Part shown: positions 1 through 64,000 of the stretch, in pieces
How the letters are laid out: the number at the start of each line of letters is the position of its first letter
How positions within the stretch are numbered: the first letter of the stretch is position 1
Source of the DNA: a virus
IMG/VR virus record: IMGVR_UViG_3300045971_000528
Coordinates: 42,082-106,081 of that record
Length of the DNA stretch: 64,000 bases
Strand: one strand, 5' to 3'
Notes under the pieces: model-generated
What the model was told of the DNA's origin: nothing
Databases searched by the model: none
The model's input: only the letters and a program-made list of their open reading frames with translations
Position numbers and translations under genes: made by a program

Positions 1-83
1 CCACTTGGCGCAGGCCTGCAGTGATGTTGTCCTCACCACCAGCCGAGTACTCGAGGAGCAGGTGCTCCTTGAACGATGGCAAG

Positions 84-821
84 TTAGCTTCCCGCATTGA
101 TCAGCTCGGCCTTCAGGGCGCGGTAGGCGGTGTCGACTTCACCAAGCTGAGTAACGAAGTCGCCATTGAGGGATGCAGCAGAGGTGCTGAAGTTGTCATC
201 AGTCACCTGCATCCAGTTTTCCCAGCGTGGTGAGTGAACGATCTTCTCGATCTCGCCAATTTGAACACCAACCTTGAGCAGCTCTTCAGTGAAGTCGCCG
301 CTGTCGTCGTAGTCCTTGGCTTCAGTCAGACGACCTTCAGCAACCTTGCCACGAACGGTGACAGTGCGACCGTTCTCGTCCTGAATGGTGTGGCTGTCGC
401 CAGAGGAACGGATGATCTTCTTGGCACGAGTGACTGTGGTCTTGCCGCCAACAGTGCTCACGATGTTCTTGCCTTCATCGCCTTGATCAGCGGCGCCAGC
501 CATCGCTTCATCTACGTCGCGATGTGCTTCACCTGCTTCATCGGCCATCAAGTCGACTTCAATGTGCGTCATGTGCTTTTCAACGAGACGCTTGAAATCT
601 TCGAAGGCATTCGCTAGTACATGAGAACTCATGGGACCTGCGAAATGTTCGATTGAGCCACCAACCCCAAGGGCGTCTTCGAGATCAGCTAGACTGTCAT
701 TGACGTAGTCAAGGACGGCATGAAACTGGTGTGATGAGACGCCTTCCTGAATGGCTGGAGCTTGCTCCTGCACTTGAGCCGGGCGGAGGGAAGAGAGTTC
801 TTGCAGACGTGAAAGGGACAT
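84..821 (-). CDS. acidic hypothetical protein, late-promoter driven (possible virion protein)
   Basis: 245-aa ORF; ATAAATA motif at 846-852 upstream. Confidence 0.75.
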   Translation of the reverse strand: MSLSRLQELSSLRPAQVQEQAPAIQEGVSSHQFHAVLDYVNDSLADLEDALGVGGSIEHFAGPMSSHVLANAFEDFKRLVEKHMTHIEVDLMADEAGEAHRDVDEAMAGAADQGDEGKNIVSTVGGKTTVTRAKKIIRSSGDSHTIQDENGRTVTVRGKVAEGRLTEAKDYDDSGDFTEELLKVGVQIGEIEKIVHSPRWENWMQVTDDNFSTSAASLNGDFVTQLGEVDTAYRALKAELINAGS

Positions 822-866
822 GAGAGTCTCCGGATGTTCGTAGCTTATTTATCGTTCCGGACAGCA

Positions 867-888
867 GAATGGGCCCGAAGGCCCATTC
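867..888 (-). terminator. cUUCGg-capped hairpin (terminator or stability element)
   Basis: GAATGGGCC-TTCG-GGCCCATTC on the minus strand, between genes. Confidence 0.65.
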
Positions 889-892
889 ATTT

Positions 893-927
893 TGCGCGCG
901 CTATCTTGAAGCTAATGCTATAAATCG
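893..927. repeat. 35-bp dispersed intergenic repeat, copy 1
   Basis: 31/35 identical to 40462-40496. Confidence 0.8.
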
Positions 928-936
928 GCGGCGGAG

Positions 937-1401
937 TTATGGTGTTGGTTCTTCTTCAGGCGGAAGATCGGTAGGAGCTCCATCCAGGTCTTCGTCTGGC
1001 GGTGTTTCGTCTTCTGGTGCAGGTTCAGCCGGCTCATCGAAGGCGCCTGTGTCCTGCTGCATGCCGGTTCCCCAAGCCTGATGCAGGTCGTCGACCGCAT
1101 TAAACAGCGTCTCGATAGCAGAGTGCACTGCATCAAGAGCACCCATATCTCCGCCAGCCTTGACACCAATGTGGTGCAGCTTGTGTGCCTGACCTGTAGC
1201 ACCTGGTGCATGCTTGAAGATGGACTCGATTTCCTCGAGCTTGTTGCGGGCCTGGTCGATCTTGTCGTAGAAGCGAACGATCTCCGCACGCGACAAAACG
1301 GGGTGCGGCTTTGGGCCCATCCCGTATTCGTCTTGATCTTCAGTGATCGGAGTGGCTGATTCGTGCAGGCTCAGCAGACCCGAGAGGGTTGTGAAGGACA
1401 T
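937..1401 (-). CDS. hypothetical protein with acidic Pro-rich tail
   Basis: 154-aa ORF; TAAATA at 1425-1430. Confidence 0.75.
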   Translation of the reverse strand: MSFTTLSGLLSLHESATPITEDQDEYGMGPKPHPVLSRAEIVRFYDKIDQARNKLEEIESIFKHAPGATGQAHKLHHIGVKAGGDMGALDAVHSAIETLFNAVDDLHQAWGTGMQQDTGAFDEPAEPAPEDETPPDEDLDGAPTDLPPEEEPTP

Positions 1402-1427
1402 AGGAACTCCATGTTGGATGCTCCTAT

Positions 1428-2096
1428 TTATGCCCGGTTCCGCTCATATTGCAGCTCGTCCAGCCATGCCATGAACTCCCGATAGACCTCGATTGCTGGC
1501 TTCGGCGGCTCGAAATCCTGCAGTTCGACGATCCCGATGTTCAGCAACCGCGTCCAGTTGGTGCCACGACTCGGCATCAGGTGGTAGGCCTCGATCGTGA
1601 GGGCGTACATGTCGGCCCACTTGATGATGTCACGGGTTGTGGAATCCGGTTCTGACAGGCCGAGGGATTGCCAGATGGTTTCCATCATGCGCTGCTCGAT
1701 AGCACCGTATGCCTCCTTCATTCCCGGTAGCTGCTTCAGCGGGGTGGGTAGGTCGAGCAAGTAGGCCTCGCTGCCATCATGCACATGCGAATGAAGAAGG
1801 ACGGTACCGGTGATGTAGTGCGCAACCTCACCGTGGAAGTGGGTTTCGTTGTAGAAGCTCTGCCGAAGACCTGTCTCTTTGGGATCCTTCAAGCGCTGAA
1901 CGATCTTGGCGACTGCTGTGGAGTGTTGTCCTACCGTGTAGGGCAGGGTGGTCATGGTGTGACCTGCATACCGAGGCATGCGACTGAGTGCCCACCCCAT
2001 GTCACGATGGTCGATCTGCTCCACCTTCGGATCGAGGAGGTCGATATAGAGACCACTCACGGTCTCGATGCAGTTGGTTCCAACTGGTGTGTTCAT
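1428..2096 (-). CDS. HD-domain phosphohydrolase (YfbR-like deoxynucleotidase)
   Basis: RYAGH..YTVGQHS, HDGSEAY, WAD motifs. Confidence 0.85.
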   Translation of the reverse strand: MNTPVGTNCIETVSGLYIDLLDPKVEQIDHRDMGWALSRMPRYAGHTMTTLPYTVGQHSTAVAKIVQRLKDPKETGLRQSFYNETHFHGEVAHYITGTVLLHSHVHDGSEAYLLDLPTPLKQLPGMKEAYGAIEQRMMETIWQSLGLSEPDSTTRDIIKWADMYALTIEAYHLMPSRGTNWTRLLNIGIVELQDFEPPKPAIEVYREFMAWLDELQYERNRA

Positions 2097-2632
2097 GCCG
2101 TTCTCTTGGTTGTGGCGACTAGACGAATGTCTCCCTTGCCGCCGTAAAGCCGATGCCGGCTGTAGAGCTCCCCATCATCCCAGTAGACAGGACAGCGAAT
2201 GCTCAGGTTCTTGAAATCATGGGCCCAAATAGTGAAGAAGTCTCTTCGAACGAAACTCTCCCACAGGGCTTTCGAGTGCTTCGTGTGGGTCTTGCCTGAT
2301 GCGACCAACATGCCATCATCATTGATGACCGCGCGGTAGAGATCCTTGGCCAATCCCTGCCCACGAAATGCAGGGAAGATCCAGAGCTGCTCGACTTCCC
2401 ATGCAGTCCAGCCGGGTCGCTGCTTGAGCATGAGCCAAGCCATCGGCCTTGGGCCTTTGGATGTCTCTCGGAAGATGGCGTAGTAGACTCGAAACCCAAG
2501 CCCGCAGCAAGGTAGCTGCACCACTCCACGTTTCCCAACAAACCGATTGGGTCCTTGCTGGTGGCGACGCGTGATGATCTTGTAGGTCCATTCCCAGTAT
2601 GGACGCGTGATGCTCTGCTCGAGAATCTGCAC
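2093..2632 (-). CDS. GNAT-family acetyltransferase
   Basis: PAFRGQGLA acetyl-CoA motif. Confidence 0.75.
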   Translation of the reverse strand: MQILEQSITRPYWEWTYKIITRRHQQGPNRFVGKRGVVQLPCCGLGFRVYYAIFRETSKGPRPMAWLMLKQRPGWTAWEVEQLWIFPAFRGQGLAKDLYRAVINDDGMLVASGKTHTKHSKALWESFVRRDFFTIWAHDFKNLSIRCPVYWDDGELYSRHRLYGGKGDIRLVATTKRTA

Positions 2633-2636
2633 TAGC

Positions 2637-2846
2637 TCACCACTTGTTGATGGGGCAGGAAGCTTCGAGCAGCTTCGTCTTCAGATCGAGGAAGCAACCG
2701 CAGAGGTCGCATTGGTGTGTCATTTTGCGATAGTGCGGACATGCTTGGCAGACCTTGACACGTTCGCCCGCCAGTTCACCATCAGCCATGGGTGGCAGCT
2801 CGCCCTTCATAAGCTTGCGTGCGATGTCTTTGAGGGTCAAACTCAT
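2637..2846 (-). CDS. small Cys-rich metal-binding protein
   Basis: CxxC, CxxCGC, CP.nKW pattern. Confidence 0.7.
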   Translation of the reverse strand: MSLTLKDIARKLMKGELPPMADGELAGERVKVCQACPHYRKMTHQCDLCGCFLDLKTKLLEASCPINKW

Positions 2847-3256
2847 GAGCGCCTCTTGTTGCTGGAGAGGAGAGCTTGGAGCTCGTCCTCAGACACGTAC
2901 ACATCGTTGCCTTTGTTGTAGGCAGGCGCCACATTGAACTTCCGCTCGCGTGCAGCCAGTTCGCGAGCCAGCATCTCAGGATCCTCGGCGTACTGGAGCT
3001 CAGGTCGAGCCACAGTTTTGGTGCCACCGTGGCGGATGTACTTCGCTGCATGGTGTGGATGCAGACCTTCGCACCTGTCTGTGAGCATGCGGGGCGGGTT
3101 GCTCTTCGGCTTGATGGCCGTGATTGACGTCTGCCGAATGCCGCTCGACATGGTGCTCACAGACTGTAGCCATGCATTGTATTCGGCTTCAAGCTTCTGC
3201 CATCCCGGCTTGCGCTTCTGCTTGCCTGGTCGAGTGTGTATACGAAGTAGTCCCAT
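2843..3256 (-). CDS. conserved T4-like phage hypothetical protein
   Basis: C-terminal APAYNKG motif recalled from T4-like phage proteins. Confidence 0.6.
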   Translation of the reverse strand: MGLLRIHTRPGKQKRKPGWQKLEAEYNAWLQSVSTMSSGIRQTSITAIKPKSNPPRMLTDRCEGLHPHHAAKYIRHGGTKTVARPELQYAEDPEMLARELAARERKFNVAPAYNKGNDVYVSEDELQALLSSNKRRS

Positions 3257-3293
3257 GATGCCATTGTATCACGACAATGGGTCGGAGCGACCT

Positions 3294-3998
3294 CTACTTG
3301 CGACGTTTGTAGAGGATGAGCGCCAACCCAGCGACCAGCAGCGACAGCGTTGATGGTTCAGGAATGCTGGGTACGACAACTGGAATGTAGATGGGCGGCG
3401 ATGGCTGCCACACAGGCCATCTGTTTGGATAGTCAGGCTCTTGCGGCACGATGCTGTTGGTCTGTGGCAAGGGGGCTGGCGGCACCATTGGAGTATCGGG
3501 CGGGGTCGTAGCACCGCCACCTGGTATTTTGTCGCCAGTTCCTGGTGGAACCCCGGCACCACCACCACCACCACCACCCTTTGATTCTGGTTTCGGTTCA
3601 GGCTTTGGCGCCACGCGCGTGATTTGGCTGAGGTTTCCGCAGATAGTGGGGACAATTACACAATACCCGTCGCTGCAATAGACCATACCACGTTCGAGAG
3701 CATCCGGCTTCCACTTGTCGCGAGTAACGGTAGCGCACATCTGGTTTCGTCCAAAGTGCATCCCACGCAGATCAGTGTACTCGTGCTTGCCCTTGATTTC
3801 AGTCTTCGTAATGTCAACGACTTCATCGAACTTGCGCTTTGCAATCCGCTGTTGCAGCCGATCGCGAGTCTCTTGTGGGATGTCGGTGTAGTGCTGCACT
3901 GCAGACGGCACATCACCCTGAAACCGGTTCGCCCCTGGATTGTCCCAAGAGCATGACGGGGTTGAGATGATAGCGGCGAGAGCGAGGGCACTGAGCAT
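3294..3998 (-). CDS. MHFG-family PEP-CTERM protein
   Basis: signal peptide, GMHFG motif, Cys-rich domain, IPEPSTLSLL-TM-KRRK sorting signal. Confidence 0.9.
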   Translation of the reverse strand: MLSALALAAIISTPSCSWDNPGANRFQGDVPSAVQHYTDIPQETRDRLQQRIAKRKFDEVVDITKTEIKGKHEYTDLRGMHFGRNQMCATVTRDKWKPDALERGMVYCSDGYCVIVPTICGNLSQITRVAPKPEPKPESKGGGGGGGAGVPPGTGDKIPGGGATTPPDTPMVPPAPLPQTNSIVPQEPDYPNRWPVWQPSPPIYIPVVVPSIPEPSTLSLLVAGLALILYKRRK

Positions 3999-4012
3999 GC
4001 CCTATTTATGGC

Positions 4013-4318
4013 TCAGCGCATGTCGTGCCCAGGCTGATTCACGTGTACCGTGTAGTTGTTTTCCGACAACCACGTTCCATCGACCTCTTCAGCATCGATG
4101 CAAGGCACCACAGACTTCCCCGTTTTGTTCTTGAGGATCCTATGGTCGGTCAGATCGTAGATCCAACTTGCCTCAAATGTCAGCCGCTGTGGAAGCGCGG
4201 CACCATTATCGAACCTCGGCCGAGGAAGGATGACATCGTACTCGATCCCGCCAAGACGCCGACCCACTACGTGATAGTAGTGGGTCTTTACACGCACCCT
4301 GACGAGTTCGCGGGTCAC
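4013..4318 (-). CDS. hypothetical protein
   Basis: ORF coupled to upstream gene. Confidence 0.55.
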   Translation of the reverse strand: MTRELVRVRVKTHYYHVVGRRLGGIEYDVILPRPRFDNGAALPQRLTFEASWIYDLTDHRILKNKTGKSVVPCIDAEEVDGTWLSENNYTVHVNQPGHDMR

Positions 4319-4584
4319 GCCTCGACTTGTTCAGGCTGAGCAGCCTTGCCGGCACCACGGAGAATGCGCTTGCCGGCGGTCTTCTCGGCCTTGCCGCCAG
4401 ACGACTCGTGCTCCGCCTTAATCATCTCGGCGATGCGCTTCAGCACTTCGGGATTGTCCCGATAGCCCCACTTCTTGCCATGGGACGGCGTGGTGCGAGC
4501 CGGACCCTTCTCACCGTTCTTGTGCATCAAAGTAATGCTGCGAGCCTTGGCGAGGTTCCGGGCGTTCTTGCTGTTGCGGGACAT
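4315..4584 (-). CDS. basic hypothetical protein
   Basis: 89-aa ORF with GGAG RBS. Confidence 0.65.
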   Translation of the reverse strand: MSRNSKNARNLAKARSITLMHKNGEKGPARTTPSHGKKWGYRDNPEVLKRIAEMIKAEHESSGGKAEKTAGKRILRGAGKAAQPEQVEA

Positions 4585-4628
4585 GTGGTCTCCAGTTGAA
4601 TAGATCTATTGTAAGTCGAGAGCCGGGT

Positions 4629-5735
4629 TTAGCAGGCTCTTTCGTCAGGTTGCAGCATCGAGATCAGAGCACCGATGCGGGCTTGTTCGATGCCCTCACC
4701 GATTTCCTTGCCGCTCATGCCATCGGCCACGAACACGGGTGCCAGTTGAGAAGCCAGCGGTTGCGCGAGGCTGAAGCCACCCACCATTTCGCGGGCAGTG
4801 AATGTCTGCGCTGTGCCCAACTTCGCCGCGCCGTAGCTGATCAGCGTGAACAGCTCCAGGCGCTTTTCATTCTGCCAGCCGATGCGCCGCAGCAATGCAC
4901 TCAAATCGCGGGCGGTATGATTGGCTGTGCGGTTCTGGCTGATGAACTGCGCAAATGCCCAACCTTCGCTACCGCCGACCTGCATCGAGAACGCTTGATC
5001 ACTTTGCGCGATGGCTGTGAACGCCAGCACACGTTCGTCCTTGTTGAAGTTCTGGCGAACCCAACCAGCAACATCGGCGAGTCGCAAGGTGTTCATGCCG
5101 CGGAAGAAGCTGACGTGCTGGGTAACCTTCAGCTCATGCAGCATCTTGAAGAAGCGCATGCAGCCCTTGACCGTGCACGTCTTCAGCACCTTGACAATCT
5201 CGGCAGCGAAGCGCTCCCACGGCAGCTCATTCAGCTCGCCGCGTGCGACCATTTCCTGCGCGAATAACAGCGTGACGTCAGCGACCGTGAAATCCTCGAA
5301 GCGACCGTAGAAGCGAGCCAAACGAACGACGCGCAATGGGTCTTCCTTGAAGGCACTCGACACATGGCGTAGGATGCGCTTGTTGATGTCGTTGATGCCG
5401 TCGAACGGGTCGATGAACTCGCTGGTCTCTTCGTCCATGGCGATCGCATTGATCGTCAAGTCACGACGGCCCAGGTCGTCGGCCAGCGTGACATCTTCGT
5501 CGTAGTGCACCGCGAAACCGTGGTAGCCGGCCCCCGTCTTGCGCTCCGTGCGAGCGAGAGCGTATTCTTCACCCGTCGTGGGATGCAGGAAGACAGGGAA
5601 ATCGGCACCGACTTGTTCGTAGCCCATGGCCAGCATCTCTTGCGGGGATGCACCAACGACTACATAGTCACGGTCCTGGATGGAGTTGCCCATCAACAGG
5701 TCACGAACTGCGCCACCAACGAGGTATTGTTTCAT
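4629..5735 (-). CDS. cca: tRNA nucleotidyltransferase (CCA-adding enzyme)
   Basis: VGGAVRD, DxD, RRDLTINA, EDPLRVVR motifs. Confidence 0.95.
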   Translation of the reverse strand: MKQYLVGGAVRDLLMGNSIQDRDYVVVGASPQEMLAMGYEQVGADFPVFLHPTTGEEYALARTERKTGAGYHGFAVHYDEDVTLADDLGRRDLTINAIAMDEETSEFIDPFDGINDINKRILRHVSSAFKEDPLRVVRLARFYGRFEDFTVADVTLLFAQEMVARGELNELPWERFAAEIVKVLKTCTVKGCMRFFKMLHELKVTQHVSFFRGMNTLRLADVAGWVRQNFNKDERVLAFTAIAQSDQAFSMQVGGSEGWAFAQFISQNRTANHTARDLSALLRRIGWQNEKRLELFTLISYGAAKLGTAQTFTAREMVGGFSLAQPLASQLAPVFVADGMSGKEIGEGIEQARIGALISMLQPDERAC

Positions 5736-5741
5736 GGTGCT

Positions 5742-5770
5742 ATTCTATCACAGCGGGTAGGAATGTACAC
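5742..5770 (-). promoter_or_regulatory. sigma70-like early promoter; representative of a family also at 6509, 33484, 33604, 40015, 42233, 49108, 54216, 56665 and 60555
   Basis: (G/T)TGTAC-N17/18-TAnRAT repeated upstream of operons. Confidence 0.8.
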
Positions 5771-5950
5771 TACGAAAGTGTTACCGCGGCCGATGGATCT
5801 GTTCGTGGGTTTCGATTTTGTGGCACTTACGGCAGATGTGCCGCTCAGACCAGAAGCGGTAACCAGACCGCAGGTCTTGATCCTCGACGGTGTCAAGGTA
5901 CCGCCACTGGTGATTGCACCAGAGCATGCTTTTGATCCAAGCTAGGATGT

Positions 5951-6352
5951 TCATGCCCAGTCCAGCAACATGCCCACGTCTAGTTCGAGAACGATGGCAT
6001 GTCGATCTTGAAGGGTGATGTCAGCCCAGTCCAAACAGGCGGGGTCGATCGCGCCGTCCTTCATGAGCATGTTCAGCGAGATGCGGAGGTTGGTGTCGGT
6101 GATGGCATGACCGTGAATCTCGGAGTCGTAGCCTTCCAGCCGAAGCTGCGCGACTGCATGAATGTCGCTTGGGCTGTCGTCATCATCAGCCTGCATGGAC
6201 ACACCGACCCCGGTGATCTTGCAGTAGCGGGGGAATTCAGACTTGCCGTGCTTGCCGTTGCCATCTTCACCAAACATGAAGATGGTCTTGCCGAGCATGG
6301 CACGTTCAAGCAGGATCCTGCAGTCCTGGCGAAGTTCTTCAAGAATTGTCAT
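5951..6352 (-). CDS. hypothetical protein
   Basis: 133-aa ORF in minus-strand gene run. Confidence 0.65.
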   Translation of the reverse strand: MTILEELRQDCRILLERAMLGKTIFMFGEDGNGKHGKSEFPRYCKITGVGVSMQADDDDSPSDIHAVAQLRLEGYDSEIHGHAITDTNLRISLNMLMKDGAIDPACLDWADITLQDRHAIVLELDVGMLLDWA

Positions 6353-6540
6353 TGAGTTGGCGCTGCAGATCGCGCTTCAGGTTCTGGCGGTTGAAGTCCT
6401 TCGGCCCACGCATACGACCGCCCTTAGCAGCAAGCAACACATCGTTGAGCTGCTTGGCGCGGGGTTTGGGGATATGAATGGTGAAGGTGGTCTTTTGCAT
6501 GATGAATCATTATACATCGGGTACGTGCACATGTACACCG

Positions 6541-6753
6541 TCAAGATGTAACCTCAACTGTTAGATCCCACATAGCGTTTTCGATGTCGAGATCGGCCGC
6601 CAGGATCTTACAGCCCGGAGATTGCTGCTGCGCTTGCGCCACCATCCACTGCCGTTCGTCAGGCAGAACACCAAGCGCCGTACCCATGATGGCATGGTCG
6701 GCGATGATGTCCTCTTGCTCAGGACTACATGGAACTCGAATGGTCGTCATCAC
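6541..6753 (-). CDS. hypothetical protein
   Basis: coupled ORF. Confidence 0.55.
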   Translation of the reverse strand: MMTTIRVPCSPEQEDIIADHAIMGTALGVLPDERQWMVAQAQQQSPGCKILAADLDIENAMWDLTVEVTS

Positions 6754-7703
6754 TCTATCTCGTCAAATGAGGTGGCGCCCTCAGCCCTCTTGGCTGGTGG
6801 GGTATCGATGACAAGAGGTTCAACCTCCCAGAATTGCGTTTCGGTGGCTTGATAGAACTTCCATGTGCCAAGCTCAACGCACGTCATGCGCTCCCAACCA
6901 GTAGCATCCGTGTCGTACGAGCCGTAGGCGCATGTGTCGATGTTCGTCTGCCCGATGATGGTGAGTGGGCGCTGCACGATCGTGTGACCACTGATGATGT
7001 GACTCAACTTGTCGTTGAACATCTTCGGCTTGTTGCCATTGAGGTAGACCGTACGTTTGATCTTCTCGACGTTGGACAGGTTGGCCTTGTAGAAGTTATA
7101 GAAGAGGAAGCGGCCCCACACAATGTGGTCGCCGTCTCGGGTCTGTACATTGTTCAGCGCAAGCACCTTGGCTGGGTCAGCAAGGATCTCATCAGTCACC
7201 TCATGTCCAGGTGGGAACTCGGCGTGGATCACGTGGAACTTCTTGCCATCAGGTCGTTCGATGGTGATGAGGAGCGGAAGCTCCTCAACAAGCGGGAACA
7301 ATTCAAACAAGGCCTTGCTGTCTGCTTCAATGACCGGACGCTTCGATTCGTCTGTGATGAAGCTAGTGCGGTGCTGCCAATCCTTGTAGGCCTGAATGCC
7401 CCATGCCCCGCCATTCTGAACCCAGAACTGGCCCATGTACCCGCCATTGAATGCCTCGAGCATCATCTGCTCGTGGTTGGCAAGCACACAGTGGAACCAC
7501 GACTCGTTCAACAGCTGAAGACAGCGAAGACTGTCAGGCCCGCGATCTACCAGATCGGCAACGCTGACGAGACGATCCTTGGTAGGATCAAACCTAACGC
7601 CAGCCAGCAGATTCACCAAGACCGATAAGGATCCGTGAATGTCCCCAACCACGAAGTCTCTGCCTTCATGGTTGGGTGGTAGGGTCTTGATTGGATTTCG
7701 CAT
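6750..7703 (-). CDS. calcineurin-like metallophosphoesterase (lambda NinI/PphA-type Ser/Thr phosphatase)
   Basis: GDIHG, DLVDRG, NHE, GHT motifs. Confidence 0.92.
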   Translation of the reverse strand: MRNPIKTLPPNHEGRDFVVGDIHGSLSVLVNLLAGVRFDPTKDRLVSVADLVDRGPDSLRCLQLLNESWFHCVLANHEQMMLEAFNGGYMGQFWVQNGGAWGIQAYKDWQHRTSFITDESKRPVIEADSKALFELFPLVEELPLLITIERPDGKKFHVIHAEFPPGHEVTDEILADPAKVLALNNVQTRDGDHIVWGRFLFYNFYKANLSNVEKIKRTVYLNGNKPKMFNDKLSHIISGHTIVQRPLTIIGQTNIDTCAYGSYDTDATGWERMTCVELGTWKFYQATETQFWEVEPLVIDTPPAKRAEGATSFDEIE

Positions 7704-7914
7704 TCGATACTGCCAAAGGTGAGGAGTTGTATTTACACCCTCAACCCCTCGACAATATCGTGCAGTTGGTCAGGATGGTCGATGAGGTATTGTTTGATCG
7801 CGTAGAGGACACACTGGTCCAGCCCGCCGATTTGACCGTTGCAGCGGTCATTGGCGTTCTGGACAACAGTGAGAACCTCCTCGCCCGTGATTGGGTATTC
7901 GAGGAGGTTACGCA

Positions 7915-8727
7915 TCATGCCAGCTTGAAGACGTCGCGGAAGGCGACCTTGACGATGCGGCCCGACAGATTGACCATCACGTCGGCAACGACACGGAAGA
8001 ACTCGGTCAGCAGGTCACCGAAGATGAGGCTGAGAGCGTAGGCCGGCCACAGGAACGTCCAAGCACCCACGTGTTCGGTCAGTTCACCGCGGTTGATCTT
8101 CGGCTCCACGCTCAGCTTGTCTGCACCGAGAACCGTGCCGATGATGCGGTCTTCTTGACATTGAGCGCGGAAGCAAGAATTGGTGATGAAGGACTTGATG
8201 GCATCGACTGCAGTCTGGAAGGCACCCCATTCGGCACCCCGTTCACGAGCTTCGCGGATCAGATCGGCGTGGGAGATGTCAACCCGGCCTTCATTGTCCT
8301 TGAAGCGAACGGATTCGGTCGTCTTCAGCCAGTCAGACCATAGACCAGCCAAATGGCGAGCAGAGCGGCGGATGGTGAGACCGAACTCGAGACACGAGTA
8401 GACCAAGCCAAGGCCGAGGTAGGCAGCCAGCGGCGCCCAGAACGACCAGTTGCGAACGACTTCCCACAGCACGACGCGGTCTTGCGCCTTCGTGATCACC
8501 GTAGCAGCATCCTTGCCGGTACCCATCACGGCATCAACGTGCGCAGGACCAATGAAGGTGAACTCCGGCCAGTAGTACCAAGCCAGTGCCACAAGGCCGA
8601 CACCGATAAGGTACCACTTTGGTTCCTCATTGGTCGTACGTCGGTCGAATGCCGTGGCAACGATGAGCGCCAGGAAAAACGCGCTGATGAGCGCCAGTTC
8701 GAGAAGGCCAAGACCCAGGAAAATCAT
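7915..8727 (-). CDS. multi-pass membrane protein
   Basis: about four hydrophobic segments. Confidence 0.75.
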   Translation of the reverse strand: MIFLGLGLLELALISAFFLALIVATAFDRRTTNEEPKWYLIGVGLVALAWYYWPEFTFIGPAHVDAVMGTGKDAATVITKAQDRVVLWEVVRNWSFWAPLAAYLGLGLVYSCLEFGLTIRRSARHLAGLWSDWLKTTESVRFKDNEGRVDISHADLIREARERGAEWGAFQTAVDAIKSFITNSCFRAQCQEDRIIGTVLGADKLSVEPKINRGELTEHVGAWTFLWPAYALSLIFGDLLTEFFRVVADVMVNLSGRIVKVAFRDVFKLA

Positions 8728-9063
8728 GGAGTTGCTCCAGTTGTTGAGAGTTTATTCTAACACTCTCAACTGTTGGAGCGACCTGGTATCAGGTCCGGTA
8801 GTGCATCCTCGACAAGCGGAAGATGCGTGCCGCCAGGCGTTGGTTCGCCATCATCTGCACAGTCCAGGCCGTCTGCTTGAACTTCTCGTAGTCCTCACGA
8901 CTGAAGCCGAGGGTGCAGAAGTTGCCGTAGTCGTCGACTGCGTTCAGGCGGACCTGTGCAGTCGGCAGTTCGATCTCGCAGCAGGGGCAGGGACCGGGAT
9001 TTGGCTCACGTGGTTGGTCCGTCAGCCAATACTTGTTGGTGTGTTCCCAATCAAAGATGCGAA

Positions 9064-9504
9064 TCATGCCAACCCCTTGTCGAAAAGACAACCACCGTGC
9101 AAGCAGGCAACGCCCGCCGCTTCATTGTGTAGCGCCTCAACCCGCATGCATCCCTTCTTGCAGGGGTGCACCTTCGGCTTGCGATCTTCGCGCTTGCGCA
9201 GGAGAACCACATCACTGACCTTGTAGCAGAGGATGGCAAGCTGGTCGTAGTAGTCCATCGTCATGTCGATGATGGCGCTGATCTGATCGTTCGTGGCCAT
9301 GATGCGCACTGGGATCATGCGCTCGATGAAGAGCTCACCGTCCGGTGCCACCCACTGTCCCTTGGCGGGGGTGAGGATGGTGAGGCCGCCAGAAATCATG
9401 CGAACCTTGGCATCCCAAACCCGGTGGTAGCGGGTCGTATAGGGCTTACCGCCGATGCGACGAACTGTCGGCACCAGAATTTCCCACATGTATGGTGTGT
9501 TCAT
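9064..9504 (-). CDS. hypothetical protein
   Basis: 146-aa coupled ORF. Confidence 0.65.
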   Translation of the reverse strand: MNTPYMWEILVPTVRRIGGKPYTTRYHRVWDAKVRMISGGLTILTPAKGQWVAPDGELFIERMIPVRIMATNDQISAIIDMTMDYYDQLAILCYKVSDVVLLRKREDRKPKVHPCKKGCMRVEALHNEAAGVACLHGGCLFDKGLA

Positions 9505-9962
9505 CTCAGTTTGAGTTCCGCGTATGCTTCATCTTCGTTGATGTCGAGGTCCATGGAGAAGCTTCTGGCCAAAGCCTGCATCTTCTTGTTGGTCCGCAGG
9601 CAGGACACGAAGATCAACTCCGTGCCATCTGCTCGGCAGTCAGCGATGATCTGCGCCATGAGCATCTTGCCCAGCCCCTGTGTACGGTGCGCTTCATCTA
9701 CGGTGAATGCGGCCTCAACACTCTTGCGGCCACTAACGTTGATGTGGCATGCAACAGCCATGGCTGCAAGCTGGCCTTCATGGAAGATGCCATAGGCGGT
9801 GTCTGTCTCGAAATTGAGGATGGTGTCGATGTAGTTCTCGACGCCCCAGTCGCTGAGGGTAGTGCAGAACCGCATGTGACGGTCTTCTGGGCTCAGGCGA
9901 AGGTAGTGTTTTGTGATAGCCGGACGGTCTTCTACCGTCAGCATTTTGAGTGTGTGCGTCAT
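9501..9962 (-). CDS. GNAT-family acetyltransferase
   Basis: VDEAHRTQGLG and N..MQAL motifs. Confidence 0.88.
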   Translation of the reverse strand: MTHTLKMLTVEDRPAITKHYLRLSPEDRHMRFCTTLSDWGVENYIDTILNFETDTAYGIFHEGQLAAMAVACHINVSGRKSVEAAFTVDEAHRTQGLGKMLMAQIIADCRADGTELIFVSCLRTNKKMQALARSFSMDLDINEDEAYAELKLR

Positions 9963-9978
9963 GATGTGTGATGTGTAG

Positions 9979-10053
9979 TGGTCTCTCTGGCAGGAATCGG
10001 ACCTGCGTCTCAGGCTTAGGAGGCCCGCGTATTCTCCACTATACGACAGAGAG
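9979..10053 (-). tRNA. tRNA-Arg(CCT)
   Basis: cloverleaf, loop CTCCTAA, CCA end. Confidence 0.85.
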
Positions 10054-10352
10054 TGTGTCCTATTTACTCACCCACGAGAATCAGATTGAGACAGCCGTCA
10101 TCGTCGGCAACTACCAGGCTGCCGAACTTCCACGTTCTGCCACCAGACCATTCGCCAGTGCGGTCAGTCAGATCGAGCTTCAATCGCTGTTCCGAGCCCA
10201 GTTCGCGTAGCTCCTTGACGGTGCCCTTGGATGGCATGAAGGCGGTCACAAGTAGATCGCCTTTGTGCGCGATCGTGGTGATGCGACTCGCGTGAAGCAT
10301 GATGCGTATGAAGTCCATGGTTGTATTGTATCACAACCATGGACCAAGAATG

Positions 10353-11111
10353 TTACCGCTTGCGCTTCTTCCTGACCGCGGTTACCTTCACAGGTACGTA
10401 GAAGCCAGTGTCGCCCAACATCCGCCGAAGCTCGATCAAGTCTGACCATCGCTCCTTCGTATTGGCTGCACCGAGGATGACGACGGTAACCACCGCCTTG
10501 TTGATCTCGGTGATGACGACCAAGCAGCCGCCAGAAGAGTTGATGAAGCCAGTTTTGGAGAGGTAGAATGACCAACCTTCCTTCGTCAGGAGCGGATTGG
10601 TGCTGTTGCGCTTGCCAACTTCGGTGACTGTACGTGTCGAGATCTCAGCAACATCTGTCTGGTAGAGCTCCTTCGCCAGCAAAGCAAGCTGCCTCGCCGA
10701 GGAGGTGTTCTGCGGGCTCAGACCGGATGGCTCAACGATGGTGGCGTACGACGATTGATTCTCGGGAACTGTTCGGCCAAGAGCAACAGCGGCAACATTG
10801 TCAGAGGAGACGAGAGCAAGCTCCTCGAGCTGCTTGCGAGTGTACATTTGGCCGGGTTTCAGAGCCGAATGCTTGCCACCAGCGGCATCACGGAAGTCGA
10901 ACTTCGAGATGCGAATGAGCTCCAGCGGATCCAGTGGGAGTGAGTTGTTGACAACCACCAGCTTGGAGATAGATGCAATGGGCCGGATGTCGTCAGCGTT
11001 CTTCTCGAGAAGCACGTTACCATCCATGTCCTGCACAAGATACGTCGACGCTGTCAGAGCGAAAGCATGGCCTGTCCAGCAAAGGACAAGTGCAAGCAGA
11101 AACCGGGTCAT
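10353..11111 (-). CDS. D-Ala-D-Ala endo/carboxypeptidase (peptidase S11, PBP7-like)
   Basis: signal peptide; SxxK (SISK), SDN, KTG motifs. Confidence 0.9.
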   Translation of the reverse strand: MTRFLLALVLCWTGHAFALTASTYLVQDMDGNVLLEKNADDIRPIASISKLVVVNNSLPLDPLELIRISKFDFRDAAGGKHSALKPGQMYTRKQLEELALVSSDNVAAVALGRTVPENQSSYATIVEPSGLSPQNTSSARQLALLAKELYQTDVAEISTRTVTEVGKRNSTNPLLTKEGWSFYLSKTGFINSSGGCLVVITEINKAVVTVVILGAANTKERWSDLIELRRMLGDTGFYVPVKVTAVRKKRKR

Positions 11112-11334
11112 CTCTTGTCCAGGTTCCAGAAGGCAGTGTCGACGAGCGCCTGCTGTTCCTTCTCGTTGTACTCACCGTTGCCGCGACGGTGGCTGTAGGA
11201 CCACGTGCCGATCTTGTTGAGCAGCGCAACGACCGCTTGGTGATTCATCGTCACTTCACGATGGAACTGGAGGTCATGAAGAAGCTGCTCGTAGACAGCG
11301 ATCTTCTCTTTCTGGGTGGGGTGTTTTGGTGCAG

Positions 11335-11949
11335 TCATACGATGATGCAGTTGCTTTCCTCGCAGCCCAGGATCTTAGAGCAAGCGAAGTAGTCGTGGCC
11401 GCTGAAGCCATAGTGTGGGTCGGTGAGATAGTGCACGCACTGACTCGAATCAAAGTCAGCACCGTCGTCAATGGCCACGTGACAGTCAATTTCCGGATGG
11501 TCACGCAGGAAAGCTTGAACCTCTAGCCCACGCTTTTCCCACAGTCGTGGTGTGACGCCAACCAGCTCGACCTCAAAGCCGAGCAGCTTCAGGTAGAGAC
11601 CCAGACATTCGAGGTGTTCAGGCGACCCGTACTCGATGTCGCATCGTCCTTCGAGAGCTGGAGACATTTTGCTGAAGTAGACACGGTGCGAAGAGGACAG
11701 CACAACCTTGGCACCTGACCGCTTTGCCAGCCGGTTGAGCAGCGACACTGAGGTTGGGCAGAATGTCTGGAAGGACTGGATGACACCGTAACCGAACTCG
11801 CCGCCCGGGCACTTGCTCAGGAGCTGCATGGTCCAGTCAGCGATCTCTGTCTCGGTGCCGTTGCTGGCTTCCCAATAGGTGCCGGTGCGGGCAAGACAGG
11901 ATGCGATGGAGTTTGCGACTCCATCGATGTCGAGGAAGATCGCCTTCAT
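11335..11949 (-). CDS. HAD-domain phosphatase (RNA-repair type)
   Basis: FLDIDGV, VVLSSS, AIDD motifs. Confidence 0.85.
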   Translation of the reverse strand: MKAIFLDIDGVANSIASCLARTGTYWEASNGTETEIADWTMQLLSKCPGGEFGYGVIQSFQTFCPTSVSLLNRLAKRSGAKVVLSSSHRVYFSKMSPALEGRCDIEYGSPEHLECLGLYLKLLGFEVELVGVTPRLWEKRGLEVQAFLRDHPEIDCHVAIDDGADFDSSQCVHYLTDPHYGFSGHDYFACSKILGCEESNCIIV

Positions 11950-12197
11950 ACCCGTTCTGCAGAGCGCCGTTCGTCAGCCGAGGTGTTGGTAAGCGTCAGC
12001 TTGCCGGAGTCTTCGTCGATGCAGAAGGTGATGACGTCGCCGACAACGTAGTCATGCTCGACCACCCATTCTGGGCTGAACGTCAACAGGAGTTCTCCGC
12101 TCGGCAGCTCATGACACTGGATGGCATCACCGCTGGGGTCGTGTTGGGGATCTTCTGGGAACTGCTCGTTGCTCAGTGTCTGGTCAAATTGCATTGT
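11946..12197 (-). CDS. hypothetical protein
   Basis: ORF after TACAAT promoter; start at internal Met. Confidence 0.5.
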   Translation of the reverse strand, partial: TMQFDQTLSNEQFPEDPQHDPSGDAIQCHELPSGELLLTFSPEWVVEHDYVVGDVITFCIDEDSGKLTLTNTSADERRSAERV

Positions 12198-12265
12198 GCA
12201 TCCTTCTGGTGATTGTTCTATTGTAGCACATCCCGGGCACCACTGGTCTGGCAGATGCAGGTTGA

Positions 12266-12610
12266 TCATTCGAGCCGCCCCATCTCTCGGTCATGATCCT
12301 CTTGATCGACGTCTGCGAGCTCAAGCGATCCGTCCTTCTGTGGGCGCAGTTCGAGCTGGTCAATGTGCATGGGGATGTGGTAGCCCTTGGAGTGGAACTC
12401 GTTGCCATCAGCACCCTTGATGTCGATCCACATGGTCTCTGCATCTCGCTCACCTGAGCTGAGCTTGTTGGGCTCGATGTAGGTCCTGATGACAGTGCAG
12501 AGCTCACGACCATAGTCGTAGAAGATGACGCGCTTGTCCTTGCTGAGCGCTCTGCTCAGGAGTTTGTAGACCAGAGGAACGTCCTCGTCGGCGATTTCGT
12601 ATAGCTTCAT
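12266..12610 (-). CDS. array-A paralog (MKLYEI leader)
   Basis: leader + PLVYKLL..KDKRV domain. Confidence 0.8.
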   Translation of the reverse strand: MKLYEIADEDVPLVYKLLSRALSKDKRVIFYDYGRELCTVIRTYIEPNKLSSGERDAETMWIDIKGADGNEFHSKGYHIPMHIDQLELRPQKDGSLELADVDQEDHDREMGRLE

Positions 12611-12948
12611 GTGATCCCCAATTCGCGCAGCCGACCCCACTTGGGCTTCAGCGTCCAAATGTCACCATCCTTCTCAATCCCGATCAGATGGTCCATGTCT
12701 TCGGTGTCCATTAGAATGAGCGTTTGCTCTCTGAACCCCGTGCCAGGATACCATTTGCCGCGATCGCGGAATGCTTCGGTGTACACCATCTTGTAGCGCT
12801 TGCCATCATGGAAGAATTTGGTGGCGATGCACATTGTGTTGTCGCGGTCTGTAATGCGCAACGCTGTCTGGTCAACGGTCGTTTGGAAGTGCTTCAGTGC
12901 CAGCTTCAGTATGAGGGACCCGATGTCCTCAATTTCATGCAACATCAT
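12607..12948 (-). CDS. array-A paralog (MLHEI leader)
   Basis: leader + divergent domain. Confidence 0.75.
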   Translation of the reverse strand: MMLHEIEDIGSLILKLALKHFQTTVDQTALRITDRDNTMCIATKFFHDGKRYKMVYTEAFRDRGKWYPGTGFREQTLILMDTEDMDHLIGIEKDGDIWTLKPKWGRLRELGIT

Positions 12949-13267
12949 TTGGCATCTCCCATTCGCCCTTCAGCAACCAGCACCAGCCACCGCTCATTTG
13001 GTCGTAGTGCTTCTTCAGTTGGAACGTCTCTAGCCAAGCAGCGTGCGTGAAGTACGTGGTCATTGTTGAGCTACCACCGAAGTCGGACTTGTAGAAGAAC
13101 GTGTAGTCGTTGCTGTCACTGTCGTATTCCGCCTTGAACATCCAACCAAGGACTAGAAATTGATCGTCTTGCTTCACGCTCAGCTTTACTCGCTCGCCCT
13201 TGGCCAGCAGCTTTTGGACGACGGTGAAGATCAGCGGAGTGTCGTCAGAGATTTCATCGAGTCTCAT
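12935..13267 (-). CDS. array-A paralog (MRLDEI leader)
   Basis: PLIF..QKLLAKGERV. Confidence 0.8.
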   Translation of the reverse strand: MRLDEISDDTPLIFTVVQKLLAKGERVKLSVKQDDQFLVLGWMFKAEYDSDSNDYTFFYKSDFGGSSTMTTYFTHAAWLETFQLKKHYDQMSGGWCWLLKGEWEMPNDVA

Positions 13268-13620
13268 AGGTCATGACCCCCGAGATCCGTATTGTTGCCA
13301 GATGCTGGAACATAGAGGGCTGGCACCAGAGGGCCCCACTTGTTTGGATAGTGTTTCTGCCGAATGTCTGCGCGCTGCAAGCGACCGGCTGGCTGTGAAT
13401 ACTGTTTCGAGACATTGGTGTACACGTTGAAGGTGTACACCTCGAAAGGCTTGTCAGGCGTTGGCGCAAATGAATCCACCTCGAAGCTGGTGATGCGACC
13501 CAGTGTAGACTCAGTGCCATCATCTTGGACTATGACCATCAGCACTGGTTCTTCCTTCTTCAGGAGACTGCGCAGCATCTTCACCACGAACGGTTCGGCG
13601 TTGAGTTCGTCGAGTCTCAT
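13264..13620 (-). CDS. array-A paralog (MRLDEL leader)
   Basis: PFVVKML..LKKEEPV. Confidence 0.8.
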   Translation of the reverse strand: MRLDELNAEPFVVKMLRSLLKKEEPVLMVIVQDDGTESTLGRITSFEVDSFAPTPDKPFEVYTFNVYTNVSKQYSQPAGRLQRADIRQKHYPNKWGPLVPALYVPASGNNTDLGGHDL

Positions 13621-13937
13621 ATCAGCCCGCTCTTCTTGAAGGTCCAGTAGAAAGCAGGGCCGTCATCATCCTTGCCCAACTCGATGGTCGATTCATCTGC
13701 TTCTGGGCCAGTGCGCCATGACGTGCCTATTTCACCAGACACTGCAGCCTTCGGCCAAACGATGCCGTACATCGTGCTGCCTGCAGCACGACCGGAAGTG
13801 GTGATGTCAACCACCCGGCGCGGGCGACCAGAAGCACCGATGAAGTAGACGCGATCGCCCTTCTCCAGCTTGCGCTTGATGATGGTCACAGCCAAAGGAT
13901 CCTCGTCGGTGACGTCATTGATCTCATCAAGGCGCAT
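13617..13937 (-). CDS. array-A paralog (MRLDEI leader)
   Basis: PLAV..RKLEKGDRV. Confidence 0.8.
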   Translation of the reverse strand: MRLDEINDVTDEDPLAVTIIKRKLEKGDRVYFIGASGRPRRVVDITTSGRAAGSTMYGIVWPKAAVSGEIGTSWRTGPEADESTIELGKDDDGPAFYWTFKKSGLI

Positions 13938-14262
13938 TGACGACCTCCCACTCTTTGTCGCCGACCTTCTTGATGTCCAACAGACTGTCCAAATCTGGAT
14001 CATGATCCCTTATGCTCAACATCCAGATCTGCGGATTGCGGCTCGTAGACAGATTATACATCAGTGCGTAGCGATCTTCATCCTTTCCTACGTGCGTCAA
14101 CTGACCATGTGCGGGAAAGACAGTCAAAGTGCCAGTGTTGGTAGGGAACCGCTTCTTCTCGATGTTGAGCGTGACTATCTCGCCCTTGTCAATGAGGCGC
14201 TTCATCAGCCCAAGGATCAGCGGATCCTGATGATCTTCTTCGAACAGTTCGGTGACCTTCAT
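13927..14262 (-). CDS. array-A paralog (MKVTEL leader)
   Basis: PLIL..RLIDKGEIV. Confidence 0.8.
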   Translation of the reverse strand: MKVTELFEEDHQDPLILGLMKRLIDKGEIVTLNIEKKRFPTNTGTLTVFPAHGQLTHVGKDEDRYALMYNLSTSRNPQIWMLSIRDHDPDLDSLLDIKKVGDKEWEVVNAP

Positions 14263-14546
14263 CGCATCTCCCAGGAGACGATCTTGCCGTCTTTTCTCTC
14301 GAGTGGATGGAGCATCATGCCTTCTAGCTGTTCAGGTGTCAAGTAGTCAACACCAAAGGTTGGCTCACTGCCGGCCGTGTCTACGATCTCATAGGACAAT
14401 TGATACTGAAACTTCTTGGGAGCGTAGATCAGCGACAGCACCTCACCATAGCCTTGGTAAAAGACAGGCTCGCCCCGATCCTTGAGCTTGTGAACAAGCT
14501 TGTAGATGAGCGGCACATCTGCCTCGTGAATTTCAGTGAGCTTCAA
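14259..14546 (-). CDS. array-A paralog (MKLTEI leader)
   Basis: PLIY..KLKDRGEPV. Confidence 0.8.
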   Translation of the reverse strand: MKLTEIHEADVPLIYKLVHKLKDRGEPVFYQGYGEVLSLIYAPKKFQYQLSYEIVDTAGSEPTFGVDYLTPEQLEGMMLHPLERKDGKIVSWEMR

Positions 14547-14875
14547 TTTTCAATCACCCAGACTTCGTCTTTTGCGTAGTGCTTCAGTTTCAGTTCATCA
14601 TCAACAGTCTCAGCCGGTTCGGCCCAACTGTGGGTCGTCATGCCACCGGGAGAGGTGTAGTAGATGAAGAGATTGCCAACCTCGTACTCGACGCGGTCGA
14701 CTGCGCCATCCTCGTAGTGCCCCTTCTTGCCATTTCGCGTGATGACTTTGTATCCGTTCTCTTCGTCATCCTCCATCCAAAGATGGATGTACAGAGTCGC
14801 CTCATCCTTCAACAGCTTATTTAGGACAGTCAGAAGCAGCGGACGGTGCAGATCCAGTTCTTCAAGCAGCATCAA
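14543..14875 (-). CDS. array-A paralog (MLLEEL leader)
   Basis: PLLL..KLLKDEATL. Confidence 0.8.
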   Translation of the reverse strand: MMLLEELDLHRPLLLTVLNKLLKDEATLYIHLWMEDDEENGYKVITRNGKKGHYEDGAVDRVEYEVGNLFIYYTSPGGMTTHSWAEPAETVDDELKLKHYAKDEVWVIEN

Positions 14876-16101
14876 CGTTTCTCCCGACGCTGCTTTTCCA
14901 GATCTGCCAGGAATTCAGGGGTGTATGTGAAGCACCAGACATCACCCTTCTTCACGAGAGTGAAGCAGTAGTCCATGGCTTTGTAGCTGAACTTCTGGAC
15001 AGGCACCCACCCCTGAGTGGTAGATTGGTACGCGATATTCAGGCCGTCAGACTTTTCCTCAATGCGAGTGATGTCACCGATGAAGCCATGGAAGCCCATG
15101 TCAATCAAGATCTGGTGTCCCTTGTTGTAGAGCTGAAGCAGAAGCGTAGCGACCAGCGGGATCTTCCCATCATCTACCTCTTCTTCCAGCTCCTCTGCTT
15201 GATCAGGATCATAGCGCACCATCCAATGACCCTCATGCTTGTCAAGTGTCATGTGGTTCTCGAGATGTTCCCGATCATAGGTGATGCTTTGCCGATTGTT
15301 GCCATGCGGGCGCATTACCTTAAAGATGTAGCTGCCATCCCACTGATAGAGATCTTCTAGCCATGCTGGTTCACCCATGTCTTCAGTGTCATAGAAGAAC
15401 ATGGCGTCCTCCTTGACCTTTCGCTGCGCCAACAGCTTCCTCACTTGGGTGAAGATGAGTGGATCCTTCTCCAGCTCTTCCCTCACTTTGCGACTACTTT
15501 CGCTGCCAGCATCCTCGATGCGATAGATCTCCCACCCATTGTGGTCACCACGCAGATCCCACAGGTGCATCAAACTGTCGGGAATGGTAAGGCCGTAGTA
15601 CCTACCCGTCTTGAGTTGTTCGAACTCAAAGGCGGTGCGCGCATCCTTGGTACCTTCAGCATGTCGTAAGATCTTCTTCAGCTCGAAGGTCCTCACGCGC
15701 TTGTGTTCCATGCGCTCGTCGTCATCGATAGATTGGTAGAGGACCTGCTCGCCCTTCTTCATTCGTTGTCTTAGAATGGTCGTGAGGATCGGTTCGCGAT
15801 CATCGTCAATGTCTTCAGTGATGTCACGGTCTTCTTGCATCTCCCACTCAAGGTCACCGTTATTGTCACGCTTCATGATCGTCCAGCGATCGGCATTCAG
15901 CTCATTGATGCGTCTAGAAGTAACACCGATACCGGGACACTTGAATTTCAACTGCCAATGGTGGGCATTGAACAACGGATCGTCATGCTGCTCGGTAATT
16001 TTCTCGAGATAGTAGTGCAGCTTTCCCTGGCCAATGTAGACAGTGTTTCCAGTATCGTGCAGCTTCTGTACGACCTTGATGATCAGCGGCATGTCATCCA
16101 T
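14872..16101 (-). CDS. array-A polyprotein with four tandem domains
   Basis: four P(L/I)hh...KG-type units joined by acidic linkers. Confidence 0.8.
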   Translation of the reverse strand: MDDMPLIIKVVQKLHDTGNTVYIGQGKLHYYLEKITEQHDDPLFNAHHWQLKFKCPGIGVTSRRINELNADRWTIMKRDNNGDLEWEMQEDRDITEDIDDDREPILTTILRQRMKKGEQVLYQSIDDDERMEHKRVRTFELKKILRHAEGTKDARTAFEFEQLKTGRYYGLTIPDSLMHLWDLRGDHNGWEIYRIEDAGSESSRKVREELEKDPLIFTQVRKLLAQRKVKEDAMFFYDTEDMGEPAWLEDLYQWDGSYIFKVMRPHGNNRQSITYDREHLENHMTLDKHEGHWMVRYDPDQAEELEEEVDDGKIPLVATLLLQLYNKGHQILIDMGFHGFIGDITRIEEKSDGLNIAYQSTTQGWVPVQKFSYKAMDYCFTLVKKGDVWCFTYTPEFLADLEKQRREKR

Positions 16102-16423
16102 TGCGTACTCTCTTTAGTTCCCAATCATCTGGTGCATCTTCTGTCTTGAGACCGATTCGCGTCTTTTCCAGTGTCCATCTTGTTTCAGCTTCATCTGGGG
16201 TCATACTCACCCCGATGCCACCATGTACATCAATGCTGTAAGCTGGGCCATGATACTCGTCACTGTCCATTGTGCGTGGATGATCAACAACTACCTTGCC
16301 AATCTTGCGCACTTCGAGCAATGCAAAAGACCCCCTCAACCAGATGCGGTCACCCTTAGCCATCAGCTTCCGCATGGTGCTGATGAGCAATGGTTCACGT
16401 TCGGTGATTTCACTGAGGATCAT
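16094..16423 (-). CDS. array-A paralog (MILSEI leader)
   Basis: PLLI..KLMAKGDRI. Confidence 0.8.
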   Translation of the reverse strand: MILSEITEREPLLISTMRKLMAKGDRIWLRGSFALLEVRKIGKVVVDHPRTMDSDEYHGPAYSIDVHGGIGVSMTPDEAETRWTLEKTRIGLKTEDAPDDWELKRVRNG

Positions 16424-16811
16424 TGGTCAGGATCCATGAAGGTGATGGGCTTGCAGGCACAAGGGTAAAGGTGGTGTCAAATTCATCAGCCCAAATAGCT
16501 GCAATTTGATTGCCATTGCCAGGACCACGGGAGTTCGGATCTACGTCGATCTCGTACTCGATCTCGATGAACAATCGGTTCGGATTCTTCACGCTTGGGT
16601 TGCTATCGCCACCACAACGTCGCGCATCGTGCGCCTCGAAGATGCGACCATTGTCGACGCGATACTTATCATGGGTGCCTTCCATTCCCAGATCATTCGA
16701 GGCATCTAGGGTGCAGTCAAGCCACACACGCTCACCCTTCGCAAGCTTGCGGCGAATGATGTTGATGAGGATCGGAGTGTCGGTCGGATCGGTGATCTCG
16801 GTCAGCTTCAT
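16410..16811 (-). CDS. array-A paralog (MKLTEI leader)
   Basis: PILI..RKLAKGERV. Confidence 0.8.
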   Translation of the reverse strand: MKLTEITDPTDTPILINIIRRKLAKGERVWLDCTLDASNDLGMEGTHDKYRVDNGRIFEAHDARRCGGDSNPSVKNPNRLFIEIEYEIDVDPNSRGPGNGNQIAAIWADEFDTTFTLVPASPSPSWILTNDPQ

Positions 16812-17458
16812 TGCTTCTCCAACACGTAGTCTTTGCCATTGTTGATGGGAGACAGGGTGTAGTCGTCAGGATCGATGTACATCTGTTGCATGAAGCTGCT
16901 CGCTGGCACGGGTCGCTTGTCCATGAAGTCGATCTGCACCCCGCCATGCTCATCGTGTTCCATCTTGGAGACCTCGAAGGAGCAAGCACCGTGGTTGTTG
17001 TGGCGACGAATGAAGATCGTGCCGCCCTTGGCATAGATCTTCTTGGCAAGGATAAGCATCAGCGGCATCCCGTCAACTTCCTCCTTGACGACAGATTCGC
17101 TATTGACGAACTCCCAAGTGCTTCGACCCATGTGCTTGAACTGCTTCAGCATGTAGCAGTCCTCGAAGGTATCAGCATTGATCATCAAGTTGGTTTCGCC
17201 CTTGTACTGGGTATCGTCAGGTAGATCCTGTTTCACGTAGGTCAATTCGATCACATTCTCAGTGCCAATCAACCCCTGTATGAGACTGCTCGGGTTTGGT
17301 TTGGTTTCAAGTCGCAGGATCGGACCTTCATGATGGACCTTCATCGCGCGCAGAGGCATGTCAATGGACAGCCATACCTCTTCGCCTTTTGCTAGCCGCT
17401 GCTTCACCAACTTGGCAAGCAGCGGCAGATCTTCTTCGTGGAGTTCAAAGAGCTTCAT
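16808..17458 (-). CDS. array-A two-domain paralog (MKLFEL leader)
   Basis: two units joined by VKEEVD. Confidence 0.8.
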   Translation of the reverse strand: MKLFELHEEDLPLLAKLVKQRLAKGEEVWLSIDMPLRAMKVHHEGPILRLETKPNPSSLIQGLIGTENVIELTYVKQDLPDDTQYKGETNLMINADTFEDCYMLKQFKHMGRSTWEFVNSESVVKEEVDGMPLMLILAKKIYAKGGTIFIRRHNNHGACSFEVSKMEHDEHGGVQIDFMDKRPVPASSFMQQMYIDPDDYTLSPINNGKDYVLEKQ

Positions 17459-18144
17459 GCGCCCGCCGACATGTTACCGGTCACTGCAAGTGCCGGCTTG
17501 CCATCGATCCTAGTGAACTCGCCACAACGCTCGAGGTCATCATCAACGTAGCCAAAGGCCTGTGGTATTCTGCCGCCTGGCGCGATCACCATGAATTCAA
17601 TCTCTTTGCCAGAGGCTTTACCTTCAGTCTTGCGCTGAAAGCTGGTGATCCTGCCCTGCCACTCAAGCTTGTCCTGGTCATCGATGCGCCAGAAAAGATT
17701 GACTTCTTCCCCCTTGTCGAGGAGCTTCTGCAGGACCTTCTCGAGTAGAGAGACATCAACCTCTTCATCAACCTGCTTCACGCGGTTCGTCAGAATCCAG
17801 TGGCCGTCCTCGTCCTTCTTGAAGTCATAGCGATCATCAAAGCTATCAGCACGGACCCATTCTTCCTTGCCGCCAGGGCGGGTCATGTGCTTCCACTTGA
17901 TGAAGAGACGGGGAATATCAAAGGCCTTCTCTGGCGCAGCCAGCGCACCACCCTTACCGATACCACCGACCTTGAGCGGGGCGCCCATCCGAATGCCAAC
18001 GATGTCACCGAAGACGCGATTGGATCCGTTCGATAGCTTGGCCCAGATCTTGACCTCGTCAGTTTTCATGCGCCGCAAGATGATCCGCGCCAACAGGGGC
18101 AGATCATCGTCGAAGTCGGATTCGAGGAGGTGTGATACGAGCAT
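17455..18144 (-). CDS. array-A two-domain paralog, first gene of late operon
   Basis: two units joined by VDEEVD; GTAAATA 4 nt before ATG. Confidence 0.8.
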   Translation of the reverse strand: MLVSHLLESDFDDDLPLLARIILRRMKTDEVKIWAKLSNGSNRVFGDIVGIRMGAPLKVGGIGKGGALAAPEKAFDIPRLFIKWKHMTRPGGKEEWVRADSFDDRYDFKKDEDGHWILTNRVKQVDEEVDVSLLEKVLQKLLDKGEEVNLFWRIDDQDKLEWQGRITSFQRKTEGKASGKEIEFMVIAPGGRIPQAFGYVDDDLERCGEFTRIDGKPALAVTGNMSAGA

Positions 18145-18148
18145 CCCC

Positions 18149-18155
18149 TATTTAC
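18149..18155 (-). promoter_or_regulatory. T4-like late promoter RTAAATA; also at 846, 1425, 4003, 21173, 22052, 23742, 25341, 37169, 37745, 43400, 44361, 44607 (minus) and 38925 (plus)
   Basis: AT-rich motif recurring just upstream of genes in a GC-rich genome; matches T4 late consensus TATAAATA. Confidence 0.75.
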
Positions 18156-18170
18156 GGGGATGCGAGGCTG

Positions 18171-18482
18171 TCAGTCAGCAAGCTTGAAGATGCGGCCGGA
18201 CCAGTAGGTGGCTTGACGGGTGCGGATGTAGCGGCCCATTTCCTTGCCTTCCGTGTAGTAGTCACACGGCTTTCCATCCTTCACCCAGCCACGCACTTCT
18301 TCGGTGAGGCGGACGACCTGGGCAGCTTTGCGGCCCTCGCCACGGACACCGAGGAAGATGCCCTCGTAGGTGCCGATGAAGGAGCTGCGACCACCGGCCA
18401 CAGCCACGATGCGATCGCCAGGTTGGATGGTCTGGCCAAACTTGTTGAGGAAGGACTTCGGTTCGTAGGTGATTTTCTTCAT
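18171..18482 (-). CDS. hypothetical protein
   Basis: 103-aa coupled ORF. Confidence 0.65.
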   Translation of the reverse strand: MKKITYEPKSFLNKFGQTIQPGDRIVAVAGGRSSFIGTYEGIFLGVRGEGRKAAQVVRLTEEVRGWVKDGKPCDYYTEGKEMGRYIRTRQATYWSGRIFKLAD

Positions 18483-18784
18483 GTGCTCTCCGTTTCGGTG
18501 ACGGTCAAGCTACCACAGTGCAGCTCCCACGTCTTAGTTTCTGGATCTTGAATGAGACGCGCCTGCTGCTCGATCTTGTCGATGTCGATCATGCAAGACA
18601 ACCCGCGCCACTCCTGGGTCTGGCGTGCAGCCATATGGTATCTGATAGCCACGCAGTCATTCACAATGTCGATGCGATTGATCACTCGCGGCTTCGGCTT
18701 CAGGTGGTGGTTGATGTAGTCGACTCGGGTGCCCTTCTTGAGAAGGATGTTCACCATCGAGACGAGGATGGGAACCTCGGTCAT
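18479..18784 (-). CDS. array-A domain protein without leader
   Basis: PILV..ILLKKGTRV. Confidence 0.75.
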   Translation of the reverse strand: MTEVPILVSMVNILLKKGTRVDYINHHLKPKPRVINRIDIVNDCVAIRYHMAARQTQEWRGLSCMIDIDKIEQQARLIQDPETKTWELHCGSLTVTETEST

Positions 18785-19116
18785 ATCGGGCCGAGACCGT
18801 ACGACTCAGTCTTCTTCGCGTGGTTGATCTTCAGTTCCCAGATGGTGGGTGCAGTCTGCTTGATGAAGGCGCAGTGCTCGAGTTCTTCGTGTGTGAACAC
18901 TGAAACGTCATGCACGTCGAAGTTGAACTCGTACGTGATGCGGTAGCGAAATTGGATCGGTTGGGCCGCCGGCCATTCGACTGCATCAATTGCCACCAAG
19001 ATTCCACTGCGTCTACCGCCGGCATGTTCGAGATCCACCCGGACGGTTTCGCCTTTGCGAAGTAGACCCTGCAAGATCCCGAAGATCAGCGGATGGGGTG
19101 TACTGAGGGTAGACAT
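18781..19116 (-). CDS. array-A domain protein without leader
   Basis: PLIF..GLLRKGETV. Confidence 0.75.
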   Translation of the reverse strand: MSTLSTPHPLIFGILQGLLRKGETVRVDLEHAGGRRSGILVAIDAVEWPAAQPIQFRYRITYEFNFDVHDVSVFTHEELEHCAFIKQTAPTIWELKINHAKKTESYGLGPI

Positions 19117-19373
19117 GTGAAGTCTCCTATGCGAAGGGTCTTTACCCCGTTGATCTCTACTAGGTCTGCATTTTCCTCCAGGAACTCGACGCTAAACATC
19201 TCATTGCGTCGCTCGGGGGTCTCGTACATGAACTGCACCATCCCGCCCAACCCACCAGGAATGATGGAGACCAAGTCGCCCTTGCCGTTCTTGTCGAACT
19301 TCGACTCGAACACTATCCACTTGCCTTCGTTCAGCAACTTGATAGCGCAGTGGATGGCGAGCGGGAGTTTCAT
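19086..19373 (-). CDS. array-A domain protein without leader
   Basis: PLAI..KLLNEGKWI. Confidence 0.7.
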   Translation of the reverse strand: MKLPLAIHCAIKLLNEGKWIVFESKFDKNGKGDLVSIIPGGLGGMVQFMYETPERRNEMFSVEFLEENADLVEINGVKTLRIGDFTCLPSVHPIR

Positions 19374-19405
19374 GATTGGATTATATCACGTCCACCGGAA
19401 ACGTG

Positions 19406-19759
19406 TTAGATTGTGTGGCCGATCAGATCCTTGACCGTGATGCTGGCATGGCAGAGCGACTGCTCGTAGTGTAGCTTGGTGCGCTTGCCACTGAGCCGCT
19501 CGACGATGTAGTAGGTCTGCTCGCGCTGCAGGGTGTATGGCGTCTCGGGATCTTTCCGATACCACGTCTCGACCCTCATGATGCCCTTGAAGGTGCCTTC
19601 ATCGACAGACGTGGCTCGACCGCACTGGGCGAACGTGACAACTGGATCGCCGACGTTGATCTGTTTGCCGAAGCGACTGTTGACGGACTCCTCGAGGGGT
19701 TCCTTCTGCGAGCCGAACGCGCGCTCGTCGTAGTGGTGACGGTATCCATAGCGGCTCAT
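19406..19759 (-). CDS. hypothetical protein
   Basis: ORF with GGAG RBS before internal Met. Confidence 0.6.
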   Translation of the reverse strand: MSRYGYRHHYDERAFGSQKEPLEESVNSRFGKQINVGDPVVTFAQCGRATSVDEGTFKGIMRVETWYRKDPETPYTLQREQTYYIVERLSGKRTKLHYEQSLCHASITVKDLIGHTI

Positions 19760-20013
19760 GTCGGTTCTCCGATCGTGAGGGTGACAGGTACGGCCTCGTA
19801 GCGGGGCCATGGTGTGAAGCTACCGCGCCCAGCACTGGTGACCTGGCGGTTGAAGTCATCTTGTCGATCGGCATCCTTGTTCTTCTTGCCGACAACCGAG
19901 AAGGCGCTGCCCTTGGTGTAGAGCTTCGGGGTGGCATACTTGCCGTAGCCAGACTCGTATTCCTGGGTGCCTATCTGGCGGATGAAGTAGAACTGTTGCG
20001 TCGCAGCGCTCAT
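19756..20013 (-). CDS. hypothetical protein
   Basis: AGGAG RBS. Confidence 0.65.
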   Translation of the reverse strand: MSAATQQFYFIRQIGTQEYESGYGKYATPKLYTKGSAFSVVGKKNKDADRQDDFNRQVTSAGRGSFTPWPRYEAVPVTLTIGEPT

Positions 20014-20033
20014 GAGGTTCTCCTGTGAGAGGA

Positions 20034-20051
20034 GAGGGGCCGAAGCCCCTC
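20034..20051 (-). terminator. cUUCGg hairpin after vWA gene
   Basis: GAGGGGC-TTCG-GCCCCTC. Confidence 0.65.
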
Positions 20052-20055
20052 GTGA

Positions 20056-21105
20056 TCAGGCGCTCTTGCCTTCCTTGAAGTGCTTGCCGACGGACGGCCA
20101 GTACAACAGGTTGGTGCCGGCGACGACCTTGCGGTTCGTGCTGGTGGACTGGATGAACACGTCCCATTCGCCGAGGTTGTCAGGCGACAGCTTGGCGTCG
20201 ACGCTGGGCAGACCCACCATCTGGCGAGCAGCCGGGCCGGCGAAGACTTCGCCCGTCTTCTGGTTGCGGACGGCGATCAGCTTGTAGCCCTGCACCTTCA
20301 GTTCGCTCTTGGTGAGCTGGTAGAAGGCGGCGCCCTTCAGCATCTTCGTGCCCAGGCGGGCTTCGACGAAGTCACGGATCTGCTGTTCGTGTTCGGCAGG
20401 GCCGACAGGCAGGAGCTGCACTTCGGCGCCGACGTTGACCAGCGCGGCCTTGACGTCTTCGATGTTGACCTCGGCCATGTTGGCGTAGAAGCGCTTCGTC
20501 GACTTCATGCCCTTCGAGCGACCAGTCATGTAGTCGGTGAAGGCGGCAGTGGCTTGCGCTTGCGCGACTTCGACACCACGCTGGGTCTGCTCCCAGGCCA
20601 GGATGTTGCCTTCGTGGACGCCCAGGCGGATGAGATTCTTGACCTCGGTGGCCGGCACGCGGAAGGTGAAGGTCCAGCGGTCAGATGCGATCAGCTCTTC
20701 CATCTTGGCGATGGCGCGGCCGGAACTCCAGCGACGGCTGTGTTCGTCGCGACCGTCGGTCGTCAGCGAAACCAGGAAGGCGGCATCGGGCTCGTTGGCG
20801 CCGGGTTGGCTCAGCAGGTTGTCGATGGCGTCGCCGACTGCATCCCACAGGGGCGTGCCGCCATTGGTGGAGTAGGACGAAACGGGGGTGAGGGCTTGAA
20901 CGGGCTGGCCGTCTACCACGACGCGTACGTCGGTGGTGTGACCGTAGCCGAGCTCCAGGACTGAGACGATCGTCTCTTGACCGGAGGCAGCCGTTGCGGC
21001 TGCGATGGAAGCAATGAGACCGTTGTAGTCGTTCATTGCTGGGCGAGCGATCCGGGTCATGGAGCCGGAGTGGTCGCGGATGAGGGCCATGAAACTCTTG
21101 GACAT
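20056..21105 (-). CDS. von Willebrand factor A (vWA) domain protein
   Basis: MIDAS DHSGS, GGTPL, TDG. Confidence 0.85.
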   Translation of the reverse strand: MSKSFMALIRDHSGSMTRIARPAMNDYNGLIASIAAATAASGQETIVSVLELGYGHTTDVRVVVDGQPVQALTPVSSYSTNGGTPLWDAVGDAIDNLLSQPGANEPDAAFLVSLTTDGRDEHSRRWSSGRAIAKMEELIASDRWTFTFRVPATEVKNLIRLGVHEGNILAWEQTQRGVEVAQAQATAAFTDYMTGRSKGMKSTKRFYANMAEVNIEDVKAALVNVGAEVQLLPVGPAEHEQQIRDFVEARLGTKMLKGAAFYQLTKSELKVQGYKLIAVRNQKTGEVFAGPAARQMVGLPSVDAKLSPDNLGEWDVFIQSTSTNRKVVAGTNLLYWPSVGKHFKEGKSA

Positions 21106-21241
21106 GTTTGCAAATTCCTTCAAAGACAAAGTTGATGTTGGGAACAAAGTTTGCCGTCTTCCGACGGCGTTCTATTTATACCAATCCACTCTGGTATTGT
21201 ATCACACCATCAACCTGACGTGTCAGGCTGATTGTAACGTG

Positions 21242-22030
21242 TTACTTGATGGAGCAGACCTTGGCAGCTTGGGCCATGGTAGGCCACATAGGACCTGTCA
21301 GCTTGGCACCCTTTGGCAGCGGAATGATGATCCCCGTCTGCTTCTGCACCTCAGCAATGCTAGACCTGAAGGTTTGTGGCGTGGCCTTGGAGGCTGCATG
21401 CGGGTAGATGAAGACCAATACCTCGAGGGTCTTCTGATCAACCAGCACCTTGTAGAAGGCTGTGGGAACTACCACCGCATTCTTACCAATCGTGGTAGCA
21501 CCCTTCAGGTCGTAGATGGGACCGACGTAGACAAGGATGTCATCGCCACGGCCAGCTGCCCATGCACGTGAGCGGACCTCAAGAGACTTCCATGCGGCAC
21601 GATTCAGGCCTGGGAGTTGGGGTGCCGCGTTCGACAGGACGTTGCTCTCGAGGGAGAGTTGGTCTGTGGACCGCATGTCAGCGCTGTTGGCCATGTGGCC
21701 AATGTCGTAGCCTGACTTGGCGTAGTCCTTGGTCTCAGCGCGCTTCCCAGCCGGGACAGACGGCTCGGGCTTGAAGCCAGCAGCGCGATCATCGCATCCA
21801 GTGGCTGAAGCAGGAGTCAGGGTGTAGGCGACCCATGCCGGGATCTTGGCCTTGTTGTCATGCGCAAGCGCGTAACCTTCACGACAGATAGGCGTGATGT
21901 CAGACTTGGAGACTTTGGGCTGACCGTAGGGGAGGTGAGCCTTGCAAGCATCCATTGGCATGGATGGCCGAATGCCGGCAGCTGAGGCGGTCAGTGAAAC
22001 GGCAAGAAGCAGGAGGGGCAGCAAGCGCAT
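21242..22030 (-). CDS. secreted DNA/RNA non-specific endonuclease (NucA/EndA family)
   Basis: signal peptide, YDIGH, PQ...LN..W motifs. Confidence 0.9.
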   Translation of the reverse strand: MRLLPLLLLAVSLTASAAGIRPSMPMDACKAHLPYGQPKVSKSDITPICREGYALAHDNKAKIPAWVAYTLTPASATGCDDRAAGFKPEPSVPAGKRAETKDYAKSGYDIGHMANSADMRSTDQLSLESNVLSNAAPQLPGLNRAAWKSLEVRSRAWAAGRGDDILVYVGPIYDLKGATTIGKNAVVVPTAFYKVLVDQKTLEVLVFIYPHAASKATPQTFRSSIAEVQKQTGIIIPLPKGAKLTGPMWPTMAQAAKVCSIK

Positions 22031-22100
22031 GAGGATCCTTGTGGTGTGGGATATTTACAGGCGCTGGGCTCAGTACAATTCAAGATTGCCAGGATACGTG

Positions 22101-22230
22101 CGTGAACAAAAGATAGAAATCGGGGATGACATGGGAATCGAACCCTCTCCTCCGTCCGTCAGGACGGTGTGCAGCCTCTACACCACAGTCGCTATGATGG
22201 CAGCGATAACCAATTTCAAGTCGGTTCACG
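22101..22230 (-). ncRNA. Y-RNA-like element 1 (D-arm, anticodon-like arm and T-arm cargo)
   Basis: shared end-pairing module CCG..GGTTATC..TTTTG. Confidence 0.7.
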
Positions 22231-22232
22231 AC

Positions 22233-22386
22233 TTTCTAAATCAACTGGAGTGGAGACTGCTCTTGCTGCAGGCTTGGCCGTCTCGCTAAAGCGCCCTGAC
22301 CTTACGGTCATTATGCGTCTTCCAACGACCGATCGCTGCTCGCGAGCTTAGAAGGGTACAGATGAAGGTGCCAGTTGATTGAGAAA
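22233..22386 (-). ncRNA. rod-shaped ncRNA with central bubble (6S-like candidate)
   Basis: 16-bp terminal pairing with 1 mismatch, pyrimidine-rich bubble, GNRA-capped tip. Confidence 0.5.
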
Positions 22387-22473
22387 AGCGTGTGAAGACA
22401 GCAAAGGGTTTTTGGAACGGAGGTCGGATGGATGATAACCGTCCCAGATCGGCTGTCTACAAGATCTATTCTA

Positions 22474-22716
22474 TCACTCTTCCGAGCGATTTGCTGCGGC
22501 AATCAGGTCAGCCGCAAAAGAAGGGTCGCGCTTGCTGATGCTGTTGGCATAGGCGATGACGTCTTGCGCAGTCTCAGCCTTGTCGAGCGGCTTCACTTCA
22601 CGGAACTGCTCCGAGATGAAGTCAATGCCACCATCGATTGCATCGATGATCTTGGTGAAGGCGTTAGCCGCCCAGACGGCGCCACGCGGTGCCTTGAACA
22701 TTTCTTCGTGTTCCAT
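22474..22716 (-). CDS. hypothetical protein
   Basis: 80-aa ORF with AGGA RBS. Confidence 0.6.
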   Translation of the reverse strand: MEHEEMFKAPRGAVWAANAFTKIIDAIDGGIDFISEQFREVKPLDKAETAQDVIAYANSISKRDPSFAADLIAAANRSEE

Positions 22717-22718
22717 GA

Positions 22719-22955
22719 TCAGTCCTTCTTCAGAATGAAGGCGTACATCTCGACTGCCTTTGCAGTGAGTTCGTCGATGCCATACATCTTTGGCACGAGC
22801 TTTGACATCTCGTCGACAGTGGCCTTGTTGGCGTTGATCAGGGCTTGCATCATCGTCGTTGCGAAGTCGCAGTTACGGTGAAATTGGGCATCCAGTTGTT
22901 CTTTCGCCATCTGAAGAATTTCGAGGCGAATTTCGTACGGGGTCTTTGAAGACAT
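22719..22955 (-). CDS. conserved phage hypothetical protein
   Basis: TPYEIRLEILQMAK N-terminus. Confidence 0.65.
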   Translation of the reverse strand: MSSKTPYEIRLEILQMAKEQLDAQFHRNCDFATTMMQALINANKATVDEMSKLVPKMYGIDELTAKAVEMYAFILKKD

Positions 22956-23011
22956 TGCGTTTCCTTGCTGTGTCCGCGATTATACTGGCTCGCGGTGTGC
23001 CAGTGCAGGGT

Positions 23012-23737
23012 TCAATGAACCCTTGTCTTGTGCTCGTCGATCAGCGTGACCAACCAGTCCGGTGGATTGGTAGTGTCATCGACCATGCCTGCTGGCAGGG
23101 TGATCTGATAGACCTCAGAGTTCTCACCCTGAACTCGTGCACGAAGCTTCATCATGGCGACCATCTGGTGGTGCTCTGATGAGAAGCGATCGATCTTCAC
23201 GAGGCGCTCAATCTCGAGCATCTTTCGGTAGTTGCCGTCCTTGGTCTCCTTGAACCCCGGACGACCGATGAAGACGAACAGTTCGTTCTCCTCATCTTGC
23301 TTCTCTTGGTCTGGAGTGCGGTTGATCTTCCAGCCGGCTAGCTTGAGTTTGACACCGAGCTTAGCATCAAGGTGCTTTGCAAGTTCGTTCAAATCGATCT
23401 TGTCCTGTAGCTTGCGGATGGCAGGTGCATCCATCTTGGTCATTGCGACAACGATGCTAGTGAGGAGCTGATTCAGAACTTGCCCGTACTCGTAGCGTGT
23501 GGAGTGATCTACGCTTTTGTTGTTTTGCACGTCGATCAGCGGCTTGATGTACGTCAGCAGAACCTCGGGAGAATCGACCGAGTGCTTGTCATACGCCTTG
23601 TTCAGAATGCTAGCGAGCATCTCCTCATCTTCACCCATGGTGCGAAGCACGCGAAGGGTGATGGCAAACTGGTTCCCGTGCCAGATCTTGGTCAAGGGAC
23701 TGAAGTCAGAGGATTCGAGGAGTTGAGCTACACGCAT
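23012..23737 (-). CDS. hypothetical late protein (MRVAQLLE leader)
   Basis: ATAAATA 4 nt before ATG. Confidence 0.7.
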   Translation of the reverse strand: MRVAQLLESSDFSPLTKIWHGNQFAITLRVLRTMGEDEEMLASILNKAYDKHSVDSPEVLLTYIKPLIDVQNNKSVDHSTRYEYGQVLNQLLTSIVVAMTKMDAPAIRKLQDKIDLNELAKHLDAKLGVKLKLAGWKINRTPDQEKQDEENELFVFIGRPGFKETKDGNYRKMLEIERLVKIDRFSSEHHQMVAMMKLRARVQGENSEVYQITLPAGMVDDTTNPPDWLVTLIDEHKTRVH

Positions 23738-23747
23738 GCGATATTTA

Positions 23748-23839
23748 TGGAGGAGACGGCGGGATTCGAACCCGCGGATCCTGTGAGGGACCTCAACCTT
23801 TCCAGGGTTGTGCAATCAGCCGGGCTCTGCCACGTCTCC
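23748..23839 (-). tRNA. tRNA-Ser(GGA)
   Basis: cloverleaf, long V arm, CCA. Confidence 0.92.
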
Positions 23840-23899
23840 AGATTGCTGGGATCGCTTTCACGATCCCGTAACTCTTCGTACACTTGGTACGTGAGCTAT

Positions 23900-24133
23900 T
23901 TACTTGGCGGCGGAAGCTGCCTTTGCCGGTACACGTGGGACCACGGTACTTGGGTGAACGTTCTTCAGATGCAGTGCCTTGGCAGCACTGCGTTCACGCT
24001 GATACTTCTTGACAGCAGCCTTGTTCTTGGCTGCTTGGGAAGCTGCAGTAGTTGGTGCTGAAGCTGCAGGTGCTGCCGCTTGAGCGACGAGTGAAGTGGC
24101 CAAAAGGGAGGCCAGCAAAAATGACTTGATCAT
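23900..24133 (-). CDS. small secreted Ala/Lys-rich protein
   Basis: signal peptide. Confidence 0.65.
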   Translation of the reverse strand: MIKSFLLASLLATSLVAQAAAPAASAPTTAASQAAKNKAAVKKYQRERSAAKALHLKNVHPSTVVPRVPAKAASAAK

Positions 24134-24408
24134 GGAAGATTCCTATTGTTTGGTTGGCAGAGGTGTCTCGCCGCCACCGGCGCGAGTATTTCTACGTTCA
24201 ACGGCAACCTGCACATCGGTCTTGCGGCGATTTCCGACCGCGGCGGTGCGTGGAAATCCGTTGAAGGTTCGGTAAGATGTAAAGCTGACACCACAGAGAA
24301 GCGCGAGAATCGTCAAATCTGCTGGTTTCATCTGTTATCTCCATCCATATGCGTATACCTGCCGGTGATATGGTATTTAGCAGGTTCTGCGCATGAAGCA
24401 CCGTTTGT

Positions 24409-24847
24409 ATTCAAAGTCCTATAGCCGGGGTTCTGTCTAGACCTGTCATTCATCTACGGCTTTCACCGTCCTCGTGGGGTTTCAATCCCAGTCATAGGTG
24501 CAACAACCCGTTCCCTCGGCGAGCAGCGTCAGCGAGAACTGTTTGTCTTGCTCCAGAATCGTTGTGGTGCAAACGGGGCTAGCCGTGTTTCCTTACTGCA
24601 AGTCCGTCATTCACGAGAGTAAACACAGAACATCTCATGACACTTTGGCGAAACAAACAGCCTCGCGCTTTGAAGCGAGTCCCCTCCCACAGAGCGATCA
24701 TCCTTGCTCTTCGGAGCCCCGAACTTCCTCTAGACGGTTAGGTTTGTACCACACGGACTGGTTTCATCGACTTGATAGTCTCCACCAGAGGCTCAGCACA
24801 ATTATCGTTGTCACCTAATTCGTCCAGCGACAGGTCGGACTTTGAAT
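24409..24847 (-). ncRNA. rnpB: RNase P RNA
   Basis: P1 TTCAAAGTCC/GGACTTTGAA, P2 GACCTGTC/GACAGGTC, GAGGAAGTTCGGGGCTCC, GGAGCAAG, AGATGAATGA, ACAGAACCCCGGCTATAG. Confidence 0.9.
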
Positions 24848-25011
24848 TCTTGTCCAATGGATCAAGTGAATGTCGAAGCATCCGATCACGAATGACCTTG
24901 ATCTTCGAACTCCCCTTGTCGCAGTACCAGCAGCTACAATAGATCTTGTGCTTCTGCCGGTTCATCTTGATTCCGCGATCACGGTTCTTTCGATCACTCA
25001 TTGAAGTATCC

Positions 25012-25105
25012 TGGCGGTGATGGTGGGATTCGAACCCACGGGCCGTCTTGCGACGACCTCTTCCTTAGCAGGGAAGCCCGATAAGCCTGGCTCTGGCACA
25101 TCACC
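25012..25105 (-). tRNA. tRNA-Ser(GCT)
   Basis: cloverleaf, CCA. Confidence 0.92.
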
Positions 25106-25110
25106 TTTGT

Positions 25111-25335
25111 TTACTGTCGCGATAGGTGCGACTTGATCGCTGCGCGCATCTTCGGCAGAGAGTCTGCCAAAATGGGCTTGTCATTCAGCCGAATGTAGTA
25201 GTGCCCAGGCTCTCCTGGGACATTCCTGAATCGAATCGTGCCAATGACCTTGTCACCACAACGAGCCTCATAAGTTCCTTCCTCTCGGTCGAGAACTTTG
25301 AGCACGATCTTGTCGGTGATTTCGAGTAGTATCAT
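25111..25335 (-). CDS. small late protein (MILLEI leader)
   Basis: ATAAATA 5 nt before ATG. Confidence 0.65.
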   Translation of the reverse strand: MILLEITDKIVLKVLDREEGTYEARCGDKVIGTIRFRNVPGEPGHYYIRLNDKPILADSLPKMRAAIKSHLSRQ

Positions 25336-25348
25336 GCAGCTATTTATG

Positions 25349-25433
25349 TGGTCCCCTCGGCGAGACTCGAACTCGCACGCCTTTCAGCACCGGATTTTGA
25401 ATCCAGCGCGTCTACCAATTCCGCCACGAGGGG
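25349..25433 (-). tRNA. tRNA-Leu(CAA)
   Basis: cloverleaf, CCA. Confidence 0.92.
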
Positions 25434-25637
25434 TTAGTTCTTGCAGGTGGGTGTCATGCCTTGAGCATCCACCCACTTCGTTAGGTTGCCGGCACGATCC
25501 TTGATCCACTTCTCACCGCTGATGCAGACGACTGAAGCGTTCGCATCGCGCTTGACCTTTGCTGTGGACATTGCGATGATCAACACCGAGATGGGCACGA
25601 TAGCTGCGATCACGGCGATTAGAAGGGTCTTGTTCAT
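25434..25637 (-). CDS. small membrane-anchored protein
   Basis: N-terminal hydrophobic helix. Confidence 0.55.
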   Translation of the reverse strand: MNKTLLIAVIAAIVPISVLIIAMSTAKVKRDANASVVCISGEKWIKDRAGNLTKWVDAQGMTPTCKN

Positions 25638-25649
25638 ACCTTGCCTTGT

Positions 25650-25741
25650 TGGAGGAGATGGTGGGATTCGAACCCACGGCCAGGTTTCCCCAGCTCCGCA
25701 TTTCGAGTGCGGTGCAATAAGCCAGACTCTACCACATCTCC
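25650..25741 (-). tRNA. tRNA-Ser(CGA)
   Basis: cloverleaf, CCA. Confidence 0.92.
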
Positions 25742-26169
25742 ATTGTTTCTCTGAGCCCTTGACGAATGTCCATCACGAGCTTTCCTAGTTTGTTCTCTCC
25801 GATCCCGTTGCAGACTCCCCAGTAGATGTCTCCCCAGGTGTTCGTCTCTTCGAGATACATGTCGCCCGTGTTGAGCAACCAGATCTGTTCTTTGCCGTCC
25901 GCGTACTTTTGGAAGTTCACGTCAGCCATAACGTCATCACGAATTCCTTCGTACCAACCCGGTCGAATGACGACCTCTTGACCAAGGCGGCGTGCATCAC
26001 GTGGCTTCTCAGCGGCTTGGATGACTCGACGATGGTCGAGGTTCAGGGTCTTCGCTGCTTGATACGCGTGTTCAGTCGTGCGGTAGATCTCACCGTCATA
26101 CACCACCTTCTTGAAGTGGAAGTTGGAGAGGAACCGAAATGGACCGAAGAAACCGCGGATTGCTTGCAT
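25729..26169 (-). CDS. NADAR (YbiA-like) family protein
   Basis: FLSNF, EHAYQAAK, DIYWG, GENKLG motifs. Confidence 0.9.
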   Translation of the reverse strand: MQAIRGFFGPFRFLSNFHFKKVVYDGEIYRTTEHAYQAAKTLNLDHRRVIQAAEKPRDARRLGQEVVIRPGWYEGIRDDVMADVNFQKYADGKEQIWLLNTGDMYLEETNTWGDIYWGVCNGIGENKLGKLVMDIRQGLRETMEMW

Positions 26170-26172
26170 AAT

Positions 26173-26248
26173 TGGCTCCACCTCCTGGGCTCGAACCAGG
26201 GACCCACTGATTAACAGTCAGTTGCTCTACCAGCTGAGCTAAGGCGGA
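26173..26248 (-). tRNA. tRNA-Asn(GTT)
   Basis: cloverleaf, CCA. Confidence 0.93.
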
Positions 26249-26257
26249 ATGGAATAT

Positions 26258-26336
26258 TGGGGTGGTTGGTATTGTAGCTGCAGATTCGAACTGCTTGAAA
26301 CCATTCTACACTAAGAGTCAGTCAGTGGCCACCAAC
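26258..26336 (-). ncRNA. minimal tRNA-like RNA (T-arm, CCA end, no cloverleaf)
   Basis: GCAG-TTCGAAT-CTGC; GTTGGT/ACCAAC closing stem. Confidence 0.4.
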
Positions 26337-26392
26337 TTTCTCTGATCGGCCGATCACCTGCCCCTCTTGCGAAGGGACCCACCCGTTTTCTG

Positions 26393-26479
26393 TGGTGCGC
26401 GGGGCGGGACTCGAACCCGCATGCCGGTTAAGGCGTCAGGACCTAAACCTGGTGCGTCTACCAATTTCGCCACCCGCGC
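26393..26479 (-). tRNA. tRNA-Leu(TAG)
   Basis: cloverleaf, CCA. Confidence 0.92.
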
Positions 26480-26485
26480 AGAAAC

Positions 26486-26622
26486 CTTGATCTGAACACC
26501 GACAAAAGGCGATGTCGGAGATTGCCCACCTTTACCAAAGGGCATGGACGAATCGAACGTCCTCGGTTCTATTTCCACAATTGAAGGTAACCAACAATCA
26601 AGCGGTCGGTCTTCAGATCAAG
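26486..26622 (-). ncRNA. Y-RNA-like element 2
   Basis: shared module plus T-arm GGACG-TTCGATT-CGTCC. Confidence 0.7.
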
Positions 26623-26627
26623 ATTCA

Positions 26628-26702
26628 TGGTGCCCCAGGTAGGAATCGAACTCACGACCTACCGCTTACAAGGCGGTTGCTCTACCACTGAGCTACTAGG
26701 GC
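26628..26702 (-). tRNA. tRNA-Thr(TGT)
   Basis: cloverleaf, CCA. Confidence 0.9.
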
Positions 26703-26712
26703 ATTCAAACTT

Positions 26713-26788
26713 TGGAGTGGCGAGCCAGAATCGAACTGAGCTTCTGAAGGGTTGCAGCCTTCCGGATGGACCAATCTCCCACCGCCAC
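26713..26788 (-). tRNA. tRNA-Cys(GCA)
   Basis: loop CTGCAAC, U73, CCA. Confidence 0.8.
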
Positions 26789-26804
26789 ATTATCTGTTAT
26801 TGTA

Positions 26805-27092
26805 TCACACTGTCAGGACTTCGTGTCCTTCAACAGTCAGGTTGTCCTCTTCTTCTGGAAGCGGATCCTTTGGAATCTTCTTGAGCCAGTCCTGAGGAAC
26901 ATGAACTGTCTCGCCAATACCACCGTACTCGGAGATGAGATCACTGCCTTGGCTCTTCACAAGCCAGATGGTGCCATGTTCAGGGTGCCCGATGTAGTCG
27001 ATCTGAACGCACTCGACGATCTTGCCGGTGGAGTGTCCGTCCAAGCTCTTGATGACCACAGCGAGATCACCTGGTTCTAGTGAGTTCGACAT
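26805..27092 (-). CDS. hypothetical protein
   Basis: 95-aa ORF. Confidence 0.6.
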   Translation of the reverse strand: MSNSLEPGDLAVVIKSLDGHSTGKIVECVQIDYIGHPEHGTIWLVKSQGSDLISEYGGIGETVHVPQDWLKKIPKDPLPEEEDNLTVEGHEVLTV

Positions 27093-27304
27093 CAGACGCC
27101 TGTGCGAAGTTCAGTGATGTGAATCTGTTGGCCGGTGAGCTTCTCGCCGATCACTGTGGTGTCGAGAGCAACCTTGTTGATGAGGTGCGTACCTTCACCG
27201 AGCACACTGACGTCTGCACCAAGTTCGCGCAGCGCGCGTGCGATCGCAACCAAGATGTAGCCCTTACGGGAATGATCTGGACCGCTGACTTGAATCTGAA
27301 CCAT
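27092..27304 (-). CDS. hypothetical protein
   Basis: AGGAG RBS. Confidence 0.6.
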   Translation of the reverse strand: MVQIQVSGPDHSRKGYILVAIARALRELGADVSVLGEGTHLINKVALDTTVIGEKLTGQQIHITELRTGV

Positions 27305-27322
27305 CGCTGTCTCCTTGTGGTT

Positions 27323-27414
27323 TGGTAGGACCGCTCGGATTCGAACCGAGATCGTGCGCTAATCTGGCGCTCATGGCTTATAAGGCCACCGCTCTACCGT
27401 TGAGCTACAGTCCC
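27323..27414 (-). tRNA. tRNA-Ile(TAT) with long variable arm
   Basis: loop CTTATAA, CCA. Confidence 0.8.
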
Positions 27415-27459
27415 TTGGACTGTAGGTATTCGTGAAAAATCCATGTCAAAACTCCTTGA

Positions 27460-27533
27460 GGGTTGCGGGACCCTGAATCGAACAGTACTTCCGGGTTATG
27501 AGCCCAGTGTGCGGCCTCCACACTCGTCCCGCG
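27460..27533 (-). tRNA. degenerate initiator-like tRNA-Met(CAT)
   Basis: C1:A72 mismatch, GGG/CCC anticodon stem; mismatched T stem, no CCA. Confidence 0.6.
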
Positions 27534-27543
27534 ATTGATCTTT

Positions 27544-27629
27544 TGGTGCGCCGGGTGGGCCTCGAACCCACAATCCCGGAGGAAGCGGGGCTTAAACCCG
27601 CTGCGTATACCCACTTTCGCCACCGGCGC
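27544..27629 (-). tRNA. tRNA-Leu(TAA)
   Basis: cloverleaf, CCA. Confidence 0.88.
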
Positions 27630-27634
27630 CTTGT

Positions 27635-28033
27635 TCAGGTCTTTGGTAAGCGGACTGTCTTGATGTGAGCTGCTGCAGCCATATCGAATGAAACGATGTG
27701 ATCGTGCAGAATCTCTTCGAGACTCAGAATTGTTTTCTCATTCGACTTCGCCGGCGAAGTCGCAAGCATGTGCATCGCTTGGGCAAGCTCCTTATGGCGA
27801 GCTCGGTGAAGATCAAGACCTGGGCAACCCATGCGCTCCATCAGCGTCTCTTCAACGATGAAGTGCCGGCAGAGCTCACCACAAAAATCAGCGAGCTCGA
27901 TCTGAATGAGATTTTGCGGCACACAAGCAGTAATCATCGCTGCTATGTTCGTAGCCATGATGAGTAGGCTGAAGTGATCAGCGTCCATTTCGAGTACGCC
28001 TGTGGCATACTTGCTTGTCACTTCGGTCATCAT
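27635..28033 (-). CDS. bacteriohemerythrin-like protein
   Basis: MDADH, HF..EE.LM, H...H, HI...D iron ligands. Confidence 0.85.
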   Translation of the reverse strand: MMTEVTSKYATGVLEMDADHFSLLIMATNIAAMITACVPQNLIQIELADFCGELCRHFIVEETLMERMGCPGLDLHRARHKELAQAMHMLATSPAKSNEKTILSLEEILHDHIVSFDMAAAAHIKTVRLPKT

Positions 28034-28063
28034 GGATTTACGCGAACGTCTCCGGTTTTATTT

Positions 28064-28138
28064 TGGTGCCCATGGAGAGAATCGGACTCTCGACCTCCCC
28101 CTTACCAAGGGGGTGCTCTGCCACTGAGCCACATGGGC
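28064..28138 (-). tRNA. tRNA-Thr(GGT)
   Basis: cloverleaf, CCA. Confidence 0.92.
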
Positions 28139-28148
28139 GTTTTTCTAT

Positions 28149-28436
28149 TTAGGCATCCGGGGGTCTATTCAACCTATTTCTGCCGATGTGGTAGCCATCG
28201 CAGTGAATGCACTTGTAGTTGGAGAAGTAGCAGCTGTTCTTCTTGGTCATGGCTGCAGCAGACTTCTCAGCGGTGGCCTTGGTGTTGTACATCACCTTCG
28301 GCTTACCCGATCCCTGAGCAACGTGTGAATTGATGTGGAACAGCCCCCACGCATTGCGAGTGATGAAGAAGTTCCGAAAGAACCGAAGTGGCGGCCCTTG
28401 ATCCAAGAGAGCCAACCAGAGGTTTCTCAGCTTCAT
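28149..28436 (-). CDS. hypothetical protein with C-terminal CxxC...H zinc motif
   Basis: YKCIHCDGYHIG; AAGGA RBS. Confidence 0.65.
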   Translation of the reverse strand: MKLRNLWLALLDQGPPLRFFRNFFITRNAWGLFHINSHVAQGSGKPKVMYNTKATAEKSAAAMTKKNSCYFSNYKCIHCDGYHIGRNRLNRPPDA

Positions 28437-28454
28437 GATTGTTCCTTGATGTAG

Positions 28455-28529
28455 TGGTGGAGACCGCGAGAATCGAACTCGTCTAGACATCCTCGCTGCC
28501 AGCGAGAACCGCAACCCATTGCTGCCCCC
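28455..28529 (-). tRNA. tRNA-Ala(GGC), atypical D arm
   Basis: G3:U70, loop CTGGCAG, CCA. Confidence 0.7.
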
Positions 28530-28670
28530 AAAATTCTGTGAGGAGCTTTGACTCCTCTCGCTAGCCCCTTCCCTAAGGCTTCTCCTCGAGACCGGCCGGG
28601 ACGTCGAGGGTCTTATCGCTTCTCAGTTTAGCTAGACGCCTTTCGGCGGCACCCTTGCGGGATTCTTGTG

Positions 28671-29273
28671 TTAGCGCAATGAAAGGACGCCATCCTTGAA
28701 GTGGAAACCATCAGCCATATTGGCTGGTTTACGCACGAGTTCTCGAAACGTGCGCTGCTCGCCAGAAACCGCAGCGATTCTTTGCTGTCCTGACGGATGG
28801 GTTCCAGATGCACCAGTGACGCTAAGCAGCTTCGTGAGGCCGGGTAGGATATTCAAACCAGCGTCTCGAGCTATTGCGACGCCAAGAAGATCGGCATCGT
28901 ACTCGCGGTTCCAGGTTTCTTGCTCATTCTTTGGTAGCACAGAGAGATCAAGTTGATGTGAGTGGCCCAATGCGCAGTGAGCAAGCTCGTGAGCAACCGC
29001 AGCAGTGAAGGCTTCACCATCCATACCCTTGAGGAAGGTTGATGACACCTGGAGGCGGCAACCATCGGTGTACACAACAAACGGAAATCGCGGTGCTGAC
29101 GAATCTTCCTTGATGGTGAGAGTTGCCGCGGGTACTCTTGGTGCGTAGTGCGCAAGATGCTCTACTACGGTGCGGGCTTCTTCTTGAGGCATCGCCTGTA
29201 TGCACGGCACAGTGAAGGCAGACAAGAGGATGAGCAGCAATCGAGCTGCTCGGGGCTTGATTTGTCGGTCCAT
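28671..29273 (-). CDS. M48-family Zn metallopeptidase, exported
   Basis: HELAH, EYDAD, THP motifs. Confidence 0.85.
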   Translation of the reverse strand: MDRQIKPRAARLLLILLSAFTVPCIQAMPQEEARTVVEHLAHYAPRVPAATLTIKEDSSAPRFPFVVYTDGCRLQVSSTFLKGMDGEAFTAAVAHELAHCALGHSHQLDLSVLPKNEQETWNREYDADLLGVAIARDAGLNILPGLTKLLSVTGASGTHPSGQQRIAAVSGEQRTFRELVRKPANMADGFHFKDGVLSLR

Positions 29274-29485
29274 AGATGCATTATACACCAATGGGGGTCC
29301 GCGTACAGGTTACAGTGTAACAACTGCCTGCATGTTCTCGGCTGCACTTTCCTACCTTGCTCCTGGATTCGTTGAAGCGATCTACGTTCGGGCGGCCTAC
29401 GAAAGTGTATCAGCACGCCTCAAGGCATTTACAACCTAGAGAGACGGAATACGGTAGCGAACCATTTTCCGTCTCTCATTCTGTT

Positions 29486-29560
29486 TGGTCAGGGACCTGG
29501 GAGTTGAACCCAGACTACTCGGCTCCGGACCGAATCGGCTGCCACACGCCTCCGTCCCTG
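29486..29560 (-). tRNA. tRNA-Pro(CGG), atypical (C33)
   Basis: C1:G72, A73, CCA. Confidence 0.65.
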
Positions 29561-29751
29561 TTGTGAGGGGGCTCAAGCCACTGGCCAGTGACTAACGACG
29601 GTATCCTGACAGTTAGAGCCGCGGCCCCACTTGCACATCCCGTTCTCGCTAACTTGAACCACTTTGTTCGGCCCTATCGTAGGCGCATCTTACGATGCCG
29701 AAGTAGCCGATGCTGCGCAAGCATCGATCTTCCTACGCCTAAGGACTTGAT

Positions 29752-29839
29752 TGGTGCGGGTGAGAGGACTCGAACCTCCACGGTCGCAATGACCAACGCC
29801 TTCTGAAGACGCCGCGGCTACCAATTTCGCCACACCCGC
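29752..29839 (-). tRNA. tRNA-Leu(CAG)
   Basis: cloverleaf, CCA. Confidence 0.9.
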
Positions 29840-29970
29840 AATATTCGTGGCCCTTTATTCGGCTTCCGCCTTATTCTCAAACCGGCTTGAACGGATCCTT
29901 AACCCACCCCGGTACCATTGGGTGGAGGAGCGACGGTACTGCATACGCCAACGCTGCAGTTACGACAACT

Positions 29971-30060
29971 TGGTGCCCTGAGTCGGACTCGAACCGACAT
30001 CCACTAGTTTCGTGGCCGACCTTCTCAGGGTCGTGTGTTTACCAATTTCACCACCAGGGC
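29971..30060 (-). tRNA. tRNA-Leu(GAG)
   Basis: cloverleaf, CCA. Confidence 0.9.
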
Positions 30061-30068
30061 AGAATACA

Positions 30069-30226
30069 TTGACAGCAAAGGAGCGAGACGGAGATTCCCT
30101 TTCGGGAAGACTGGTGCGTCTGCCAATTTCGCCACCACCGACAACGTTCATCGGCGGGAAGGACTCGAACCTTCATGCCCTGTTACGGGCGCCTGTTTGA
30201 GATAACCATACTCTATCGGCTGTCAA
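30069..30226 (-). ncRNA. Y-RNA-like element 3 (circularly permuted tRNA-Leu-like cargo)
   Basis: V/T arm, loop-closed acceptor stem, then D arm GGCGAAATTGGCAGACGC. Confidence 0.8.
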
Positions 30227-30305
30227 ATCTTGGTGGTTGACTCCACCTGCTGCTTGGCCTCTGCCGTAGATCAACGGTGACGGTTGCAGCGCCTTGCTAT
30301 TGTCT

Positions 30306-30394
30306 TGGTGTTCATTGGCTGGGAATCGAACCCGTACGGACGGCATCAGTCCGCGTCTACCAACCCAGATCGCCTTAGGGACTGGCCAATGAAC
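30306..30394 (-). ncRNA. tRNA-like RNA with 10-bp acceptor stem and extra arm
   Basis: GTTCATTGGC/GCCAATGAAC + ACCA; TTCGATT loop. Confidence 0.55.
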
Positions 30395-30400
30395 GAATTG

Positions 30401-30480
30401 TGGTAGCGGGGGCGGGATTTGAACCACGCGATCTCTAGCTTATGAGGCTAGCGGGAACGGCCAGGCTTCCCTACCCCGCG
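30401..30480 (-). tRNA. tRNA-Met(CAT)
   Basis: loop CTCATAA, C1 mismatch, CCA. Confidence 0.8.
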
Positions 30481-30794
30481 TCAGATTACTTGAAGTTGAA
30501 ATGGTCCAGCAGATCTGCTGGAATCGTGTCAAAGTGAAACTCAACAACTTCCAGGCCGGTACGAAGATCACGCGTCGAATCATGGATCGACTGGCGTGGG
30601 CCACGTGGCTGAGAGAGGTTGGTCGGTGGGCGCAGATCATCTCCATGGAGAGTCGTATTCACCCAATCGCGAACACCAGCATCACGGCTGGCAGATGAAC
30701 TACCGGTCATTTTCCTGGTCCTTTCACTGTTGAAATTCATGGGGCATGCTGAGCAAAATCCCCGAGGTCCTGCTTCCGCGGCCTCATATTGTTT

Positions 30795-30880
30795 TGGAGC
30801 GGGTGATGAGAATCGAACTCACATGCGACTTGCGTCTGCCGGCTTGGAAGGCCGGTGCCCTGCCAATGGACCACACCCGC
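30795..30880 (-). tRNA. tRNA-Gly(TCC) with long variable arm
   Basis: loop CTTCCAA, U73, CCA. Confidence 0.8.
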
Positions 30881-30889
30881 GTTAGTGTT

Positions 30890-30963
30890 TGGAGCGGAAG
30901 ACCGGAATCGAACCGGCGACTAAACGATGGCAACGTCTCGAGATACCACTTCACCACATCCGC
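30890..30963 (-). tRNA. tRNA-Gly(GCC)
   Basis: cloverleaf, CCA. Confidence 0.8.
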
Positions 30964-31219
30964 ATACGGGGGAATTCCACACCCCTCTCGATGTCAAGGC
31001 TTGCTGTCAGTACGGTTTCCCGTTCTTACCATGACCAGATCCACGAGTGAGACCATGTTCTTCTTGACGTCACGGCTTTCTGTCAAGGTCGCTTCCTTCA
31101 TCCCTCTGCATTTTGAGGGCCGTCCGTACGACTTGCGGTCGTAGAAGCTAACGTGGGGTGAGGGAAGGAGTGCGTGCCTTCATTACTCCACGACCTCCCC
31201 TGGTCGTGGCCTCCGAATT

Positions 31220-31327
31220 TGGAGCGGGATAAGAGACTCGAACTCTCGACCTGAACCTTGTTCTAGACACGTCATTTCTTCGATGCCTAGAGGCAAGGTT
31301 CCGCTCTACCAACTGAGCTAATCCCGC
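31220..31327 (-). tRNA. tRNA-Gly(GCC) with 32-nt hairpin insertion in anticodon loop
   Basis: canonical body; insert at 31260-31291. Confidence 0.8.
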
Positions 31328-31640
31328 ATGGCGCTGACTAGGCTGTCACAGCGCTGTGATGCATTCACCGGCTGGGCATGGGTAACCCATTCTCCTGCAC
31401 CTTCCAGCTGAGGACAGCAGCTGAAAACTGTTCGTGCGTGGTGGCACTTTCGAACGTACCGGCCACATTGCACTAGGGACCGACTGAACTTCAGTCGGGG
31501 ATCCACCACCTTGTTCAGAAGGGAACAAGGAACCTTGATCATTGAACTCAACGACTGCACATCCTGAGAAGGAATTTAACGACTTTGTCAGCAGTCTCGC
31601 GTTATAAAGTGGGGTGTCTCGGTTACTAACCCACACGTTC

Positions 31641-31878
31641 AAAAGGGTTCAACAGGTAGGAATCGAACCTACATCTCCCAGCTCCACGCCAGGGCTCTGA
31701 CCAATATGAGCTACCGTCGAAAGGGGTTGTCTTAGCCAGGATTTCGAAACCTGGACCTCCCGGGTACACCGGGCGTGCTCCCATTACACTACAGACAAAG
31801 GGGTTTGCTTCACGTAGAGTTCGAACTACGTCCTTCCGGTAGAAATCCGGGTGTGCTTGACCTTACACCATCAGCAAA
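31641..31878 (-). ncRNA. three tandem tRNA mimics with aberrant anticodon loops and no CCA
   Basis: D and T arms intact; each ends AACCC(C)TTT. Confidence 0.65.
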
Positions 31879-31881
31879 ACT

Positions 31882-31958
31882 TGGTCGGAGTACAAGGATT
31901 CGAACCTTGGACCCCCTGGTCCCAAACCAGGTGCGCTACCAGACTGCGCTACACTCCG
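31882..31958 (-). tRNA. tRNA-Pro(TGG)
   Basis: cloverleaf, CCA. Confidence 0.93.
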
Positions 31959-31967
31959 ATGAAACTA

Positions 31968-32084
31968 TTGCAAGCAAAAAGCGATGAAGGAGTTGCTCCC
32001 CGACTGGAGCTTGGAATCCCTTTCGAGACTCCATGGAGTCGAACCATGCATCTGTAAGATAACCTTCAACAAGCGGCTTGCGAA
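31968..32084 (-). ncRNA. Y-RNA-like element 4 (YrlA-type T-AS-D order)
   Basis: CATGG-TTCGACT-CCATG, GAAA-capped stem, D-like hairpin. Confidence 0.8.
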
Positions 32085-32093
32085 TTCTATTTA

Positions 32094-32199
32094 TCATAGA
32101 GCCCTTTGTCTGGGCGGCAGGATTCGAACCTGCGATCTATCGGGTCCAGACCGAGGATGTTGGCCAGGCTACACTACGCCCAGACAAAGGACTCTATGA
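32094..32199 (-). ncRNA. tRNA-Pro(TGG)-like body on an extended 23-bp stem, no CCA
   Basis: flanks TCATAGAGTCCTTTGT/ACAAAGGGCTCTATGA pair. Confidence 0.6.
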
Positions 32200-32210
32200 C
32201 TTCAATTCAA

Positions 32211-32268
32211 GAGAACAAAAGGCGTTGAGGGCTGTTTCATAGCCTGATAACCCTCAACAACGGTTCTC
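32211..32268 (-). ncRNA. Y-RNA-like element 5 (minimal, module only)
   Basis: GAGAACCG..GTTGAGGGTTATC..CCCTCAAC..TTTTGTTCTC. Confidence 0.7.
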
Positions 32269-32273
32269 GTATT

Positions 32274-32360
32274 TGGTGCGGGTAAGAGGACTCGAACCTC
32301 CACTCCCTTGCGGGAACAAGCACCTCAAGCTTGCGCGTCTACCAATTCCGCCATACCCGC
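32274..32360 (-). tRNA. tRNA-Leu(GAG)
   Basis: cloverleaf, CCA. Confidence 0.92.
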
Positions 32361-32433
32361 ATGAATCTCTCGAGGACGGTTGCAGCGTCCTCTTCCCTAA
32401 CCGGCTATTTGCAACGACCGGATCGGAGTACCT

Positions 32434-32509
32434 TGGTGGAGGATATCGGTCTCGAACCGATCACCTCAAGCTTGCAAAGCTAGCGCTCTCCCAGATGAGC
32501 TAATCCCCC
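32434..32509 (-). tRNA. tRNA-Ala(TGC)
   Basis: G3:U70, CCA. Confidence 0.9.
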
Positions 32510-32527
32510 AAAAATCTATCTTCAAAC

Positions 32528-32617
32528 TGGCGGGGTCGGTGAGATTCGAACTCACGGGCCGATTTCTCGACCGTCGGTTTTCAAGACCGGTGCGTTAGAC
32601 CGCTCCGCCACGACCCC
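32528..32617 (-). tRNA. tRNA-Ser(TGA)
   Basis: cloverleaf, CCA. Confidence 0.92.
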
Positions 32618-32623
32618 ATTGTC

Positions 32624-32701
32624 TTGCGTCCCGTACAGGATTTGAACCTATGTTGCCGCCCCGAAAAGAGGCAGAGTCCTGAGCCACTAGACGAACGGGA
32701 C
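32624..32701 (-). tRNA. tRNA-Glu-like with expanded anticodon loop, no CCA
   Basis: Glu-type body; 9-nt loop TCTTTTCGG. Confidence 0.55.
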
Positions 32702-32709
32702 AAACAAAT

Positions 32710-32785
32710 TGGTGGAGGCCGGGAGAATCGAACTCCTCTAGTCACAGTGCTTGCAAGGCACCGCCGGATCCCAATCACTGCCCCC
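32710..32785 (-). tRNA. tRNA-Ala(TGC), atypical D arm
   Basis: G3:U70, loop CTTGCAA, CCA. Confidence 0.7.
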
Positions 32786-32789
32786 AATT

Positions 32790-32873
32790 TGGTGTAGTCG
32801 GTTGGATTCGAACCAACGCGTCGTTAGAGACTGTTTTACAGACAGCCGGTTTCAGCCACTCACCCACGACTAC
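32790..32873 (-). tRNA. tRNA-Tyr(GTA)
   Basis: cloverleaf, CCA. Confidence 0.88.
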
Positions 32874-32962
32874 ATAATTGTTCCCCTAGTCAGGGGGTGA
32901 ACCTCAACTCATCACCGTTCCGCGGTACAAACGCGATCCTCCGAGTTGAAACTCATACATCT

Positions 32963-33048
32963 TGGTGGGTAGCCTAGGAGTCGAACCTAGTGTGCCGTAA
33001 GGCGGCGGGGTTACAGCCCGCTGCAGTCGCCAGTGCTGCTCGCTACCC
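32963..33048 (-). tRNA. tRNA-Tyr(GTA)
   Basis: cloverleaf, CCA. Confidence 0.85.
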
Positions 33049-33128
33049 ATGAATTTTCCATTTGGGAATCACACTTACCTTGGCTATCCCTTGCGGGCCC
33101 TCCGAAATGAGGGAGTATGATTACCAAA

Positions 33129-33203
33129 TGGTCGGAACTGTAGGGATCGAACCTACGACCTTCGCCTTGTAAGGGCACCGCTCTACCGCTGAGCTAAGCT
33201 CCG
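33129..33203 (-). tRNA. tRNA-Val(TAC)
   Basis: loop CTTACAA, CCA. Confidence 0.85.
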
Positions 33204-33407
33204 ATGTGGACTGTTGTTAGATGCCATCGGTGCAACAGCACGTCAAGTTCATCTTCTGCCAACAGTCCGTTCTTACGTTGTGCGTGATTACCCACAGACG
33301 ACTCCTCAGTGCTTGCGCACTTACGGTACACGTTTCTGCCTTCGACCTACACGGGCCGGTTATTTCAGGGCGGTCACAAACAGCGTAAGCTGTTGGCAAT
33401 CTTGAAT

Positions 33408-33419
33408 TGTTAAAGAGCA
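33408..33419 (-). promoter_or_regulatory. rrn-type boxA antitermination element
   Basis: exact TGCTCTTTAACA, preceded by a hairpin and two promoters. Confidence 0.85.
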
Positions 33420-33669
33420 CCTACTGCAACCAGTAGGAGGCAGAGACTGAATCCTTGTCTCAGTATCTGCAGTTGTTGAAGCTATTATACAACAGAGCTT
33501 CAACCTTGTACAACATTCTTTTGAAGAGATTTGGCGGTTGACTCGACCGTCTTGGGCCTGTAGGATCCGCGTTTTACGAGACAAACATCTTCAGAAGAAT
33601 GCTATCATATCACACTGGCTAAACTTGTACACACAAACTTTGTTTCAAACTGTAACCTGGAAAGCAACC

Positions 33670-33697
33670 AAGGGCAGAAGCCTTTCGGTTTCTGCCC
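33670..33697. terminator. hairpin between array B and the RNA operon promoters
   Basis: AGGGCAGAA..TTCTGCCCT inverted repeat. Confidence 0.6.
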
Positions 33698-33887
33698 TTG
33701 GGTTGGTAGGTGTTGTCCTACTTTATCCTTGGGCAGCCTCCGCTGGATAGGCTGGCGCGCATACTGCACTACCTGACCCGGTGGTCAGAAGAAGCGAGGA
33801 TGAAGGCAAGCCTAGAGAATTCACGGAAGATACTTCCTTAGTCGATGTTGTAATTCTATATATGCGGCGGGCGGGAAATGCACAAAT

Positions 33888-34283
33888 TCAGGTTCGAACG
33901 TATGGCGCATGTGCCACACACCGATGCACGATCTCGATCATCACCAACGGATTGCTGATGTCGATGTCCGTGTAGTCGCTGGACTGCCGTGGTGGCTGAC
34001 CGGGACCGGTGGTTTCTTGGAAGAAGTAGTAGCGCACGCGGTTGTGCTCCTTCTGGGTCCAATGTTTCTCAGGAGTGACGATGCGGAACTTGCCTTCGGC
34101 GTTGTTGCCCTTGATGAAGTCGCCGTGTGAGTCGCCGCTGCTGAACGTCCAGCCCTCCTTCATCAGAAGTGCACCAAATTCCTGTAGCTTTGGCTTCTTC
34201 TTGGGAGAGGCAGGGCACCGTGTCTCGAGGTAGTCCGAGAAGTCGAGGACCTGCTTGCCCAGGGAAATTTCAAAGAGCTTCAT
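33888..34283 (-). CDS. array-B paralog (MKLFEI leader)
   Basis: VLDFSDYL..LMKEGW. Confidence 0.75.
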   Translation of the reverse strand: MKLFEISLGKQVLDFSDYLETRCPASPKKKPKLQEFGALLMKEGWTFSSGDSHGDFIKGNNAEGKFRIVTPEKHWTQKEHNRVRYYFFQETTGPGQPPRQSSDYTDIDISNPLVMIEIVHRCVAHAPYVRT

Positions 34284-34609
34284 CGTGGTTGATCCAGCTG
34301 TGCAAACACATCATCAATGTTGAGGCCGCGCAGATCACGGAGATCAGCAACGTTCGCTGTGTAGATGCCTGAGAACTTGGCTGCGTATCCGGCCTTCATC
34401 CAATCGTCTCTCAGGTAGATGACATGCTTACCCTTGGTGAAGCAGTTGGTTTTGGACAGTTTGCCGGGGAGCCACTTCCAACCATCCTTGAAGAGCCGGT
34501 GCCCGAACTCGATGAAGAGCCGCTTGTCATCGTCATCGCAAGGACCGTCATCAAGCCAGTCCATGAAGGACATCACGTTGGCGCCAACAGAGACTTCAGC
34601 GAGTAGCAT
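34280..34609 (-). CDS. array-B paralog (MLLAEV leader)
   Basis: VMSFMDWL..LFKDGW. Confidence 0.75.
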   Translation of the reverse strand: MLLAEVSVGANVMSFMDWLDDGPCDDDDKRLFIEFGHRLFKDGWKWLPGKLSKTNCFTKGKHVIYLRDDWMKAGYAAKFSGIYTANVADLRDLRGLNIDDVFAQLDQPR

Positions 34610-35306
34610 ACGGTAGCTCCCCGCTAAAGATCCTGTCAATCTCTTTCATGCCGAACTTGTCAACTGACTTGAGCGCCCAGTGCTTATGGACTCGGCCGTC
34701 CTCTGTCCAGAAGGTTATGCCGCGGCTGTACTTGTGGCCAGTCATGGAGATGCGGTTCTCGCCCTTCTTGAAATGTGGTTCCTCATCGGGTTCATCAGGC
34801 ATCACTTGCACCCACTCATATCCATTCTTGAAGAGCAGATTTGCTACTCGCTGGTACTTGCGAGTGTCAGCAACTTCCTTGCGCATCCTCGAGTCGAGGT
34901 ATTCTGTGAATGCAAGTACGTCTGAGCCGAGCCCCTCTCTGATTGGTGCCGCATCATTGTGCTTGTTGAGGGTGTCGATGATGTCATGATCACGGAAGTA
35001 ACCGAGCGTGTAGGCGCCACCATTGCCAGCGTATGGCCTCATGATCACGCGGTATTGGGGCGGGTTGCCGTGGTAGGACCAGTTGATGATATTCTCACCA
35101 TCATGGAAGCTGCCACGCGGGTAGCCCATTGAGTCCTTGATCCATGACCACTGGAAGTTTGCCTTCAGCAGGCGTGCAGCGATCTTGCTTGCGATTTCGG
35201 GATAGTCTTCGGGCGTAGTGAGAGCAAGCGAAGCAATGTTGTCCTCGATGAAGTCGGCGACTTCCAGCGTTTGGCCACCAAGTGAGTAGATCTCGTGCAG
35301 CTTCAT
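34596..35306 (-). CDS. array-B two-domain paralog (MKLHEI leader)
   Basis: second unit after IREGLG: VLAFTEYL..LFKNGY. Confidence 0.75.
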   Translation of the reverse strand: MKLHEIYSLGGQTLEVADFIEDNIASLALTTPEDYPEIASKIAARLLKANFQWSWIKDSMGYPRGSFHDGENIINWSYHGNPPQYRVIMRPYAGNGGAYTLGYFRDHDIIDTLNKHNDAAPIREGLGSDVLAFTEYLDSRMRKEVADTRKYQRVANLLFKNGYEWVQVMPDEPDEEPHFKKGENRISMTGHKYSRGITFWTEDGRVHKHWALKSVDKFGMKEIDRIFSGELPYATR

Positions 35307-35659
35307 GCCTTGTCCTGCACTTCCTGGAGGTTGTCAGCGAAGTTGGCCAGCATGTCACCTACGTCATACATGTCAGTGGCAAACTCTGGCGGCATTGGTG
35401 ATGGCTGTGGGCGGCGGTAGATGACCTTGACGTTGTGCATGTTCTTGGGCTTCCAGTTGGGCTGTGGCATCATGACGATGTACCAGTCCCTGAAGAAACA
35501 GCCTTCGTAACCCTGCCACTGACCGAACCTCCAGCCCTTCTGGAACAGCTCGTTGGCCAGCTTGTCATAGAGCGGGCGCACCTTCACCCCAATCTTCTTG
35601 TCCTCCATGTAGTCCATGTAGGCCATCACGTGAGCACCAGAAATTTCGTCGAGCCTCAT
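35303..35659 (-). CDS. array-B paralog (MRLDEI leader)
   Basis: VMAYMDYM..LFQKGW. Confidence 0.75.
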   Translation of the reverse strand: MRLDEISGAHVMAYMDYMEDKKIGVKVRPLYDKLANELFQKGWRFGQWQGYEGCFFRDWYIVMMPQPNWKPKNMHNVKVIYRRPQPSPMPPEFATDMYDVGDMLANFADNLQEVQDKA

Positions 35660-36105
35660 TCGTCATCCTCTTGATCGAAGTAGGCTGGATCGGAGTTGTA
35701 CGTCTTGTAGCACCAGATGTTATCGCCATGGGCATAGCCGTGGTCGAGTGAAACGCCATGATCCTCCATGGCCTTGATGGCAGCTGCACGGCAGGATTTC
35801 TCGCTGATCGAGTATGCGTACACGTGGAACTCAGGGGCTTCCTTCATCTCGTGGAAGCCGGCATCGGTGACGGCCATCAACAGCGGGATGTTCGTGAGGG
35901 TGGTGATGGGCACGAGGTAGCCACCGAGCAGCTTGTCGACTACTTTGGAACCTTGGGCGGAGTTTGCAGCATCCTGTGCAGCTTCATGGGATGGGAAGAC
36001 CCAAACATTCTGGATGTTCTTCTGCCAGATAGATCCACGTGGCACAGCAATGAAGCCCTGCATATCGAGAGGATCACGCCAACCCAGAATCTCGAAGACC
36101 TTCAT
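35656..36105 (-). CDS. array-B gene (MKVFEI leader)
   Basis: leader; unrelated body. Confidence 0.7.
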   Translation of the reverse strand: MKVFEILGWRDPLDMQGFIAVPRGSIWQKNIQNVWVFPSHEAAQDAANSAQGSKVVDKLLGGYLVPITTLTNIPLLMAVTDAGFHEMKEAPEFHVYAYSISEKSCRAAAIKAMEDHGVSLDHGYAHGDNIWCYKTYNSDPAYFDQEDDE

Positions 36106-36509
36106 CGAGCGAATGCCTTCGTTAGGTAATCGCTTAGCTGGCTAGCTGCGTGAAGATCCTTGTTGAGCTTATCCCAATCAATGTTGGCAGCTTGCTTGAC
36201 GGTCGTCTTGTCGATCAGCGCATTGATGCCATCATGGAGATCATAGACAATGTTCTCGACATCAGTGAGGAAGATGAACTCGAAGCCTGAGGCATGGCGA
36301 TTCAGGAGCATCGCGATGTTGAAGAACGGCATAGCAAACTCGATCTCGTCATCTTCAATGGTGATGTCGGCACCGGCCTTGATGAGCTTCATGCAGAGTG
36401 TCTGATGATCAGCGATGACCTGGGGATCGACGCCTTGATCATGCAGTTGCTGAAGAGCTTCGCCCACATCTGCTGCGGCACCGCCGCCTGAGACTTCGTC
36501 GAGTTTCAT
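36102..36509 (-). CDS. array-B gene (MKLDEV leader)
   Basis: leader; L..KLIKAG motif. Confidence 0.7.
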   Translation of the reverse strand: MKLDEVSGGGAAADVGEALQQLHDQGVDPQVIADHQTLCMKLIKAGADITIEDDEIEFAMPFFNIAMLLNRHASGFEFIFLTDVENIVYDLHDGINALIDKTTVKQAANIDWDKLNKDLHAASQLSDYLTKAFAR

Positions 36510-37144
36510 AGGTTCGTCAGATCGATGATGTCGAGTCGCTTGAAGACGGCTGACTTGTGGATGCCCTTGAAGAAGCCGCCAGGCATGACAAGCTCTTCTT
36601 CAGCTGACTGACCAGCAGTGTGGTAGAGCAGGCCGAAGAACATCTCGTCCCTGAACTTGTTCCACACCTGCGAGAAGGCGTGCTCGTGTCCAGGATTTTC
36701 GTCGTCGAACTCTTGTCCGGTTGCTTGTTTGAATTCACGGTCCCACACCCCATTGAAAGCTTCTTCACCGATCCAGGCATCATAGCCCATGTAGAGGCCA
36801 TTGTCTTCAGGACGGTAGCCCACGAACACGAGAGACTTGTCATCGACGGGTGATGAGAAGCTGAAGGCGTGATGTGGCTTGCGGGAGCCCTTCACCTTAG
36901 ACAGATCCATCTCGATTTCGACTTCAATGCCGTCAGAGCGCTTCAGCAGACGCATCACTCGGTTTTGGGCATTGTCGATGGCAGGACCATCCTCACCATC
37001 ACCAAAGACCAACTGGCCCTTGTAGGTGAGTGCGTTCTTCTTGGCACGCATGGCCTTGACGTAGGTGTTCTTGTAGAACCTGACGAGGTCACCTAGTTCG
37101 ACTAGGTTAGCTGCGTCTTCCGAGAGCAGTTCATTGATCTTCAT
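36506..37144 (-). CDS. array-B first gene (MKINELLSE leader)
   Basis: GTAAATA at 37169-37175. Confidence 0.75.
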   Translation of the reverse strand: MKINELLSEDAANLVELGDLVRFYKNTYVKAMRAKKNALTYKGQLVFGDGEDGPAIDNAQNRVMRLLKRSDGIEVEIEMDLSKVKGSRKPHHAFSFSSPVDDKSLVFVGYRPEDNGLYMGYDAWIGEEAFNGVWDREFKQATGQEFDDENPGHEHAFSQVWNKFRDEMFFGLLYHTAGQSAEEELVMPGGFFKGIHKSAVFKRLDIIDLTNL

Positions 37145-37187
37145 AGCTGATCCGTAGCATGGATCAGCTATTTACGGACAACCAGTG

Positions 37188-37418
37188 TCAGCCGAAGATC
37201 TTGGTGATGACTGCTTCAGGCACCTGCCAGAGCAGGGTGTCCTGTTCCGTAGTGAGCGACTCAGAGATGGAGATGCCACGGACGATGTCGGTGACAATCT
37301 CGAGAGCCTCTTCTTTGAGGAGATGCGTAGAGACCGATTGATCTTCCAGCCGAAGCTGGAGATTCCGTGATAGATCTGGCGGCAGGCGTCGAAAGATCTC
37401 TACGATGTCCATGTTCAA
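37188..37418 (-). CDS. hypothetical protein
   Basis: coupled ORF. Confidence 0.55.
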   Translation of the reverse strand: MNMDIVEIFRRLPPDLSRNLQLRLEDQSVSTHLLKEEALEIVTDIVRGISISESLTTEQDTLLWQVPEAVITKIFG

Positions 37419-37720
37419 CCCCGAAGTAGCTGATTGGAAGGTGTGGCGAGGATCAAACCGGTGGTCTGTTGAATGTAGCTGTCGGAAACCTCACCGAGGA
37501 TCTTGACAGGGCGCGCCACGAGCGCGTGATCGAGCAGCTCGACTTCTTCTTCGTCGTGCAGAAGCGACCACTTCGAGAAGCCAAGGGTTGGCTGGCCATC
37601 GGCGCCGCGCATCATGTGGATGACGAGCGGGTTCTTGACCTTGTAACCAGTGCCAGTGGCAGCAACCAGGTTGGCAATGAGTTCCTGACCAGTCGTCAGC
37701 ATGAATGAGCGAATGTCCAT
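37415..37720 (-). CDS. Sm-like small protein of T4-like phages
   Basis: LTTGQELIA, KNP, Y.Q.T.GL pattern. Confidence 0.55.
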   Translation of the reverse strand: MDIRSFMLTTGQELIANLVAATGTGYKVKNPLVIHMMRGADGQPTLGFSKWSLLHDEEEVELLDHALVARPVKILGEVSDSYIQQTTGLILATPSNQLLRG

Positions 37721-37747
37721 TGAAATATCCCGGGAGTTTGAAAGTAT

Positions 37748-38158
37748 TTACAGAGCTTCAGGCAGCTGATACATCCGCTGCATGTTGTTCGTGATGAACG
37801 AACGCCAGCCGTCACGGTCCGTCGAGTAGACGTGAAGCAGGTGGGGTTGTTCTGGGCGGCCTGCACCGGCGAACACCGTCGGATCAGACGATGGCAGCAG
37901 CTTCGGATCGAGCGTGCACTCCATGATCGCGTTGGTGCCATCAGCCTTGGTGAACTCGATGACCCACTTGCCGACTTGCAGGTAGCTGCGGATCTGCTCG
38001 CGCTTCTCGAGCTGAGATTCGGTCATGACTGTCGCTGGCTTGGGGATCTTGGGAATCGTTTTGCGGTACGGTGCATTTGGGCCACCGATCTTGGTGTCGG
38101 CAATGGGCACCCCGTTCTGCATGGAGTTGAGGACGGCGATGGTGGATGGCTTGGTCAT
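37748..38158 (-). CDS. SH3/WYL-like beta-barrel protein
   Basis: FTKADGT..M.CT and GWRSF motifs. Confidence 0.65.
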   Translation of the reverse strand: MTKPSTIAVLNSMQNGVPIADTKIGGPNAPYRKTIPKIPKPATVMTESQLEKREQIRSYLQVGKWVIEFTKADGTNAIMECTLDPKLLPSSDPTVFAGAGRPEQPHLLHVYSTDRDGWRSFITNNMQRMYQLPEAL

Positions 38159-38449
38159 TCAGAGTCTCCTCGGGCTTGGGCAGCAGCTTCTTCTGCTTCA
38201 CGATCACAGTCCATAACGCACTTGTCGGCGATATGGTTGGCAAGGGAAATCAAGATCGAACGAACACTCTCACGGCTCATGCACTCGTTCATGCACGTGA
38301 TCTCATGGGTATCTCGATTCACATCGAAGGAGAGTTGGCCGAAGCCACAGCCCTTCCAGGCCCAGTTGAAGTAGGCCTGGCCTTGGAAGATCGTACCGAT
38401 CTCAGGTGGGTTCGCGGCCATCATAGCCCGCCGTTCATCAGGTGTCATC
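38155..38449 (-). CDS. hypothetical protein
   Basis: ORF in gene run; start approximate. Confidence 0.5.
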
Positions 38450-38984
38450 ATAGTTCGTCGATGTTGAGAATGCAGCCCTTGACTTGGAGGTCTGGCCACA
38501 TGAAGGTTTCATTGAACACGGCGTCATCGAGGAGCATCACCTCGCCGACAATACCATGCTCGCGTGTCTTGGAGAACATGTTGCGCATACAGAGACGGAA
38601 GGCTTCGTGTTTGCCCCAAAAGTTGCTCATCTCCTGGAAGTCGACGAGGCTGCGTTGAAGCCCCATCACCTTGCAGCAAACCGGGAGAATGTCTTCGTCG
38701 ACGGTGGGCACTAGACTGAATTGCATGCCGAGCGCCGCCTCCAGCATTGGGCGAACGGCTTGATTAAACTGCTCGCGTTGCGCGACGTTCCAGATGGCGA
38801 AAGAGAAGATGTGCAGGAAGTCTGGCTGAAACTTCGCCATGACCGCCTTGACCTTGTCAATGTTGATGAGCTCCGTCTTCCACCAACCCTCGATCACGGG
38901 CGTGATCACGGTGTCTTCGAGGTCTATAAATAGATGGGAACGAACTTCAGGAGCCCGAGTTGAGTGATCAAATGATGCATCCAT
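38448..38984 (-). CDS. HAD-like hydrolase
   Basis: FIDLEDT, IFS, LLDD motifs. Confidence 0.65.
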   Translation of the reverse strand: MDASFDHSTRAPEVRSHLFIDLEDTVITPVIEGWWKTELINIDKVKAVMAKFQPDFLHIFSFAIWNVAQREQFNQAVRPMLEAALGMQFSLVPTVDEDILPVCCKVMGLQRSLVDFQEMSNFWGKHEAFRLCMRNMFSKTREHGIVGEVMLLDDAVFNETFMWPDLQVKGCILNIDEL

Positions 38985-39670
38985 ATTGTGTCTACATTAC
39001 CTTCTATCATGGTGACCTTCTACCTCCATTTTACATCGGATCGTCGTCAACGTGTAAAGTGGAAGCAGGTTACAATGGCACCGTTTCATCTAAAACGTGG
39101 AAGCGCGTGTGGGAAGATGAACAGCGACTTCACAAAGATCTATTCTACACGATGATCGTGTCAGTGCATCCTACCCGTAATGATGCACTCGAAGCCGAAT
39201 TCGCAGCACAAAAACAGTTCGATGCGGTCAACTCAGATCTATTCATCAACAAGGGGTATGCTCACAAGAAGTTTTGGGGCGAGAACTTCAAACCTGGACA
39301 CCGACACACAGAAGAAACGAAAGCGAAGATGCGAAATCGAGTAGTGACGGAGGAGACACGAAGAAGAATGTCAGAGGCCGGGAAACTAAAAGCGCCAATG
39401 TCAGAGGAGACACGAGCCAAAATGCTTGCACGTGATCCCGCAACCCGTCTTCATTCTACCGAAACAAAAGCAAAGATCAGCAGATCAAACAGAAAACCAA
39501 AGACGGCCGAGGCCGTCAAAAATTCAGTTGCCGCTCGTTTGGCAGTCATGACCCCGGAGTTCAGAGAGAAGTTAGCAGCCAATCGTGGCAAGCATTGGTA
39601 TAACAACGGCACCAAAAGCTTCTTGATGCTTGACACTGAAGCCGATGGTCTGCAGCGTGGTCGCCTTTAG
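38972..39670 (+). mobile_element. free-standing GIY-YIG homing endonuclease with NUMOD3 repeats
   Basis: YCVY..FYIGS; HTEETKAKM-type repeats; AT-richer; own TATAAATA at 38925. Confidence 0.88.
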
Positions 39671-40008
39671 ATCTTCAGGTGCTGCGTCAATCCGTCCAGC
39701 TGCTTCATCTGGGCTTTGGTTGCTTTCTGATCCGTCGGGAGTAGACATTTTTGTGCGAGGGCCTGTGTCATCATTCGGATACCGTTCTCGGACATCTTCG
39801 ATGCCACGATCACTTTGCGCTGGGCGGGCGTCACGTCTTCTTGCGTGAAGAAAACGTACTGGGCCCCGCTGCCCCGTTTGGGGTCAGGGTAGAAGGCCTC
39901 AGTGAAAAGACCCGTCGCCATCGGCGTCAAAGTTGCGCGGTACCAAAGTCGTGTTGAGTTCTGCGGTGTCATGCGGAGCCAGGAAGTGAAGGGGCTCCAT
40001 ACCACCAT
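39667..40008 (-). CDS. hypothetical protein
   Basis: early promoter at 40015-40044. Confidence 0.55.
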   Translation of the reverse strand: MVVWSPFTSWLRMTPQNSTRLWYRATLTPMATGLFTEAFYPDPKRGSGAQYVFFTQEDVTPAQRKVIVASKMSENGIRMMTQALAQKCLLPTDQKATKAQMKQLDGLTQHLKI

Positions 40009-40051
40009 AAGAACATTGTATCACGGTACCGCGCCTTTGTACACAGTCTAG

Positions 40052-40381
40052 TCAGGTTGAAGCTGCTTCTCGTGCCAGCTCCATCTGAATGCCCGCTTCC
40101 TGACGGCTGAGGTGCCGCTCGGTGATCAGCTCAGTTGCTTCAGTGATGAGGCTCTTGTGCTCCTCGCGGAGGTTCTCCATCTTGGCATGCGCGCCATGGT
40201 AGTCAGCGCGGCGTTGCGAGATCCACTTGTAGTCAAACGCGCCATGCTTCGAGAACTCGCGCTGGGCGTTCTTGAAATCGACCTTCACCTTGCGGATGCC
40301 GGCGATCGTGTCGAAATACTGGAGGCGCCATGTAGCAACGTAGGCGAGGTAGGTTTTACGGGAGTTGAATTCGAATTTCAT
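40052..40381 (-). CDS. helical hypothetical protein
   Basis: AAGGA RBS. Confidence 0.7.
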   Translation of the reverse strand: MKFEFNSRKTYLAYVATWRLQYFDTIAGIRKVKVDFKNAQREFSKHGAFDYKWISQRRADYHGAHAKMENLREEHKSLITEATELITERHLSRQEAGIQMELAREAAST

Positions 40382-40461
40382 GATATGGTATCCTTAAGGT
40401 TGGGTGAATGAGTTGTTGGGCAAATTCGGTCACCTTAGGGAGGACCCCGGGCTTGGGTAAA

Positions 40462-40496
40462 TGCGCGCGCTATCTAGCAACTAATGCTATAAGTCG
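40462..40496. repeat. 35-bp dispersed intergenic repeat, copy 2
   Basis: 31/35 identical to 893-927. Confidence 0.8.
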
Positions 40497-40514
40497 CACG
40501 CTGAGTGGTGGTGT

Positions 40515-40976
40515 TCATAGTCCAAGTTCCTTCTTCAGTTTGGTGTACTGCTCGAGCTGGCTTTTGCGGAGCCGCTCGTCAGCCAAGGCCCTCGCCTTGA
40601 GTGCATTGGCGTGTGCTTCGGCTTCGCGGGCTTCACGGAGCTTCTTCTCACGTGCTGCCCGCTCTTCGAAGATCTGCGCCACGAGGGCATCGAACTTCAC
40701 AAGCTCTTCACGTTCCTCGTCAGACCACTTGTCGTCCTCGGCGCTGTAGTCCGAGTGCTGGAGGTTCTGGAAGTTGTCGTCACCGTGACGCTTCCCGTTG
40801 ATCAGGAGAAGCGTGTCAGCAGACGACCACTGGCAGTTTGCCCAAGCACGAGCTGCTTCGTCGAGTTCATCGAACTGTTCGATCTCGCAAGAGCCCTCCG
40901 AGAGGATTCGATCTGGGTCGCCGCAGCAGCCGCGCTCGATCTCGGTGCCTTCGAACTTGATGATGGTGAACTTCAT
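40515..40976 (-). CDS. hypothetical protein, C-terminal coiled coil
   Basis: ATGA-coupled. Confidence 0.7.
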   Translation of the reverse strand: MKFTIIKFEGTEIERGCCGDPDRILSEGSCEIEQFDELDEAARAWANCQWSSADTLLLINGKRHGDDNFQNLQHSDYSAEDDKWSDEEREELVKFDALVAQIFEERAAREKKLREAREAEAHANALKARALADERLRKSQLEQYTKLKKELGL

Positions 40977-41365
40977 GATTGTGCCCCAGTGATACGGTGG
41001 TATTCAGCGATGATCGCGGCCTTCCGAGCTTCTTCAGCGCGGGCAGCTTCTTGACGTTCGGCTTCTTCCTTGTCGGCAACGAACTGCTTCGCAGCAGCGA
41101 TCGGGTCTTCGGCGTTCATCACGCTCAGCGGGATCCGATGTTCGCCGTCCATAGCGCAGCATCGAACTTCGTACGCTGTCTCGATCACGAACTCGTCGCC
41201 GTCCTCGTACGTGCGAGTGATTCGGTCGTGCCCGATCTGGCCTTCACCGAGGGCTTCGAGAATCTTGTCGAGCTCGATAGCGAACTCGTACGATGCCTGC
41301 GCCTTGCGGGCCTTGGCATGGCTGATCTCAGATTCGAGATCGCTGAGTGTGTCGCGGAGGCTCAT
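40973..41365 (-). CDS. hypothetical protein, C-terminal coiled coil
   Basis: ATGA-coupled. Confidence 0.7.
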   Translation of the reverse strand: MSLRDTLSDLESEISHAKARKAQASYEFAIELDKILEALGEGQIGHDRITRTYEDGDEFVIETAYEVRCCAMDGEHRIPLSVMNAEDPIAAAKQFVADKEEAERQEAARAEEARKAAIIAEYHRITGAQS

Positions 41366-41820
41366 GATTGTCCTCCCATGGCGGCGAGCTTCTTGTTCAG
41401 CTCTGCCTGTTGGCGGAGCAGCGCAGCACGGGTCTGTTCGAGTTCCTTCTGTGCCGCCTGGATCTTGCGGGCCTCGATCGTCTTCAGATGACGCTTGAAG
41501 AAGTCGAACTGCTTCTGCTTGAAGAGATCGTGCTGGCCGTCGAGCACCAGCGGGTCGAGTTGAAAGCTGCCGCTGATCTCGTCTTGACCACCCCAGTGAC
41601 CGCGTTCCCAGCAGTTGATCGAACCACCTTCACCCACCTCCATCCAATCCGTGTACTGGAGATAGCGATAGTTCGAGTCCATGCTGTGTGAAAAGCCGGC
41701 AGTGACCGAAGCTTCTCGCATGAGTTGGAGTTGAGTCTCGGCGAAGCCGTGAAGCTTGCCCTCGAGTTCGCTGACTTGGTTCATGAGGTCAGCATGTTGT
41801 TGCAAAAGTGCGTGGCTCAT
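41362..41820 (-). CDS. hypothetical protein, C-terminal coiled coil
   Basis: ATGA overlap with the Pth2 stop. Confidence 0.7.
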   Translation of the reverse strand: MSHALLQQHADLMNQVSELEGKLHGFAETQLQLMREASVTAGFSHSMDSNYRYLQYTDWMEVGEGGSINCWERGHWGGQDEISGSFQLDPLVLDGQHDLFKQKQFDFFKRHLKTIEARKIQAAQKELEQTRAALLRQQAELNKKLAAMGGQS

Positions 41821-42146
41821 TTGATGCTCCAAAGTGGGAGATGTGAAAGGAAGAACTTTTGATCGGCAGTGATCATGCACGAGATCGCAGTGAGACCCCA
41901 GTGTTGGTAGGGTTCATGGAACTCGGCAGTCTTGATGCCCTGTTCGTGCAGCGAATGACGCAGCAACTCGAGTGACTTGGTGTCACGAGCAGACAGGTGG
42001 ATCAAAGACGGGTGATGGTCGTGAGGGCGACCGAACTGGAACGCGTATTCGAGAGCGGCGTGGCCGGCCTGAATAGCCTGGTGCGCGAGTGGGAGATCGC
42101 GGCGGGAGATCGTGTAGAGATAGGACTTGCGGGAAACCTACATCAT
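41817..42146 (-). CDS. Pth2-like peptidyl-tRNA hydrolase with in-frame TAG at codon 3
   Basis: GAGG-N5-ATG ATG TAG then VSRKSYLYTISRRDLPLAHQAIQAGHAALE...FHEP..GLTAIS..LPLW. Confidence 0.8.
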
Positions 42147-42262
42147 GATAGCCTCGTAGTGTGGTGACTTCGTTTACAGCGTGGTGAAGTCGATACCGGT
42201 TCAATGCTGCGGGACTCTTTGTTGACTGTTCTATTCTACCATAGTCAACGCCGAATGTACAA

Positions 42263-42547
42263 CTATTTATGCGAATCCTTCAGGTCGACACCCAGCATTT
42301 TGGCAGCAACCTCGTCGAAAGACATCTCGAGGTCATGGTAGACGATGGTGCTACCATCTTTGCGTGCCTTTTCCGTGAAGAGGTTCATGACCATGTTCGA
42401 CCGATGCTCGCGGCTCGGGTTCACGAGAGGACCCCAGAGCATCATGTCGCCGATCTTGGTGCCTTCAGCAGGCGGCCAGGTGGGCGTGATGCAGACGATG
42501 TCGTGTTCCTTGGCCACAGCCAGCATCTTGTCGAACAGGTTCTTCAT
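42263..42547 (-). CDS. hypothetical protein with RecA/UvsX-like fragment
   Basis: IVYHDLEMSFD..A..LGVD resembles a RecA segment. Confidence 0.5.
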   Translation of the reverse strand: MKNLFDKMLAVAKEHDIVCITPTWPPAEGTKIGDMMLWGPLVNPSREHRSNMVMNLFTEKARKDGSTIVYHDLEMSFDEVAAKMLGVDLKDSHK

Positions 42548-43032
42548 GATCCGGTGCTCAACATGAGGGTGTCAGCCCGGCCCGGCTTCGGCTGGAAATC
42601 CTCGACGAAGATGTGGTGGGTGTCACCACTCGCGTCGATCGCACCGTCAGCAGCGATGTAGAGGTCCTTCCAGGTGGGGCCTTCCACGTCTGCCGTCACA
42701 TGCACGGAGCTGGTGTGGTACTGGAGCTTTGTGATCTTGCCGAACGGATGGTCAGCGAGCAGGTCTTCGACTTCATGCAGACTCCAGATCGCCTTGAGGT
42801 TGTGCTCGATCGCGACCTTGCCGGCACTGTCGATGCTCTTCTCGGCCATTGCATCGTCCTGCTCGTACGCGTTCTTCAGCCCCTTATTCAGGAGGTCGAT
42901 CGCCTTCTGGAGACGGGCGGCCATCTTCGGATGCACGACGCCTTCCATCGACTGCAGAATGCCGTGCAGCTCGCACTTGGCATTGTGGACATCAGCGAAC
43001 TCAGAAGGAGTCAGAGTGGGAGAGATGTTCAT
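42544..43032 (-). CDS. hypothetical protein
   Basis: AAGGA RBS. Confidence 0.7.
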   Translation of the reverse strand: MNISPTLTPSEFADVHNAKCELHGILQSMEGVVHPKMAARLQKAIDLLNKGLKNAYEQDDAMAEKSIDSAGKVAIEHNLKAIWSLHEVEDLLADHPFGKITKLQYHTSSVHVTADVEGPTWKDLYIAADGAIDASGDTHHIFVEDFQPKPGRADTLMLSTGS

Positions 43033-43045
43033 GCCTGTCCTTGAT

Positions 43046-43120
43046 TGGTGCGCCCGGCGGGAATCGAACCCGCGCCAAAGGATTTAGAATCCCCTACTCT
43101 AACCGCTGAGCTACGAGCGC
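43046..43120 (-). tRNA. amber suppressor tRNA (anticodon CTA)
   Basis: stem GGGGA/TCCTT, loop TTCTAAA, CCA; own TATAAT just upstream. Confidence 0.8.
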
Positions 43121-43182
43121 GTATTTGGTGCATGTAGCCATTATACCATAAGCGCCGAATCCGGACAACAAGAAGTGTAACG

Positions 43183-43374
43183 TCAGAAGCTGATCTTCCC
43201 GGTGGCCCACATGACAGCAAGAGTCGGCACCAGAATGTGCTCGAAGATCTCGTACAGCGTCATGAACGTGAGAAGCACTGCAAAGAGCGGGTTGGTCTCA
43301 GCCTTCGTGGCGAGCCAACGGAAGAAGCGAGCGTGTGTAGCAGCAATCTGCTGGGCAATTTTGACGATGAACAT
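43183..43374 (-). CDS. small membrane protein
   Basis: GGAGG RBS, hydrophobic. Confidence 0.6.
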   Translation of the reverse strand: MFIVKIAQQIAATHARFFRWLATKAETNPLFAVLLTFMTLYEIFEHILVPTLAVMWATGKISF

Positions 43375-43430
43375 AAGAACCTCCAATGAGAATGATTCTT
43401 ATTTACAGAGAACATCTAGCGGAAACAACA

Positions 43431-43448
43431 ACGGACCCGAAGGTCCGT
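43431..43448 (-). terminator. cUUCGg terminator after tmRNA
   Basis: ACGGACC-TTCG-GGTCCGT followed by T-rich tract. Confidence 0.7.
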
Positions 43449-43454
43449 GTCGGA

Positions 43455-43740
43455 TGACTCAGCGAACTGAGTCACCTACCGTTTGATGACAAGGACCGGG
43501 TGTCCTCGCAAAGCTTACGCCGCTAGGCGCAGTCCTTCGAAGTTAGCATCGTTTGCAGATACTTGGTTTTGCTTGATTTACGGTCATCGCCTACCGAGCG
43601 CAAGAAAAGTTACTAGTCTGTCGGTCGATTACCAGATCACCCCCATCAGAAGAACACCCGCAGATGCGCTTATGGTGGAGGTGGGGGGATTTGAACCCCC
43701 GTGTCGCCAGCATTTCTCAGTCCTCGTTTACGCTGTTATT
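43455..43740 (-). ncRNA. ssrA: circularly permuted (two-piece) tmRNA, tag ANDANFEGLRLAA
   Basis: T arm and CCA (ending 43673) precede 5' GGGGGTG (43644); G3:U wobble; tag at 43515-43556; outer ends approximate. Confidence 0.92.
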
Positions 43741-44356
43741 GGAAGCCTGGGTTCAGGCGTCCCAATTTCAAATTCTTCGTCCTCTCGTCAGTGATGGCAA
43801 GCAGAAAATTGGTAGTTGAATCATTATACCACCTTTTCCCGTACGTGCCATTCTTTTTGCACTTTTTGTTTTCGATCCATTCGCTTGACAAAATCCATCC
43901 AACAGGTTGATCACCACGAACAAACCTCCTTCGGTCGCCATCAGCATCTCGATAGATGCTCGTACCAAATGCAGAATTTGTATCGCCTTGCTGGTGGTTG
44001 ATCGATGCGTATGTGTTCTTCCGTTTAGCAACCGCTTCTGGTGTGGAAGCCTGGGCCGTGGCATATTCTTGGTTCTTCGTATTTAGTTTCCAATTAGCAG
44101 ATGTCGGCTTTTTCCAGGGTTGATTTGCAGCGACTGCCTTATGACCACCTAGTCTTTGCAGCTCATGCACTAATTCTGACTTCGAGATAATTCCTGCCAA
44201 ACCTTTCCAAGCCAACTTGTCCTCTACTCTACCGTGCGTTTCATAGAGCAGCCGGTGTGCTTCGGCGTGTTCAGCAACGGTGAGCAGTTCTATGTTGTCT
44301 GGAGAATCTGTTCCACCAGCATGTGTGGGAATTTTGTGATGACGATGTTTCAACAT
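43736..44356 (-). mobile_element. HNH homing endonuclease
   Basis: HHKIP..GG.D..DN..L...EH...H; AT-rich; TATAAATA 4 nt before ATG. Confidence 0.88.
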
Positions 44357-44614
44357 CGTCTATTTATACGGAATCGAACCTATGTCCTATGGTGTCAGGA
44401 TGTTGCCGATATCCTCGAGCTGTTTGCGGATGTTATCGAACATGTCTTCAACGGCCTTCTGTTCATCGGGCGTCATCGGTTCGACGTGCCCATCGATGAT
44501 GATGATTCCGTATTCGACCTCAGTCTTGTACGAAACACCTGGTGATGTCAGTGGCTTCTTCCCGCGCTTCGATATGATTTTCAAGGACAGCTCCCGTATG
44601 CTGCCTTATTTATC

Positions 44615-44928
44615 TCACCAACGGTCGCGGAGGTCCGCAAAGCTGGTATCGGGAACAAACTTGTACCGCTTGATGTGCTCGGCGCAGATGGCCTTCAATG
44701 CCTTCTGCATGTCCGCTGGCCAGCCCTCACGATCGAACTGGTCAGTGTAGATCCACCGCATGAGATTGTTCTGCAGAAGCTGGGTGCCCCACTCTCCCAC
44801 GATCTGCTTGTAGATCCGCGGGTACATGGCTTTCACCACGAGCAGCGGATTGAGATCAGTGTGGGGCATGTCGAGGCCGGACGGTTCAGTGTCCTCAAAA
44901 CCCGGCAGCTGCGGAAAATCCATGCTCA
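44615..44928 (-). CDS. hypothetical protein
   Basis: coupled ORF; start approximate. Confidence 0.55.
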
Positions 44929-44930
44929 TG

Positions 44931-45410
44931 TCATCCTCGCTTGTCCCTCTTCGCCTGCTGGGCTGCGTGCTTCTCACAGTAGGTCTTGAGCCAGTTCTTG
45001 CCGCCGCACTCGCCGGGTGCACCACACGCTTCACACGTGTGGGATGCCTTTATCTCGGCAGTTCGAATGTAGTTGCCGATGGCGCTGTAGAACGCCTCCT
45101 CGTCTGGCGCTTTGCCTGCCTTCGACTGCGTGTAGAAGCGCAAGCCACCAAACTTCTCCTTGATCTGTTGCGCTTGGCATGAAGATCCTGGGCACAGCTC
45201 CAACAAGCCTGTGATGCCGATGAACGCTTCTTCCAGGATCGGCCACCAACCTGGCCCGACCAGCGTGCCGAGATCTCGGCCCTTGAAGATCAACGGATAC
45301 TTGGCTTTGATCAGTTTCCACTCGGCTTCGATGATGTCCCAATGCCCATGGTCGTCGAGTACATCGCGGCTGACGGCAGCCTCGTAGGCGGTGATGGCGG
45401 CTTGGCTCAT
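44931..45410 (-). CDS. conserved phage protein with zinc ribbon
   Basis: QIKEKFGGLRFY and CEACG..C motifs. Confidence 0.75.
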   Translation of the reverse strand: MSQAAITAYEAAVSRDVLDDHGHWDIIEAEWKLIKAKYPLIFKGRDLGTLVGPGWWPILEEAFIGITGLLELCPGSSCQAQQIKEKFGGLRFYTQSKAGKAPDEEAFYSAIGNYIRTAEIKASHTCEACGAPGECGGKNWLKTYCEKHAAQQAKRDKRG

Positions 45411-45666
45411 AGGTGAAATGCCTTTTGAAGTAGAAGCACGACTGCGTCGCGCATGGTTTGTTTGAAGAGGGTGGTGCTGAAGTCGGCGGTCTTGAGTGTC
45501 TCGACCATACCGCGGATCTCGTCTTGCCGGTACTTCAATCGAGCGGTCTCCATCAGCTCCATCATGCCTTCACCACTCTGTGCCCACTCTTCCTTGACGC
45601 GCAAGATGTAGTCACGGCTGGATTCGCCGAACTGGACTTCGGGAAGTCGACTGAGTAGACGAATGT

Positions 45667-46020
45667 TCATTGCTTGTCCGTCCACTGGTTGTAGAGCTTC
45701 CAGCCCAGCACCACCTTCAAGCGCTGGTCGATGCTGGTCGTTGAGCGGCCAAGTTGCCACGCGCAGTGGGCAAGGTCGACGTCCATGAGGTGACCACCAT
45801 TCCCGCCAGCCCGCTGCGTAGCAATGTGCTTGAGCACATCATCTTCGGCCGGACTCCAGCGTGCGCCGAGGCGCGGACGATCGGTCCACGGCGGCATGGC
45901 TGGGTTCAGACCAAGCTGCGGGAACAACCAGGTCTCGGCCTTCTTTAGCGCACGTTGGCGCTGGATCTGCGCATAGACATGCGCTGTGGGATTGAATTGG
46001 GGGCGATAGCGGTAGGTCAT
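45667..46020 (-). CDS. hypothetical protein with Myb/HTH-like motif
   Basis: RWSPAEDD..LGRSTTSI..RL. Confidence 0.55.
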   Translation of the reverse strand: MTYRYRPQFNPTAHVYAQIQRQRALKKAETWLFPQLGLNPAMPPWTDRPRLGARWSPAEDDVLKHIATQRAGGNGGHLMDVDLAHCAWQLGRSTTSIDQRLKVVLGWKLYNQWTDKQ

Positions 46021-47033
46021 GTCAGGTAGTCCACGATTTGCTTGACGCGTTGTTCGACTGTGCCACCCACGTAGAGCGGGTGAAGACCACGATGTTTGAG
46101 CATTGTACCATACCAGAGCCAGGCACGGTCACGGAACTCAGGACTCTCCCGCGTTCCGTCCTGCTCGAATGGGATCTCGTTGCCGCACATGATGTAGTGG
46201 CTGTACGGCCGTTCGGAGAGTTCGCGAAGGCGCGGCGAAACGTGGCTGTTGAAGAGCTCCTTGCTGTACCACATCGTGGTCAGTGGAGTCGTGTCGCACA
46301 CCAAGAACCCCTTCGCTTGACGTGCGATCTTCCGTTCCTCGTCAACCTGCACTTCCGCGATCTTCAGCATGTCGTTGTAGCAAAGTTGGTCCGTCCCTCC
46401 GATTCGCTCGGTTAGTGTACGTCCATATTCGGGCACCCAGGCTGTGCCCAGGGCGTCAGCAAGCGCCTTGGCCAGTGTCGTTTTGCCACTGGATTCACCA
46501 CCCAGGATGGCGATTCGGGGCACCAAGCTGGCCTGCACGAATTGGCTGACGTTTGGAATCTGGCCTGGAATACCGCGCCGTGCTTCGGTGCCGCTGATGG
46601 GGAATACCTTGCGTTCCAAATCTACGCAGATGTGATCCACCTGGTGCGACACGAAGAACCGGTCTTGGTAGTAGTCCATCGCGAACTTCGCAAACCCGTC
46701 GCCGTATTCCTCGCTCGTGAAGATGGCGTTGACTACCGCATCACAGCTGTCGATGCAGAAATTCAGGCAGAACTGGCGATGGTAGTCAGCGTCCTCGTGA
46801 TCGAACGGAATGTAGTTCGGCTCGAGCACGTAGATCTCGACATGCTTCAGGTGGCCAAAGGAGGTGTTCAGCCAGAAGCGCCGCTCATCAGCGTGGCAAC
46901 CAGGATGTACGAGGTCGGTGTAGCTGAGCACGATAAGCCGCTCGCATTGGCCAGCCGCCGTGCTGATGAGGTACTCGTGACCAACCGTGAGTGGGCAGAA
47001 CTTGCCGACGACGAGACCGGTTCCGTACATCAT
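46017..47033 (-). CDS. nadR: NadR-type NMN adenylyltransferase / ribosylnicotinamide kinase
   Basis: GKFCPLTVGH, ISGT, GGESSGKTT, EYGR, QDGTR. Confidence 0.92.
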   Translation of the reverse strand: MMYGTGLVVGKFCPLTVGHEYLISTAAGQCERLIVLSYTDLVHPGCHADERRFWLNTSFGHLKHVEIYVLEPNYIPFDHEDADYHRQFCLNFCIDSCDAVVNAIFTSEEYGDGFAKFAMDYYQDRFFVSHQVDHICVDLERKVFPISGTEARRGIPGQIPNVSQFVQASLVPRIAILGGESSGKTTLAKALADALGTAWVPEYGRTLTERIGGTDQLCYNDMLKIAEVQVDEERKIARQAKGFLVCDTTPLTTMWYSKELFNSHVSPRLRELSERPYSHYIMCGNEIPFEQDGTRESPEFRDRAWLWYGTMLKHRGLHPLYVGGTVEQRVKQIVDYLT

Positions 47034-47746
47034 TCCACCTTCATGTTCTGAACGCGCTCGTTCACGATCTTGTTGATCCAGGCTTCGTTCGCCTCAGAGA
47101 GCGGCACCGTCTTCCCATCTTCCTGATCATCGAACAGATCGAGCCAGTGGCGCCATGCAACGATCGCGTTCACCCAGCAGACAGCGTAGAGAGCGGCCGA
47201 CAGGTACAGCTCACGATAGAAGTAGAGCGGCACAGACAGCGTGTTGACGAGCAACCACACTGGCCAGTTCTCGATCTTGCGGCGCATCAGGAGCAGCTGA
47301 CCGACGATGCTGAATGTGAGCACTAAGCTGTCGATACCGGGTGACCATGCATCAGTGAACGTGTTGAGCAAGTAGCTGTAGCCGGCGGCGACGAGGATGG
47401 CAATTCCAGCCATGATCGCAAGGGTCTTCGGTTCAGTCTTCGTGATCGGCAGTTCACCATTGCCATTGCGCTGGTCATCGCCGACAGTCAGGAGACCGCC
47501 AGTGTTCTCGATTGACATTCTGGACTTCTTGACCCATGCCACCCAGCCGATGATGCCGGTAGCGACGAAGAAGATCTGCAACGTGGCGTCAGCGTAGAGC
47601 TTGGCGTCGAAGAACACCTTGCCGTAGAGGACGCAAGCGAGGATGCCGATCCACCACGTGTGGATGTTGTTGCGACCGGCGAGGATGATGCAGGCAGCAG
47701 TCGTGATGACTGCTGCCCATTCGTAGTAGGTGGTACCGAGGAACAT
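47030..47746 (-). CDS. pnuC: nicotinamide riboside transporter
   Basis: multi-TM, LYAD..LQ, KIENW.W; coupled to nadR. Confidence 0.92.
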   Translation of the reverse strand: MFLGTTYYEWAAVITTAACIILAGRNNIHTWWIGILACVLYGKVFFDAKLYADATLQIFFVATGIIGWVAWVKKSRMSIENTGGLLTVGDDQRNGNGELPITKTEPKTLAIMAGIAILVAAGYSYLLNTFTDAWSPGIDSLVLTFSIVGQLLLMRRKIENWPVWLLVNTLSVPLYFYRELYLSAALYAVCWVNAIVAWRHWLDLFDDQEDGKTVPLSEANEAWINKIVNERVQNMKVE

Positions 47747-47756
47747 GGTGCGTCTT

Positions 47757-48107
47757 TCAGATGATTTCAGGATTGAAGTACTTGACGGTGACGTCGTGTA
47801 GACCGGCGTGGTACACTTCGCCCTTGACGCCGACCGAGGTTTCCCAGCCGTCGAACTGAAGAACCCAGACTTCGTCTGAGCGCTCAATCATCACGCGACA
47901 GTGCTGACCCCATTCTTCCCACGTCGCGGCAGTGCTCGGCATGAAGCGAAGCAACTGGTAGTCCTGCACCATCGGCGCCCAAAACGTGATGTCTGGAAAC
48001 CGCATTTGCAGCGCAGCGAATGCACGAAGGAACGACTCGTTCAGGGCGCCATCAGTGACGGTGCCCTTGGTCGGGATCGCGATGAAAACCAGTTTCCGCT
48101 TGCTCAT
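47757..48107 (-). CDS. DUF1937 / nucleoside deoxyribosyltransferase-like protein
   Basis: FIAIP, GWETSVGVKGE. Confidence 0.75.
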   Translation of the reverse strand: MSKRKLVFIAIPTKGTVTDGALNESFLRAFAALQMRFPDITFWAPMVQDYQLLRFMPSTAATWEEWGQHCRVMIERSDEVWVLQFDGWETSVGVKGEVYHAGLHDVTVKYFNPEII

Positions 48108-48108
48108 G

Positions 48109-48360
48109 TCAGACCTCGACGTGTTTGACGATCGTGTGAATCTTTTGCTTCAAGAGCCGCTCTTTGTGCGTCTGTCTGATGCAGTACTTGAGCGTGTCTT
48201 CGGCCTCTTCCAACGTATCGCCAGGACCCACGAACGAATTCGTGCCGATGTAATGGAAGCCGACGTCTTGCCAGAAGAAACCGTAGACCTTCATCTGCGT
48301 TCTGAACACGGTGGTTCCGTCGCCGTGGTCAGTTCGTCGGATGCGAAATTCGTGGCTCAT
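48109..48360 (-). CDS. hypothetical protein
   Basis: coupled ORF. Confidence 0.55.
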   Translation of the reverse strand: MSHEFRIRRTDHGDGTTVFRTQMKVYGFFWQDVGFHYIGTNSFVGPGDTLEEAEDTLKYCIRQTHKERLLKQKIHTIVKHVEV

Positions 48361-48500
48361 GGGTTTCTCGGTTGGCGCGATTCGAACGGGGTGCCTTTGT
48401 CCCAGATGATGTCATCGTCCTGGGGCTTTCGCTCGGGCTGAGCGGGTGGGGACTCGAAGGGCGTACCCTTGTCCCACACCCTCTTGTCGTCCTGTTCCAC
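48357..48500 (-). CDS. 47-aa peptide with duplicated WDKGTPFES motif
   Basis: repeat conserved in amino acids despite synonymous changes. Confidence 0.55.
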   Translation of the reverse strand: MEQDDKRVWDKGTPFESPPAQPERKPQDDDIIWDKGTPFESRQPRNP

Positions 48501-48502
48501 GA

Positions 48503-49084
48503 TCAGAACGAGTAGAACAGCATCGTGACGACGCCTTGCTGGGTCGTGCCGTACTGCCAGATGCGCGAGTACCCGACACGAGCCGTGACCTTCTCGGTCA
48601 GCGTGACGTCCACGCCGAACTGTACCCTGTTCTGGCTCGCGATGCCGTACTTGTTCAGGCCCTTCATGTGCGAAACGCTGACATAGCCATTGGCCGCCTT
48701 GCACAGCGGGAAGCCAGCTTCGACGGAACCGAGGGCGTAGTGGCCGGTGGCCGCGGTACCATCAGGCTGCTCGATGTTGCGCATGTCGCCGAGGGCCAGA
48801 CGTGGAAGCAGCGTGACCTTGCCGAGGGTGATCACCGGCGTGGTGTAGCCGACCTCGAAGCCGTTCAGATTGTCGACGTAGCCAGGGCCGGAAGCACGAA
48901 CGCCTTGGGCGTAGCCGTCGATCGTGCCATACTTGCCACCGTACGAGAGGCCGGTGGCCCAATACGTGGAGCGATCACTCGTGCCGTTGTACCGGTGGTA
49001 ATCGACTTCGGCGATGGCCGTGACTTGGGCGAAAGAGGAAGTGGCCAAAACGGCCAAAGCCAGAGCTGAGAAGATCTTCTTCAT
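48503..49084 (-). CDS. outer-membrane beta-barrel protein
   Basis: signal peptide, amphipathic strands, terminal YxF. Confidence 0.8.
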   Translation of the reverse strand: MKKIFSALALAVLATSSFAQVTAIAEVDYHRYNGTSDRSTYWATGLSYGGKYGTIDGYAQGVRASGPGYVDNLNGFEVGYTTPVITLGKVTLLPRLALGDMRNIEQPDGTAATGHYALGSVEAGFPLCKAANGYVSVSHMKGLNKYGIASQNRVQFGVDVTLTEKVTARVGYSRIWQYGTTQQGVVTMLFYSF

Positions 49085-49147
49085 GGTGTACCTTGTTGAG
49101 ATGAATGATTGTATACCAGGGTGTCCGAAATGTACACCCTGAACTTG

Positions 49148-49459
49148 TTACCGACGTGAGAACTTGAAGTTCGCTTCGTACGTCTCGCAGTACGCAGGTT
49201 TGTCGTACTCGACCTTCCAGCCAGCCTTCTCGTAGAACGGTTCGAAGTCGAGCCAACCACTCGAGTAGATCAGGCTCTTGTGCAAGCCTGGGCTTGCGGC
49301 ACAGATCCGATCACAGATGTCCTTCTGAAGGAGCGTGACATACCCGCTCTTCGTCATCTTCTCGGCGAGCATGTTGTTCACCGTCTCGATGACGACATCG
49401 GGGATGTTCGTGATCTTCAGATCGAGGGCGCCTTGTGGGCTGATAGGTTCAACGGCCAT
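49148..49459 (-). CDS. conserved phage hypothetical protein
   Basis: YEKAGWKVEYDKPAY. Confidence 0.7.
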   Translation of the reverse strand: MAVEPISPQGALDLKITNIPDVVIETVNNMLAEKMTKSGYVTLLQKDICDRICAASPGLHKSLIYSSGWLDFEPFYEKAGWKVEYDKPAYCETYEANFKFSRR

Positions 49460-49469
49460 GATGGTCTCC

Positions 49470-50993
49470 TTAGACAGCCGCAGATTCGCGGACCTGGTCG
49501 ATGTTCACCTTGTTGTACAGGCGGCCAGTGTGCAGCACGAGGCGATGCACGTCTTCCCAACCTTCCGGCACTTTGGCGTTGTCCAGGCGGAACGGCTTTG
49601 TTTCGCGGGTCTTCAGGCTGCGGATGGTGGTCATCACGCCTTCTTTGGACTTCTTGCCTGGATCGGTGATCGGGTCCTTGGCAATGCCTTCCCACTTCTC
49701 CATCATGGCACCACCGTGGGCTCCGACGACCAGCTTCTCGACCAGAATGGCAGAGCCTTTTTGCGCCCACTTCAGCGTATCGCGGTTCACCTTCTGAAGC
49801 AGCGCACCGCCGGAGCCGAACACGACCGACGAAGCGACGAAGCCCATGGCCAGGATGTTGCCGATCAGCGTGAGCATGTTCAGGCGGTCCACGCCGTCAC
49901 CTTGGATGATGCCGACGTTGTTGATGACCTTGTAGCCCTTCTCGTTCACGGTGAAACCGAACGACTCGGCTTGCAGGCGGACCAGCCAAGGCACGATCTC
50001 CATCATGTCGCCACTGTCAGGGCGGAACACGACCTTCGCCTTCGACTCGATGATGTCCTCGCGGAAGCCGCCTTCGGCACGAGGGGCGCACAGGCGCTGA
50101 GCACAGCGCTTCGTGTCCTTGCCGTCGATCACGATCGACAGGATCGAACCTTCCACTGCGTTCGCGAGCATCGCCTTGATGTACTCGCCTTCACCTTCCA
50201 CGTCCAGACCGAACGAGCACTCGACGCTGTGCTCGGTGGCGAACACCGAGAACGCCGACATCGGGCTGTCGTAGTAGAAGTTCATGGCCAGCACACCTTC
50301 GACGGTGTCCGAGCCCATGTAGTTCACCAAGTGCGCAGCACCGCCGACTTCGGCTTGTTCACCGCAGGAGACACCGCGACCGCCGAAGTCGTGCAGCGAG
50401 AACGGCAGGAGTTCCATTGGAGCACCGCTGATCTCGTAGAACCGCTTCATCTCGATCTTGCTGTCACGGTCCAGGGACGCGATCGTCGACGGGTACCAGA
50501 CACCACGGAGGATCACGGTCTCGAACCCGCTGGACATCCAGAACAGGTCTTCGTCGAGCACAGTCACCGAGTACACGGGATCGCCACCGGACAGAACGGT
50601 GCCGTCCGGAGCAGCGCGAACGATCAGCGGAGGGAACCCGCCGTACACGTTCACGACCTTCTCCCACGAAGCGCGGTCGAACAGCGGCCGGCCGAAGTGG
50701 GCGATCGCGAACTGCTCAGCAGCGTCGATGTGGGCCATCGTGATCGGCTTCGAGAAGAACTTCGCGAACAGCATCTGAATGCCGAACACGGTGATCTTGA
50801 TGGCGCTCGGCACACGGGCTTCGCCGTAGCTGGTCATGCCCTTCACGCGCTTCAGCTTCTTGAGCTGCTTGAACATGAAGGGGTGGGTGAACTTGTACGA
50901 GTCGGTACGGCAGATCAGGGAGATCTGGAGTTCATCGAGGGCCGTCCATTGAATGTCGGACGGTTGCGGGGTGAAGATGTTCATCAGAGACAT
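49470..50993 (-). CDS. nadV: nicotinamide phosphoribosyltransferase (NAMPT)
   Basis: TDSYK, HDFG.RG, ATEHS, RPDSG, QGDG, KDPITDPGKKSK. Confidence 0.95.
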   Translation of the reverse strand: MSLMNIFTPQPSDIQWTALDELQISLICRTDSYKFTHPFMFKQLKKLKRVKGMTSYGEARVPSAIKITVFGIQMLFAKFFSKPITMAHIDAAEQFAIAHFGRPLFDRASWEKVVNVYGGFPPLIVRAAPDGTVLSGGDPVYSVTVLDEDLFWMSSGFETVILRGVWYPSTIASLDRDSKIEMKRFYEISGAPMELLPFSLHDFGGRGVSCGEQAEVGGAAHLVNYMGSDTVEGVLAMNFYYDSPMSAFSVFATEHSVECSFGLDVEGEGEYIKAMLANAVEGSILSIVIDGKDTKRCAQRLCAPRAEGGFREDIIESKAKVVFRPDSGDMMEIVPWLVRLQAESFGFTVNEKGYKVINNVGIIQGDGVDRLNMLTLIGNILAMGFVASSVVFGSGGALLQKVNRDTLKWAQKGSAILVEKLVVGAHGGAMMEKWEGIAKDPITDPGKKSKEGVMTTIRSLKTRETKPFRLDNAKVPEGWEDVHRLVLHTGRLYNKVNIDQVRESAAV

Positions 50994-51041
50994 TGCAAGC
51001 TCCTTGCAGTTAAAGCCGAACTCGGTGTTCGGCGGTTGGAA

Positions 51042-52235
51042 TTACTGGTCGATCTGGGCTTCTGCCCAACCGATGATGCGGTCGTGATCCTCGAAGATGA
51101 GATGCGTGTTGGAAGAGACCCACTCGAGACGCTTCCACTCGGCGGCGAATGTCTCGACTGTTTCCTTGCCGTTGGATTCGTAGGCAGGGACGAGTTGTCC
51201 TGACACCTTCGGCAGTGGCTTCGTGTCGTCGAGGCGCATCAGGTACGCTACCGTGATGATGCGCCCGCGCTCCGAGCGGTTGGGGTCGTCGAAGATCTCC
51301 TTGCCGCGGATGGCGCCGTCGAGCATCTTCTTGGTGATCTCTTCAGCGTTCTTGCCCGTCGTCAGGCGAATGCCGGTTTCTTCCAGCGCTTCGCGAACAG
51401 CGGCAGCACGAATGCGCTCATGCTGGTTCACGTAGCCGCCAGGCAGGGCCCAGAGACCGTAGCCCGGCTGGTTGGCCCGCTGGATCATGAGCACGTGACC
51501 CGACTGGATGATGACGGCGTCGGCGGTGTTGAAGGTGACGGGGTGCGGGGAGCCGGCCCACTTCTCCTTGCCTTCCTTGATGAAGGCATTCTGCACCCGC
51601 AGGGCGCCGAGTTCCTCAGGCTGCTTGCGAATGAAGGAGGTGATGAAACCTACCGTGGTTTTGGGCAGCTTCTGTTGCAAGACCGCAAGGTCGGCATCGC
51701 TGAACTGCACACCATTTGTAGTGATCAGAATGTCGCTTTCATAGAGCACACGACGAACACTGGTGGCGCTGAGGTCGGCGTCGGTGCCAGGCTTGTGCTG
51801 CAGCGCAGGGACGAGATCCTTGTTCCAGTGAGGGAAGGCCTCGAGGTACCAGGTGGTGTCATCACGGTCAGAGCCGGTGATGGTCACGTCGGTGAGGATC
51901 TCGTTGCGTGCGAGACAGAACTTGTTCATCGCGTTGTGCACGGTGGCTTGCACTGACTTGATCCACATGTTGTTGGATGCGAAGTCGCGCATGGGCAGCA
52001 CAACGAGATTGCCGATGGTGTCGGTTTGGAGAGACCAGTCGGTCTTCCATGTTTCGATCATGTCTTTCCGTTCCGCGTACGTGAACGGGTTCTTGGGCAT
52101 GCGAGGCTGAAAAGCCGAGCCCACGAGAACGATGACGAGCTTGTATTTCTTGAGTGCCTGTTCCAGCACGTAGGCATGGCCTAGGTGGAAAGGGTTGAAG
52201 CGTCCGATGTAGACGCCGACGTCCGTGTTTGCCAT
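51042..52235 (-). CDS. bifunctional NMN adenylyltransferase / Nudix hydrolase (NadM-Nudix)
   Basis: GRFNPFHLGH, SAT..R, Nudix box GG..E...AAVREALEETG. Confidence 0.93.
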   Translation of the reverse strand: MANTDVGVYIGRFNPFHLGHAYVLEQALKKYKLVIVLVGSAFQPRMPKNPFTYAERKDMIETWKTDWSLQTDTIGNLVVLPMRDFASNNMWIKSVQATVHNAMNKFCLARNEILTDVTITGSDRDDTTWYLEAFPHWNKDLVPALQHKPGTDADLSATSVRRVLYESDILITTNGVQFSDADLAVLQQKLPKTTVGFITSFIRKQPEELGALRVQNAFIKEGKEKWAGSPHPVTFNTADAVIIQSGHVLMIQRANQPGYGLWALPGGYVNQHERIRAAAVREALEETGIRLTTGKNAEEITKKMLDGAIRGKEIFDDPNRSERGRIITVAYLMRLDDTKPLPKVSGQLVPAYESNGKETVETFAAEWKRLEWVSSNTHLIFEDHDRIIGWAEAQIDQ

Positions 52236-52342
52236 GTCGAGCTCCTCGATTAGCGGGTTGTGCAGTGTCGGATCGTTTCCGTCTGCTTGGTATTTATTGC
52301 ATTCTACACCAGTTGCGCACTGGTGTATGGCGTTCGTTCAGG

Positions 52343-52759
52343 TCATTGGTAGACCATGAAGTAGTTCGCCTCGAGGTGCTGTGGCAGGATGCCGCAGGCC
52401 TTGCCTTCGGACTGTTCCTTGCACTGGAGGTATGCACCCTTGACCGCTTCGCCGACCGTCGGGCTCAGGCTCATGCCGATGGCGCCGCCATCTTCCGAGT
52501 GGCTGATGGCAAACCATCCAGCCCGGTCTACGTTCATCACGAGCTTGCATGGTCCCGGGAATTCCTTGGCGTTCTTCGCCTGGAATTCCTTGCAGTTCTT
52601 GAGCGCGCTCTGGGCCGCCTGGGCCGCATCGTCAGCACGCACGGTGAAGAAATACCGGATGTCATTCTTGTTCACCAGGGCGGTGAGGGCAATGCCAGTA
52701 CCGGCAAAAGATGCGGAGGCGGCAAGCGCCAGCGAAACGGCAAGCAAAATCTTCTTCAT
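52343..52759 (-). CDS. secreted Cys-containing protein (DUF4189-like)
   Basis: signal peptide; two A...AL..C...C units. Confidence 0.6.
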   Translation of the reverse strand: MKKILLAVSLALAASASFAGTGIALTALVNKNDIRYFFTVRADDAAQAAQSALKNCKEFQAKNAKEFPGPCKLVMNVDRAGWFAISHSEDGGAIGMSLSPTVGEAVKGAYLQCKEQSEGKACGILPQHLEANYFMVYQ

Positions 52760-52817
52760 GACAAGCTCCTTGGGGATCGCCCCCACTGTGGTTGCCTCAG
52801 GGCCGCTGAGGCGCCGG

Positions 52818-53249
52818 TTATTCGTTGGTTGCGATTTTCAGTTCGATCGCCTTCTTGATCAGCTTCTCTAATGTCTGCTGATTTGGAAACGCGCGATACA
52901 CTGGCGTCTCTCTCGGTTGGACCAGAAATGTCAGGTACGTCTTGATCTTGTTGTCTTCAAACCGCACGATCAAGCGGCTGTATATCGAATCGTCGCAGGC
53001 ATCCTTGACAAGGCGCAGGTCGGCGTATCGCATCATCACCGCCCGATCAAACTGGATGTTGGCTATCCAGCATTCACCGGTAGATTGATCGGCATGCAGG
53101 CCGAGATTGAAGCAAGCGTCCTGCTTCTCTGGCACCACCAACTTCAATGTCGGCCAGCTATGCTCCGCCAACACCTCATCGATGTGGGCAGCTTGGGCTG
53201 TGGCGGTGATTGTGCAGAGAAGCAGAGCGGCGAGTGGCTTCATGATCAT
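52818..53249 (-). CDS. exported hypothetical protein
   Basis: signal peptide. Confidence 0.6.
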   Translation of the reverse strand: MIMKPLAALLLCTITATAQAAHIDEVLAEHSWPTLKLVVPEKQDACFNLGLHADQSTGECWIANIQFDRAVMMRYADLRLVKDACDDSIYSRLIVRFEDNKIKTYLTFLVQPRETPVYRAFPNQQTLEKLIKKAIELKIATNE

Positions 53250-53626
53250 TGTAGGTTGGTTGCTATGATGTCATTATACCATGTTTGCCGCTGAGAAGTA
53301 GTTACGAGGTGTAACGACTCACCTGCCGGCCTGGGCCATCACTGCTGCGGAGAACTCCTCGATGAGCGAGGCGAGCGAGGCGTCGTCGAGATCAGCCAAG
53401 TAGATCTTCGGCAGACCCTGAATGCCGTCTTGTTTGCGGCCCGCAGGCATGTCCAAGTAGACAAATTCGGGCACTTCGAAAGGCTTGATGGGGAGGGAAA
53501 GGGTGGCCATGTCAGGTCCTTAGAAAATGGGGTAGAAGAGATCGCGCATCTGTTGATCGATGCGCCGGCGCCAGCCGATGCGCGGGCCACCACAGAAGCG
53601 GCAGCGAGCGCGGTACATGGCACGGG

Positions 53627-54181
53627 TCATGCTGTGGCCTTCTGCACTGGCACACGGCGAACAGTGGCGCCGCTCGAGGTCTTGATGATCTCGACGCCCG
53701 TGTCAGTCGGCTTCTTGACAGCGGTGCGCTTCACGCCGGCCACGCCCTTGGCGATGGCTTCGCGGGCCTTGACGACGACGTCAGACGTGGATTCGGCAGG
53801 CTTGTTGTTGCCGCGATTGGCCTTGGAACGGATGCCGCTCTTGTTGGTGAGACGGCCACCGACGATCCAGGACAGCTCCATCAGTTCCTTCTTGACCGAG
53901 CGGAAGTTGCTCGAGGCCTTGACGGACTGGGCTTCCAGCACCAATAGCTTCTCGTTGGGCTTGATGAAGTCGGGGTTGACGAAGTTGTAGAGGCGCGGGA
54001 CCTTGAACTCGACGGGCCCGAGTTGATCGGTGTCACTGACGACGATGGCAACGTCGAGCCACTGGGTGTGGTGGTCAGCAGGACGGTGGTCCTTCCAGAA
54101 GCCGTCCTTCATCTGCGGAATCAGCACGGCCGCGAGGAGGTGGGCCTGGACAGCGGAGGAGACGTAAAGGGTTTTGGACAT
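53627..54181 (-). CDS. early hypothetical protein with basic tail
   Basis: promoter at 54216-54245, GGAG RBS. Confidence 0.7.
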   Translation of the reverse strand: MSKTLYVSSAVQAHLLAAVLIPQMKDGFWKDHRPADHHTQWLDVAIVVSDTDQLGPVEFKVPRLYNFVNPDFIKPNEKLLVLEAQSVKASSNFRSVKKELMELSWIVGGRLTNKSGIRSKANRGNNKPAESTSDVVVKAREAIAKGVAGVKRTAVKKPTDTGVEIIKTSSGATVRRVPVQKATA

Positions 54182-54244
54182 GGTGGATAGAACTCCGTTA
54201 GGAAGAGGTTAAGACATTGTATCACGAATCAGCCAGGTTGTACA

Positions 54245-55072
54245 CTACGAAAGTGTAACCTGCGCCTTTTCGCTGGAGAGGTAGGCGTACAGCGGGTTGT
54301 CAGCAAAGTGCTTCAGATCGAACCGAGGCAGGCGACGCCATGACTTCTTGGGCCAGTAGACGAGCTTGTTCCACTTCAGCTCGATGGCCCAGATGACGCG
54401 GTTGGTGTGCACCTTGAAAGCGTCGAAGCCGCTGAGATCTGACAGCTTGAAGAGGCGTTCCTTCGAGATGTCATCTTCGTAGATGTTCGAGTAGTAGAGC
54501 AGTTTGCCGTCCTGCCGCACGAAGCCAGCAAGCGGGCCGTCCCAGTAGTTCGTAGACCAGCAGTGCGTGACTTCGTTCCACATGAACACGGGATAGAAGC
54601 GCTTGTCGAGATCAACGACCTCGGCTACCCAGGTCTCGTACATCAGCGGCGGAACCTGTGTGCGGATGTACTTGATGCTGGGGATGGAGAGCTTCTTGAG
54701 GAAGCGCTCCGGCAGATACCACATGGGATGGTAGTTGCCGGCATCGTCGCTCCAACCGTCCTTCATTGGATCGCAGACCTCGGTATCACCCGTCTCGTCG
54801 TCCTTGATGGTGAGAACACCGTCTTGGTCGATGGAGATGGTGACGAGCGGCACATAGTCGGTGGGCGTCAATACCTCGAACACCATGACAACGTTACCAT
54901 CGACATCGACAAATGTCCGCCACATGTCGCGCAGACGTGCATTCGAACCGTACCCGAACTCGCTCTCGCGAAGATCAGCGAGTGCGTCGATCTGCATCTC
55001 CGTCGCCATCTTCATCATCGCAACCTGGTACGTCAGCTTCCAGGCTTCAGCGAGGCGTTCGAGGTAGTTCAT
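54245..55072 (-). CDS. hypothetical protein
   Basis: 275-aa coupled ORF. Confidence 0.7.
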   Translation of the reverse strand: MNYLERLAEAWKLTYQVAMMKMATEMQIDALADLRESEFGYGSNARLRDMWRTFVDVDGNVVMVFEVLTPTDYVPLVTISIDQDGVLTIKDDETGDTEVCDPMKDGWSDDAGNYHPMWYLPERFLKKLSIPSIKYIRTQVPPLMYETWVAEVVDLDKRFYPVFMWNEVTHCWSTNYWDGPLAGFVRQDGKLLYYSNIYEDDISKERLFKLSDLSGFDAFKVHTNRVIWAIELKWNKLVYWPKKSWRRLPRFDLKHFADNPLYAYLSSEKAQVTLS

Positions 55073-55428
55073 TACCAGCTCACCGTGGTGCTGTCACCTT
55101 CGCGCTGATCGGAGTAAGTCTTGACGGTGAAATTCACCGCCTCGAGTCGCTTCTTGATCAGTTCGCGGTGCTTGAACGGCATGTCAACGCATACGTTGCG
55201 TTCACCTGCATTGGCCGCGGCCCTCACAAGCTCGAGGATGGTTTGCGTTTCCTGCTGGGCAATCTGACCATGAATGTCGAGCGCCTTCTCGGTCAGCTTA
55301 CGTGCATCGTTTGCGGTGAATGGGGTGGATGGTGAGCGTGGCATTTGAGTGGCCTTTGGTAATGGACACAGGTTTCGATCAGGCGGTTCGTACGCTGGGT
55401 ACGGATCCCGTTGTGCGCAGCCGCTCAT
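55072..55428 (-). CDS. hypothetical protein
   Basis: C-terminal part of ORF 55072..55917, GAGG RBS; start approximate. Confidence 0.55.
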   Translation of the reverse strand: MSGCAQRDPYPAYEPPDRNLCPLPKATQMPRSPSTPFTANDARKLTEKALDIHGQIAQQETQTILELVRAAANAGERNVCVDMPFKHRELIKKRLEAVNFTVKTYSDQREGDSTTVSW

Positions 55429-56351
55429 CACTTCCTCTTGGTTTCGCGCTTGATCGCGGCCAGAGCGGCCGGGTGCACGGGCCAGGTGAAGTTGTCGATC
55501 TCGAGCGGATCGACGTTCCGCCACTTCGGGTGACCGGTCGCGCCCATCTTCTCGACGTTCTTCGTGATGCACGAGACCAGATTGCCGATCTCGGCCTGGT
55601 ACTGTTGCTTGAACGCGTACGTCATCATGGCGAACTTCACCTTGTACGTCTGCGTCGTGCCTTGCTGCCACGGGTACACACCACTCGGCACCAGCGTCTT
55701 CGTGTAGTACTTGAAGCCGTCGAGGGCCGGGTGGCTGATCGGGATCAGGCGAATGCCGGTGGCCTTCGCGAGCAAGCCGATCGGAGCACCTTCGACGAAG
55801 AACCCAGCGTCGAGCTGCCCGTTCTGAATCGCCTTCAGGCCATCTTCCTTCTTGGAGACAGCGAACGCTTGCCACTGAATGCCGGTCTTGGCAGCGATCA
55901 CCTTCGTGGTCACCCACGTGCCAGTGCCTTCAGCGCTGACATACACCTTCTTGCCAGCCAGATCGGCGAGCGAACGGATCGGCGAGTTCGCCGGCACGAC
56001 CAGGTGCAGTTCTGCGCTGATCAGCGGGAACACCATCTGAATGCGCTTCATCATGTCCGGGTCGATGCCTTGCTGGTACACCGCGGCATCTTCCTGCGTG
56101 TACCCCATCTGCACGAGCTTGTCGGACGAGATGCGGGCGATGTTGTCCAGCGAACCCTCGCTGTCGACGACGCGAACACCCGGGCAGGTCTTCGCGATGT
56201 CCTCGATCATCAGGTGCGTCGTACTGCCCGGCTGGCCAGCGGCGATGCCGATTGTGGTCTGGGCCATCGACTCGGAAGGAGCACCGAGAACGAAGACCCC
56301 GGCGAAACTGACAGCAACGGCTGTCATGCGAAACTTCATGTGCGGCATCAT
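55428..56351 (-). CDS. TAXI-family solute-binding protein
   Basis: S.GS.DN, Q.D, E.HLVV..NS.I.S..DL.GK, HP.A. Confidence 0.85.
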   Translation of the reverse strand: MMPHMKFRMTAVAVSFAGVFVLGAPSESMAQTTIGIAAGQPGSTTHLMIEDIAKTCPGVRVVDSEGSLDNIARISSDKLVQMGYTQEDAAVYQQGIDPDMMKRIQMVFPLISAELHLVVPANSPIRSLADLAGKKVYVSAEGTGTWVTTKVIAAKTGIQWQAFAVSKKEDGLKAIQNGQLDAGFFVEGAPIGLLAKATGIRLIPISHPALDGFKYYTKTLVPSGVYPWQQGTTQTYKVKFAMMTYAFKQQYQAEIGNLVSCITKNVEKMGATGHPKWRNVDPLEIDNFTWPVHPAALAAIKRETKRK

Positions 56352-56358
56352 GTTCAGC

Positions 56359-56634
56359 TCACTTCAGAAGGTTGTTCAGACCGGCATCAGGCGCCGCTGG
56401 CTGAAGAACGGGTTGACCAGCTGGCTTCGCTGGTGCCTGCGCCACTGGGGCGGCTTGCTGGACAGGAGCAACGGGGGCTTGAGTCGATTCGGCAGGCACC
56501 GAAGTTGCTGGGGCTGCCACGACTTCAGGCGTCTTGGGCCGACTGTCGAGGAACTTGCTGGCGCCGAAGACCGCGAGACCGACGATTGCCAGAAGCGCGA
56601 GGATCTTGGGAAGAGGTTTGACGTTGGAAAGCAT
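56359..56634 (-). CDS. membrane anchor + Ala/Pro linker protein
   Basis: LSNVKPLP-TM shared with 58766..60499. Confidence 0.7.
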   Translation of the reverse strand: MLSNVKPLPKILALLAIVGLAVFGASKFLDSRPKTPEVVAAPATSVPAESTQAPVAPVQQAAPVAQAPAKPAGQPVLQPAAPDAGLNNLLK

Positions 56635-56707
56635 TGGCGTGGTGTCCTTTGGTTGCGATGATGTATTGTAGTCTATGTGCGCAGGTTAGTACACCCACAA
56701 ACGCAGG

Positions 56708-57514
56708 TTAGAGGGTCTTGAAGAGTTCTTGCAGTTCCTGCACCATCGGCCAGAATGCAGAGTTGTGCATGATGTCGGGGTCCCAAGCAAGACCACGTTC
56801 GATCAAGTTGTAACGCTTGATCACCGTGGCACCAGGCTTGTCCTTCTCACGACCAAGAACCCAGATCTCGTCAGCCAATCGCACGGCACTTTCAAGATCA
56901 TGGGTGGTGAAGATGACGGTGTTGAGGCAGTCTGCAGTCGAGACCTTCAGGATCGTCTCGCACACACGAGCCTTCGCGATGATGTCGAGACCAGAGAACG
57001 GCTCGTCCATCAACAGGAAGTGCTCAGAGCAGAGCAACTGCTGGATGATGGCAACACGCTGCCGCTGCCCACCCGACAGTTCGACTGGGTACGCATCCTT
57101 CTTGTCGCTCAGCCCGAAGTGATGTAGGAACGCTTCAGCCTCGGCTTTCGTGTCACCTGCGCTCTTCCTGTGAGCCCCAGCCAACATGAGGTTGCTCCAC
57201 ACAGTCCGGTGGTTGAGCAGCGGATATGCTTGCTGGACGACACCCACGTCACCGGCTCGGACGGGCAGCTTCACTTCGTTGAGCAGCACCTGACCAGTCG
57301 TCGGCTGTTGGAGACCGGCGATGCAGCGGAACAACTGTGTCTTGCCGATGCCAGACGGGCCGAGCAGGGCAACGACTTGACCTTGCACCAGATCTGGGCG
57401 GATGATGTCGTCGACTTCGACGTTGATGTCACGCAAGATGACCTTGTCGCCATACGAGAGGTTGAGGCCGGCGATCGTGAGCAGGCGTTCTTGCTTGGTG
57501 TACGGGACGTTCAC
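56708..57514 (-). CDS. ABC transporter ATP-binding protein (SsuB/TauB-like)
   Basis: GPSGIGKT, LSGGQRQR, LLMDEPF, H-loop. Confidence 0.95.
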   Translation of the reverse strand: MNVPYTKQERLLTIAGLNLSYGDKVILRDINVEVDDIIRPDLVQGQVVALLGPSGIGKTQLFRCIAGLQQPTTGQVLLNEVKLPVRAGDVGVVQQAYPLLNHRTVWSNLMLAGAHRKSAGDTKAEAEAFLHHFGLSDKKDAYPVELSGGQRQRVAIIQQLLCSEHFLLMDEPFSGLDIIAKARVCETILKVSTADCLNTVIFTTHDLESAVRLADEIWVLGREKDKPGATVIKRYNLIERGLAWDPDIMHNSAFWPMVQELQELFKTL

Positions 57515-57725
57515 TTCGTCTCCTTCGGCGCTTGATCAAGCTCGTCGTAGAGAGCTGCAACGGCGACGTAGATGTTCTCGCCGTACTTTGCTCGACACTC
57601 ACGAACCTTCGTGAAACACTCTTCGCTGCCAATCGATTGTACGCCGAGAAGCCAAAGCAACTCATCAGCTGTTTCCCAGGCGGCGAGTGGGTAGCACTCT
57701 TCGAGGACGTCGATGATGTTCTCGT

Positions 57726-58511
57726 TCACTTGTCGCTCCGGTTCAGACGCGTCCAGGGGCAGAGAGCCAGCCGCAGGTACGTGAGACCCACATCCTGCAA
57801 GATGCCGTAGGAAAGGATGGTCAGTTGGATGGCGAACACTGCAGCCAAGTTGAAGTACTTGTTCTGGTTCAAGAGCAGCGAGCCGATGCCACCGTCAGAT
57901 CGAGTGATGCCTTCAACCATGGCCAGCATCGTCCAACCAACTGCGGCATTCTGACGGATGAGGTCGAGCATCTCGCCTGACTTGCCACGCACCATCAGCT
58001 CCCACGTGAGACCCCAACCAGACAGGCCGAGCGAGCGTGCGTAGTCAATCTCGGATTGCGGTGTGGCCTTCACTGCATCGATCATCGAGCGAGACAGGAA
58101 GACGGTCATGCCGAACGTAAGCAGCGACAGCTTGAGCGAGTGCTGCGAGTCCGTCCACAGCGTGAAGAGGTAGGTGAGACCGGCGAAGCCAAGGAACCGC
58201 AGTGCCGCGATCGTGGTAGTGATCGGCTTCGAGATATCGGTGGTGCTCAGCGCGGCAATGATCCAACCGAGAATGCCGGATAGCAAGATCGCTTCGGCAA
58301 TGATCTCGGCAGATGAGGCAAGTTCCCGCAGCAGACCTTGCTCGAGTGCCAGCTTGTTCCAAGCCTCGAGGATGGCGAGCGGTGAGGGAATGCCAGTTGT
58401 TAGCGGGGCGACGGTCCAGAGGCCAAGCAGAATGACGAGCTGACCGGCCGCAAGAAACTTGACGCTGAAGCGCCGCCCCATGGAAAACGGTGTAACGAGT
58501 GCAGTGATCAT
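57726..58511 (-). CDS. ABC transporter permease
   Basis: six TM segments, EAA-like loop (YARSLG). Confidence 0.88.
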   Translation of the reverse strand: MITALVTPFSMGRRFSVKFLAAGQLVILLGLWTVAPLTTGIPSPLAILEAWNKLALEQGLLRELASSAEIIAEAILLSGILGWIIAALSTTDISKPITTTIAALRFLGFAGLTYLFTLWTDSQHSLKLSLLTFGMTVFLSRSMIDAVKATPQSEIDYARSLGLSGWGLTWELMVRGKSGEMLDLIRQNAAVGWTMLAMVEGITRSDGGIGSLLLNQNKYFNLAAVFAIQLTILSYGILQDVGLTYLRLALCPWTRLNRSDK

Positions 58512-58765
58512 GACTTCTTGGTCTTGTAGAAACGGATGACTGTGACGCCATTCGCGCGCAACGAATCGTCAATGGCCTTGATCGCTGCCTCAGCCTGTTC
58601 GTACGAATGGAACTCGAGCAGTTGGCTGGTTACGCTGGGTGGGTATGAGCCGCTCCCGCCAACCCTGTACGCGACCATCACTTTGAAGTCCATGTTTCTT
58701 CCTTTGAGGAGGACCCGTAGGATCCTCTTGAAAGGAGAGGGCCGAAGCCCTCTCACATGGCCTGC

Positions 58766-60499
58766 TTACTTGCGCAGCAGGATTTCGACGCGGCGGTTCT
58801 GGGCGTTGGTGCCGATGGGCATCGTGTCGCCGTAACCACGGGTCGTGACGCGCTCGGCCGGGAAGCTGGTCGGAGCATTCGTCATCAGGAACTTCTTCAC
58901 AGCTTCGGCACGGGCCTTGCTGAGCTCGAGGTTGCTGGTCGGGCTGCCGACGGTGTCGGTGTGGCCATTGATCTGCAGCGACAGCGAGGTCACAGCAGCT
59001 TGGTCCAGCACGTCATTCAGCGCAGCCATTGCCTTCGGTGTGAACGTTGCCTTGCCGGTCTCGAACTCGATGGACACGGACTTGGAAGCCACGGTCACGG
59101 TCGATGCGCCATTGAAGGTCGGCGTCACGGCCTTGCCGGCATCGCCAGTGGCGGTCAGCAGCTCTTGCATGTAGCTGGTGTCGATCACGTCTTCGTACTT
59201 CTGCAGGCCGCCAGGCATGATGTCGGGGAAGTACTGGACAGCGATCTTGCCATACACGGTGTAGACCTTCTTGAAGAGGTTGTCAGCGCCGTTCAGGCCG
59301 AAGAGGTAGGCGGAGTCGGCCAAGCTGTTGGTCGTGGAACCACCCAGGGCGATCGGCTTGCCATTCGGGCCGGCTTCGACGGTGCCACGGAAGAGTGAGG
59401 CCCAGTAGCTGGCGTCTTGCTCGCCGAAGATCTTGGCTTCTTCAGCAGCGGCCACCATCAGTGCGGCATTGTCGGTGCGGACCTTCTCGCCACCTTCGAA
59501 CGTGGCAGCCAAGAAGGCCTTCACGACGTCGCGGTGCTTGGACATCCACTCCTTGTTGCCGATGACCAGTGCGGACATCTGCCATGCGTAGTCCTTGGTC
59601 GAAGCCAGAACGCGGATCGACTTGCCACCGGCCTTGAACTGGTTGAACACGTTCGTGTCGCCCGGGGTCCAGGTCGCGGTGCCGGTCACGCACACCTTCT
59701 GCATCTTGCCAGTGCCGGCCACGGTGCGGTCTTCACAGGCGCCGCCTTGGAAGTTCTTCTGCATCGAGGCGATGAAGGCCTGGTCAGCTTCGACGAAGTC
59801 CTTGGCGTTCGTGAGGTTCAGCGCGTTGGGGTCGTAGATCTTCGTGTCGGCGTTCACGGGGATACCGTTGTCGGCGGCCCACTTCACGCAGATGTTGATG
59901 TCGCCGTCACCGAGCACGCCCTTGACGAGAGCACCACGGGGTTCCACACCATCGGCGATGATGCACTTGTCTTCGCCGCGGCTGTAACCGATACCAGCGA
60001 TGCCGGCAACGTGCGAGCCGAAGGGCTTGAGTGCGGCATTGGCGCCGATCGAGAAGGCCGGGTAGCCGTCACCCATGATCACGACGAAGTGCACGCCTTG
60101 AGCCGGATCCTTCGCGAAGGAGGCCAGATCGGCGGTCATCTTGCTGTAGTCGTCTTCACGCTTGATGTCGACAGTCAGGCCCTTGGCCTTGTAGAGACCG
60201 GCCGACTTGGCGTAGGCTGCACCAGCAACGGCGTTCCAGGCCAGGACCTTGACACGCAGCTCTTGCGGGGCAACGGCAGGCGCGTTGATGACGGCACCAT
60301 GGCTCATGGCGATCGCTTCGGCCGGTGTGGTCGGCAGATCGATCTTGTCCGGCACGGCGATGGCGACGGTCGGCTTCGGCGCAACATAGGCGCCCAGCTT
60401 GGTGTTGTCGATGGCCCACTTGGCTCCACCGATGATGGCTCCCACACCCACCAGAAGGATGAGTGCTCGCGGGAGCGGTTTGACGTTACTCAGAAACAT
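58766..60499 (-). CDS. ABC substrate-binding protein fused to C-terminal OmpA peptidoglycan-binding domain
   Basis: N-terminal TM, SRGED motif, GHTD..N..LS..RA, GYG, NRRVEI. Confidence 0.88.
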   Translation of the reverse strand: MFLSNVKPLPRALILLVGVGAIIGGAKWAIDNTKLGAYVAPKPTVAIAVPDKIDLPTTPAEAIAMSHGAVINAPAVAPQELRVKVLAWNAVAGAAYAKSAGLYKAKGLTVDIKREDDYSKMTADLASFAKDPAQGVHFVVIMGDGYPAFSIGANAALKPFGSHVAGIAGIGYSRGEDKCIIADGVEPRGALVKGVLGDGDINICVKWAADNGIPVNADTKIYDPNALNLTNAKDFVEADQAFIASMQKNFQGGACEDRTVAGTGKMQKVCVTGTATWTPGDTNVFNQFKAGGKSIRVLASTKDYAWQMSALVIGNKEWMSKHRDVVKAFLAATFEGGEKVRTDNAALMVAAAEEAKIFGEQDASYWASLFRGTVEAGPNGKPIALGGSTTNSLADSAYLFGLNGADNLFKKVYTVYGKIAVQYFPDIMPGGLQKYEDVIDTSYMQELLTATGDAGKAVTPTFNGASTVTVASKSVSIEFETGKATFTPKAMAALNDVLDQAAVTSLSLQINGHTDTVGSPTSNLELSKARAEAVKKFLMTNAPTSFPAERVTTRGYGDTMPIGTNAQNRRVEILLRK

Positions 60500-60665
60500 G
60501 ATGTACCTTTCAGTTGCGGTTGATGATGGTCAGCTCGTTTTAGGCGAGTATGTCATTCTAGTCTATCGGCTCAGGTTAGTACAATGATGATGCAGGTCAC
60601 ACGCAGGTTGCACTAACCGGAGACGACAGAGGGCGACCGAAGCCGCCCTCCTTGATGTGCGCTGC

Positions 60666-61721
60666 TTACTTCTTGTTCAGCAGTTGGGCGTAGTCGACTG
60701 CAGCCGGGGCACCGATGTTCACCATCATCGGTGCAACGCTCGACTGCTCGAGCAGCTGTGCCTTGCCGGCGGAGCCGAGCAGGATGCTGTCGGCCTTCTG
60801 CTCCCAAGCTTGCAGACGCTTGAGACCTTCGGCTTCGTACACGCCGTTCTGCAGATCCAGACCGTCGATGAAGGGCTTGGCTTCCTCGATGAAGCTCTCG
60901 ATCTCGCCGACCTTCATGGCCAGGTCGTTCACCTGAAATTCCATGGCTTGGTCGTAGAGCTGCTTCTCGAAGGAGCTGCCGCTCATGATGGCCTTGGCCG
61001 CCTTGATCACGCTGTAGCTGGCCATGATGCCGTCGCGACGGATCTCTTGGGCCTCGACCTCGTTGGTCGTGTCCTCGATGAGGGTGCCGGTCACTTCATA
61101 CAGCTTGTTGGCTGCACGGAGGTGGGCCTCGAGCATCGTCTTCAGTGGCAGCATCGTCTCGTTGGTCAGCTTCTCGAGGCGAACTGCTTGCTTGGCATTG
61201 ACACGCATTGCTGCTTCATTGCTGCGGTTCTTTGCCTCTTGAGCGATTGCGAATGCCTTGTCGGCGCGAGTGTTGATGGTCGCGATCTTGCCATCGAGCA
61301 CCTTGATCTGCCCCCTCAGCTTGTCGCGAGCTTCGCCGATTTCTTCACGACGACTGATCATGCGCTTCACAAACGTCTTCATGATGCCGATCGGATCGAT
61401 CTCGACGAACCAGCCCGTCAACTTGCGCATGACACCTTGGAAGATGTACGAGCACAGCATCTGAAACCGTGCGTTCGTGACGGTGTAGCCGATCACGAAC
61501 AGGAAGAGACCGAGGAACGTCAGCAGCACCGTGTTCGCAGCGATGCCGACCAACCCGCTGACGATGCCAGCCAAATTGGTGACGACGCCGAGAATCGGAC
61601 CGCTGAAGAACGCGAGAGCGCCGATACCGCCCGCAATCGCGAGCATGCCGGTCTTGCCTTCGGGACGAGCCCAGAAGGACTTGATGGTCTGGCCAGTGTT
61701 GCCCGGCAGATCGAGAGACAT
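60666..61721 (-). CDS. membrane-anchored coiled-coil protein (PspA-like)
   Basis: two TM segments, DP motif then long coiled coil. Confidence 0.65.
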   Translation of the reverse strand: MSLDLPGNTGQTIKSFWARPEGKTGMLAIAGGIGALAFFSGPILGVVTNLAGIVSGLVGIAANTVLLTFLGLFLFVIGYTVTNARFQMLCSYIFQGVMRKLTGWFVEIDPIGIMKTFVKRMISRREEIGEARDKLRGQIKVLDGKIATINTRADKAFAIAQEAKNRSNEAAMRVNAKQAVRLEKLTNETMLPLKTMLEAHLRAANKLYEVTGTLIEDTTNEVEAQEIRRDGIMASYSVIKAAKAIMSGSSFEKQLYDQAMEFQVNDLAMKVGEIESFIEEAKPFIDGLDLQNGVYEAEGLKRLQAWEQKADSILLGSAGKAQLLEQSSVAPMMVNIGAPAAVDYAQLLNKK

Positions 61722-61741
61722 GATGATTCCCTTTCGTGATG

Positions 61742-62410
61742 TCAGCCGAGTGCCGACAGGATGGTGGACTTGTGACTCTGCAGTTCTTGCTTGACGACTT
61801 GCGCCGCCATCTTGAACTGTGCAGTTGCTTGTTCGATCTCGAGACGCTTTGTGGCTGCCTCGGCAGTTGCCTGAGCAACGTCCTGCTGGAACGTGCCGAT
61901 CTGTGCACTGAGCTCGGCGATGCGAGCTTGCAGCTGTTCGATCTGCTGCGTGTTGGAAGTGATCGCCGACGTTGCAGCGGCTGCACGACGCTCTTGACCA
62001 CCCACTTCTTCAGCGGCCTTCTTGTCGATGGCTTGCTTGAAGCGAGCTTCTTCGCCATCGACGTCGGCCAAGTGGATGTCCACGGCTTCAGCGACTTGAC
62101 GTGTGGTACGACCATCGCCGGCCGTAGCGAAAGCCGCCTTGAAGCGGGTCACCGGGTCGGGGATGATCGAGGCCAGCTTGTCAGCTGCAGTGAGCAGCTG
62201 TGTCAGCGCTGTGTTGCGGCTCAGCACTACCTTGCGGATGGCAGCCACAAACTCGGGGCTGACTTGCGGTGTAGCGTAGGCAGACCCTGCCAATGCCACA
62301 CTGCCACCGATCGGCTGCATCACCGGCGCGGGGGCCGCTGGCTTTGCGGCTTCATCGCCCTTGTTTGGGTCGATGAGGACTGCCTCTGCAATCTTGTCGT
62401 ACCATGCCAT
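61742..62410 (-). CDS. coiled-coil protein, paralog of 62420..63004
   Basis: F.A.IR, DP..R..AA shared. Confidence 0.7.
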   Translation of the reverse strand: MAWYDKIAEAVLIDPNKGDEAAKPAAPAPVMQPIGGSVALAGSAYATPQVSPEFVAAIRKVVLSRNTALTQLLTAADKLASIIPDPVTRFKAAFATAGDGRTTRQVAEAVDIHLADVDGEEARFKQAIDKKAAEEVGGQERRAAAATSAITSNTQQIEQLQARIAELSAQIGTFQQDVAQATAEAATKRLEIEQATAQFKMAAQVVKQELQSHKSTILSALG

Positions 62411-62419
62411 GATGATGTC

Positions 62420-63004
62420 CTACTTGTTAAAGGCGGAGATGATCGACATCTGCCTACGTTGAAAATCGGTGCGAACTTCTCGCGCTGCTTGCCTGACTCG
62501 TTCCTGCACTGCAAAGACCGCGGTCTGGTTCTCAGCAATTTCGCCACGGAGGTGAGTGATGTCATCGTTGCACTGGGCAACGGTGTCCTTCAACTCCTCG
62601 ATGACGCGTTCTGCTTCGATGATTGCCTGTTCGCGCTCTCTGATCTTGCGTTGCAGTTCCTCACGGTCTGCACGCAGATCCTGCGTAGCAGCTTTGGTAA
62701 GGATCCGCTCCTGTGCATCGATGTCGCCGATGTGCTCGACCACCGCCGCGTCCAGCTCCTGGAACGTGATGGTCTCGCCAAGGGCGGTGATCGCAGCTTG
62801 TAGCCGAAGCTTCGGATCTGCGAACAACCCCTTCATTCGTTGGGCTGCATCGTAGATACGGGACAGCATCGTGCTTCGAGTACCGCCCGCTTGGCGAATG
62901 ATCGCAGCGAAGTCCTGCACTGGAACAACCACATCCGTCAGGGTGGGCACCTCGAGAGGTGCCGCATCCGTAGGAGGGCCGAAGATGTTTGCTTCAGCAG
63001 TCAT
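62420..63004 (-). CDS. coiled-coil protein, paralog of 61742..62410
   Basis: shared motifs. Confidence 0.7.
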   Translation of the reverse strand: MTAEANIFGPPTDAAPLEVPTLTDVVVPVQDFAAIIRQAGGTRSTMLSRIYDAAQRMKGLFADPKLRLQAAITALGETITFQELDAAVVEHIGDIDAQERILTKAATQDLRADREELQRKIREREQAIIEAERVIEELKDTVAQCNDDITHLRGEIAENQTAVFAVQERVRQAAREVRTDFQRRQMSIISAFNK

Positions 63005-63008
63005 GTGC

Positions 63009-63611
63009 TCAGTTCGCAGGGCGCAGTTGGATGCCGGTGTCGCGCTTCGTCTCGAAGGTCTGGTGTGCCTTCTCGGTCGTCACGATGGTGCACATCTTCT
63101 CGATGTCCAGCTTCGGGTAGCCAGCGAACTTGAGCATGAAGCCCGACCACACGTTGCCGCGCAGCGTCTCGTAGTTCCGGCACTGGTCCAGCAACTGTGT
63201 CTGCGAGTTCTGGAACTGGTTGCGGAAGGCCTCGATCACTTGCTGGATCTTGGTGTACATCGACGGGTCCAGCGACACATTGGCTTCCTTCAGCCACTGC
63301 ACGGTGGCTTGGGAACCGTTGGCGCCGTAGCGGCCTTGAATGGCGGCGGTCACGATCTTCTGCAGATCGGCGGCATACATGCCCGGGACTTGGGCGATTT
63401 CCATCACCTTCTGGGTGCCGTTGGCGTAGACGTTCTCGTTGTCGGCGTACTTGGCCTTGATGGCTACTTCGAGCCGGTTGCCTTGGTTGGCGGCACTGAC
63501 GTACGTGCCGATTGCCATTGCTGCGACGACGCCGACAACCGAGAGACCGATGATGACTGGGACCAGAGAGCCCCCACGTTGAGGGAGGGACTTGTTGCCG
63601 ATGACTGCCAT
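63009..63611 (-). CDS. LemA-like membrane protein
   Basis: N-terminal TM, N....E, IEA.RN.F...Q. Confidence 0.7.
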   Translation of the reverse strand: MAVIGNKSLPQRGGSLVPVIIGLSVVGVVAAMAIGTYVSAANQGNRLEVAIKAKYADNENVYANGTQKVMEIAQVPGMYAADLQKIVTAAIQGRYGANGSQATVQWLKEANVSLDPSMYTKIQQVIEAFRNQFQNSQTQLLDQCRNYETLRGNVWSGFMLKFAGYPKLDIEKMCTIVTTEKAHQTFETKRDTGIQLRPAN

Positions 63612-63671
63612 TTTGAGGCTCCTTGATGAGGTATGTGATTGTAGATCATTTGGCTGAGGTTGAACACCTAA

Positions 63672-64000
63672 CTACTCAGGTTCACCGAAATAGTTCTGCA
63701 ACGACTTGATGCCGTCAGCGAGGTTGTCCAGCAGCGCAACATCATGCCGCTGGCACATGACCTCGATGTTACCACGCCGCCAGAAGTCGGGCTCGGCCAC
63801 GACGATGATGTGGAATCCGGCGGCGCATGCGATGCCGAGTTCCATCAGCGAGATCGGCGAGAGCGTGTTGCCTTGGAAGTAGAAGAAGATCAGGTCGCTG
63901 ATGTTGACTTGGTCGAGTTCCCAGTTGACCTGCTCGACGAAGACGGGGTTGTCAAGCGATTGCTTCCAGCTCGAGTCCCAGGCGGAACGGCGAGGATTGA
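63672..64000 (-). CDS. nucleoside 2-deoxyribosyltransferase-like protein (5' truncated by window)
   Basis: NPRR, QVNWE, SPISLMELG, FWRRGN read on the minus strand. Confidence 0.8.
   Translation of the reverse strand, partial: NPRRSAWDSSWKQSLDNPVFVEQVNWELDQVNISDLIFFYFQGNTLSPISLMELGIACAAGFHIIVVAEPDFWRRGNIEVMCQRHDVALLDNLADGIKSLQNYFGEPE

Follow-up and report, generated by a model that had tools for sequence, protein, structure and literature searches.

The stretch of DNA analysed here (64,000 nucleotides, hereafter the window) corresponds to positions 42,082 to 106,081 of the IMG/VR virus record IMGVR_UViG_3300045971_000528, a 106-kb contig that is 29% complete by CheckV, and extrapolation would give a phage genome of roughly 350 kb. 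The window encodes 30 tRNA genes, a two-piece (permuted) tmRNA and a tRNA with a CUA anticodon, all on the minus strand, where 28 of the 30 tRNA genes form an array (23748-33203). Some oversized tRNA-like genes are found in the window as well, as are genes for NAD salvage, NADAR, an RNA-repair-type HAD domain and a non-specific nuclease. Within the array and on the same strand lies a homologue of RNase P RNA, one of the few universal ribozymes and one that is treated as a cellular and organellar gene. This RNA is 439 nt long from P1 to P1 (24847 to 24409, minus strand) and its elements follow one another in the order of a bacterial RNase P RNA; the first-pass annotation of this DNA had placed it correctly, in coordinates as well as in strand.

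At the gathering threshold, Rfam reports 28 tRNAs and the permuted tmRNA in the window but not the RNase P RNA. With an E-value threshold, however, the bacterial type A model (RF00010, RNaseP_bact_a) aligns over its full span (model positions 1-367) with 32.6 bits, i.e. an E-value of 2.4e-8 in a 1-kb search and of 6.2e-10 in a search of the genome. A search with the RNase P models of Rfam, which had been put forward as the check on the assignment, thus has two outcomes, no match at the gathering score (a cut-off of 100 bits, of which 32.6 bits falls short) and a complete alignment below it. The score, which is the lowest in the phage clade described below, is low because the specificity domain (S-domain) does not align: the columns of P8-P14, J11/12 and J12/13 remain unaligned, and all columns between P7 and the return strand of P10 are skipped. 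The limits of the gene (24409-24847, minus) are supported by the full-model alignment, by an 11-bp P1 that closes the molecule and by the alignment of 22 relatives. At the level of sequence, the phage is confirmed to encode an RNase P RNA whose catalytic domain is intact and whose specificity domain has diverged, and derivation from a bacterial type A rnpB is the best explanation of it.

Relatives were found by exact-pattern scans with the unusual P4 strands, in viral contigs and in 37 metagenome loci. Once chance matches had been removed, 30 unique sequences had both P4 strands at RNase P spacing; the matches L003, L008, L009, L012, L014, L015 and L016 were discarded, being in coding sequence or without the second motif. 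The clade shares a P4 signature (GGAAGUUCGGGG / ACAGAACCCCGGCUAUAG), and the window RNA has this signature together with the other features that define the clade, namely a location in a tRNA array, a GUGG-RAG-helix-GYUUGYA-CCAC stub and two hairpins before J18/2. The relatives are located almost always in tRNA arrays or beside permuted tmRNAs, and one of these arrays also holds a GOLLD RNA. Among 185,579 prokaryote species genomes (one per species), the exact pattern gave 14 matches, of which 12 were again chance (in coding sequence or lacking the second motif). The two with both motifs are MAG contigs of 1.7 kb and 12.7 kb, the shorter of which also carries tRNAs, and no cellular lineage with the P4 signature in its own rnpB was found in these genomes with the exact pattern. 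A blastn search of 50,697 phage records with the window RNA, one minimal and one variant member (see below) returned nothing relevant, as these RNAs are either too divergent or too short to be picked up by BLAST.

The structure was assessed in an alignment of 23 variant and minimal members, including the window RNA, on which the RNase P secondary structure was imposed with P4 and P6 as pseudoknots. Standard pairs are formed in 98.7% of 1,500 cells, a share that drops to 32-46% if the 3' partners are shifted by 1-3 columns, and compensatory change, on both sides, is seen in 45 of 66 pairs; none of 500 shuffles reached any of the observed pairing measures. The covarying helices are P1, P2, P3, P5, P6, P7, P10, P15, P16/17 and two hairpins in the P18 region, the exception being P4, by whose pattern the sequences were selected. 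In the window copy, all pairs of the conserved-core helices are matched, and the nucleotides that are invariant in the family are all present. The RNase P RNA structure of this clade is therefore under selection.

The P1-P2-P3 framework of type A is found in the window RNA. The 5' strand of P1, AUUCAAAGUCC (24837-24847), pairs with GGACUUUGAAU (24409-24419) over 11 bp, with 100% of cells paired and compensatory change in 9 of 10 pairs across the 23 sequences. It is followed by the 5' strand of P2, GACCUGUC (24829-24836), whose 8 bp with GACAGGUC (24440-24447) are paired in 99.4% of cells and show compensatory change in all 7 pairs counted, and by P3 (24730-24827), which has a conserved base (CUGGACG/CGUCUAG, 24821-24827 with 24730-24736) with compensatory change in 3 of 5 base pairs. 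Towards the 5' end lies the block GAGGAAGUUCGGGGCUCC, and towards the 3' end lie GGAGCAAG, CGGGUUG, UAGAUGAAUGAC and ACAGAACCCCGGCUAUAGG. P1, P2, a long P3, both strands of P4 and the 3' conserved blocks had all been described as clear in the first-pass annotation, and each of them could indeed be located.

CR-I and the 5' strand of P4 (AGGAAGUUCGGGG with its bulged U, within GGAAGUUCGGGG; 24717-24729) are invariant in 23 of 23 alignment rows, which for P4 is an invariance within a set selected by the P4 pattern. The 3' strand lies in ACAGAACCCCGGCUAUA (24420-24436) and the 8 pairs of the pseudoknot, formed with 24421-24428, are paired in 99.5% of cells, so that P4 has the layout that is a hallmark of RF00010, with a bulged U and flanked by CR-I (GNAANNUCNGNG-like) and CR-V (ACAGAA...). 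Compared with E. coli M1 RNA, three pairs have changed on both sides with pairing kept (A67-U359 to G-C, G68-C358 to U.G and C71-G356 to G-C), and the bulged U69, A65 and A66 are retained. The changed pairs include the equivalents of E. coli A67 and G68, the phosphates of which are implicated in metal binding. As these pairs are near-universal in bacteria, the three changes were counted against reading the RNA as a working RNase P, albeit with pairing and the bulged U preserved; further compensatory changes in P4 are seen in the member from phage DLP6 (see below).

The second pseudoknot, P6, joins GAGC in J5/7 (24704-24712) to GCUC in the loop of P17 (24516-24533); it is paired in 98.9% of cells and has compensatory change in 3 of its 4 pairs (GAGC/GCUC, GAAC/GUUC and GAGU/ACUC). 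A competing pairing of AGAGC in J5/7 with CGCUCU, which directly follows P7, was rejected, since it is broken in relatives, whereas J5/7 covaries perfectly with the P17 loop. P15, P16/17 and L15 (CGGGUUG) occupy 24502-24547, with compensatory change in 2 of 3 pairs in P15 and 4 of 6 in P16/17; L15 keeps the GGU that binds the 3'-CCA of tRNA in type A and its GGGU is invariant in the alignment, and the type A combination of P15/L15 with P16/P17/P6 is present. In place of P18 there are two hairpins (24456-24490), P18a with a conserved AUUGAAA loop and P18b, each with compensatory change in 4 of 4 pairs. J18/2 (AGAUGAAU), the 3' strand of P2, J2/4 and the 3' strand of P4 (24420-24455) then form invariant columns, J18/2 and J2/4 included, that align to the RF00010 consensus with high posterior probability. 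As judged from its primary structure and covariation, the catalytic domain is complete, comprising the P4 bulged-U pseudoknot, CR-I, CR-V, J5/15, the GGU of L15, P6, J18/2 and J2/4.

The S-domain is another matter. Across the clade, which as a whole shows a progressive loss of this domain, three grades can be told apart. Members of the canonical type A grade have P8, P9, J11/12, J12/13 and P13/14 (L013 with 255 bits, L021 with 163, L038 with 161 and L002 with 141), and one of them, L013, is encoded in a complete phage genome of 299,875 bp with terminal repeats. A variant grade without P8 and P9 scores 56-68 bits. A minimal grade of 241-256 nt scores 55-64 bits (63.5 for L010), and one minimal member, L051, was not listed by Rfam at E <= 1e-4. 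A search with RF00010 also uncovered an unannotated member of 249 nt in the cultured Stenotrophomonas phage DLP6 (KU682439.2:105774-106022), where it lies 3 nt upstream of a tRNA-Arg gene and has the family stub and covarying P4 pairs; the paper describing the DLP6 genome makes no mention of RNase P.

In the window RNA, the region enclosed by P5 (24551-24716) retains P5 (24713-24716 with 24551-24554), P7 (24695-24703 with 24555-24561) and P10 (24687-24690 with 24564-24567), all of which covary. As in the variant group, an internal loop, CUCU/AA, between P7 and P10 takes the place of P8 and P9. P10 is followed by (G/A)AG and then by a helix that we call H1, closed by an invariant G-C pair (GGGG/CCCC in the window, 24681-24684 with 24575-24578) and found in all 23 rows in many compensatory versions, while in the variant group the return strand holds a conserved 7-nt bulge, GYUUGYA. 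Beyond this stub of P7, the CUCU/AA loop, P10 and the base of the next helix, nothing in the S-domain of the window RNA is conserved, and a complete type A S-domain, with its P7-P10 four-way junction, P11-P12, CR-II, CR-III and P13/P14, was not found in it. The view that no type A S-domain is recognisable in this RNA hence holds for P8-P14, J11/12 and J12/13, which RF00010 leaves unaligned, but not for P7, P10 and the base of the next helix, which are conserved and covary. What lies beyond H1 differs between groups. H1 of the main variant group leads into a junction that contains a conserved A-rich module, GCCA-YAAAGAAAAGGAUGAUA-UGGC, which resembles a shrunken unit of P11, J11/12 and J12/13, and the distal S-domains of these RNAs match one another at z 8-23. 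In minimal members a small loop caps H1 (GAAA in L010, UAAC in L051), and the same stub can be read by eye in DLP6.

In the window, H1 encloses a lineage-specific insert of 102 nt (24579-24680), whose predicted hairpins come from folding this one sequence by itself. When it was compared with the equivalent segments of the relatives, none was significantly similar (z -2.1 to 1.4), not even those of the closest, L029 and L054 (z -0.1 to -0.2), whose unrelated H1 inserts measure 48 and 74 nt. The A-rich module was not found in the window S-domain, and a candidate remnant of it (UAAGGAAA, common to L004) was dismissed as not significant (z 1.4). The second insertion, 84 nt in P3 (24737-24820), is also lineage-specific: outside the S-domain region the catalytic domains of the window RNA and L029 are nearly identical, but their flanking ORFs, P3 and distal S-domains cannot be aligned, and at the position of this insertion L029 has a 5-bp P3 capped by GAAA. 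Both insertions extend the tips of helices (P3 and H1), sites at which expansion is tolerated in RNase P RNAs, and they look like neutral, lineage-specific expansions rather than a tuned recognition module.

This bears on the possibility, raised in the first-pass annotation, that the RNA is tuned to the atypical tRNA-like RNAs nearby, or more broadly that a remodelled S-domain redirects a specialised RNase P to non-canonical phage substrates (tRNA-like or Y-RNA-like elements, tmRNA) or makes it favour phage precursors. It is the S-domain that reads the elbow of tRNA and the S-domain that has changed, a permuted tmRNA and some oversized tRNA-like genes are at hand in the window, and the A-rich module of the main variant group could be a reduced elbow reader. 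That module is missing from the window, however, and the lack of conservation of 24579-24680 in the closest relatives, L029 and L054, with their unrelated distal S-domains, is the opposite of what is expected of a tuned recognition module. Moreover, L010, L051 and DLP6 lack any distal S-domain and are nonetheless found in equally large tRNA arrays. The bulk of the presumed substrates are also canonical: 26 of the 30 phage tRNAs have an encoded 3' CCA and their T-loops are of the UUCGAAU type, which suits a type A core with the GGU of L15 and gives no reason for a special elbow reader. Tuning to the neighbouring tRNA-like RNAs is therefore not borne out, and specialisation in the broader sense seems quite improbable. 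The encoded CCA ends have a bearing on a further point. The window does encode a CCA-adding enzyme (tRNA nucleotidyltransferase, 4629-5735, minus; a 371-aa open frame matching PF01743 with 75.7 bits), but to say that together with RNase P it gives the phage both steps of tRNA end maturation is an overstatement, since with CCA encoded in 26 of 30 tRNAs this enzyme looks like one for CCA repair or completion.

In type A RNAs, the loop of P18 docks into P8 and this contact helps full-size molecules (PMC5839562). A canonical P18 hairpin docking into P8 is not found in the window RNA, which has the two covarying hairpins instead, and the P8/P18 tertiary contact cannot form since P8 and a canonical P18 are both missing. 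The loss of P8 and the replacement of P18 by two hairpins look like a joint remodelling of tertiary contacts. The impossibility of this contact was counted against a working RNase P, as were the score of 32.6 bits against a cut-off of 100 and the overlap of the first 110 nt of the RNA with an open reading frame.

This ORF (24738-25001, minus) encodes 87 aa. It starts 10 nt after the tRNA-Ser(GCU) gene at 25012-25105, runs 110 nt into the RNA, reading through P1, P2 and most of P3, and then stops. Its sole database homologue is P0002, and what the two have in common is the stretch for which P1 and the beginning of the P3 insert code. The contig encoding P0002 has the P3 insertion as well, frame-shifted with respect to the window, and because P0002 ends in the other reading frame of the window, the insert accumulates frame-shifting indels and evolves as RNA, not as protein. 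In L029 and in the P0002 contig, the upstream ORFs have no stop before the 5' end of the RNA and likewise stop inside it. The 87-aa ORF is probably a real gene for a small basic protein with a Cys motif, the tail of which overlaps the RNA gene. In about 10 loci of the main group, a different small ORF takes its stop from a UGA inside P1. The idea of a conserved protein gene that is always upstream of the RNA was rejected, as upstream genes vary by subgroup: about 10 loci have a small protein with an HHYDP motif there and 5 have a lipoprotein, L054 has a tRNA, and the subgroup of the window has the Cys-motif protein. The overlaps between ORFs and RNA are a matter of tight packing and define no conserved partner protein.

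Insertions and overlap could also be taken as signs of degeneration, in which case the gene would be a decaying relic of a captured rnpB that is being lost. The window RNA comes last in the family by Rfam score (32.6 bits) and has two large unique insertions and an ORF that reads 110 nt into it, and loss does occur, since phage L007 keeps only a 3' fragment of the RNA, behind a gene for a GIY-YIG homing endonuclease. Against this, every conserved-core helix is intact and all family-invariant nucleotides are present, both insertions are at helix tips that tolerate expansion, and the one in P3 has been retained in a second phage. With such a well-kept core, decay is very unlikely to be what is seen here.

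We consider it likely instead that the gene encodes a functional RNase P RNA of the phage, in which the catalytic domain is complete and the specificity domain vestigial; this RNA would be released from the tRNA transcript and would use the RnpA protein of the host. The RNA would be co-transcribed with the phage tRNA array, and the finding that no promoter-like or terminator-like site flanks it on its strand above chance fits this scenario. It could then be released from the polycistronic transcript; in relatives the RNA adjoins tRNAs (a gap to the next tRNA of 3 nt in DLP6, 2 nt in L054 and 0 nt in L004), so that tRNA processing would release it. RnpA (PF00825) was not found in the 106-kb record or in the records of five relatives, including the complete genome of 299,875 bp, and it is for this reason that host RnpA is the most likely partner to assemble with the phage RNA. 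The resulting enzyme would cleave the 5' leaders of some 30 phage pre-tRNAs and of the two-piece tmRNA, and would recognise these substrates mainly via the acceptor stem, the CCA end and the leader, as in RNase P RNAs reduced to the catalytic domain (C-domain) and in natural minimal ones. Processing capacity during infection might thereby be added or secured. As the record is only 29% complete, a phage RnpA or another cofactor could lie elsewhere in the genome.

Two other readings bear on the protein partner. The RNA might act as a decoy or regulator that binds the RnpA protein of the host, or competes with its M1 RNA, throttling tRNA maturation in the host, or it might have some other role at the RNA level. 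A phage without RnpA must indeed use the host protein or compete for it, and an RNase P-like RNA of camelpox virus that is inactive on pre-tRNA in vitro has been discussed as a possible decoy (PMC3001073). A decoy for RnpA, however, has no need of an invariant bulged U in P4, nor of J5/15, the GGU of L15, P6, J18/2 and J2/4; the gene sits with its presumed substrates in every relative, and the phage would starve its own 30 tRNAs of processing. We thus hold a decoy to be improbable. Alternatively, the clade could represent a natural, stepwise minimisation of a ribozyme, from canonical type A via RNAs that have lost P8 and P9 but hold a miniature A-rich module to a bare stub. The window enzyme would then work without a tRNA-elbow reader, and in the boldest version it would have become independent of RnpA and would use a phage factor. 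A candidate for such a factor is the small basic protein with the Cys motif, since its gene extends into the 5' end of the RNA in the window, in L029 and in a third contig. This is unlikely, but if true it would make for a self-contained viral RNase P that sustains the tRNA supply of the phage once the host enzyme is shut down or attacked.

Full-text literature searches found no published description of a phage-encoded RNase P RNA. A survey of huge phages lists tmRNA and CCA enzymes and never mentions RNase P (PMC7162821), and the only published viral RNase P-like RNA found in the literature is that of camelpox virus (PMC3001073). The latter, encoded by camelpox and other orthopoxviruses, has in common with the window RNA that it is virus-encoded and resembles RNase P RNA, but its similarity is a loose structural one and it is inactive in vitro (PMC3001073), whereas in the phage RNAs homology to RNase P RNA is clear from the sequence, and their catalytic core is complete and covaries. 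A clade borne by phages would add tRNA 5' maturation to the translation functions of large phages (tRNAs, tmRNA, CCA enzyme and aminoacyl-tRNA synthetases). It also provides a natural series, from a canonical RNA of 255 bits down to about 250 nt, in which evolution discards or replaces P8, P9, P12-P14 and P18, while P4, P6, L15, J18/2 and the P7-P10 stub cannot be discarded. The window contributes to this picture a member of full length that carries two lineage-specific insertions, along with the P7-P10-H1 stub as a conserved element, the joint change in the P8 and P18 regions, and the frame of the family, with its common P4 signature and its series from canonical to minimal. Since the Rfam cut-off misses such genes, phage annotations under-report RNase P RNAs; with a member in the cultured phage DLP6, their biology is directly testable.

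How does the window RNA compare with established forms of RNase P RNA? With bacterial type A (E. coli M1 RNA, RF00010) it shares P1-P5, the P4 bulged-U pseudoknot, CR-I, CR-V, P7, P10, J5/15 (GGAGCAAG), P15 with the GGU of L15, P16/17 with P6, J18/2 (UAGAUGAAUG) and J2/4 (ACAGAA). It departs from it in being encoded by a phage in a tRNA array with no linked rnpA, in the three changed pairs of P4, in lacking P8, P9 and any recognisable P11-P14, J11/12 or J12/13, in having two hairpins for P18 and in its 84-nt P3 insertion. Engineered type A ribozymes reduced to the C-domain (Eco CP RPR) cleave less efficiently, with or without the C5 protein, and efficient cleavage by such RNAs depends on a P6-like interaction (PMC5839562). 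The window RNA is similar in that it consists of a catalytic domain without a working S-domain and strictly keeps P6, but, unlike these laboratory deletions, it is natural, keeps a P7-P10 stub, has unique insertions and has a remodelled P18 region. A natural form poor in S-domain, 'type T', occurs in the Thermoproteaceae (Pyrobaculum) and likewise has lost most of the specificity domain and evades standard covariance models; type T, however, belongs to an archaeal lineage and has multiple archaeal protein subunits, in contrast to the viral RNA of 439 nt derived from bacterial type A (PMC3579882). The counterpart in DLP6 shares GGAAGUUCG...CGGCUA, GUGGGAG-hairpin-CGUU..ACCAC, two hairpins before J18/2 and the location in a tRNA array, and differs, as a miniature member whose helix after P10 is capped by a tetraloop, from the 439-nt window RNA with its insert of 102 nt at the tip of that helix and of 84 nt in P3.

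In relatives of the window's RNase P RNA, the ribozyme gene lies flush with tRNAs, on one or both sides and with gaps of only 0-9 nt, as in the viral or metagenome contigs L004 (8731-9146) and L054 (3936-4463). Cleavage of the downstream tRNA by RNase P would, in such an arrangement, generate the 3' end of the ribozyme itself. A similar layout is seen in the cultured Stenotrophomonas phage DLP6, in which an unannotated minimal RNase P RNA (KU682439.2:105774-106022, corresponding to L073:1501-1749; 54.7 bits) is located between CDS AAY80_165 and a tRNA-Arg, its 3' end being 3 nt ahead of the tRNA.

On the upstream side, the RNA is entered by open reading frames. The gene for a small basic protein with a Cys motif (window 24738-25001 (-)) has no stop codon ahead of the RNase P RNA and reaches one only within P3. 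The RNase P RNA gene provides the stop of this ORF, and does so in three related phages (that of the window, contig L029 and the source of the homologous database protein P0002) in two different frames. If the RNase P RNA were excised from the transcript, the Cys-motif mRNA would turn non-stop, and the same phage has its own tmRNA, which is two-piece (permuted) and of betaproteobacterial type (window 43432-43785 (-); 90 bits). In about ten other loci (L004, L023, L025, L028, L033, L036, L037, L041, L042 and L045), the RNA is directly preceded by a conserved protein of ~57 aa with the motif LLEW.E.EVR.HHYDPVETPP...ELLRRL, whose stop codon is usually a UGA within P1.

Two relatives may be broken or doubled. 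In an 82-kb phage contig (L007:7469-8190 (+)), the RNase P RNA is represented by just its 3' end (P18b, J18/2 and the 3' strands of P2 and P4), directly preceded by a 212-aa ORF of the GIY-YIG homing-endonuclease type (judged by eye from its motifs). No matching 5' half turned up within 11.5 kb. Either the gene has been disrupted, or it is split. In a 5.7-kb viral contig (L017, minus strand, ~5278-5296), an apparent variant RNase P RNA (the variant group lacks P8 and P9) seems to be accompanied by a second, partial RNase-P-like unit nested after P15-P17, with CR-I-like and CR-V-like blocks of its own. Either part of the gene was duplicated in tandem, or the assembly is at fault here.

Other RNAs accompany the ribozyme. 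One phage tRNA array contains both a GOLLD RNA (L011:7888-8305 (+); 201 bits) and a variant RNase P RNA (L011:11761-12105). In the window, a tRNA with a CUA anticodon (43046-43120 (-)), of amber-suppressor type and labelled 'Pyl' by ARAGORN, lies ~300 nt from the permuted tmRNA. This could point to a reassignment of TAG, or to readthrough of stop codons, within part of the phage's genome. Several window tRNAs are oversized, including Ile-UAU (92 nt, 27323-27414), Gly-UCC (86 nt, 30795-30880) and a 105-nt tRNA called by Rfam but not by ARAGORN (31223-31327 (-)); such tRNAs could harbour insertions or introns. At 11335-11949 (-), the window encodes a HAD domain of 'Swiss-army-knife' RNA-repair proteins. 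A gene with a NADAR domain lies within the tRNA array (25729-26181 (-)). The window also has NAD-related genes in the region 46017-52235 (-), which encodes an AAA_28-domain protein (PF13521), a PnuC-type NMN transporter, a NAMPT-like phosphoribosyltransferase and a cytidylyltransferase-like (NMNAT-type) domain fused to NUDIX.

What the first reader, a model, noticed from the sequence alone, without database searches (positions are those of the whole stretch)
31220..31327. tRNA-Gly(GCC) with a 32-nt hairpin inserted at the anticodon
Seen: removing 31260-31291 restores a canonical 76-nt tRNA-Gly. The insert forms a 9-bp stem (TCTAGGCAT/GTGTCTAGA) that extends the anticodon arm through a 2x1 internal loop. 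It is too short for a self-splicing intron and is not a bulge-helix-bulge. An uninterrupted Gly(GCC) lies 260 bp away. Inference: a protein-spliced or nuclease-activated tRNA, or a chargeable non-decoding mimic.
Basis: partly seen in the sequence, partly recalled or inferred. Interest (0 to 1): 0.7.

Follow-up and report, generated by a model that had tools for sequence, protein, structure and literature searches.

The report
Hairpin mini-intron in phage glycine tRNA
A giant phage's glycine tRNA gene is split right after its anticodon by a 32-base hairpin that cannot splice itself; its shape fits cutting by a double-strand RNA nuclease and rejoining by an RNA ligase, but this is unproven and the gene may simply be dead.

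Summary
Window 31220-31327 (-) is a full tRNA (Rfam 54.7 bits) with 32 extra bases (31260-31291) in the anticodon loop. A related phage contig has the same gene at the same place without the insert (loop UUGCCAA). This fixes the identity as Gly(GCC) and the insert site as 36/37, with 1-nt ambiguity.

The insert stacks on the anticodon stem to form a rod of about 19 bp. It is too small to self-splice and is not a bulge-helix-bulge. Unrelated hairpins sit at the same site in tRNA-Gly(GCC) of three other phage lineages and in tRNA-Thr(UGU) of two phages, and homologous inserts covary. No cellular genome showed one.

The target, L013, L092 and L100 share one geometry: 7 exon-exon bp, the last insert bases facing the anticodon, 10 bp inside the insert, and boundaries staggered by 2 nt with 3' overhangs. 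This is the RNase III cut pattern. The phage encodes an RNA ligase.

Best reading (0.45): an enzyme-excised mini-intron. Nothing is shown at the RNA level. An intact Gly(GCC) lies 256 nt away, so a tolerated dead copy remains a serious rival.

This scan has flagged the same kind of element on other DNA. In print I found only the "enigmatic" tRNA introns of Lak megaphages.

The parts
31220..31327 (-). Whole interrupted tRNA-Gly(GCC) gene, 108 nt, CCA encoded
   Evidence: Rfam RF00005 at 54.7 bits over the full model. ARAGORN with introns allowed. Cloverleaf fold.
31292..31327 (-). 5' exon, tRNA positions 1-36 (acceptor, D arm, 5' anticodon stem, U32 U33 G34 C35 C36)
   Evidence: Alignment to the uninterrupted ortholog L003:905-980.
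31260..31291 (-). 32-nt hairpin insert (mini-intron or intervening sequence). It has 10 internal bp, base +1 pairs with base -3, and its last base pairs with G34.
   Evidence: Single 32-nt gap against L003. Folds. Single copy in the contig.
31220..31259 (-). 3' exon, positions 37-76 (A37 A38, 3' anticodon stem, variable loop, T arm, acceptor, U73, CCA)
30890..30963 (-). Second, uninterrupted tRNA-Gly(GCC) with a different sequence, 256 nt downstream. It makes the interrupted copy redundant for decoding.
   Evidence: ARAGORN and Rfam at 51.7 bits. Absent at this position in L003 and in contigs of two pond/wetland runs that lie on this region at 80% likeness or more (joint 30880>30968).

Best explanation
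The locus is a phage tRNA-Gly(GCC) gene carrying a 32-nt hairpin intervening sequence between C36 and A37. It is transcribed inside the minus-strand tRNA array. In the precursor the hairpin stacks on the anticodon stem and masks the anticodon in a rod of about 19 bp. The rod has 7 exon-exon pairs, then G34 paired with the last insert base (with C35 and C36 opposite the base before it), then 10 pairs inside the insert. The insert cannot splice itself. The most likely fate is excision by a double-strand-specific endonuclease. The inferred boundaries are staggered by 2 nt with 3' overhangs and have about 10 bp on the insert side and 7-8 bp on the tRNA side. This is the RNase III cut pattern, and it would leave 3'-OH and 5'-phosphate ends. 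An RNA ligase that uses such ends would then reseal the two tRNA halves, and the phage encodes a PF09414 RNA ligase. The product would be a normal 76-nt tRNA-Gly(GCC). Shown: the gene, the insert, its structure, the empty site in a relative, recurrence of the design in other phages, and covariation in homologous inserts. Inferred: that it is excised at all, which nuclease does it, and that the halves are religated.
For: (1) The insertion is precise and the tRNA body is intact: 54.7 bits, Gly identity set G1-C72, C2-G71, G3-C70 and U73, and CCA. Against L003 and L013 the stems differ by paired changes (27-43, 52-62, 7-66), so the cloverleaf is kept. (2) The design recurs. A metagenome scan found tRNA-Gly(GCC) with unrelated hairpins of 23 and 27 nt directly after GCC in L009/L015, L011 and L013. 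A viral scan found tRNA-Thr(UGU) with hairpins of 27 and 28 nt directly after UGU in L092 and L100. The same scan of one genome for each of 185,579 bacterial and archaeal species gave only trivial hits. (3) The hairpins are under selection. L092 and L100 have diverged so far that 4 of 5 anticodon-stem pairs changed on both sides. Their insert helix nonetheless keeps every pair, through 2 double and 2 single changes. L009 and L011 have unalignable flanks, yet the tRNA and insert are near-identical, and both insert changes keep a pair. (4) The geometry is shared. The target, L013, L092 and L100 represent three independent insert families. Each has 7 exon-exon bp and 10 bp inside the insert, insert base +1 pairs with base -3, and the last 1-2 insert bases pair with anticodon bases. 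Arm z-scores are -5.3 to -6.3. (5) A ligase is present: PF09414 at C1:29237-30334, 4e-25. The phage also encodes a CCA-adding enzyme and Ro60. (6) Precedents in print: hairpin-shaped intervening sequences of 23S rRNA are excised by RNase III (PMC8708148), and Lak megaphages carry unexplained tRNA introns (PMC6784885).
Against: There is no RNA-level evidence of any kind. Excision, the nuclease and the ligation are all inferred. At the putative cut site the target has a C-A mismatch plus an extra C rather than continuous helix, and internal loops can limit RNase III to a single-strand cut (my own knowledge of T7 R1.1-type sites). L009/L011 do not fit the geometry: the upper stem is 6 bp, there is a 2x4 loop, and base +1 pairs with base -6. 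Most other enlarged anticodon loops in the viral scan show no such geometry when a 36/37 site is assumed. PF09414 ligases are common in jumbo phages and also occur in the contig whose Gly gene is uninterrupted, so the ligase is not specific evidence. An intact Gly(GCC) lies 256 nt away. It is missing at that spot in L003 and in run contigs that lie on this region. This would fit compensation for a dead gene. Only about 29% of the genome is available.
Confidence: 0.45

Rival explanations
1. Dead or selfish insertion. A short palindromic sequence landed in a redundant tRNA-Gly(GCC) copy, and the RNA is never repaired. The gene is a pseudo-tRNA, or an IVS-like element cut without religation. It is tolerated because the intact Gly(GCC) 256 nt away does the decoding.
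For: The only relative found has the gene uninterrupted. This insert is single-copy, and no other contig with it was found. An intact isoacceptor accompanies the interrupted copy here, in L011 and in L100. The extra intact copy is absent at that position in L003 and in run contigs laid on the region. No splicing endonuclease, RtcB or RNase III gene occurs in the 106 kb.
Against: The tRNA body keeps every canonical feature and scores as high as its neighbours. Independent inserts converge on one geometry. Homologous inserts persist across deep divergence with compensatory changes. Decaying pseudogenes are not expected to do this.
Confidence: 0.25
2. Unspliced functional RNA. The 108-nt molecule is itself the product. 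It is a non-decoding tRNA look-alike with a rod in place of the anticodon loop. It could act as a decoy or inhibitor for an anticodon nuclease, as a partner of the phage Ro60, or as a chargeable glycine carrier.
For: The acceptor end, U73 and CCA are intact, and C35/C36 sit exposed in an internal loop. The phage encodes Ro60 and other tRNA-like RNAs with odd anticodon regions. An intact isoacceptor is present wherever enough flanking DNA was held to look (target, L011, L100), as expected if the interrupted copy has another job.
Against: Exposure of C35/C36 is not conserved. In L013, L092 and L100 the anticodon bases are paired. The motif UGGUUAUC, shared by the two other tRNA-like RNAs looked at (C1 18239-18363 and L003:8558-8693), is absent from this RNA. 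The GlyRS-like gene beside L009's copy belongs to a family spread over huge phages and not tied to interrupted tRNA-Gly.
Confidence: 0.12
3. DNA-level role. The insert breaks the recognition site of a homing endonuclease that targets the conserved anticodon region of the tRNA-Gly(GCC) gene, and so makes the carrier genome immune. This resembles collaborative homing, with a mini-insert in place of a group I intron. In this phage it would be a relic, or it would protect against an endonuclease encoded elsewhere. This reading does not exclude RNA-level excision.
For: An HNH endonuclease gene lies directly upstream, on the same strand, of the interrupted tRNA-Gly in all three other lineages. In L009 it is 182 nt away, in L011 127 nt and in L013 44 nt. 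The L013 HNH has a 55%-identical homolog in this phage at C1:4989-5537. Free-standing endonucleases in phage tRNA clusters and collaborative homing are described in PMC2988022.
Against: No endonuclease gene lies next to the target. The ORF at 28671-29291 is an M48-type peptidase, and the contig has only two HNH genes, both far away. None of 10 ORFs flanking the interrupted tRNAs of six other loci has an HNH domain. A purely DNA-level role does not explain covariation in the RNA helix.
Confidence: 0.1
4. Archaeal/eukaryal-type splicing. A tRNA splicing endonuclease cuts the precursor and an RtcB-type ligase joins the 2',3'-cyclic phosphate and 5'-OH ends.
For: The insert is short, sits next to the anticodon and pairs with it, as in eukaryotic pre-tRNAs (PMC4090602).
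Against: There is no bulge-helix-bulge. The site is 36/37, not 37/38. No PF01974 endonuclease and no RtcB occur in the contig. The host is bacterial, because the phage carries a tmRNA.
Confidence: 0.03

Closest known systems
'Enigmatic' introns in tRNA genes of Lak megaphages (Devoto et al. 2019, PMC6784885)
   Same: Both are inserts in the anticodon loops of tRNA genes in the arrays of very large phages. Both are present or absent among relatives, have no recognisable self-splicing core and have no known mechanism.
   Different: The one Lak example I read is much longer (a 93-nt insert in tRNA-Tyr). No common hairpin geometry, site rule or processing route was described. The host and phage lineage differ (gut Prevotella phages at 26% GC, against a pond phage).
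RNase III-excised intervening sequences (IVS) of bacterial 23S rRNA (Burgin et al. 1990; reviewed in PMC8708148)
   Same: Both are hairpin-shaped extra sequences inserted at the tip of a native helix of a stable RNA. Both are patchy among relatives. They form an extended duplex that a dsRNA nuclease can remove.
   Different: IVS are 100-200 nt and lie in rRNA, and the fragments are not religated. A tRNA cut in its anticodon loop must be resealed to decode, so a ligation step would be needed here. Excision is not shown here.
Protein-spliced tRNA introns of archaea and eukaryotes (BHB motif, splicing endonuclease, RtcB or Trl1; PMC4090602)
   Same: Both are short, lie beside the anticodon, pair with the anticodon and need proteins for removal.
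   Different: There is no 3-4-3 bulge-helix-bulge. The site is 36/37 rather than 37/38. The host is bacterial, and no endonuclease or RtcB gene was found.
Group I introns in bacterial and phage tRNA genes (PMC3984707)
   Same: They interrupt anticodon loops of bacterial-type tRNA genes, and some are linked to homing endonucleases.
   Different: Group I introns need a catalytic core of roughly 200 nt or more. This insert is 32 nt and matches no Rfam family.
Bacterial Y RNAs / YrlA tRNA mimics bound by Ro60
   Same: The phage encodes Ro60, and the RNA is tRNA-shaped with a helix in place of a readable anticodon loop.
   Different: By my own knowledge of the family, YrlA is closed at the acceptor end and opens at the Ro-binding stem. 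This RNA has an ordinary open acceptor stem with CCA, and it lacks the UGGUUAUC motif shared by the other tRNA-like RNAs looked at.

Membership tests
tRNA (Rfam RF00005), glycine acceptor | Full cloverleaf match above the gathering score | tested here: met
   54.7 bits against a 29-bit cut-off, model positions 1-71.
tRNA (Rfam RF00005), glycine acceptor | Glycine identity set: G1-C72, C2-G71, G3-C70, U73, C35, C36 (E. coli GlyRS identity, from my own knowledge) | tested here: met
   All are present in the sequence. The uninterrupted ortholog reads UUGCCAA.
Group I intron | Catalytic core (P3-P9) of about 200 nt or more, recognisable by a covariance model | tested here: not met
   The insert is 32 nt. 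No Rfam match up to E=10 in 30950-31660 other than the tRNA and two chance snoRNA hits.
Archaeal/eukaryal protein-spliced tRNA intron | Bulge-helix-bulge (3-nt bulge, 4-bp helix, 3-nt bulge) or a relaxed form at the splice sites | tested here: not met
   The MFE shows a 2x1 internal loop and a central helix of 1-2 bp, with no 3-nt bulges.
Archaeal/eukaryal protein-spliced tRNA intron | Canonical site 37/38 | tested here: not met
   The gap against L003 lies at 36/37 or 35/36. A 37/38 site would give U37.
Archaeal/eukaryal protein-spliced tRNA intron | tRNA splicing endonuclease (PF01974) and an RtcB- or Trl1-type ligase available | tested here: inconclusive
   None in the 106-kb contig, but only about 29% of the genome is held.
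Huge-phage 'enigmatic' tRNA introns (Lak type) | Non-self-splicing insert in the anticodon loop of a tRNA gene of a large phage, absent from the same gene in relatives | tested here: met
   The contig is a fragment of a large phage (106 kb at 29% completeness, at least 53 tRNA genes). L003 has the empty site.
RNase III-processed intervening sequence | Extended duplex of about two helical turns around the excision points | tested here: met
   7 + 1 + 10 bp with one 2x1 loop and one bulge. L013, L092 and L100 have 7 + 2 + 10 bp.
RNase III-processed intervening sequence | Cuts staggered by 2 nt leaving 3' overhangs | tested here: inconclusive
   The boundaries inferred from the empty site give a 2-nt 3' tail on the insert (base +1 pairs with base -3). 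The exon side has 3 unpaired bases, and the cuts themselves are not observed.
RNase III-processed intervening sequence | Excision depends on RNase III | not testable with these tools
   No RNA run holds the stretch.
Y RNA / YrlA | Ro60-binding helix formed by the RNA's own 5' and 3' ends, with the tRNA-like domain closed at the acceptor (from my own knowledge) | tested here: not met
   The ends are an ordinary acceptor stem with CCA.

The most novel reading that the evidence does not exclude
Phages of bacteria splice some of their tRNAs by a route not described in print that I could find. A hairpin mini-intron placed right after the anticodon turns the anticodon arm into a two-turn duplex. Host RNase III, or a similar dsRNA nuclease, cuts the hairpin out with 2-nt staggered ends. 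A phage RNA ligase that uses 3'-OH and 5'-phosphate ends then reseals the anticodon loop. Until that happens the anticodon is masked.
Probability: 0.27. Interest if true: 0.85.

Novelty: new variant of a known kind. Interest (0 to 1): 0.62.

Why it matters
As far as I know, the only tRNA introns accepted for bacteria and their viruses are self-splicing ones, and protein-dependent tRNA splicing is taken as a trait of archaea and eukaryotes. A 32-nt hairpin cannot splice itself. If this tRNA is made functional, there must be an enzyme-driven cut-and-rejoin route in a bacterial setting. That would also give a natural substrate to phage RNA ligases, whose natural targets, to my knowledge, are mostly unknown. 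The shared geometry gives concrete cut sites to test, C36|U+1 and C-1|A37. If the RNA is instead never repaired, the element is a tRNA counterpart of the rRNA intervening sequences. Masked tRNA copies in phage arrays would then need another explanation, such as a decoy, a reserve copy or endonuclease immunity.

Tried and rejected
- **Exact-pattern scans for this insert or close variants.** IMG/VR gave none. A looser Gly pattern hit only two non-tRNA loci, L028 and L029.
- **Marker scan for clade members.** The odd Gly(UCC) tRNA found only the L003 contig again.
- **Relatives through neighbouring proteins.**
  - The nuclease at 21242-22030 found L003 and L004 at about 44% identity.
  - The M48-like protein at 28671-29291 has no homolog in 5.8 billion proteins.
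The closer relatives hinted at in pond runs could therefore not be fetched.
- **Sequencing runs.** No RNA holder is listed.
- **Laying DNA contigs of four runs.** This was noisy because bacterial tRNAs pile up on the stretch.
  - One contig in X2 skips exactly 31260-31291, but only 29 bases flank the joint, so its origin is unknown.
  - Contigs stop near the insert boundary, and I could not interpret this.
- **GlyRS-like lead.**
  - L009 has a 243-aa GlyRS-like catalytic core 17 nt after its interrupted tRNA.
  - Its family has 1780 members with E of 1e-5 or better. In 42 IMG/VR loci it is never next to an interrupted tRNA-Gly, and in 8 it lies within 2.5 kb of a tRNA(CUA). I rejected it as a specific partner.
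- **ARAGORN intron calls in those loci.** Most were not backed by Rfam. Only L062:3747-3855 was.
- **Val(AAC) reading by ARAGORN.** I rejected it on three grounds: the ortholog reads GCC, the body has glycine identity, and that register would give 5' overhangs.
- **Insert as a repeat or mobile element.** There is no second copy in the contig.
- **Phage RNase III, RtcB, Rnl1 and splicing endonuclease.** None is present in the contig, which is a fragment. The Rnl1 model rang in no control genome either.
- **Promoters and terminators.** None lies beside the gene.
- **RNA ligase against solved structures.** There was no sequence match.

Full report
**Setting.** The window is the right-hand 64 kb of a 106-kb IMG/VR virus record. 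CheckV puts the record at about 29% complete, so it is a fragment of a very large phage.
- The contig holds at least 53 tRNA genes: 53 Rfam matches, and 58 ARAGORN calls with introns allowed. All are on the minus strand.
- It also carries a tmRNA, a CCA-adding enzyme and NAD-salvage genes, a Ro60/TROVE gene and a PF09414 RNA ligase.
- The tmRNA points to a bacterial host.
- No sigma-70-like promoter or intrinsic terminator flanks the target, so it probably rides on the array transcript.

- Rfam's tRNA model matches 31223-31327 (-) end to end at 54.7 bits, with 36 unaligned bases in the anticodon loop where 4 are expected.
- ARAGORN finds the gene only when introns are allowed, and reports a 32-nt intron.
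- The MFE is a cloverleaf whose anticodon arm continues into the insert:
  - 8 bp, made of 5 anticodon-stem pairs plus U32-A38, U33-A37 and G34 with the last insert base;
  - a 2x1 internal loop, C35 C36 opposite A;
  - then 8 bp, a bulged U and 2 bp, closed by a 9-nt loop.
- The arm has z about -5, and none of 200 shuffles folds as well.
- The insert is single-copy in the contig. It matches no Rfam family.

**Identity and insertion site.**
- The nuclease gene at 21242-22030 led to one syntenic relative, L003, at 44% protein identity.
- Its array has the same order: Pro(UGG), Gly(GCC), then an 86-nt Gly(UCC).
- L003:905-980 is the ortholog of the target, and it is uninterrupted. The pairwise alignment shows one clean 32-nt gap and a loop reading UUGCCAA.
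- This settles three points:
  - The tRNA is Gly(GCC), not the Val(AAC) that ARAGORN's register gives.
  - The insert lies at 36/37, or at 35/36 because of one ambiguous C. It is not at the archaeal/eukaryal 37/38 site.
  - The insert was gained or lost within this phage group.
- The body carries the glycine identity set G1-C72, C2-G71, G3-C70 and U73. This assignment rests on my own knowledge of E. coli GlyRS.
- Against L003 and L013, pairs 27-43, 52-62 and 7-66 differ by paired substitutions, so the cloverleaf is preserved.

**Recurrence elsewhere.**
- One metagenome scan asked for this D arm, CCUUGCC, 12-42 bases, then AAGG. It returned 8 contigs.
  - Four are duplications or assembly artefacts.
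  - Four are real tRNA-Gly(GCC) genes with a hairpin directly after GCC: L009 and L015 (the same phage, 23 nt), L011 (the same insert with two changes) and L013 (27 nt, unrelated sequence).
- The pattern itself fixed the site, so site recurrence is partly by design. The existence of the hairpins is not.
- L009 and L011 have unalignable flanks, but the tRNA plus insert is nearly identical. Both insert changes turn G-U pairs into Watson-Crick pairs.
- L011 and L009 are phage-like: they carry tRNA clusters, PhoH, SLT and Thg1-like genes.
- L013 shares a Pth2-like gene and a 55%-identical HNH gene with this phage.
- The same pattern over one genome for each of 185,579 bacterial and archaeal species gave 11 hits, all trivial.
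- A broader scan of IMG/VR (same D arm, 30-60 bases, same T arm) gave 62 loci.
  - About a third are giant-virus tRNA-Tyr or tRNA-Asn genes with eukaryote-style introns.
  - About 25 are distinct phage-like tRNAs with enlarged anticodon loops. The group is structurally mixed.
- Two of these, L092 and L100, are tRNA-Thr(UGU) genes, with a GCUG acceptor, A73 and CCA. Each has a hairpin of 27 or 28 nt directly after U36.
- L092 and L100 have diverged so far that 4 of 5 anticodon-stem pairs and 2 acceptor pairs changed on both sides. The insert helix still keeps every pair, with 2 double and 2 single changes. Such inserts are therefore old and maintained, not passing damage.

**A shared geometry.** One search compared the arms, taking the boundaries from the empty-site logic.
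- The target, L013, L092 and L100 represent three independent insert families in two tRNA species. Each shows:
  - 7 exon-exon pairs;
  - the last one or two insert bases paired with anticodon bases;
  - insert base +1 paired with base -3;
  - exactly 10 pairs inside the insert.
- The arm z-scores are -5.3 to -6.3.
- The rod is about 19 bp. The two exon-insert boundaries are staggered by 2 nt with 3' overhangs, with 10 bp on the insert side and 7-8 bp on the tRNA side.
- This is the product geometry of bacterial RNase III (my own knowledge). RNase III is known to excise hairpin-shaped intervening sequences from 23S rRNA (PMC8708148).
- RNase III leaves 3'-OH and 5'-phosphate ends. Those are the ends used by PF09414-type ligases (PMC7824862), and the phage encodes one.
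- This is the basis for the proposed cut-and-reseal route. It is inference throughout.

**What weakens the proposal.**
- The target has a C-A mismatch plus an extra C at the presumed cut site.
- L009/L011 do not fit: the upper stem is 6 bp, and base +1 pairs with base -6.
- Most other enlarged loops show no such geometry if a 36/37 site is assumed.
- The ligase family is common in jumbo phages. It also occurs in the L003 contig, whose Gly gene is intact.
- No phage RNase III, RtcB or splicing endonuclease lies in the 106 kb.
- Redundancy:
  - An intact but differently sequenced Gly(GCC) lies 256 nt downstream.
  - It is missing at that spot in L003 and in run contigs of X2 and X4 that lie on this region.
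  - Intact isoacceptors also accompany the interrupted genes in L011 and L100.
  - This fits a tolerated dead copy, or a copy with a job other than decoding.

**Other readings tested.**
- Homing endonuclease.
  - An HNH gene lies directly upstream, on the same strand, of the interrupted tRNA-Gly in L009, L011 and L013. This recalls collaborative homing (PMC2988022).
  - But no such gene flanks the target.
  - None of 10 ORFs flanking the interrupted tRNAs of six other loci has an HNH domain.
  - I keep it as a minor reading that does not exclude RNA-level excision.
- Chargeable mimic.
  - A 243-aa GlyRS-like core follows L009's gene.
  - Its family has 1780 members with E of 1e-5 or better. 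In 42 IMG/VR loci it is never beside an interrupted tRNA-Gly.
  - The exposed C35/C36 is not conserved.
- Archaeal-type splicing fails on motif, on site and on enzymes.

**Literature and the scan's own notes.**
- The only printed precedent I found is the set of "enigmatic" tRNA introns of Lak megaphages. They are longer and have no proposed mechanism (PMC6784885).
- Two further full-text searches found no description of short hairpin introns in phage tRNAs.
- After I had derived the geometry, the scan's notebook showed that other agents had reported hairpin mini-introns on other DNA, in phage tRNA-Gly, Thr, Arg and Leu. Several proposed the same RNase III plus ligase idea.
- Those are unchecked AI notes and do not count as independent evidence. 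They do show that this kind of element is recurrent in this scan.

**Verdict.**
- The feature is real, and it belongs to a recurrent class of hairpin inserts in phage tRNA anticodon loops that is barely described in print.
- Confidence by reading:

| Reading | Confidence |
|---|---|
| Enzyme-excised mini-intron | 0.45 |
| Tolerated dead or selfish insert | 0.25 |
| Unspliced functional mimic | 0.12 |
| Endonuclease-immunity insert (can overlap with the others) | 0.10 |
| Archaeal-type splicing | 0.03 |

- No RNA-level data could be obtained.

Noticed in passing
window 31338-31540 (-), directly upstream of the target: A structured non-coding element of about 190 nt is conserved with L003:668-872, far above the 44% identity of the neighbouring protein. 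Four predicted pairs changed on both sides between just two sequences. It contains GGUUACC. It matches no Rfam family, and its function is unknown.
   Followed up: partly
window 27323-27414 (-): A 92-nt tRNA-Ile(UAU) has an extra variable-arm hairpin (GCGC / 7-nt loop CAGAUUA / GCGC) that displays GAU like a second anticodon loop. This matches the five-arm design noted elsewhere in this scan.
   Followed up: partly
window 30795-30880 (-) and 30401-30480 (-); C1 21852-21940, 23369-23457, 23556-23650, 19860-19942 (outside the window): Many class I tRNAs of this phage have long variable arms or loops: Gly-UCC 86 nt, Met 80 and 83 nt, Glu 89 nt, Gln 89 nt, Asn 95 nt. The Gly(UCC) form is shared with L003.
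   Followed up: no
C1 18239-18363 (-) (outside the window) and L003:8558-8693: Two tRNA-like genes have acceptor, D and T arms and CCA, but carry a large insert in the anticodon/variable region. They share the motif UGGUUAUC. They differ from the target's simple hairpin and may be cargo of the phage Ro60.
   Followed up: partly
C1 ~2056-2934 (-), outside the window; window 4629-5735 (-); C1 29237-30334 (-): The phage carries an RNA-maintenance toolkit: Ro60/TROVE, a CCA-adding enzyme, and a 365-aa PF09414 RNA ligase with an unassigned 180-aa N-terminal half and no sequence match in the PDB.
   Followed up: partly
L009:1870-2601 and loci L030-L071: A family of stand-alone class II aaRS catalytic cores of about 245 aa, GlyRS-like with weak PylRS similarity, is widespread in huge phages (contigs up to 561 kb). 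It has 1780 members with E of 1e-5 or better. In 8 of 42 loci a tRNA(CUA) amber suppressor lies within 2.5 kb upstream. It may be an anticodon-blind charging enzyme.
   Followed up: partly
L003:1231-1319: An 89-nt tRNA-like gene follows Gly(UCC). ARAGORN reads it with a 4-base anticodon (gagt). Rfam scores it at 46 bits.
   Followed up: no
L062:3747-3855: Another huge-phage tRNA (Rfam 38 bits) has a hairpin of about 36 nt in its anticodon loop.
   Followed up: partly
window 30387-30753 and 30881-30967: Contigs from the pond run X2 and the wetland run X4 (X4 for the first stretch, both for the second) that lie on this region at 80% likeness or more lack these two stretches. The stretches hold an 84-aa ORF and the second Gly(GCC). 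So the array is variable among related phages.
   Followed up: no
window 43736-44356 (-): An HNH-domain ORF overlaps or abuts the tmRNA gene (43432-43785) and lies near the tRNA(CUA) at 43046-43120.
   Followed up: no

Follow-up and report, generated by a model that had tools for sequence, protein, structure and literature searches.

The window analysed here is a 64,000-nucleotide stretch of viral DNA, the right-hand 64 kb (positions 42,082-106,081) of the 106-kb IMG/VR record IMGVR_UViG_3300045971_000528. Since the estimated completeness of the record is 29%, its length points to a phage of jumbo size. The phage has a GC content of about 55% and carries nearly all of its genes on the minus strand. 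The record includes NAD-salvage genes, a CCA-adding enzyme, a permuted tmRNA, a tRNA with a CUA anticodon and two tRNA arrays. All listed sequencing runs that contain the stretch are DNA runs from pond and wetland metagenomes, with no RNA runs among them. BLAST comparison with isolate phages gave matches at the level of tRNAs only and no close isolate phage, and the CCA-adding enzyme shares at most ~61% identity with its counterparts in isolate phages. Protein-anchored scans of IMG/VR and of the JGI metagenomes found no close relatives, nor was one matched in metagenomes by an unbiased DNA pattern running from the promoter to tRNA-Val. One related pond-metagenome contig, aligned at 80% likeness, aligns on either side of 33278-33659 and not across it, a weak hint of a relative with a different leader.

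The region of interest is the head of one of the tRNA arrays, together with the array itself and the sequence behind it. Read along the minus strand, it consists of a terminator, two promoters (P1 and P2), two leader hairpins, a boxA element, a 200-nt structured leader and tRNA-Val, the first tRNA of the array. The following features were annotated, with window coordinates unless stated otherwise:

33661-33701, minus strand: intrinsic terminator ending the upstream unit, with a 15-bp stem, a 4-nt loop and then TTGCTTT
33668-33682 and 33687-33701: arms of the terminator stem, detected in the sequence as inverted repeat I13
33604-33631, minus strand: promoter P1, TGTACA-16-TATGAT, with TG before the -10 hexamer, supported by the promoter scan and by the phage promoter family
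33484-33512, minus strand: promoter P2, TGTACA-17-TATAAT, with 10 of 12 consensus matches, supported by the same two lines of evidence
33440-33470, minus strand: first leader hairpin, +9 to +39 from the predicted P2 start, in both the minimum-energy and the centroid fold
33420-33437, minus strand: second leader hairpin, CCTACTG-GTTG-CAGTAGG, 7 bp with a GUUG loop, abutting boxA in the position that boxB takes in rrn leaders
33405-33419, minus strand: boxA, TGCTCTTTAACAATT, an exact match, with the core GCTCTTTAACAA at 33418-33407
33394-33410, minus strand: 5' strand of a long-range helix, ACAATTCAAGATTGCCA, beginning in the last 4 nt of boxA
23748-33203, minus strand: stable-RNA array of 28 tRNAs called by ARAGORN and one tRNA found by Rfam only, with spacers or unclassified RNAs and small protein genes
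22075-22091, minus strand: 3' strand of the long-range helix, TGGCAATCTTGAATTGT, a perfect 17-nt complement 11,302 nt downstream, with pairing that reaches ~22058
22052-22058, minus strand: GTAAATA motif directly behind the trailer, 22 nt before the ATG (22030) of a nuclease gene
5742-5769, 6509-6537, 40015-40043, 42233-42261, 49108-49136 and 54216-54244, among others, minus strand: further members of the promoter family
G000 23733-24200 (locus L120 9733-10200): head of the other tRNA array, with promoter, small ORF and terminator

Generic sigma70 matches in the region occur at chance level (11 found against 8.0 expected), and a promoter signal specific to the phage was therefore sought by scanning the whole 106-kb record with the pattern TGTACA-N15-19-TAnnnT. 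The resulting family, GTTACA-N10-TGTACA-N16-18-TAnnAT, has 11 copies where 2.1 are expected. All 11 lie on the coding (minus) strand, and most carry GTTACA about 10 nt upstream of the -35-like TGTACA. Both P1 and P2 are members, and P2, with a predicted start near 33477, is the top-scoring promoter match within 14 kb. The -10 hexamers of the two promoters are 120 bp apart, so that the pair of sigma70-like promoters about 120 bp apart proposed in the initial annotation is borne out at 33631-33604 and 33512-33484, now as part of an 11-copy phage family. Among the family members only P1 and P2 have TGTACAAG and ATAGCwTTC in common, which suggests a local duplication. No further member was found between 33484 and 6537, so within that family the block depends on P1 and P2. 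Just upstream of P1 lies an AT-rich near-palindrome (33634-33650) that is 88% complementary over 17 nt to 21137-21153. The latter arm stands just past the terminator downstream of the endonuclease gene, and the two form an outer pair around the 17-bp helix described below.

The boxA element contains the exact 13-mer TGCTCTTTAACAA of E. coli rrn boxA at 33419-33407 and extends to the 15-mer TGCTCTTTAACAATT, identical at 15 of 15 positions to an enterobacterial rrn leader, although that leader may not be the one of the phage host. It is the sole exact copy in the window, and no other site with at most one mismatch occurs anywhere in the 106-kb record; by our own arithmetic ~0.003 exact copies would be expected by chance. 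The sequence fits the functional boxA consensus GYTCTTTAANA (Baniulyte et al. 2017, PMC5725501). It lies on the sense strand of the predicted leader, at about +59 from the predicted P2 start and +179 from that of P1, and its core GCUCUUUA is unpaired in both the minimum-energy and the centroid fold. A hairpin at 33420-33437 abutting an exact boxA had also been claimed from the sequence, and both elements are indeed in place on the minus strand. An Rfam search with the 200-nt leader matched nothing, and the RNA block contains no second boxA. Genes for NusB, NusG and S10 are likewise absent from the fragment (~29% of the genome), so that host factors would be needed. Windows with more C than G that resemble rut sites are present in the block at a frequency no higher than elsewhere and thus give no information either way on Rho.

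The array starts with tRNA-Val at 33203. By our own sum of minus-strand ORFs, coding sequence makes up at most ~37% of the block. The description of the block as largely untranslated therefore stands in outline and needs the qualification that it also holds real small genes (25729-26181, 27635-28033 and 28671-29291), which encode a NADAR domain protein, a hemerythrin-like protein whose score does not reach the Pfam cut-off and an M48-like peptidase whose N-terminus resembles a signal peptide. Rfam detected tRNAs only and no ribosomal RNA cargo in the block, which makes it a mimic of the rrn design and not an rrn operon. One tRNA at 31223-31327 (54.7 bits, 105 nt) was found by Rfam and not called by ARAGORN, and may be lengthened by an intron or a large insertion. 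Also of unusual length is tRNA-Ile(tat) at 27323-27414, with 92 nt. Outside the block described here, and with no boxA nearby, lie the CUA-anticodon tRNA of amber suppressor type (43046-43120) and the permuted tmRNA of betaproteobacterial type (43432-43785).

The other tRNA array of the same phage comprises 26 tRNAs. At its head are a promoter of the same type, a small ORF and a strong terminator. It lacks a boxA (at most one mismatch, whole record). Only a 12-nt complement between its leader and trailer was found (G000 17463-17474), a length not above chance; it sits 2 nt past the final tRNA of the array, with TAAATA following.

A long-range complement between leader and trailer

A search for trailer partners by duplex energy was dropped because many windows reached about -46 kcal/mol, and a test for exact complements was used instead. 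The longest perfect complement of the leader is 17 nt, compared with 10 on average and at most 15 in 500 leader shuffles, and the resulting 17-bp pair is the sole perfect inverted pair of at least 15 nt in 17 kb. When leader and trailer were folded together, the predicted helix comprised 17+3+8 bp at -38.3 kcal/mol and reached back to 33423, covering all of boxA. The trailer site lies behind the last tRNA and behind the ORFs and RNA elements that follow that tRNA. From its sequence, the pair 33410-33394 / 22091-22075 looks like a leader-trailer helix that brackets the whole block. The perfect complement, 11.3 kb downstream of the leader, gives sequence-defined ends to the unit that had been estimated at about 11 kb from the initial reading of the region.

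The end of the trailer is separated by 45 nt from the ATG of a gene for a secreted non-specific endonuclease. The GTAAATA motif in this interval may be a candidate for the following promoter, in which case the RNA unit would end there. TCTTGAATTG, which forms the core of the trailer strand, occurs once more at 32203-32212, with CTTTTGTTC in front of it just as at the trailer. This copy could offer the leader strand another pairing partner or could be the trace of a duplication of the neighbouring RNA element.

In the E. coli 16S leader-trailer helix, a length of more than 17 bp is critical (PMC10250234), and we counted the phage helix as long enough by this standard, with 17 bp perfect and extendable to 17+3+8. 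The same work proposes a tether model for boxC and the 16S helix, in which the leader strand is kept at the polymerase (PMC10250234). No gene for RNase III is present in the fragment, and the host enzyme is assumed.

boxA ahead of tRNA arrays in other phages

A survey of boxA upstream of phage tRNA arrays, as called for in the initial annotation, was carried out in IMG/VR with a pattern that requires the boxA core and then a tRNA T-loop motif 50-80 nt later. It returned 53 stretches from ~27 contexts, compared with two stretches when the boxA was reversed as a control. In 51 of the 53 stretches ARAGORN called downstream tRNAs on the same strand, and in 46 of those the first tRNA begins at most 20 nt from boxA. 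About two thirds of the stretches have no tRNA within 1.5 kb upstream, which indicates that boxA usually stands at the head of the array. The contexts range from 32 to 57% GC on contigs of up to 424 kb, and many of the stretches have a TATAAT-like hexamer 15-40 nt upstream of boxA. The three bases that follow the boxA core are mostly T (27, 23 and 23 of 34 contexts), which also holds for rrn leaders. Immediately ahead of boxA, a hairpin was found in 16 of 37 cases against 9 of 37 control windows, a modest excess that makes it a frequent companion of boxA and not a defining part.

In four unrelated lineages (L179, L158, L156 and L185) a perfect complement of 15-18 bp is anchored at boxA, with a 5' arm that begins 8-12 nt past the first base of the core. 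The 3' arm lies behind all tRNAs of the array in three of these lineages and behind six of the seven tRNAs in L185. A fifth lineage has an 11-bp helix core that is invariant among relatives whose trailers are otherwise ~73% identical, with no compensatory changes.

The arrangement is also present in cultured phages. In the Xanthomonas phage XacN1 (AP018399.1), a promoter TTGACA-16-TAAAGT is followed ~35 nt later by GTTCTTTAACAA, directly upstream of a permuted tmRNA (123 bits) and a GOLLD RNA (227 bits), behind which come tRNAs; the 2.5 kb at 36560-39053 are unannotated in the record. The leader is common to XacN1, the Stenotrophomonas phage RAS14 and a third contig, and its longest invariant block is boxA GTTCTTTAACAA plus TTGAGCGG. 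A scan of genome contigs with the XacN1-type leader gave a single match, CAZWVI010000002.1, a 222-kb contig of a 'Planctomycetales' MAG that probably derives from a jumbo phage and was binned with a bacterial genome. Like the window phage, XacN1 and RAS14 have a sigma70-type promoter and then a consensus boxA heading a stable-RNA operon, an element that is not annotated in their records, even though they are unrelated to the window phage at the sequence level. They differ in that their boxA is the Y=T variant (GTTCTTTAACAA); in XacN1, moreover, no long-range helix was found within 13 kb, whereas one of 17 bp is predicted for the window phage.

A consensus boxA is absent from five isolate phages with tRNA genes and is thus not a general requirement. 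In the Ralstonia jumbo phage RsoM2USA (MG752970.1), a boxA-like sequence with one mismatch, GCTCTTTTACAA, lies between two array tRNAs at 87079-87090; it does not fit GYTCTTTAANA.

Relation to rRNA leaders and other boxA systems

The boxA element and its Nus complex are textbook components of rRNA operons and of lambdoid nut sites, and have lately been described at suhB and CRISPR arrays. In rrn leaders, boxB and boxA recruit NusB, NusE, NusA and NusG for antitermination against Rho.

An enterobacterial rrn leader matched in IMG/VR allows a direct comparison of layouts. Its P1 and P2 -10 hexamers are 117 bp apart, close to the 120 bp of the phage, and they are followed by the boxB hairpin, a 2-nt gap, the same 15-mer as in the phage and then boxC. 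In the phage the hairpin likewise precedes boxA, although the two abut. A further likeness, with the boxC helix model (PMC10250234), is that the stretch of leader adjoining boxA would pair with a trailer beyond the cargo. Several differences are nevertheless evident. The phage cargo consists of tRNAs, unclassified RNAs and a few small genes instead of rRNA, and the loop measures 11.3 kb compared with 1.5-3 kb in rrn operons. The phage helix begins inside boxA, whereas the rrn helix begins 18-19 nt after it. The phage promoters have a TGTACA -35 element with an upstream GTTACA and lack a GC-rich discriminator, and the phage block is without a second boxA.

For CRISPR arrays, an upstream boxA is reported to support distal expression (Stringer et al. 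2020, eLife, as cited in PMC7862264). The CRISPR and suhB (Baniulyte et al. 2017) elements share the consensus with the phage element, and the CRISPR case in particular places an rrn-type boxA ahead of a long untranslated repeat array; the window element differs from both in being viral, in heading tRNA genes and in being coupled to a bracketing helix. The boxA survey of Baniulyte et al. 2017 left out non-coding RNAs (PMC5725501). The parts are known, but their context is not: among the papers searched, we found none that places boxA, or a leader-trailer helix anchored at boxA, at phage tRNA arrays.

The role that Nus factors play at such sites is debated in published work. Their need against Rho has been questioned even at rRNA, where the complex is argued to aid mainly folding and the formation of long-range helices (including PMC10250234), and at the boxA of suhB the Nus factors promote Rho termination.

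Proposed mechanism and alternative explanations

Judged from the sequence, the region is probably the control region of a phage stable-RNA operon that is laid out like a bacterial pre-rRNA and borrows the host Nus machinery. Transcription would be started by host RNA polymerase at the two tandem sigma70-type family promoters, which are themselves read from the DNA. According to the sequence and the predicted fold, the nascent leader would form two hairpins and then expose the rrn-type boxA. Host NusB-NusE(S10) would bind boxA and, with NusG, NusA and SuhB, convert the polymerase into an rrn-type antitermination complex, a step that we infer from the known behaviour of the exact boxA sequence in bacteria. 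Such a complex should be fast, processive and Rho-resistant along an 11.3-kb stretch of RNA that is mostly untranslated. The 17-nt segment beginning within boxA would stay tethered to the polymerase and pair with its complement as this emerges after the last stable RNA; of this step, the complementarity is read directly. Closure of the helix would place the block within a leader-trailer helix like that of pre-rRNA cut by RNase III, with boxA buried, and could thereby lead to cleavage and to the release of the Nus factors.

The proposal that the phage hijacks host rrn antitermination thus gains from the consensus boxA, from the rrn-like order and spacing of the elements, from the lack of a Nus gene in the fragment and from the strongly positive IMG/VR survey, whereas its emphasis on Rho is too narrow, since resistance to Rho is only one possible gain and speed or folding and processing are others. 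The design read here also goes beyond that earlier proposal in that a putative 17-bp leader-trailer helix, which starts inside boxA, brackets the block.

Three other explanations were considered and are less well supported than the rrn-type antitermination reading. The boxA and an adjacent hairpin might form a lambda-type nut site at which a phage N-like protein joins the host Nus factors, in which case antitermination would also pass intrinsic terminators and would be switched by the phage protein. Phages are the classic users of boxA, and the lambdoid sites resemble the window element in their use of the host Nus machinery, which for the latter is proposed; lambdoid-looking prophage contexts with the same 14-mer do occur in IMG/VR, one of them beside DicF. 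However, the strong hairpin of the window phage stands before boxA, as in rrn leaders and unlike in nut sites. A lambda nut site has a boxB with a GNRA-like pentaloop within ~8 nt after boxA, and the possible second hairpin downstream, AACAGC-TTAC-GCTGTT, starts 12 nt after boxA, has a UUAC loop and is absent from the minimum-energy fold. The bases after boxA are, moreover, occupied by the 17-bp long-range helix. A single boxA is present in 106 kb despite ten other promoters of the same family, and it belongs to a stable-RNA operon, whereas nut sites serve early mRNA operons. No N-like partner was identified in the window phage, but such proteins are small and diverse and only ~29% of the genome is in hand. 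Taken together, these observations make a nut site quite unlikely.

An explanation that dispenses with an RNA device altogether would make boxA a recombination relic of a host rrn or tRNA operon, the hairpin with TGCTCTTT a weak terminator or attenuator, and the 17-bp pair an inverted repeat in the DNA, such as might delimit a mobile tRNA cassette. An 11-kb segment between inverted repeats does resemble a mobile or invertible cassette, and a loose terminator scan flags the hairpin and its tail as terminator-like; yet the U-run is interrupted, the tail UGCUCUUUAA is identical to boxA, and a terminator tail leaves the exact 15-nt identity with rrn boxA unexplained. Neither end of the block carries a recombinase, the neighbouring gene being the one for the secreted non-specific endonuclease. 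Arms placed at the end of boxA and behind all or nearly all tRNAs on the transcribed strand recur in four unrelated lineages, and a repeat acting at the DNA level has no reason for such a placement. We therefore consider this explanation very unlikely. Most improbable, in our estimate, is a negative or decoy role, in which boxA would titrate NusB/NusE away from the host rRNA operons or act as at suhB by Rho termination or leader repression. The suhB precedent shows that context sets the sign of the boxA effect, and a strongly transcribed leader would yield many boxA copies. Nevertheless, there is no plausible gene start beside boxA: a 67-codon GTG frame at this site has no spacing from its sole SD-like bases and would give a Cys-rich, unnatural-looking product. 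A positive role agrees better with the repeated placement of boxA ahead of long tRNA arrays and with its link to the bracketing helix.

Extending the rrn-type antitermination reading to other phages is more tentative. It is possible, at somewhat less than even chances, that the tRNA arrays of many phages are mimics of pre-rRNA, in which boxA loads a Nus tether, closure of the helix releases the Nus factors and lets RNase III enter, and the array is made as one chaperoned precursor. If this is true, long stable RNAs in general would be served by the rrn antitermination complex, which viruses would regularly hijack and which would work with loops several times longer than any rRNA. A direct test of the hypothesis is possible in culture, since XacN1 and RAS14 have the promoter-boxA head. 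For the window phage, the 11-kb loop would be a natural test of the rrn tether model if the reading holds. The same reading would account for the transcription of untranslated phage arrays several kilobases long despite the presence of Rho in the host, and would make the Nus factors of the host one more component on which tRNA-rich and jumbo phages depend.
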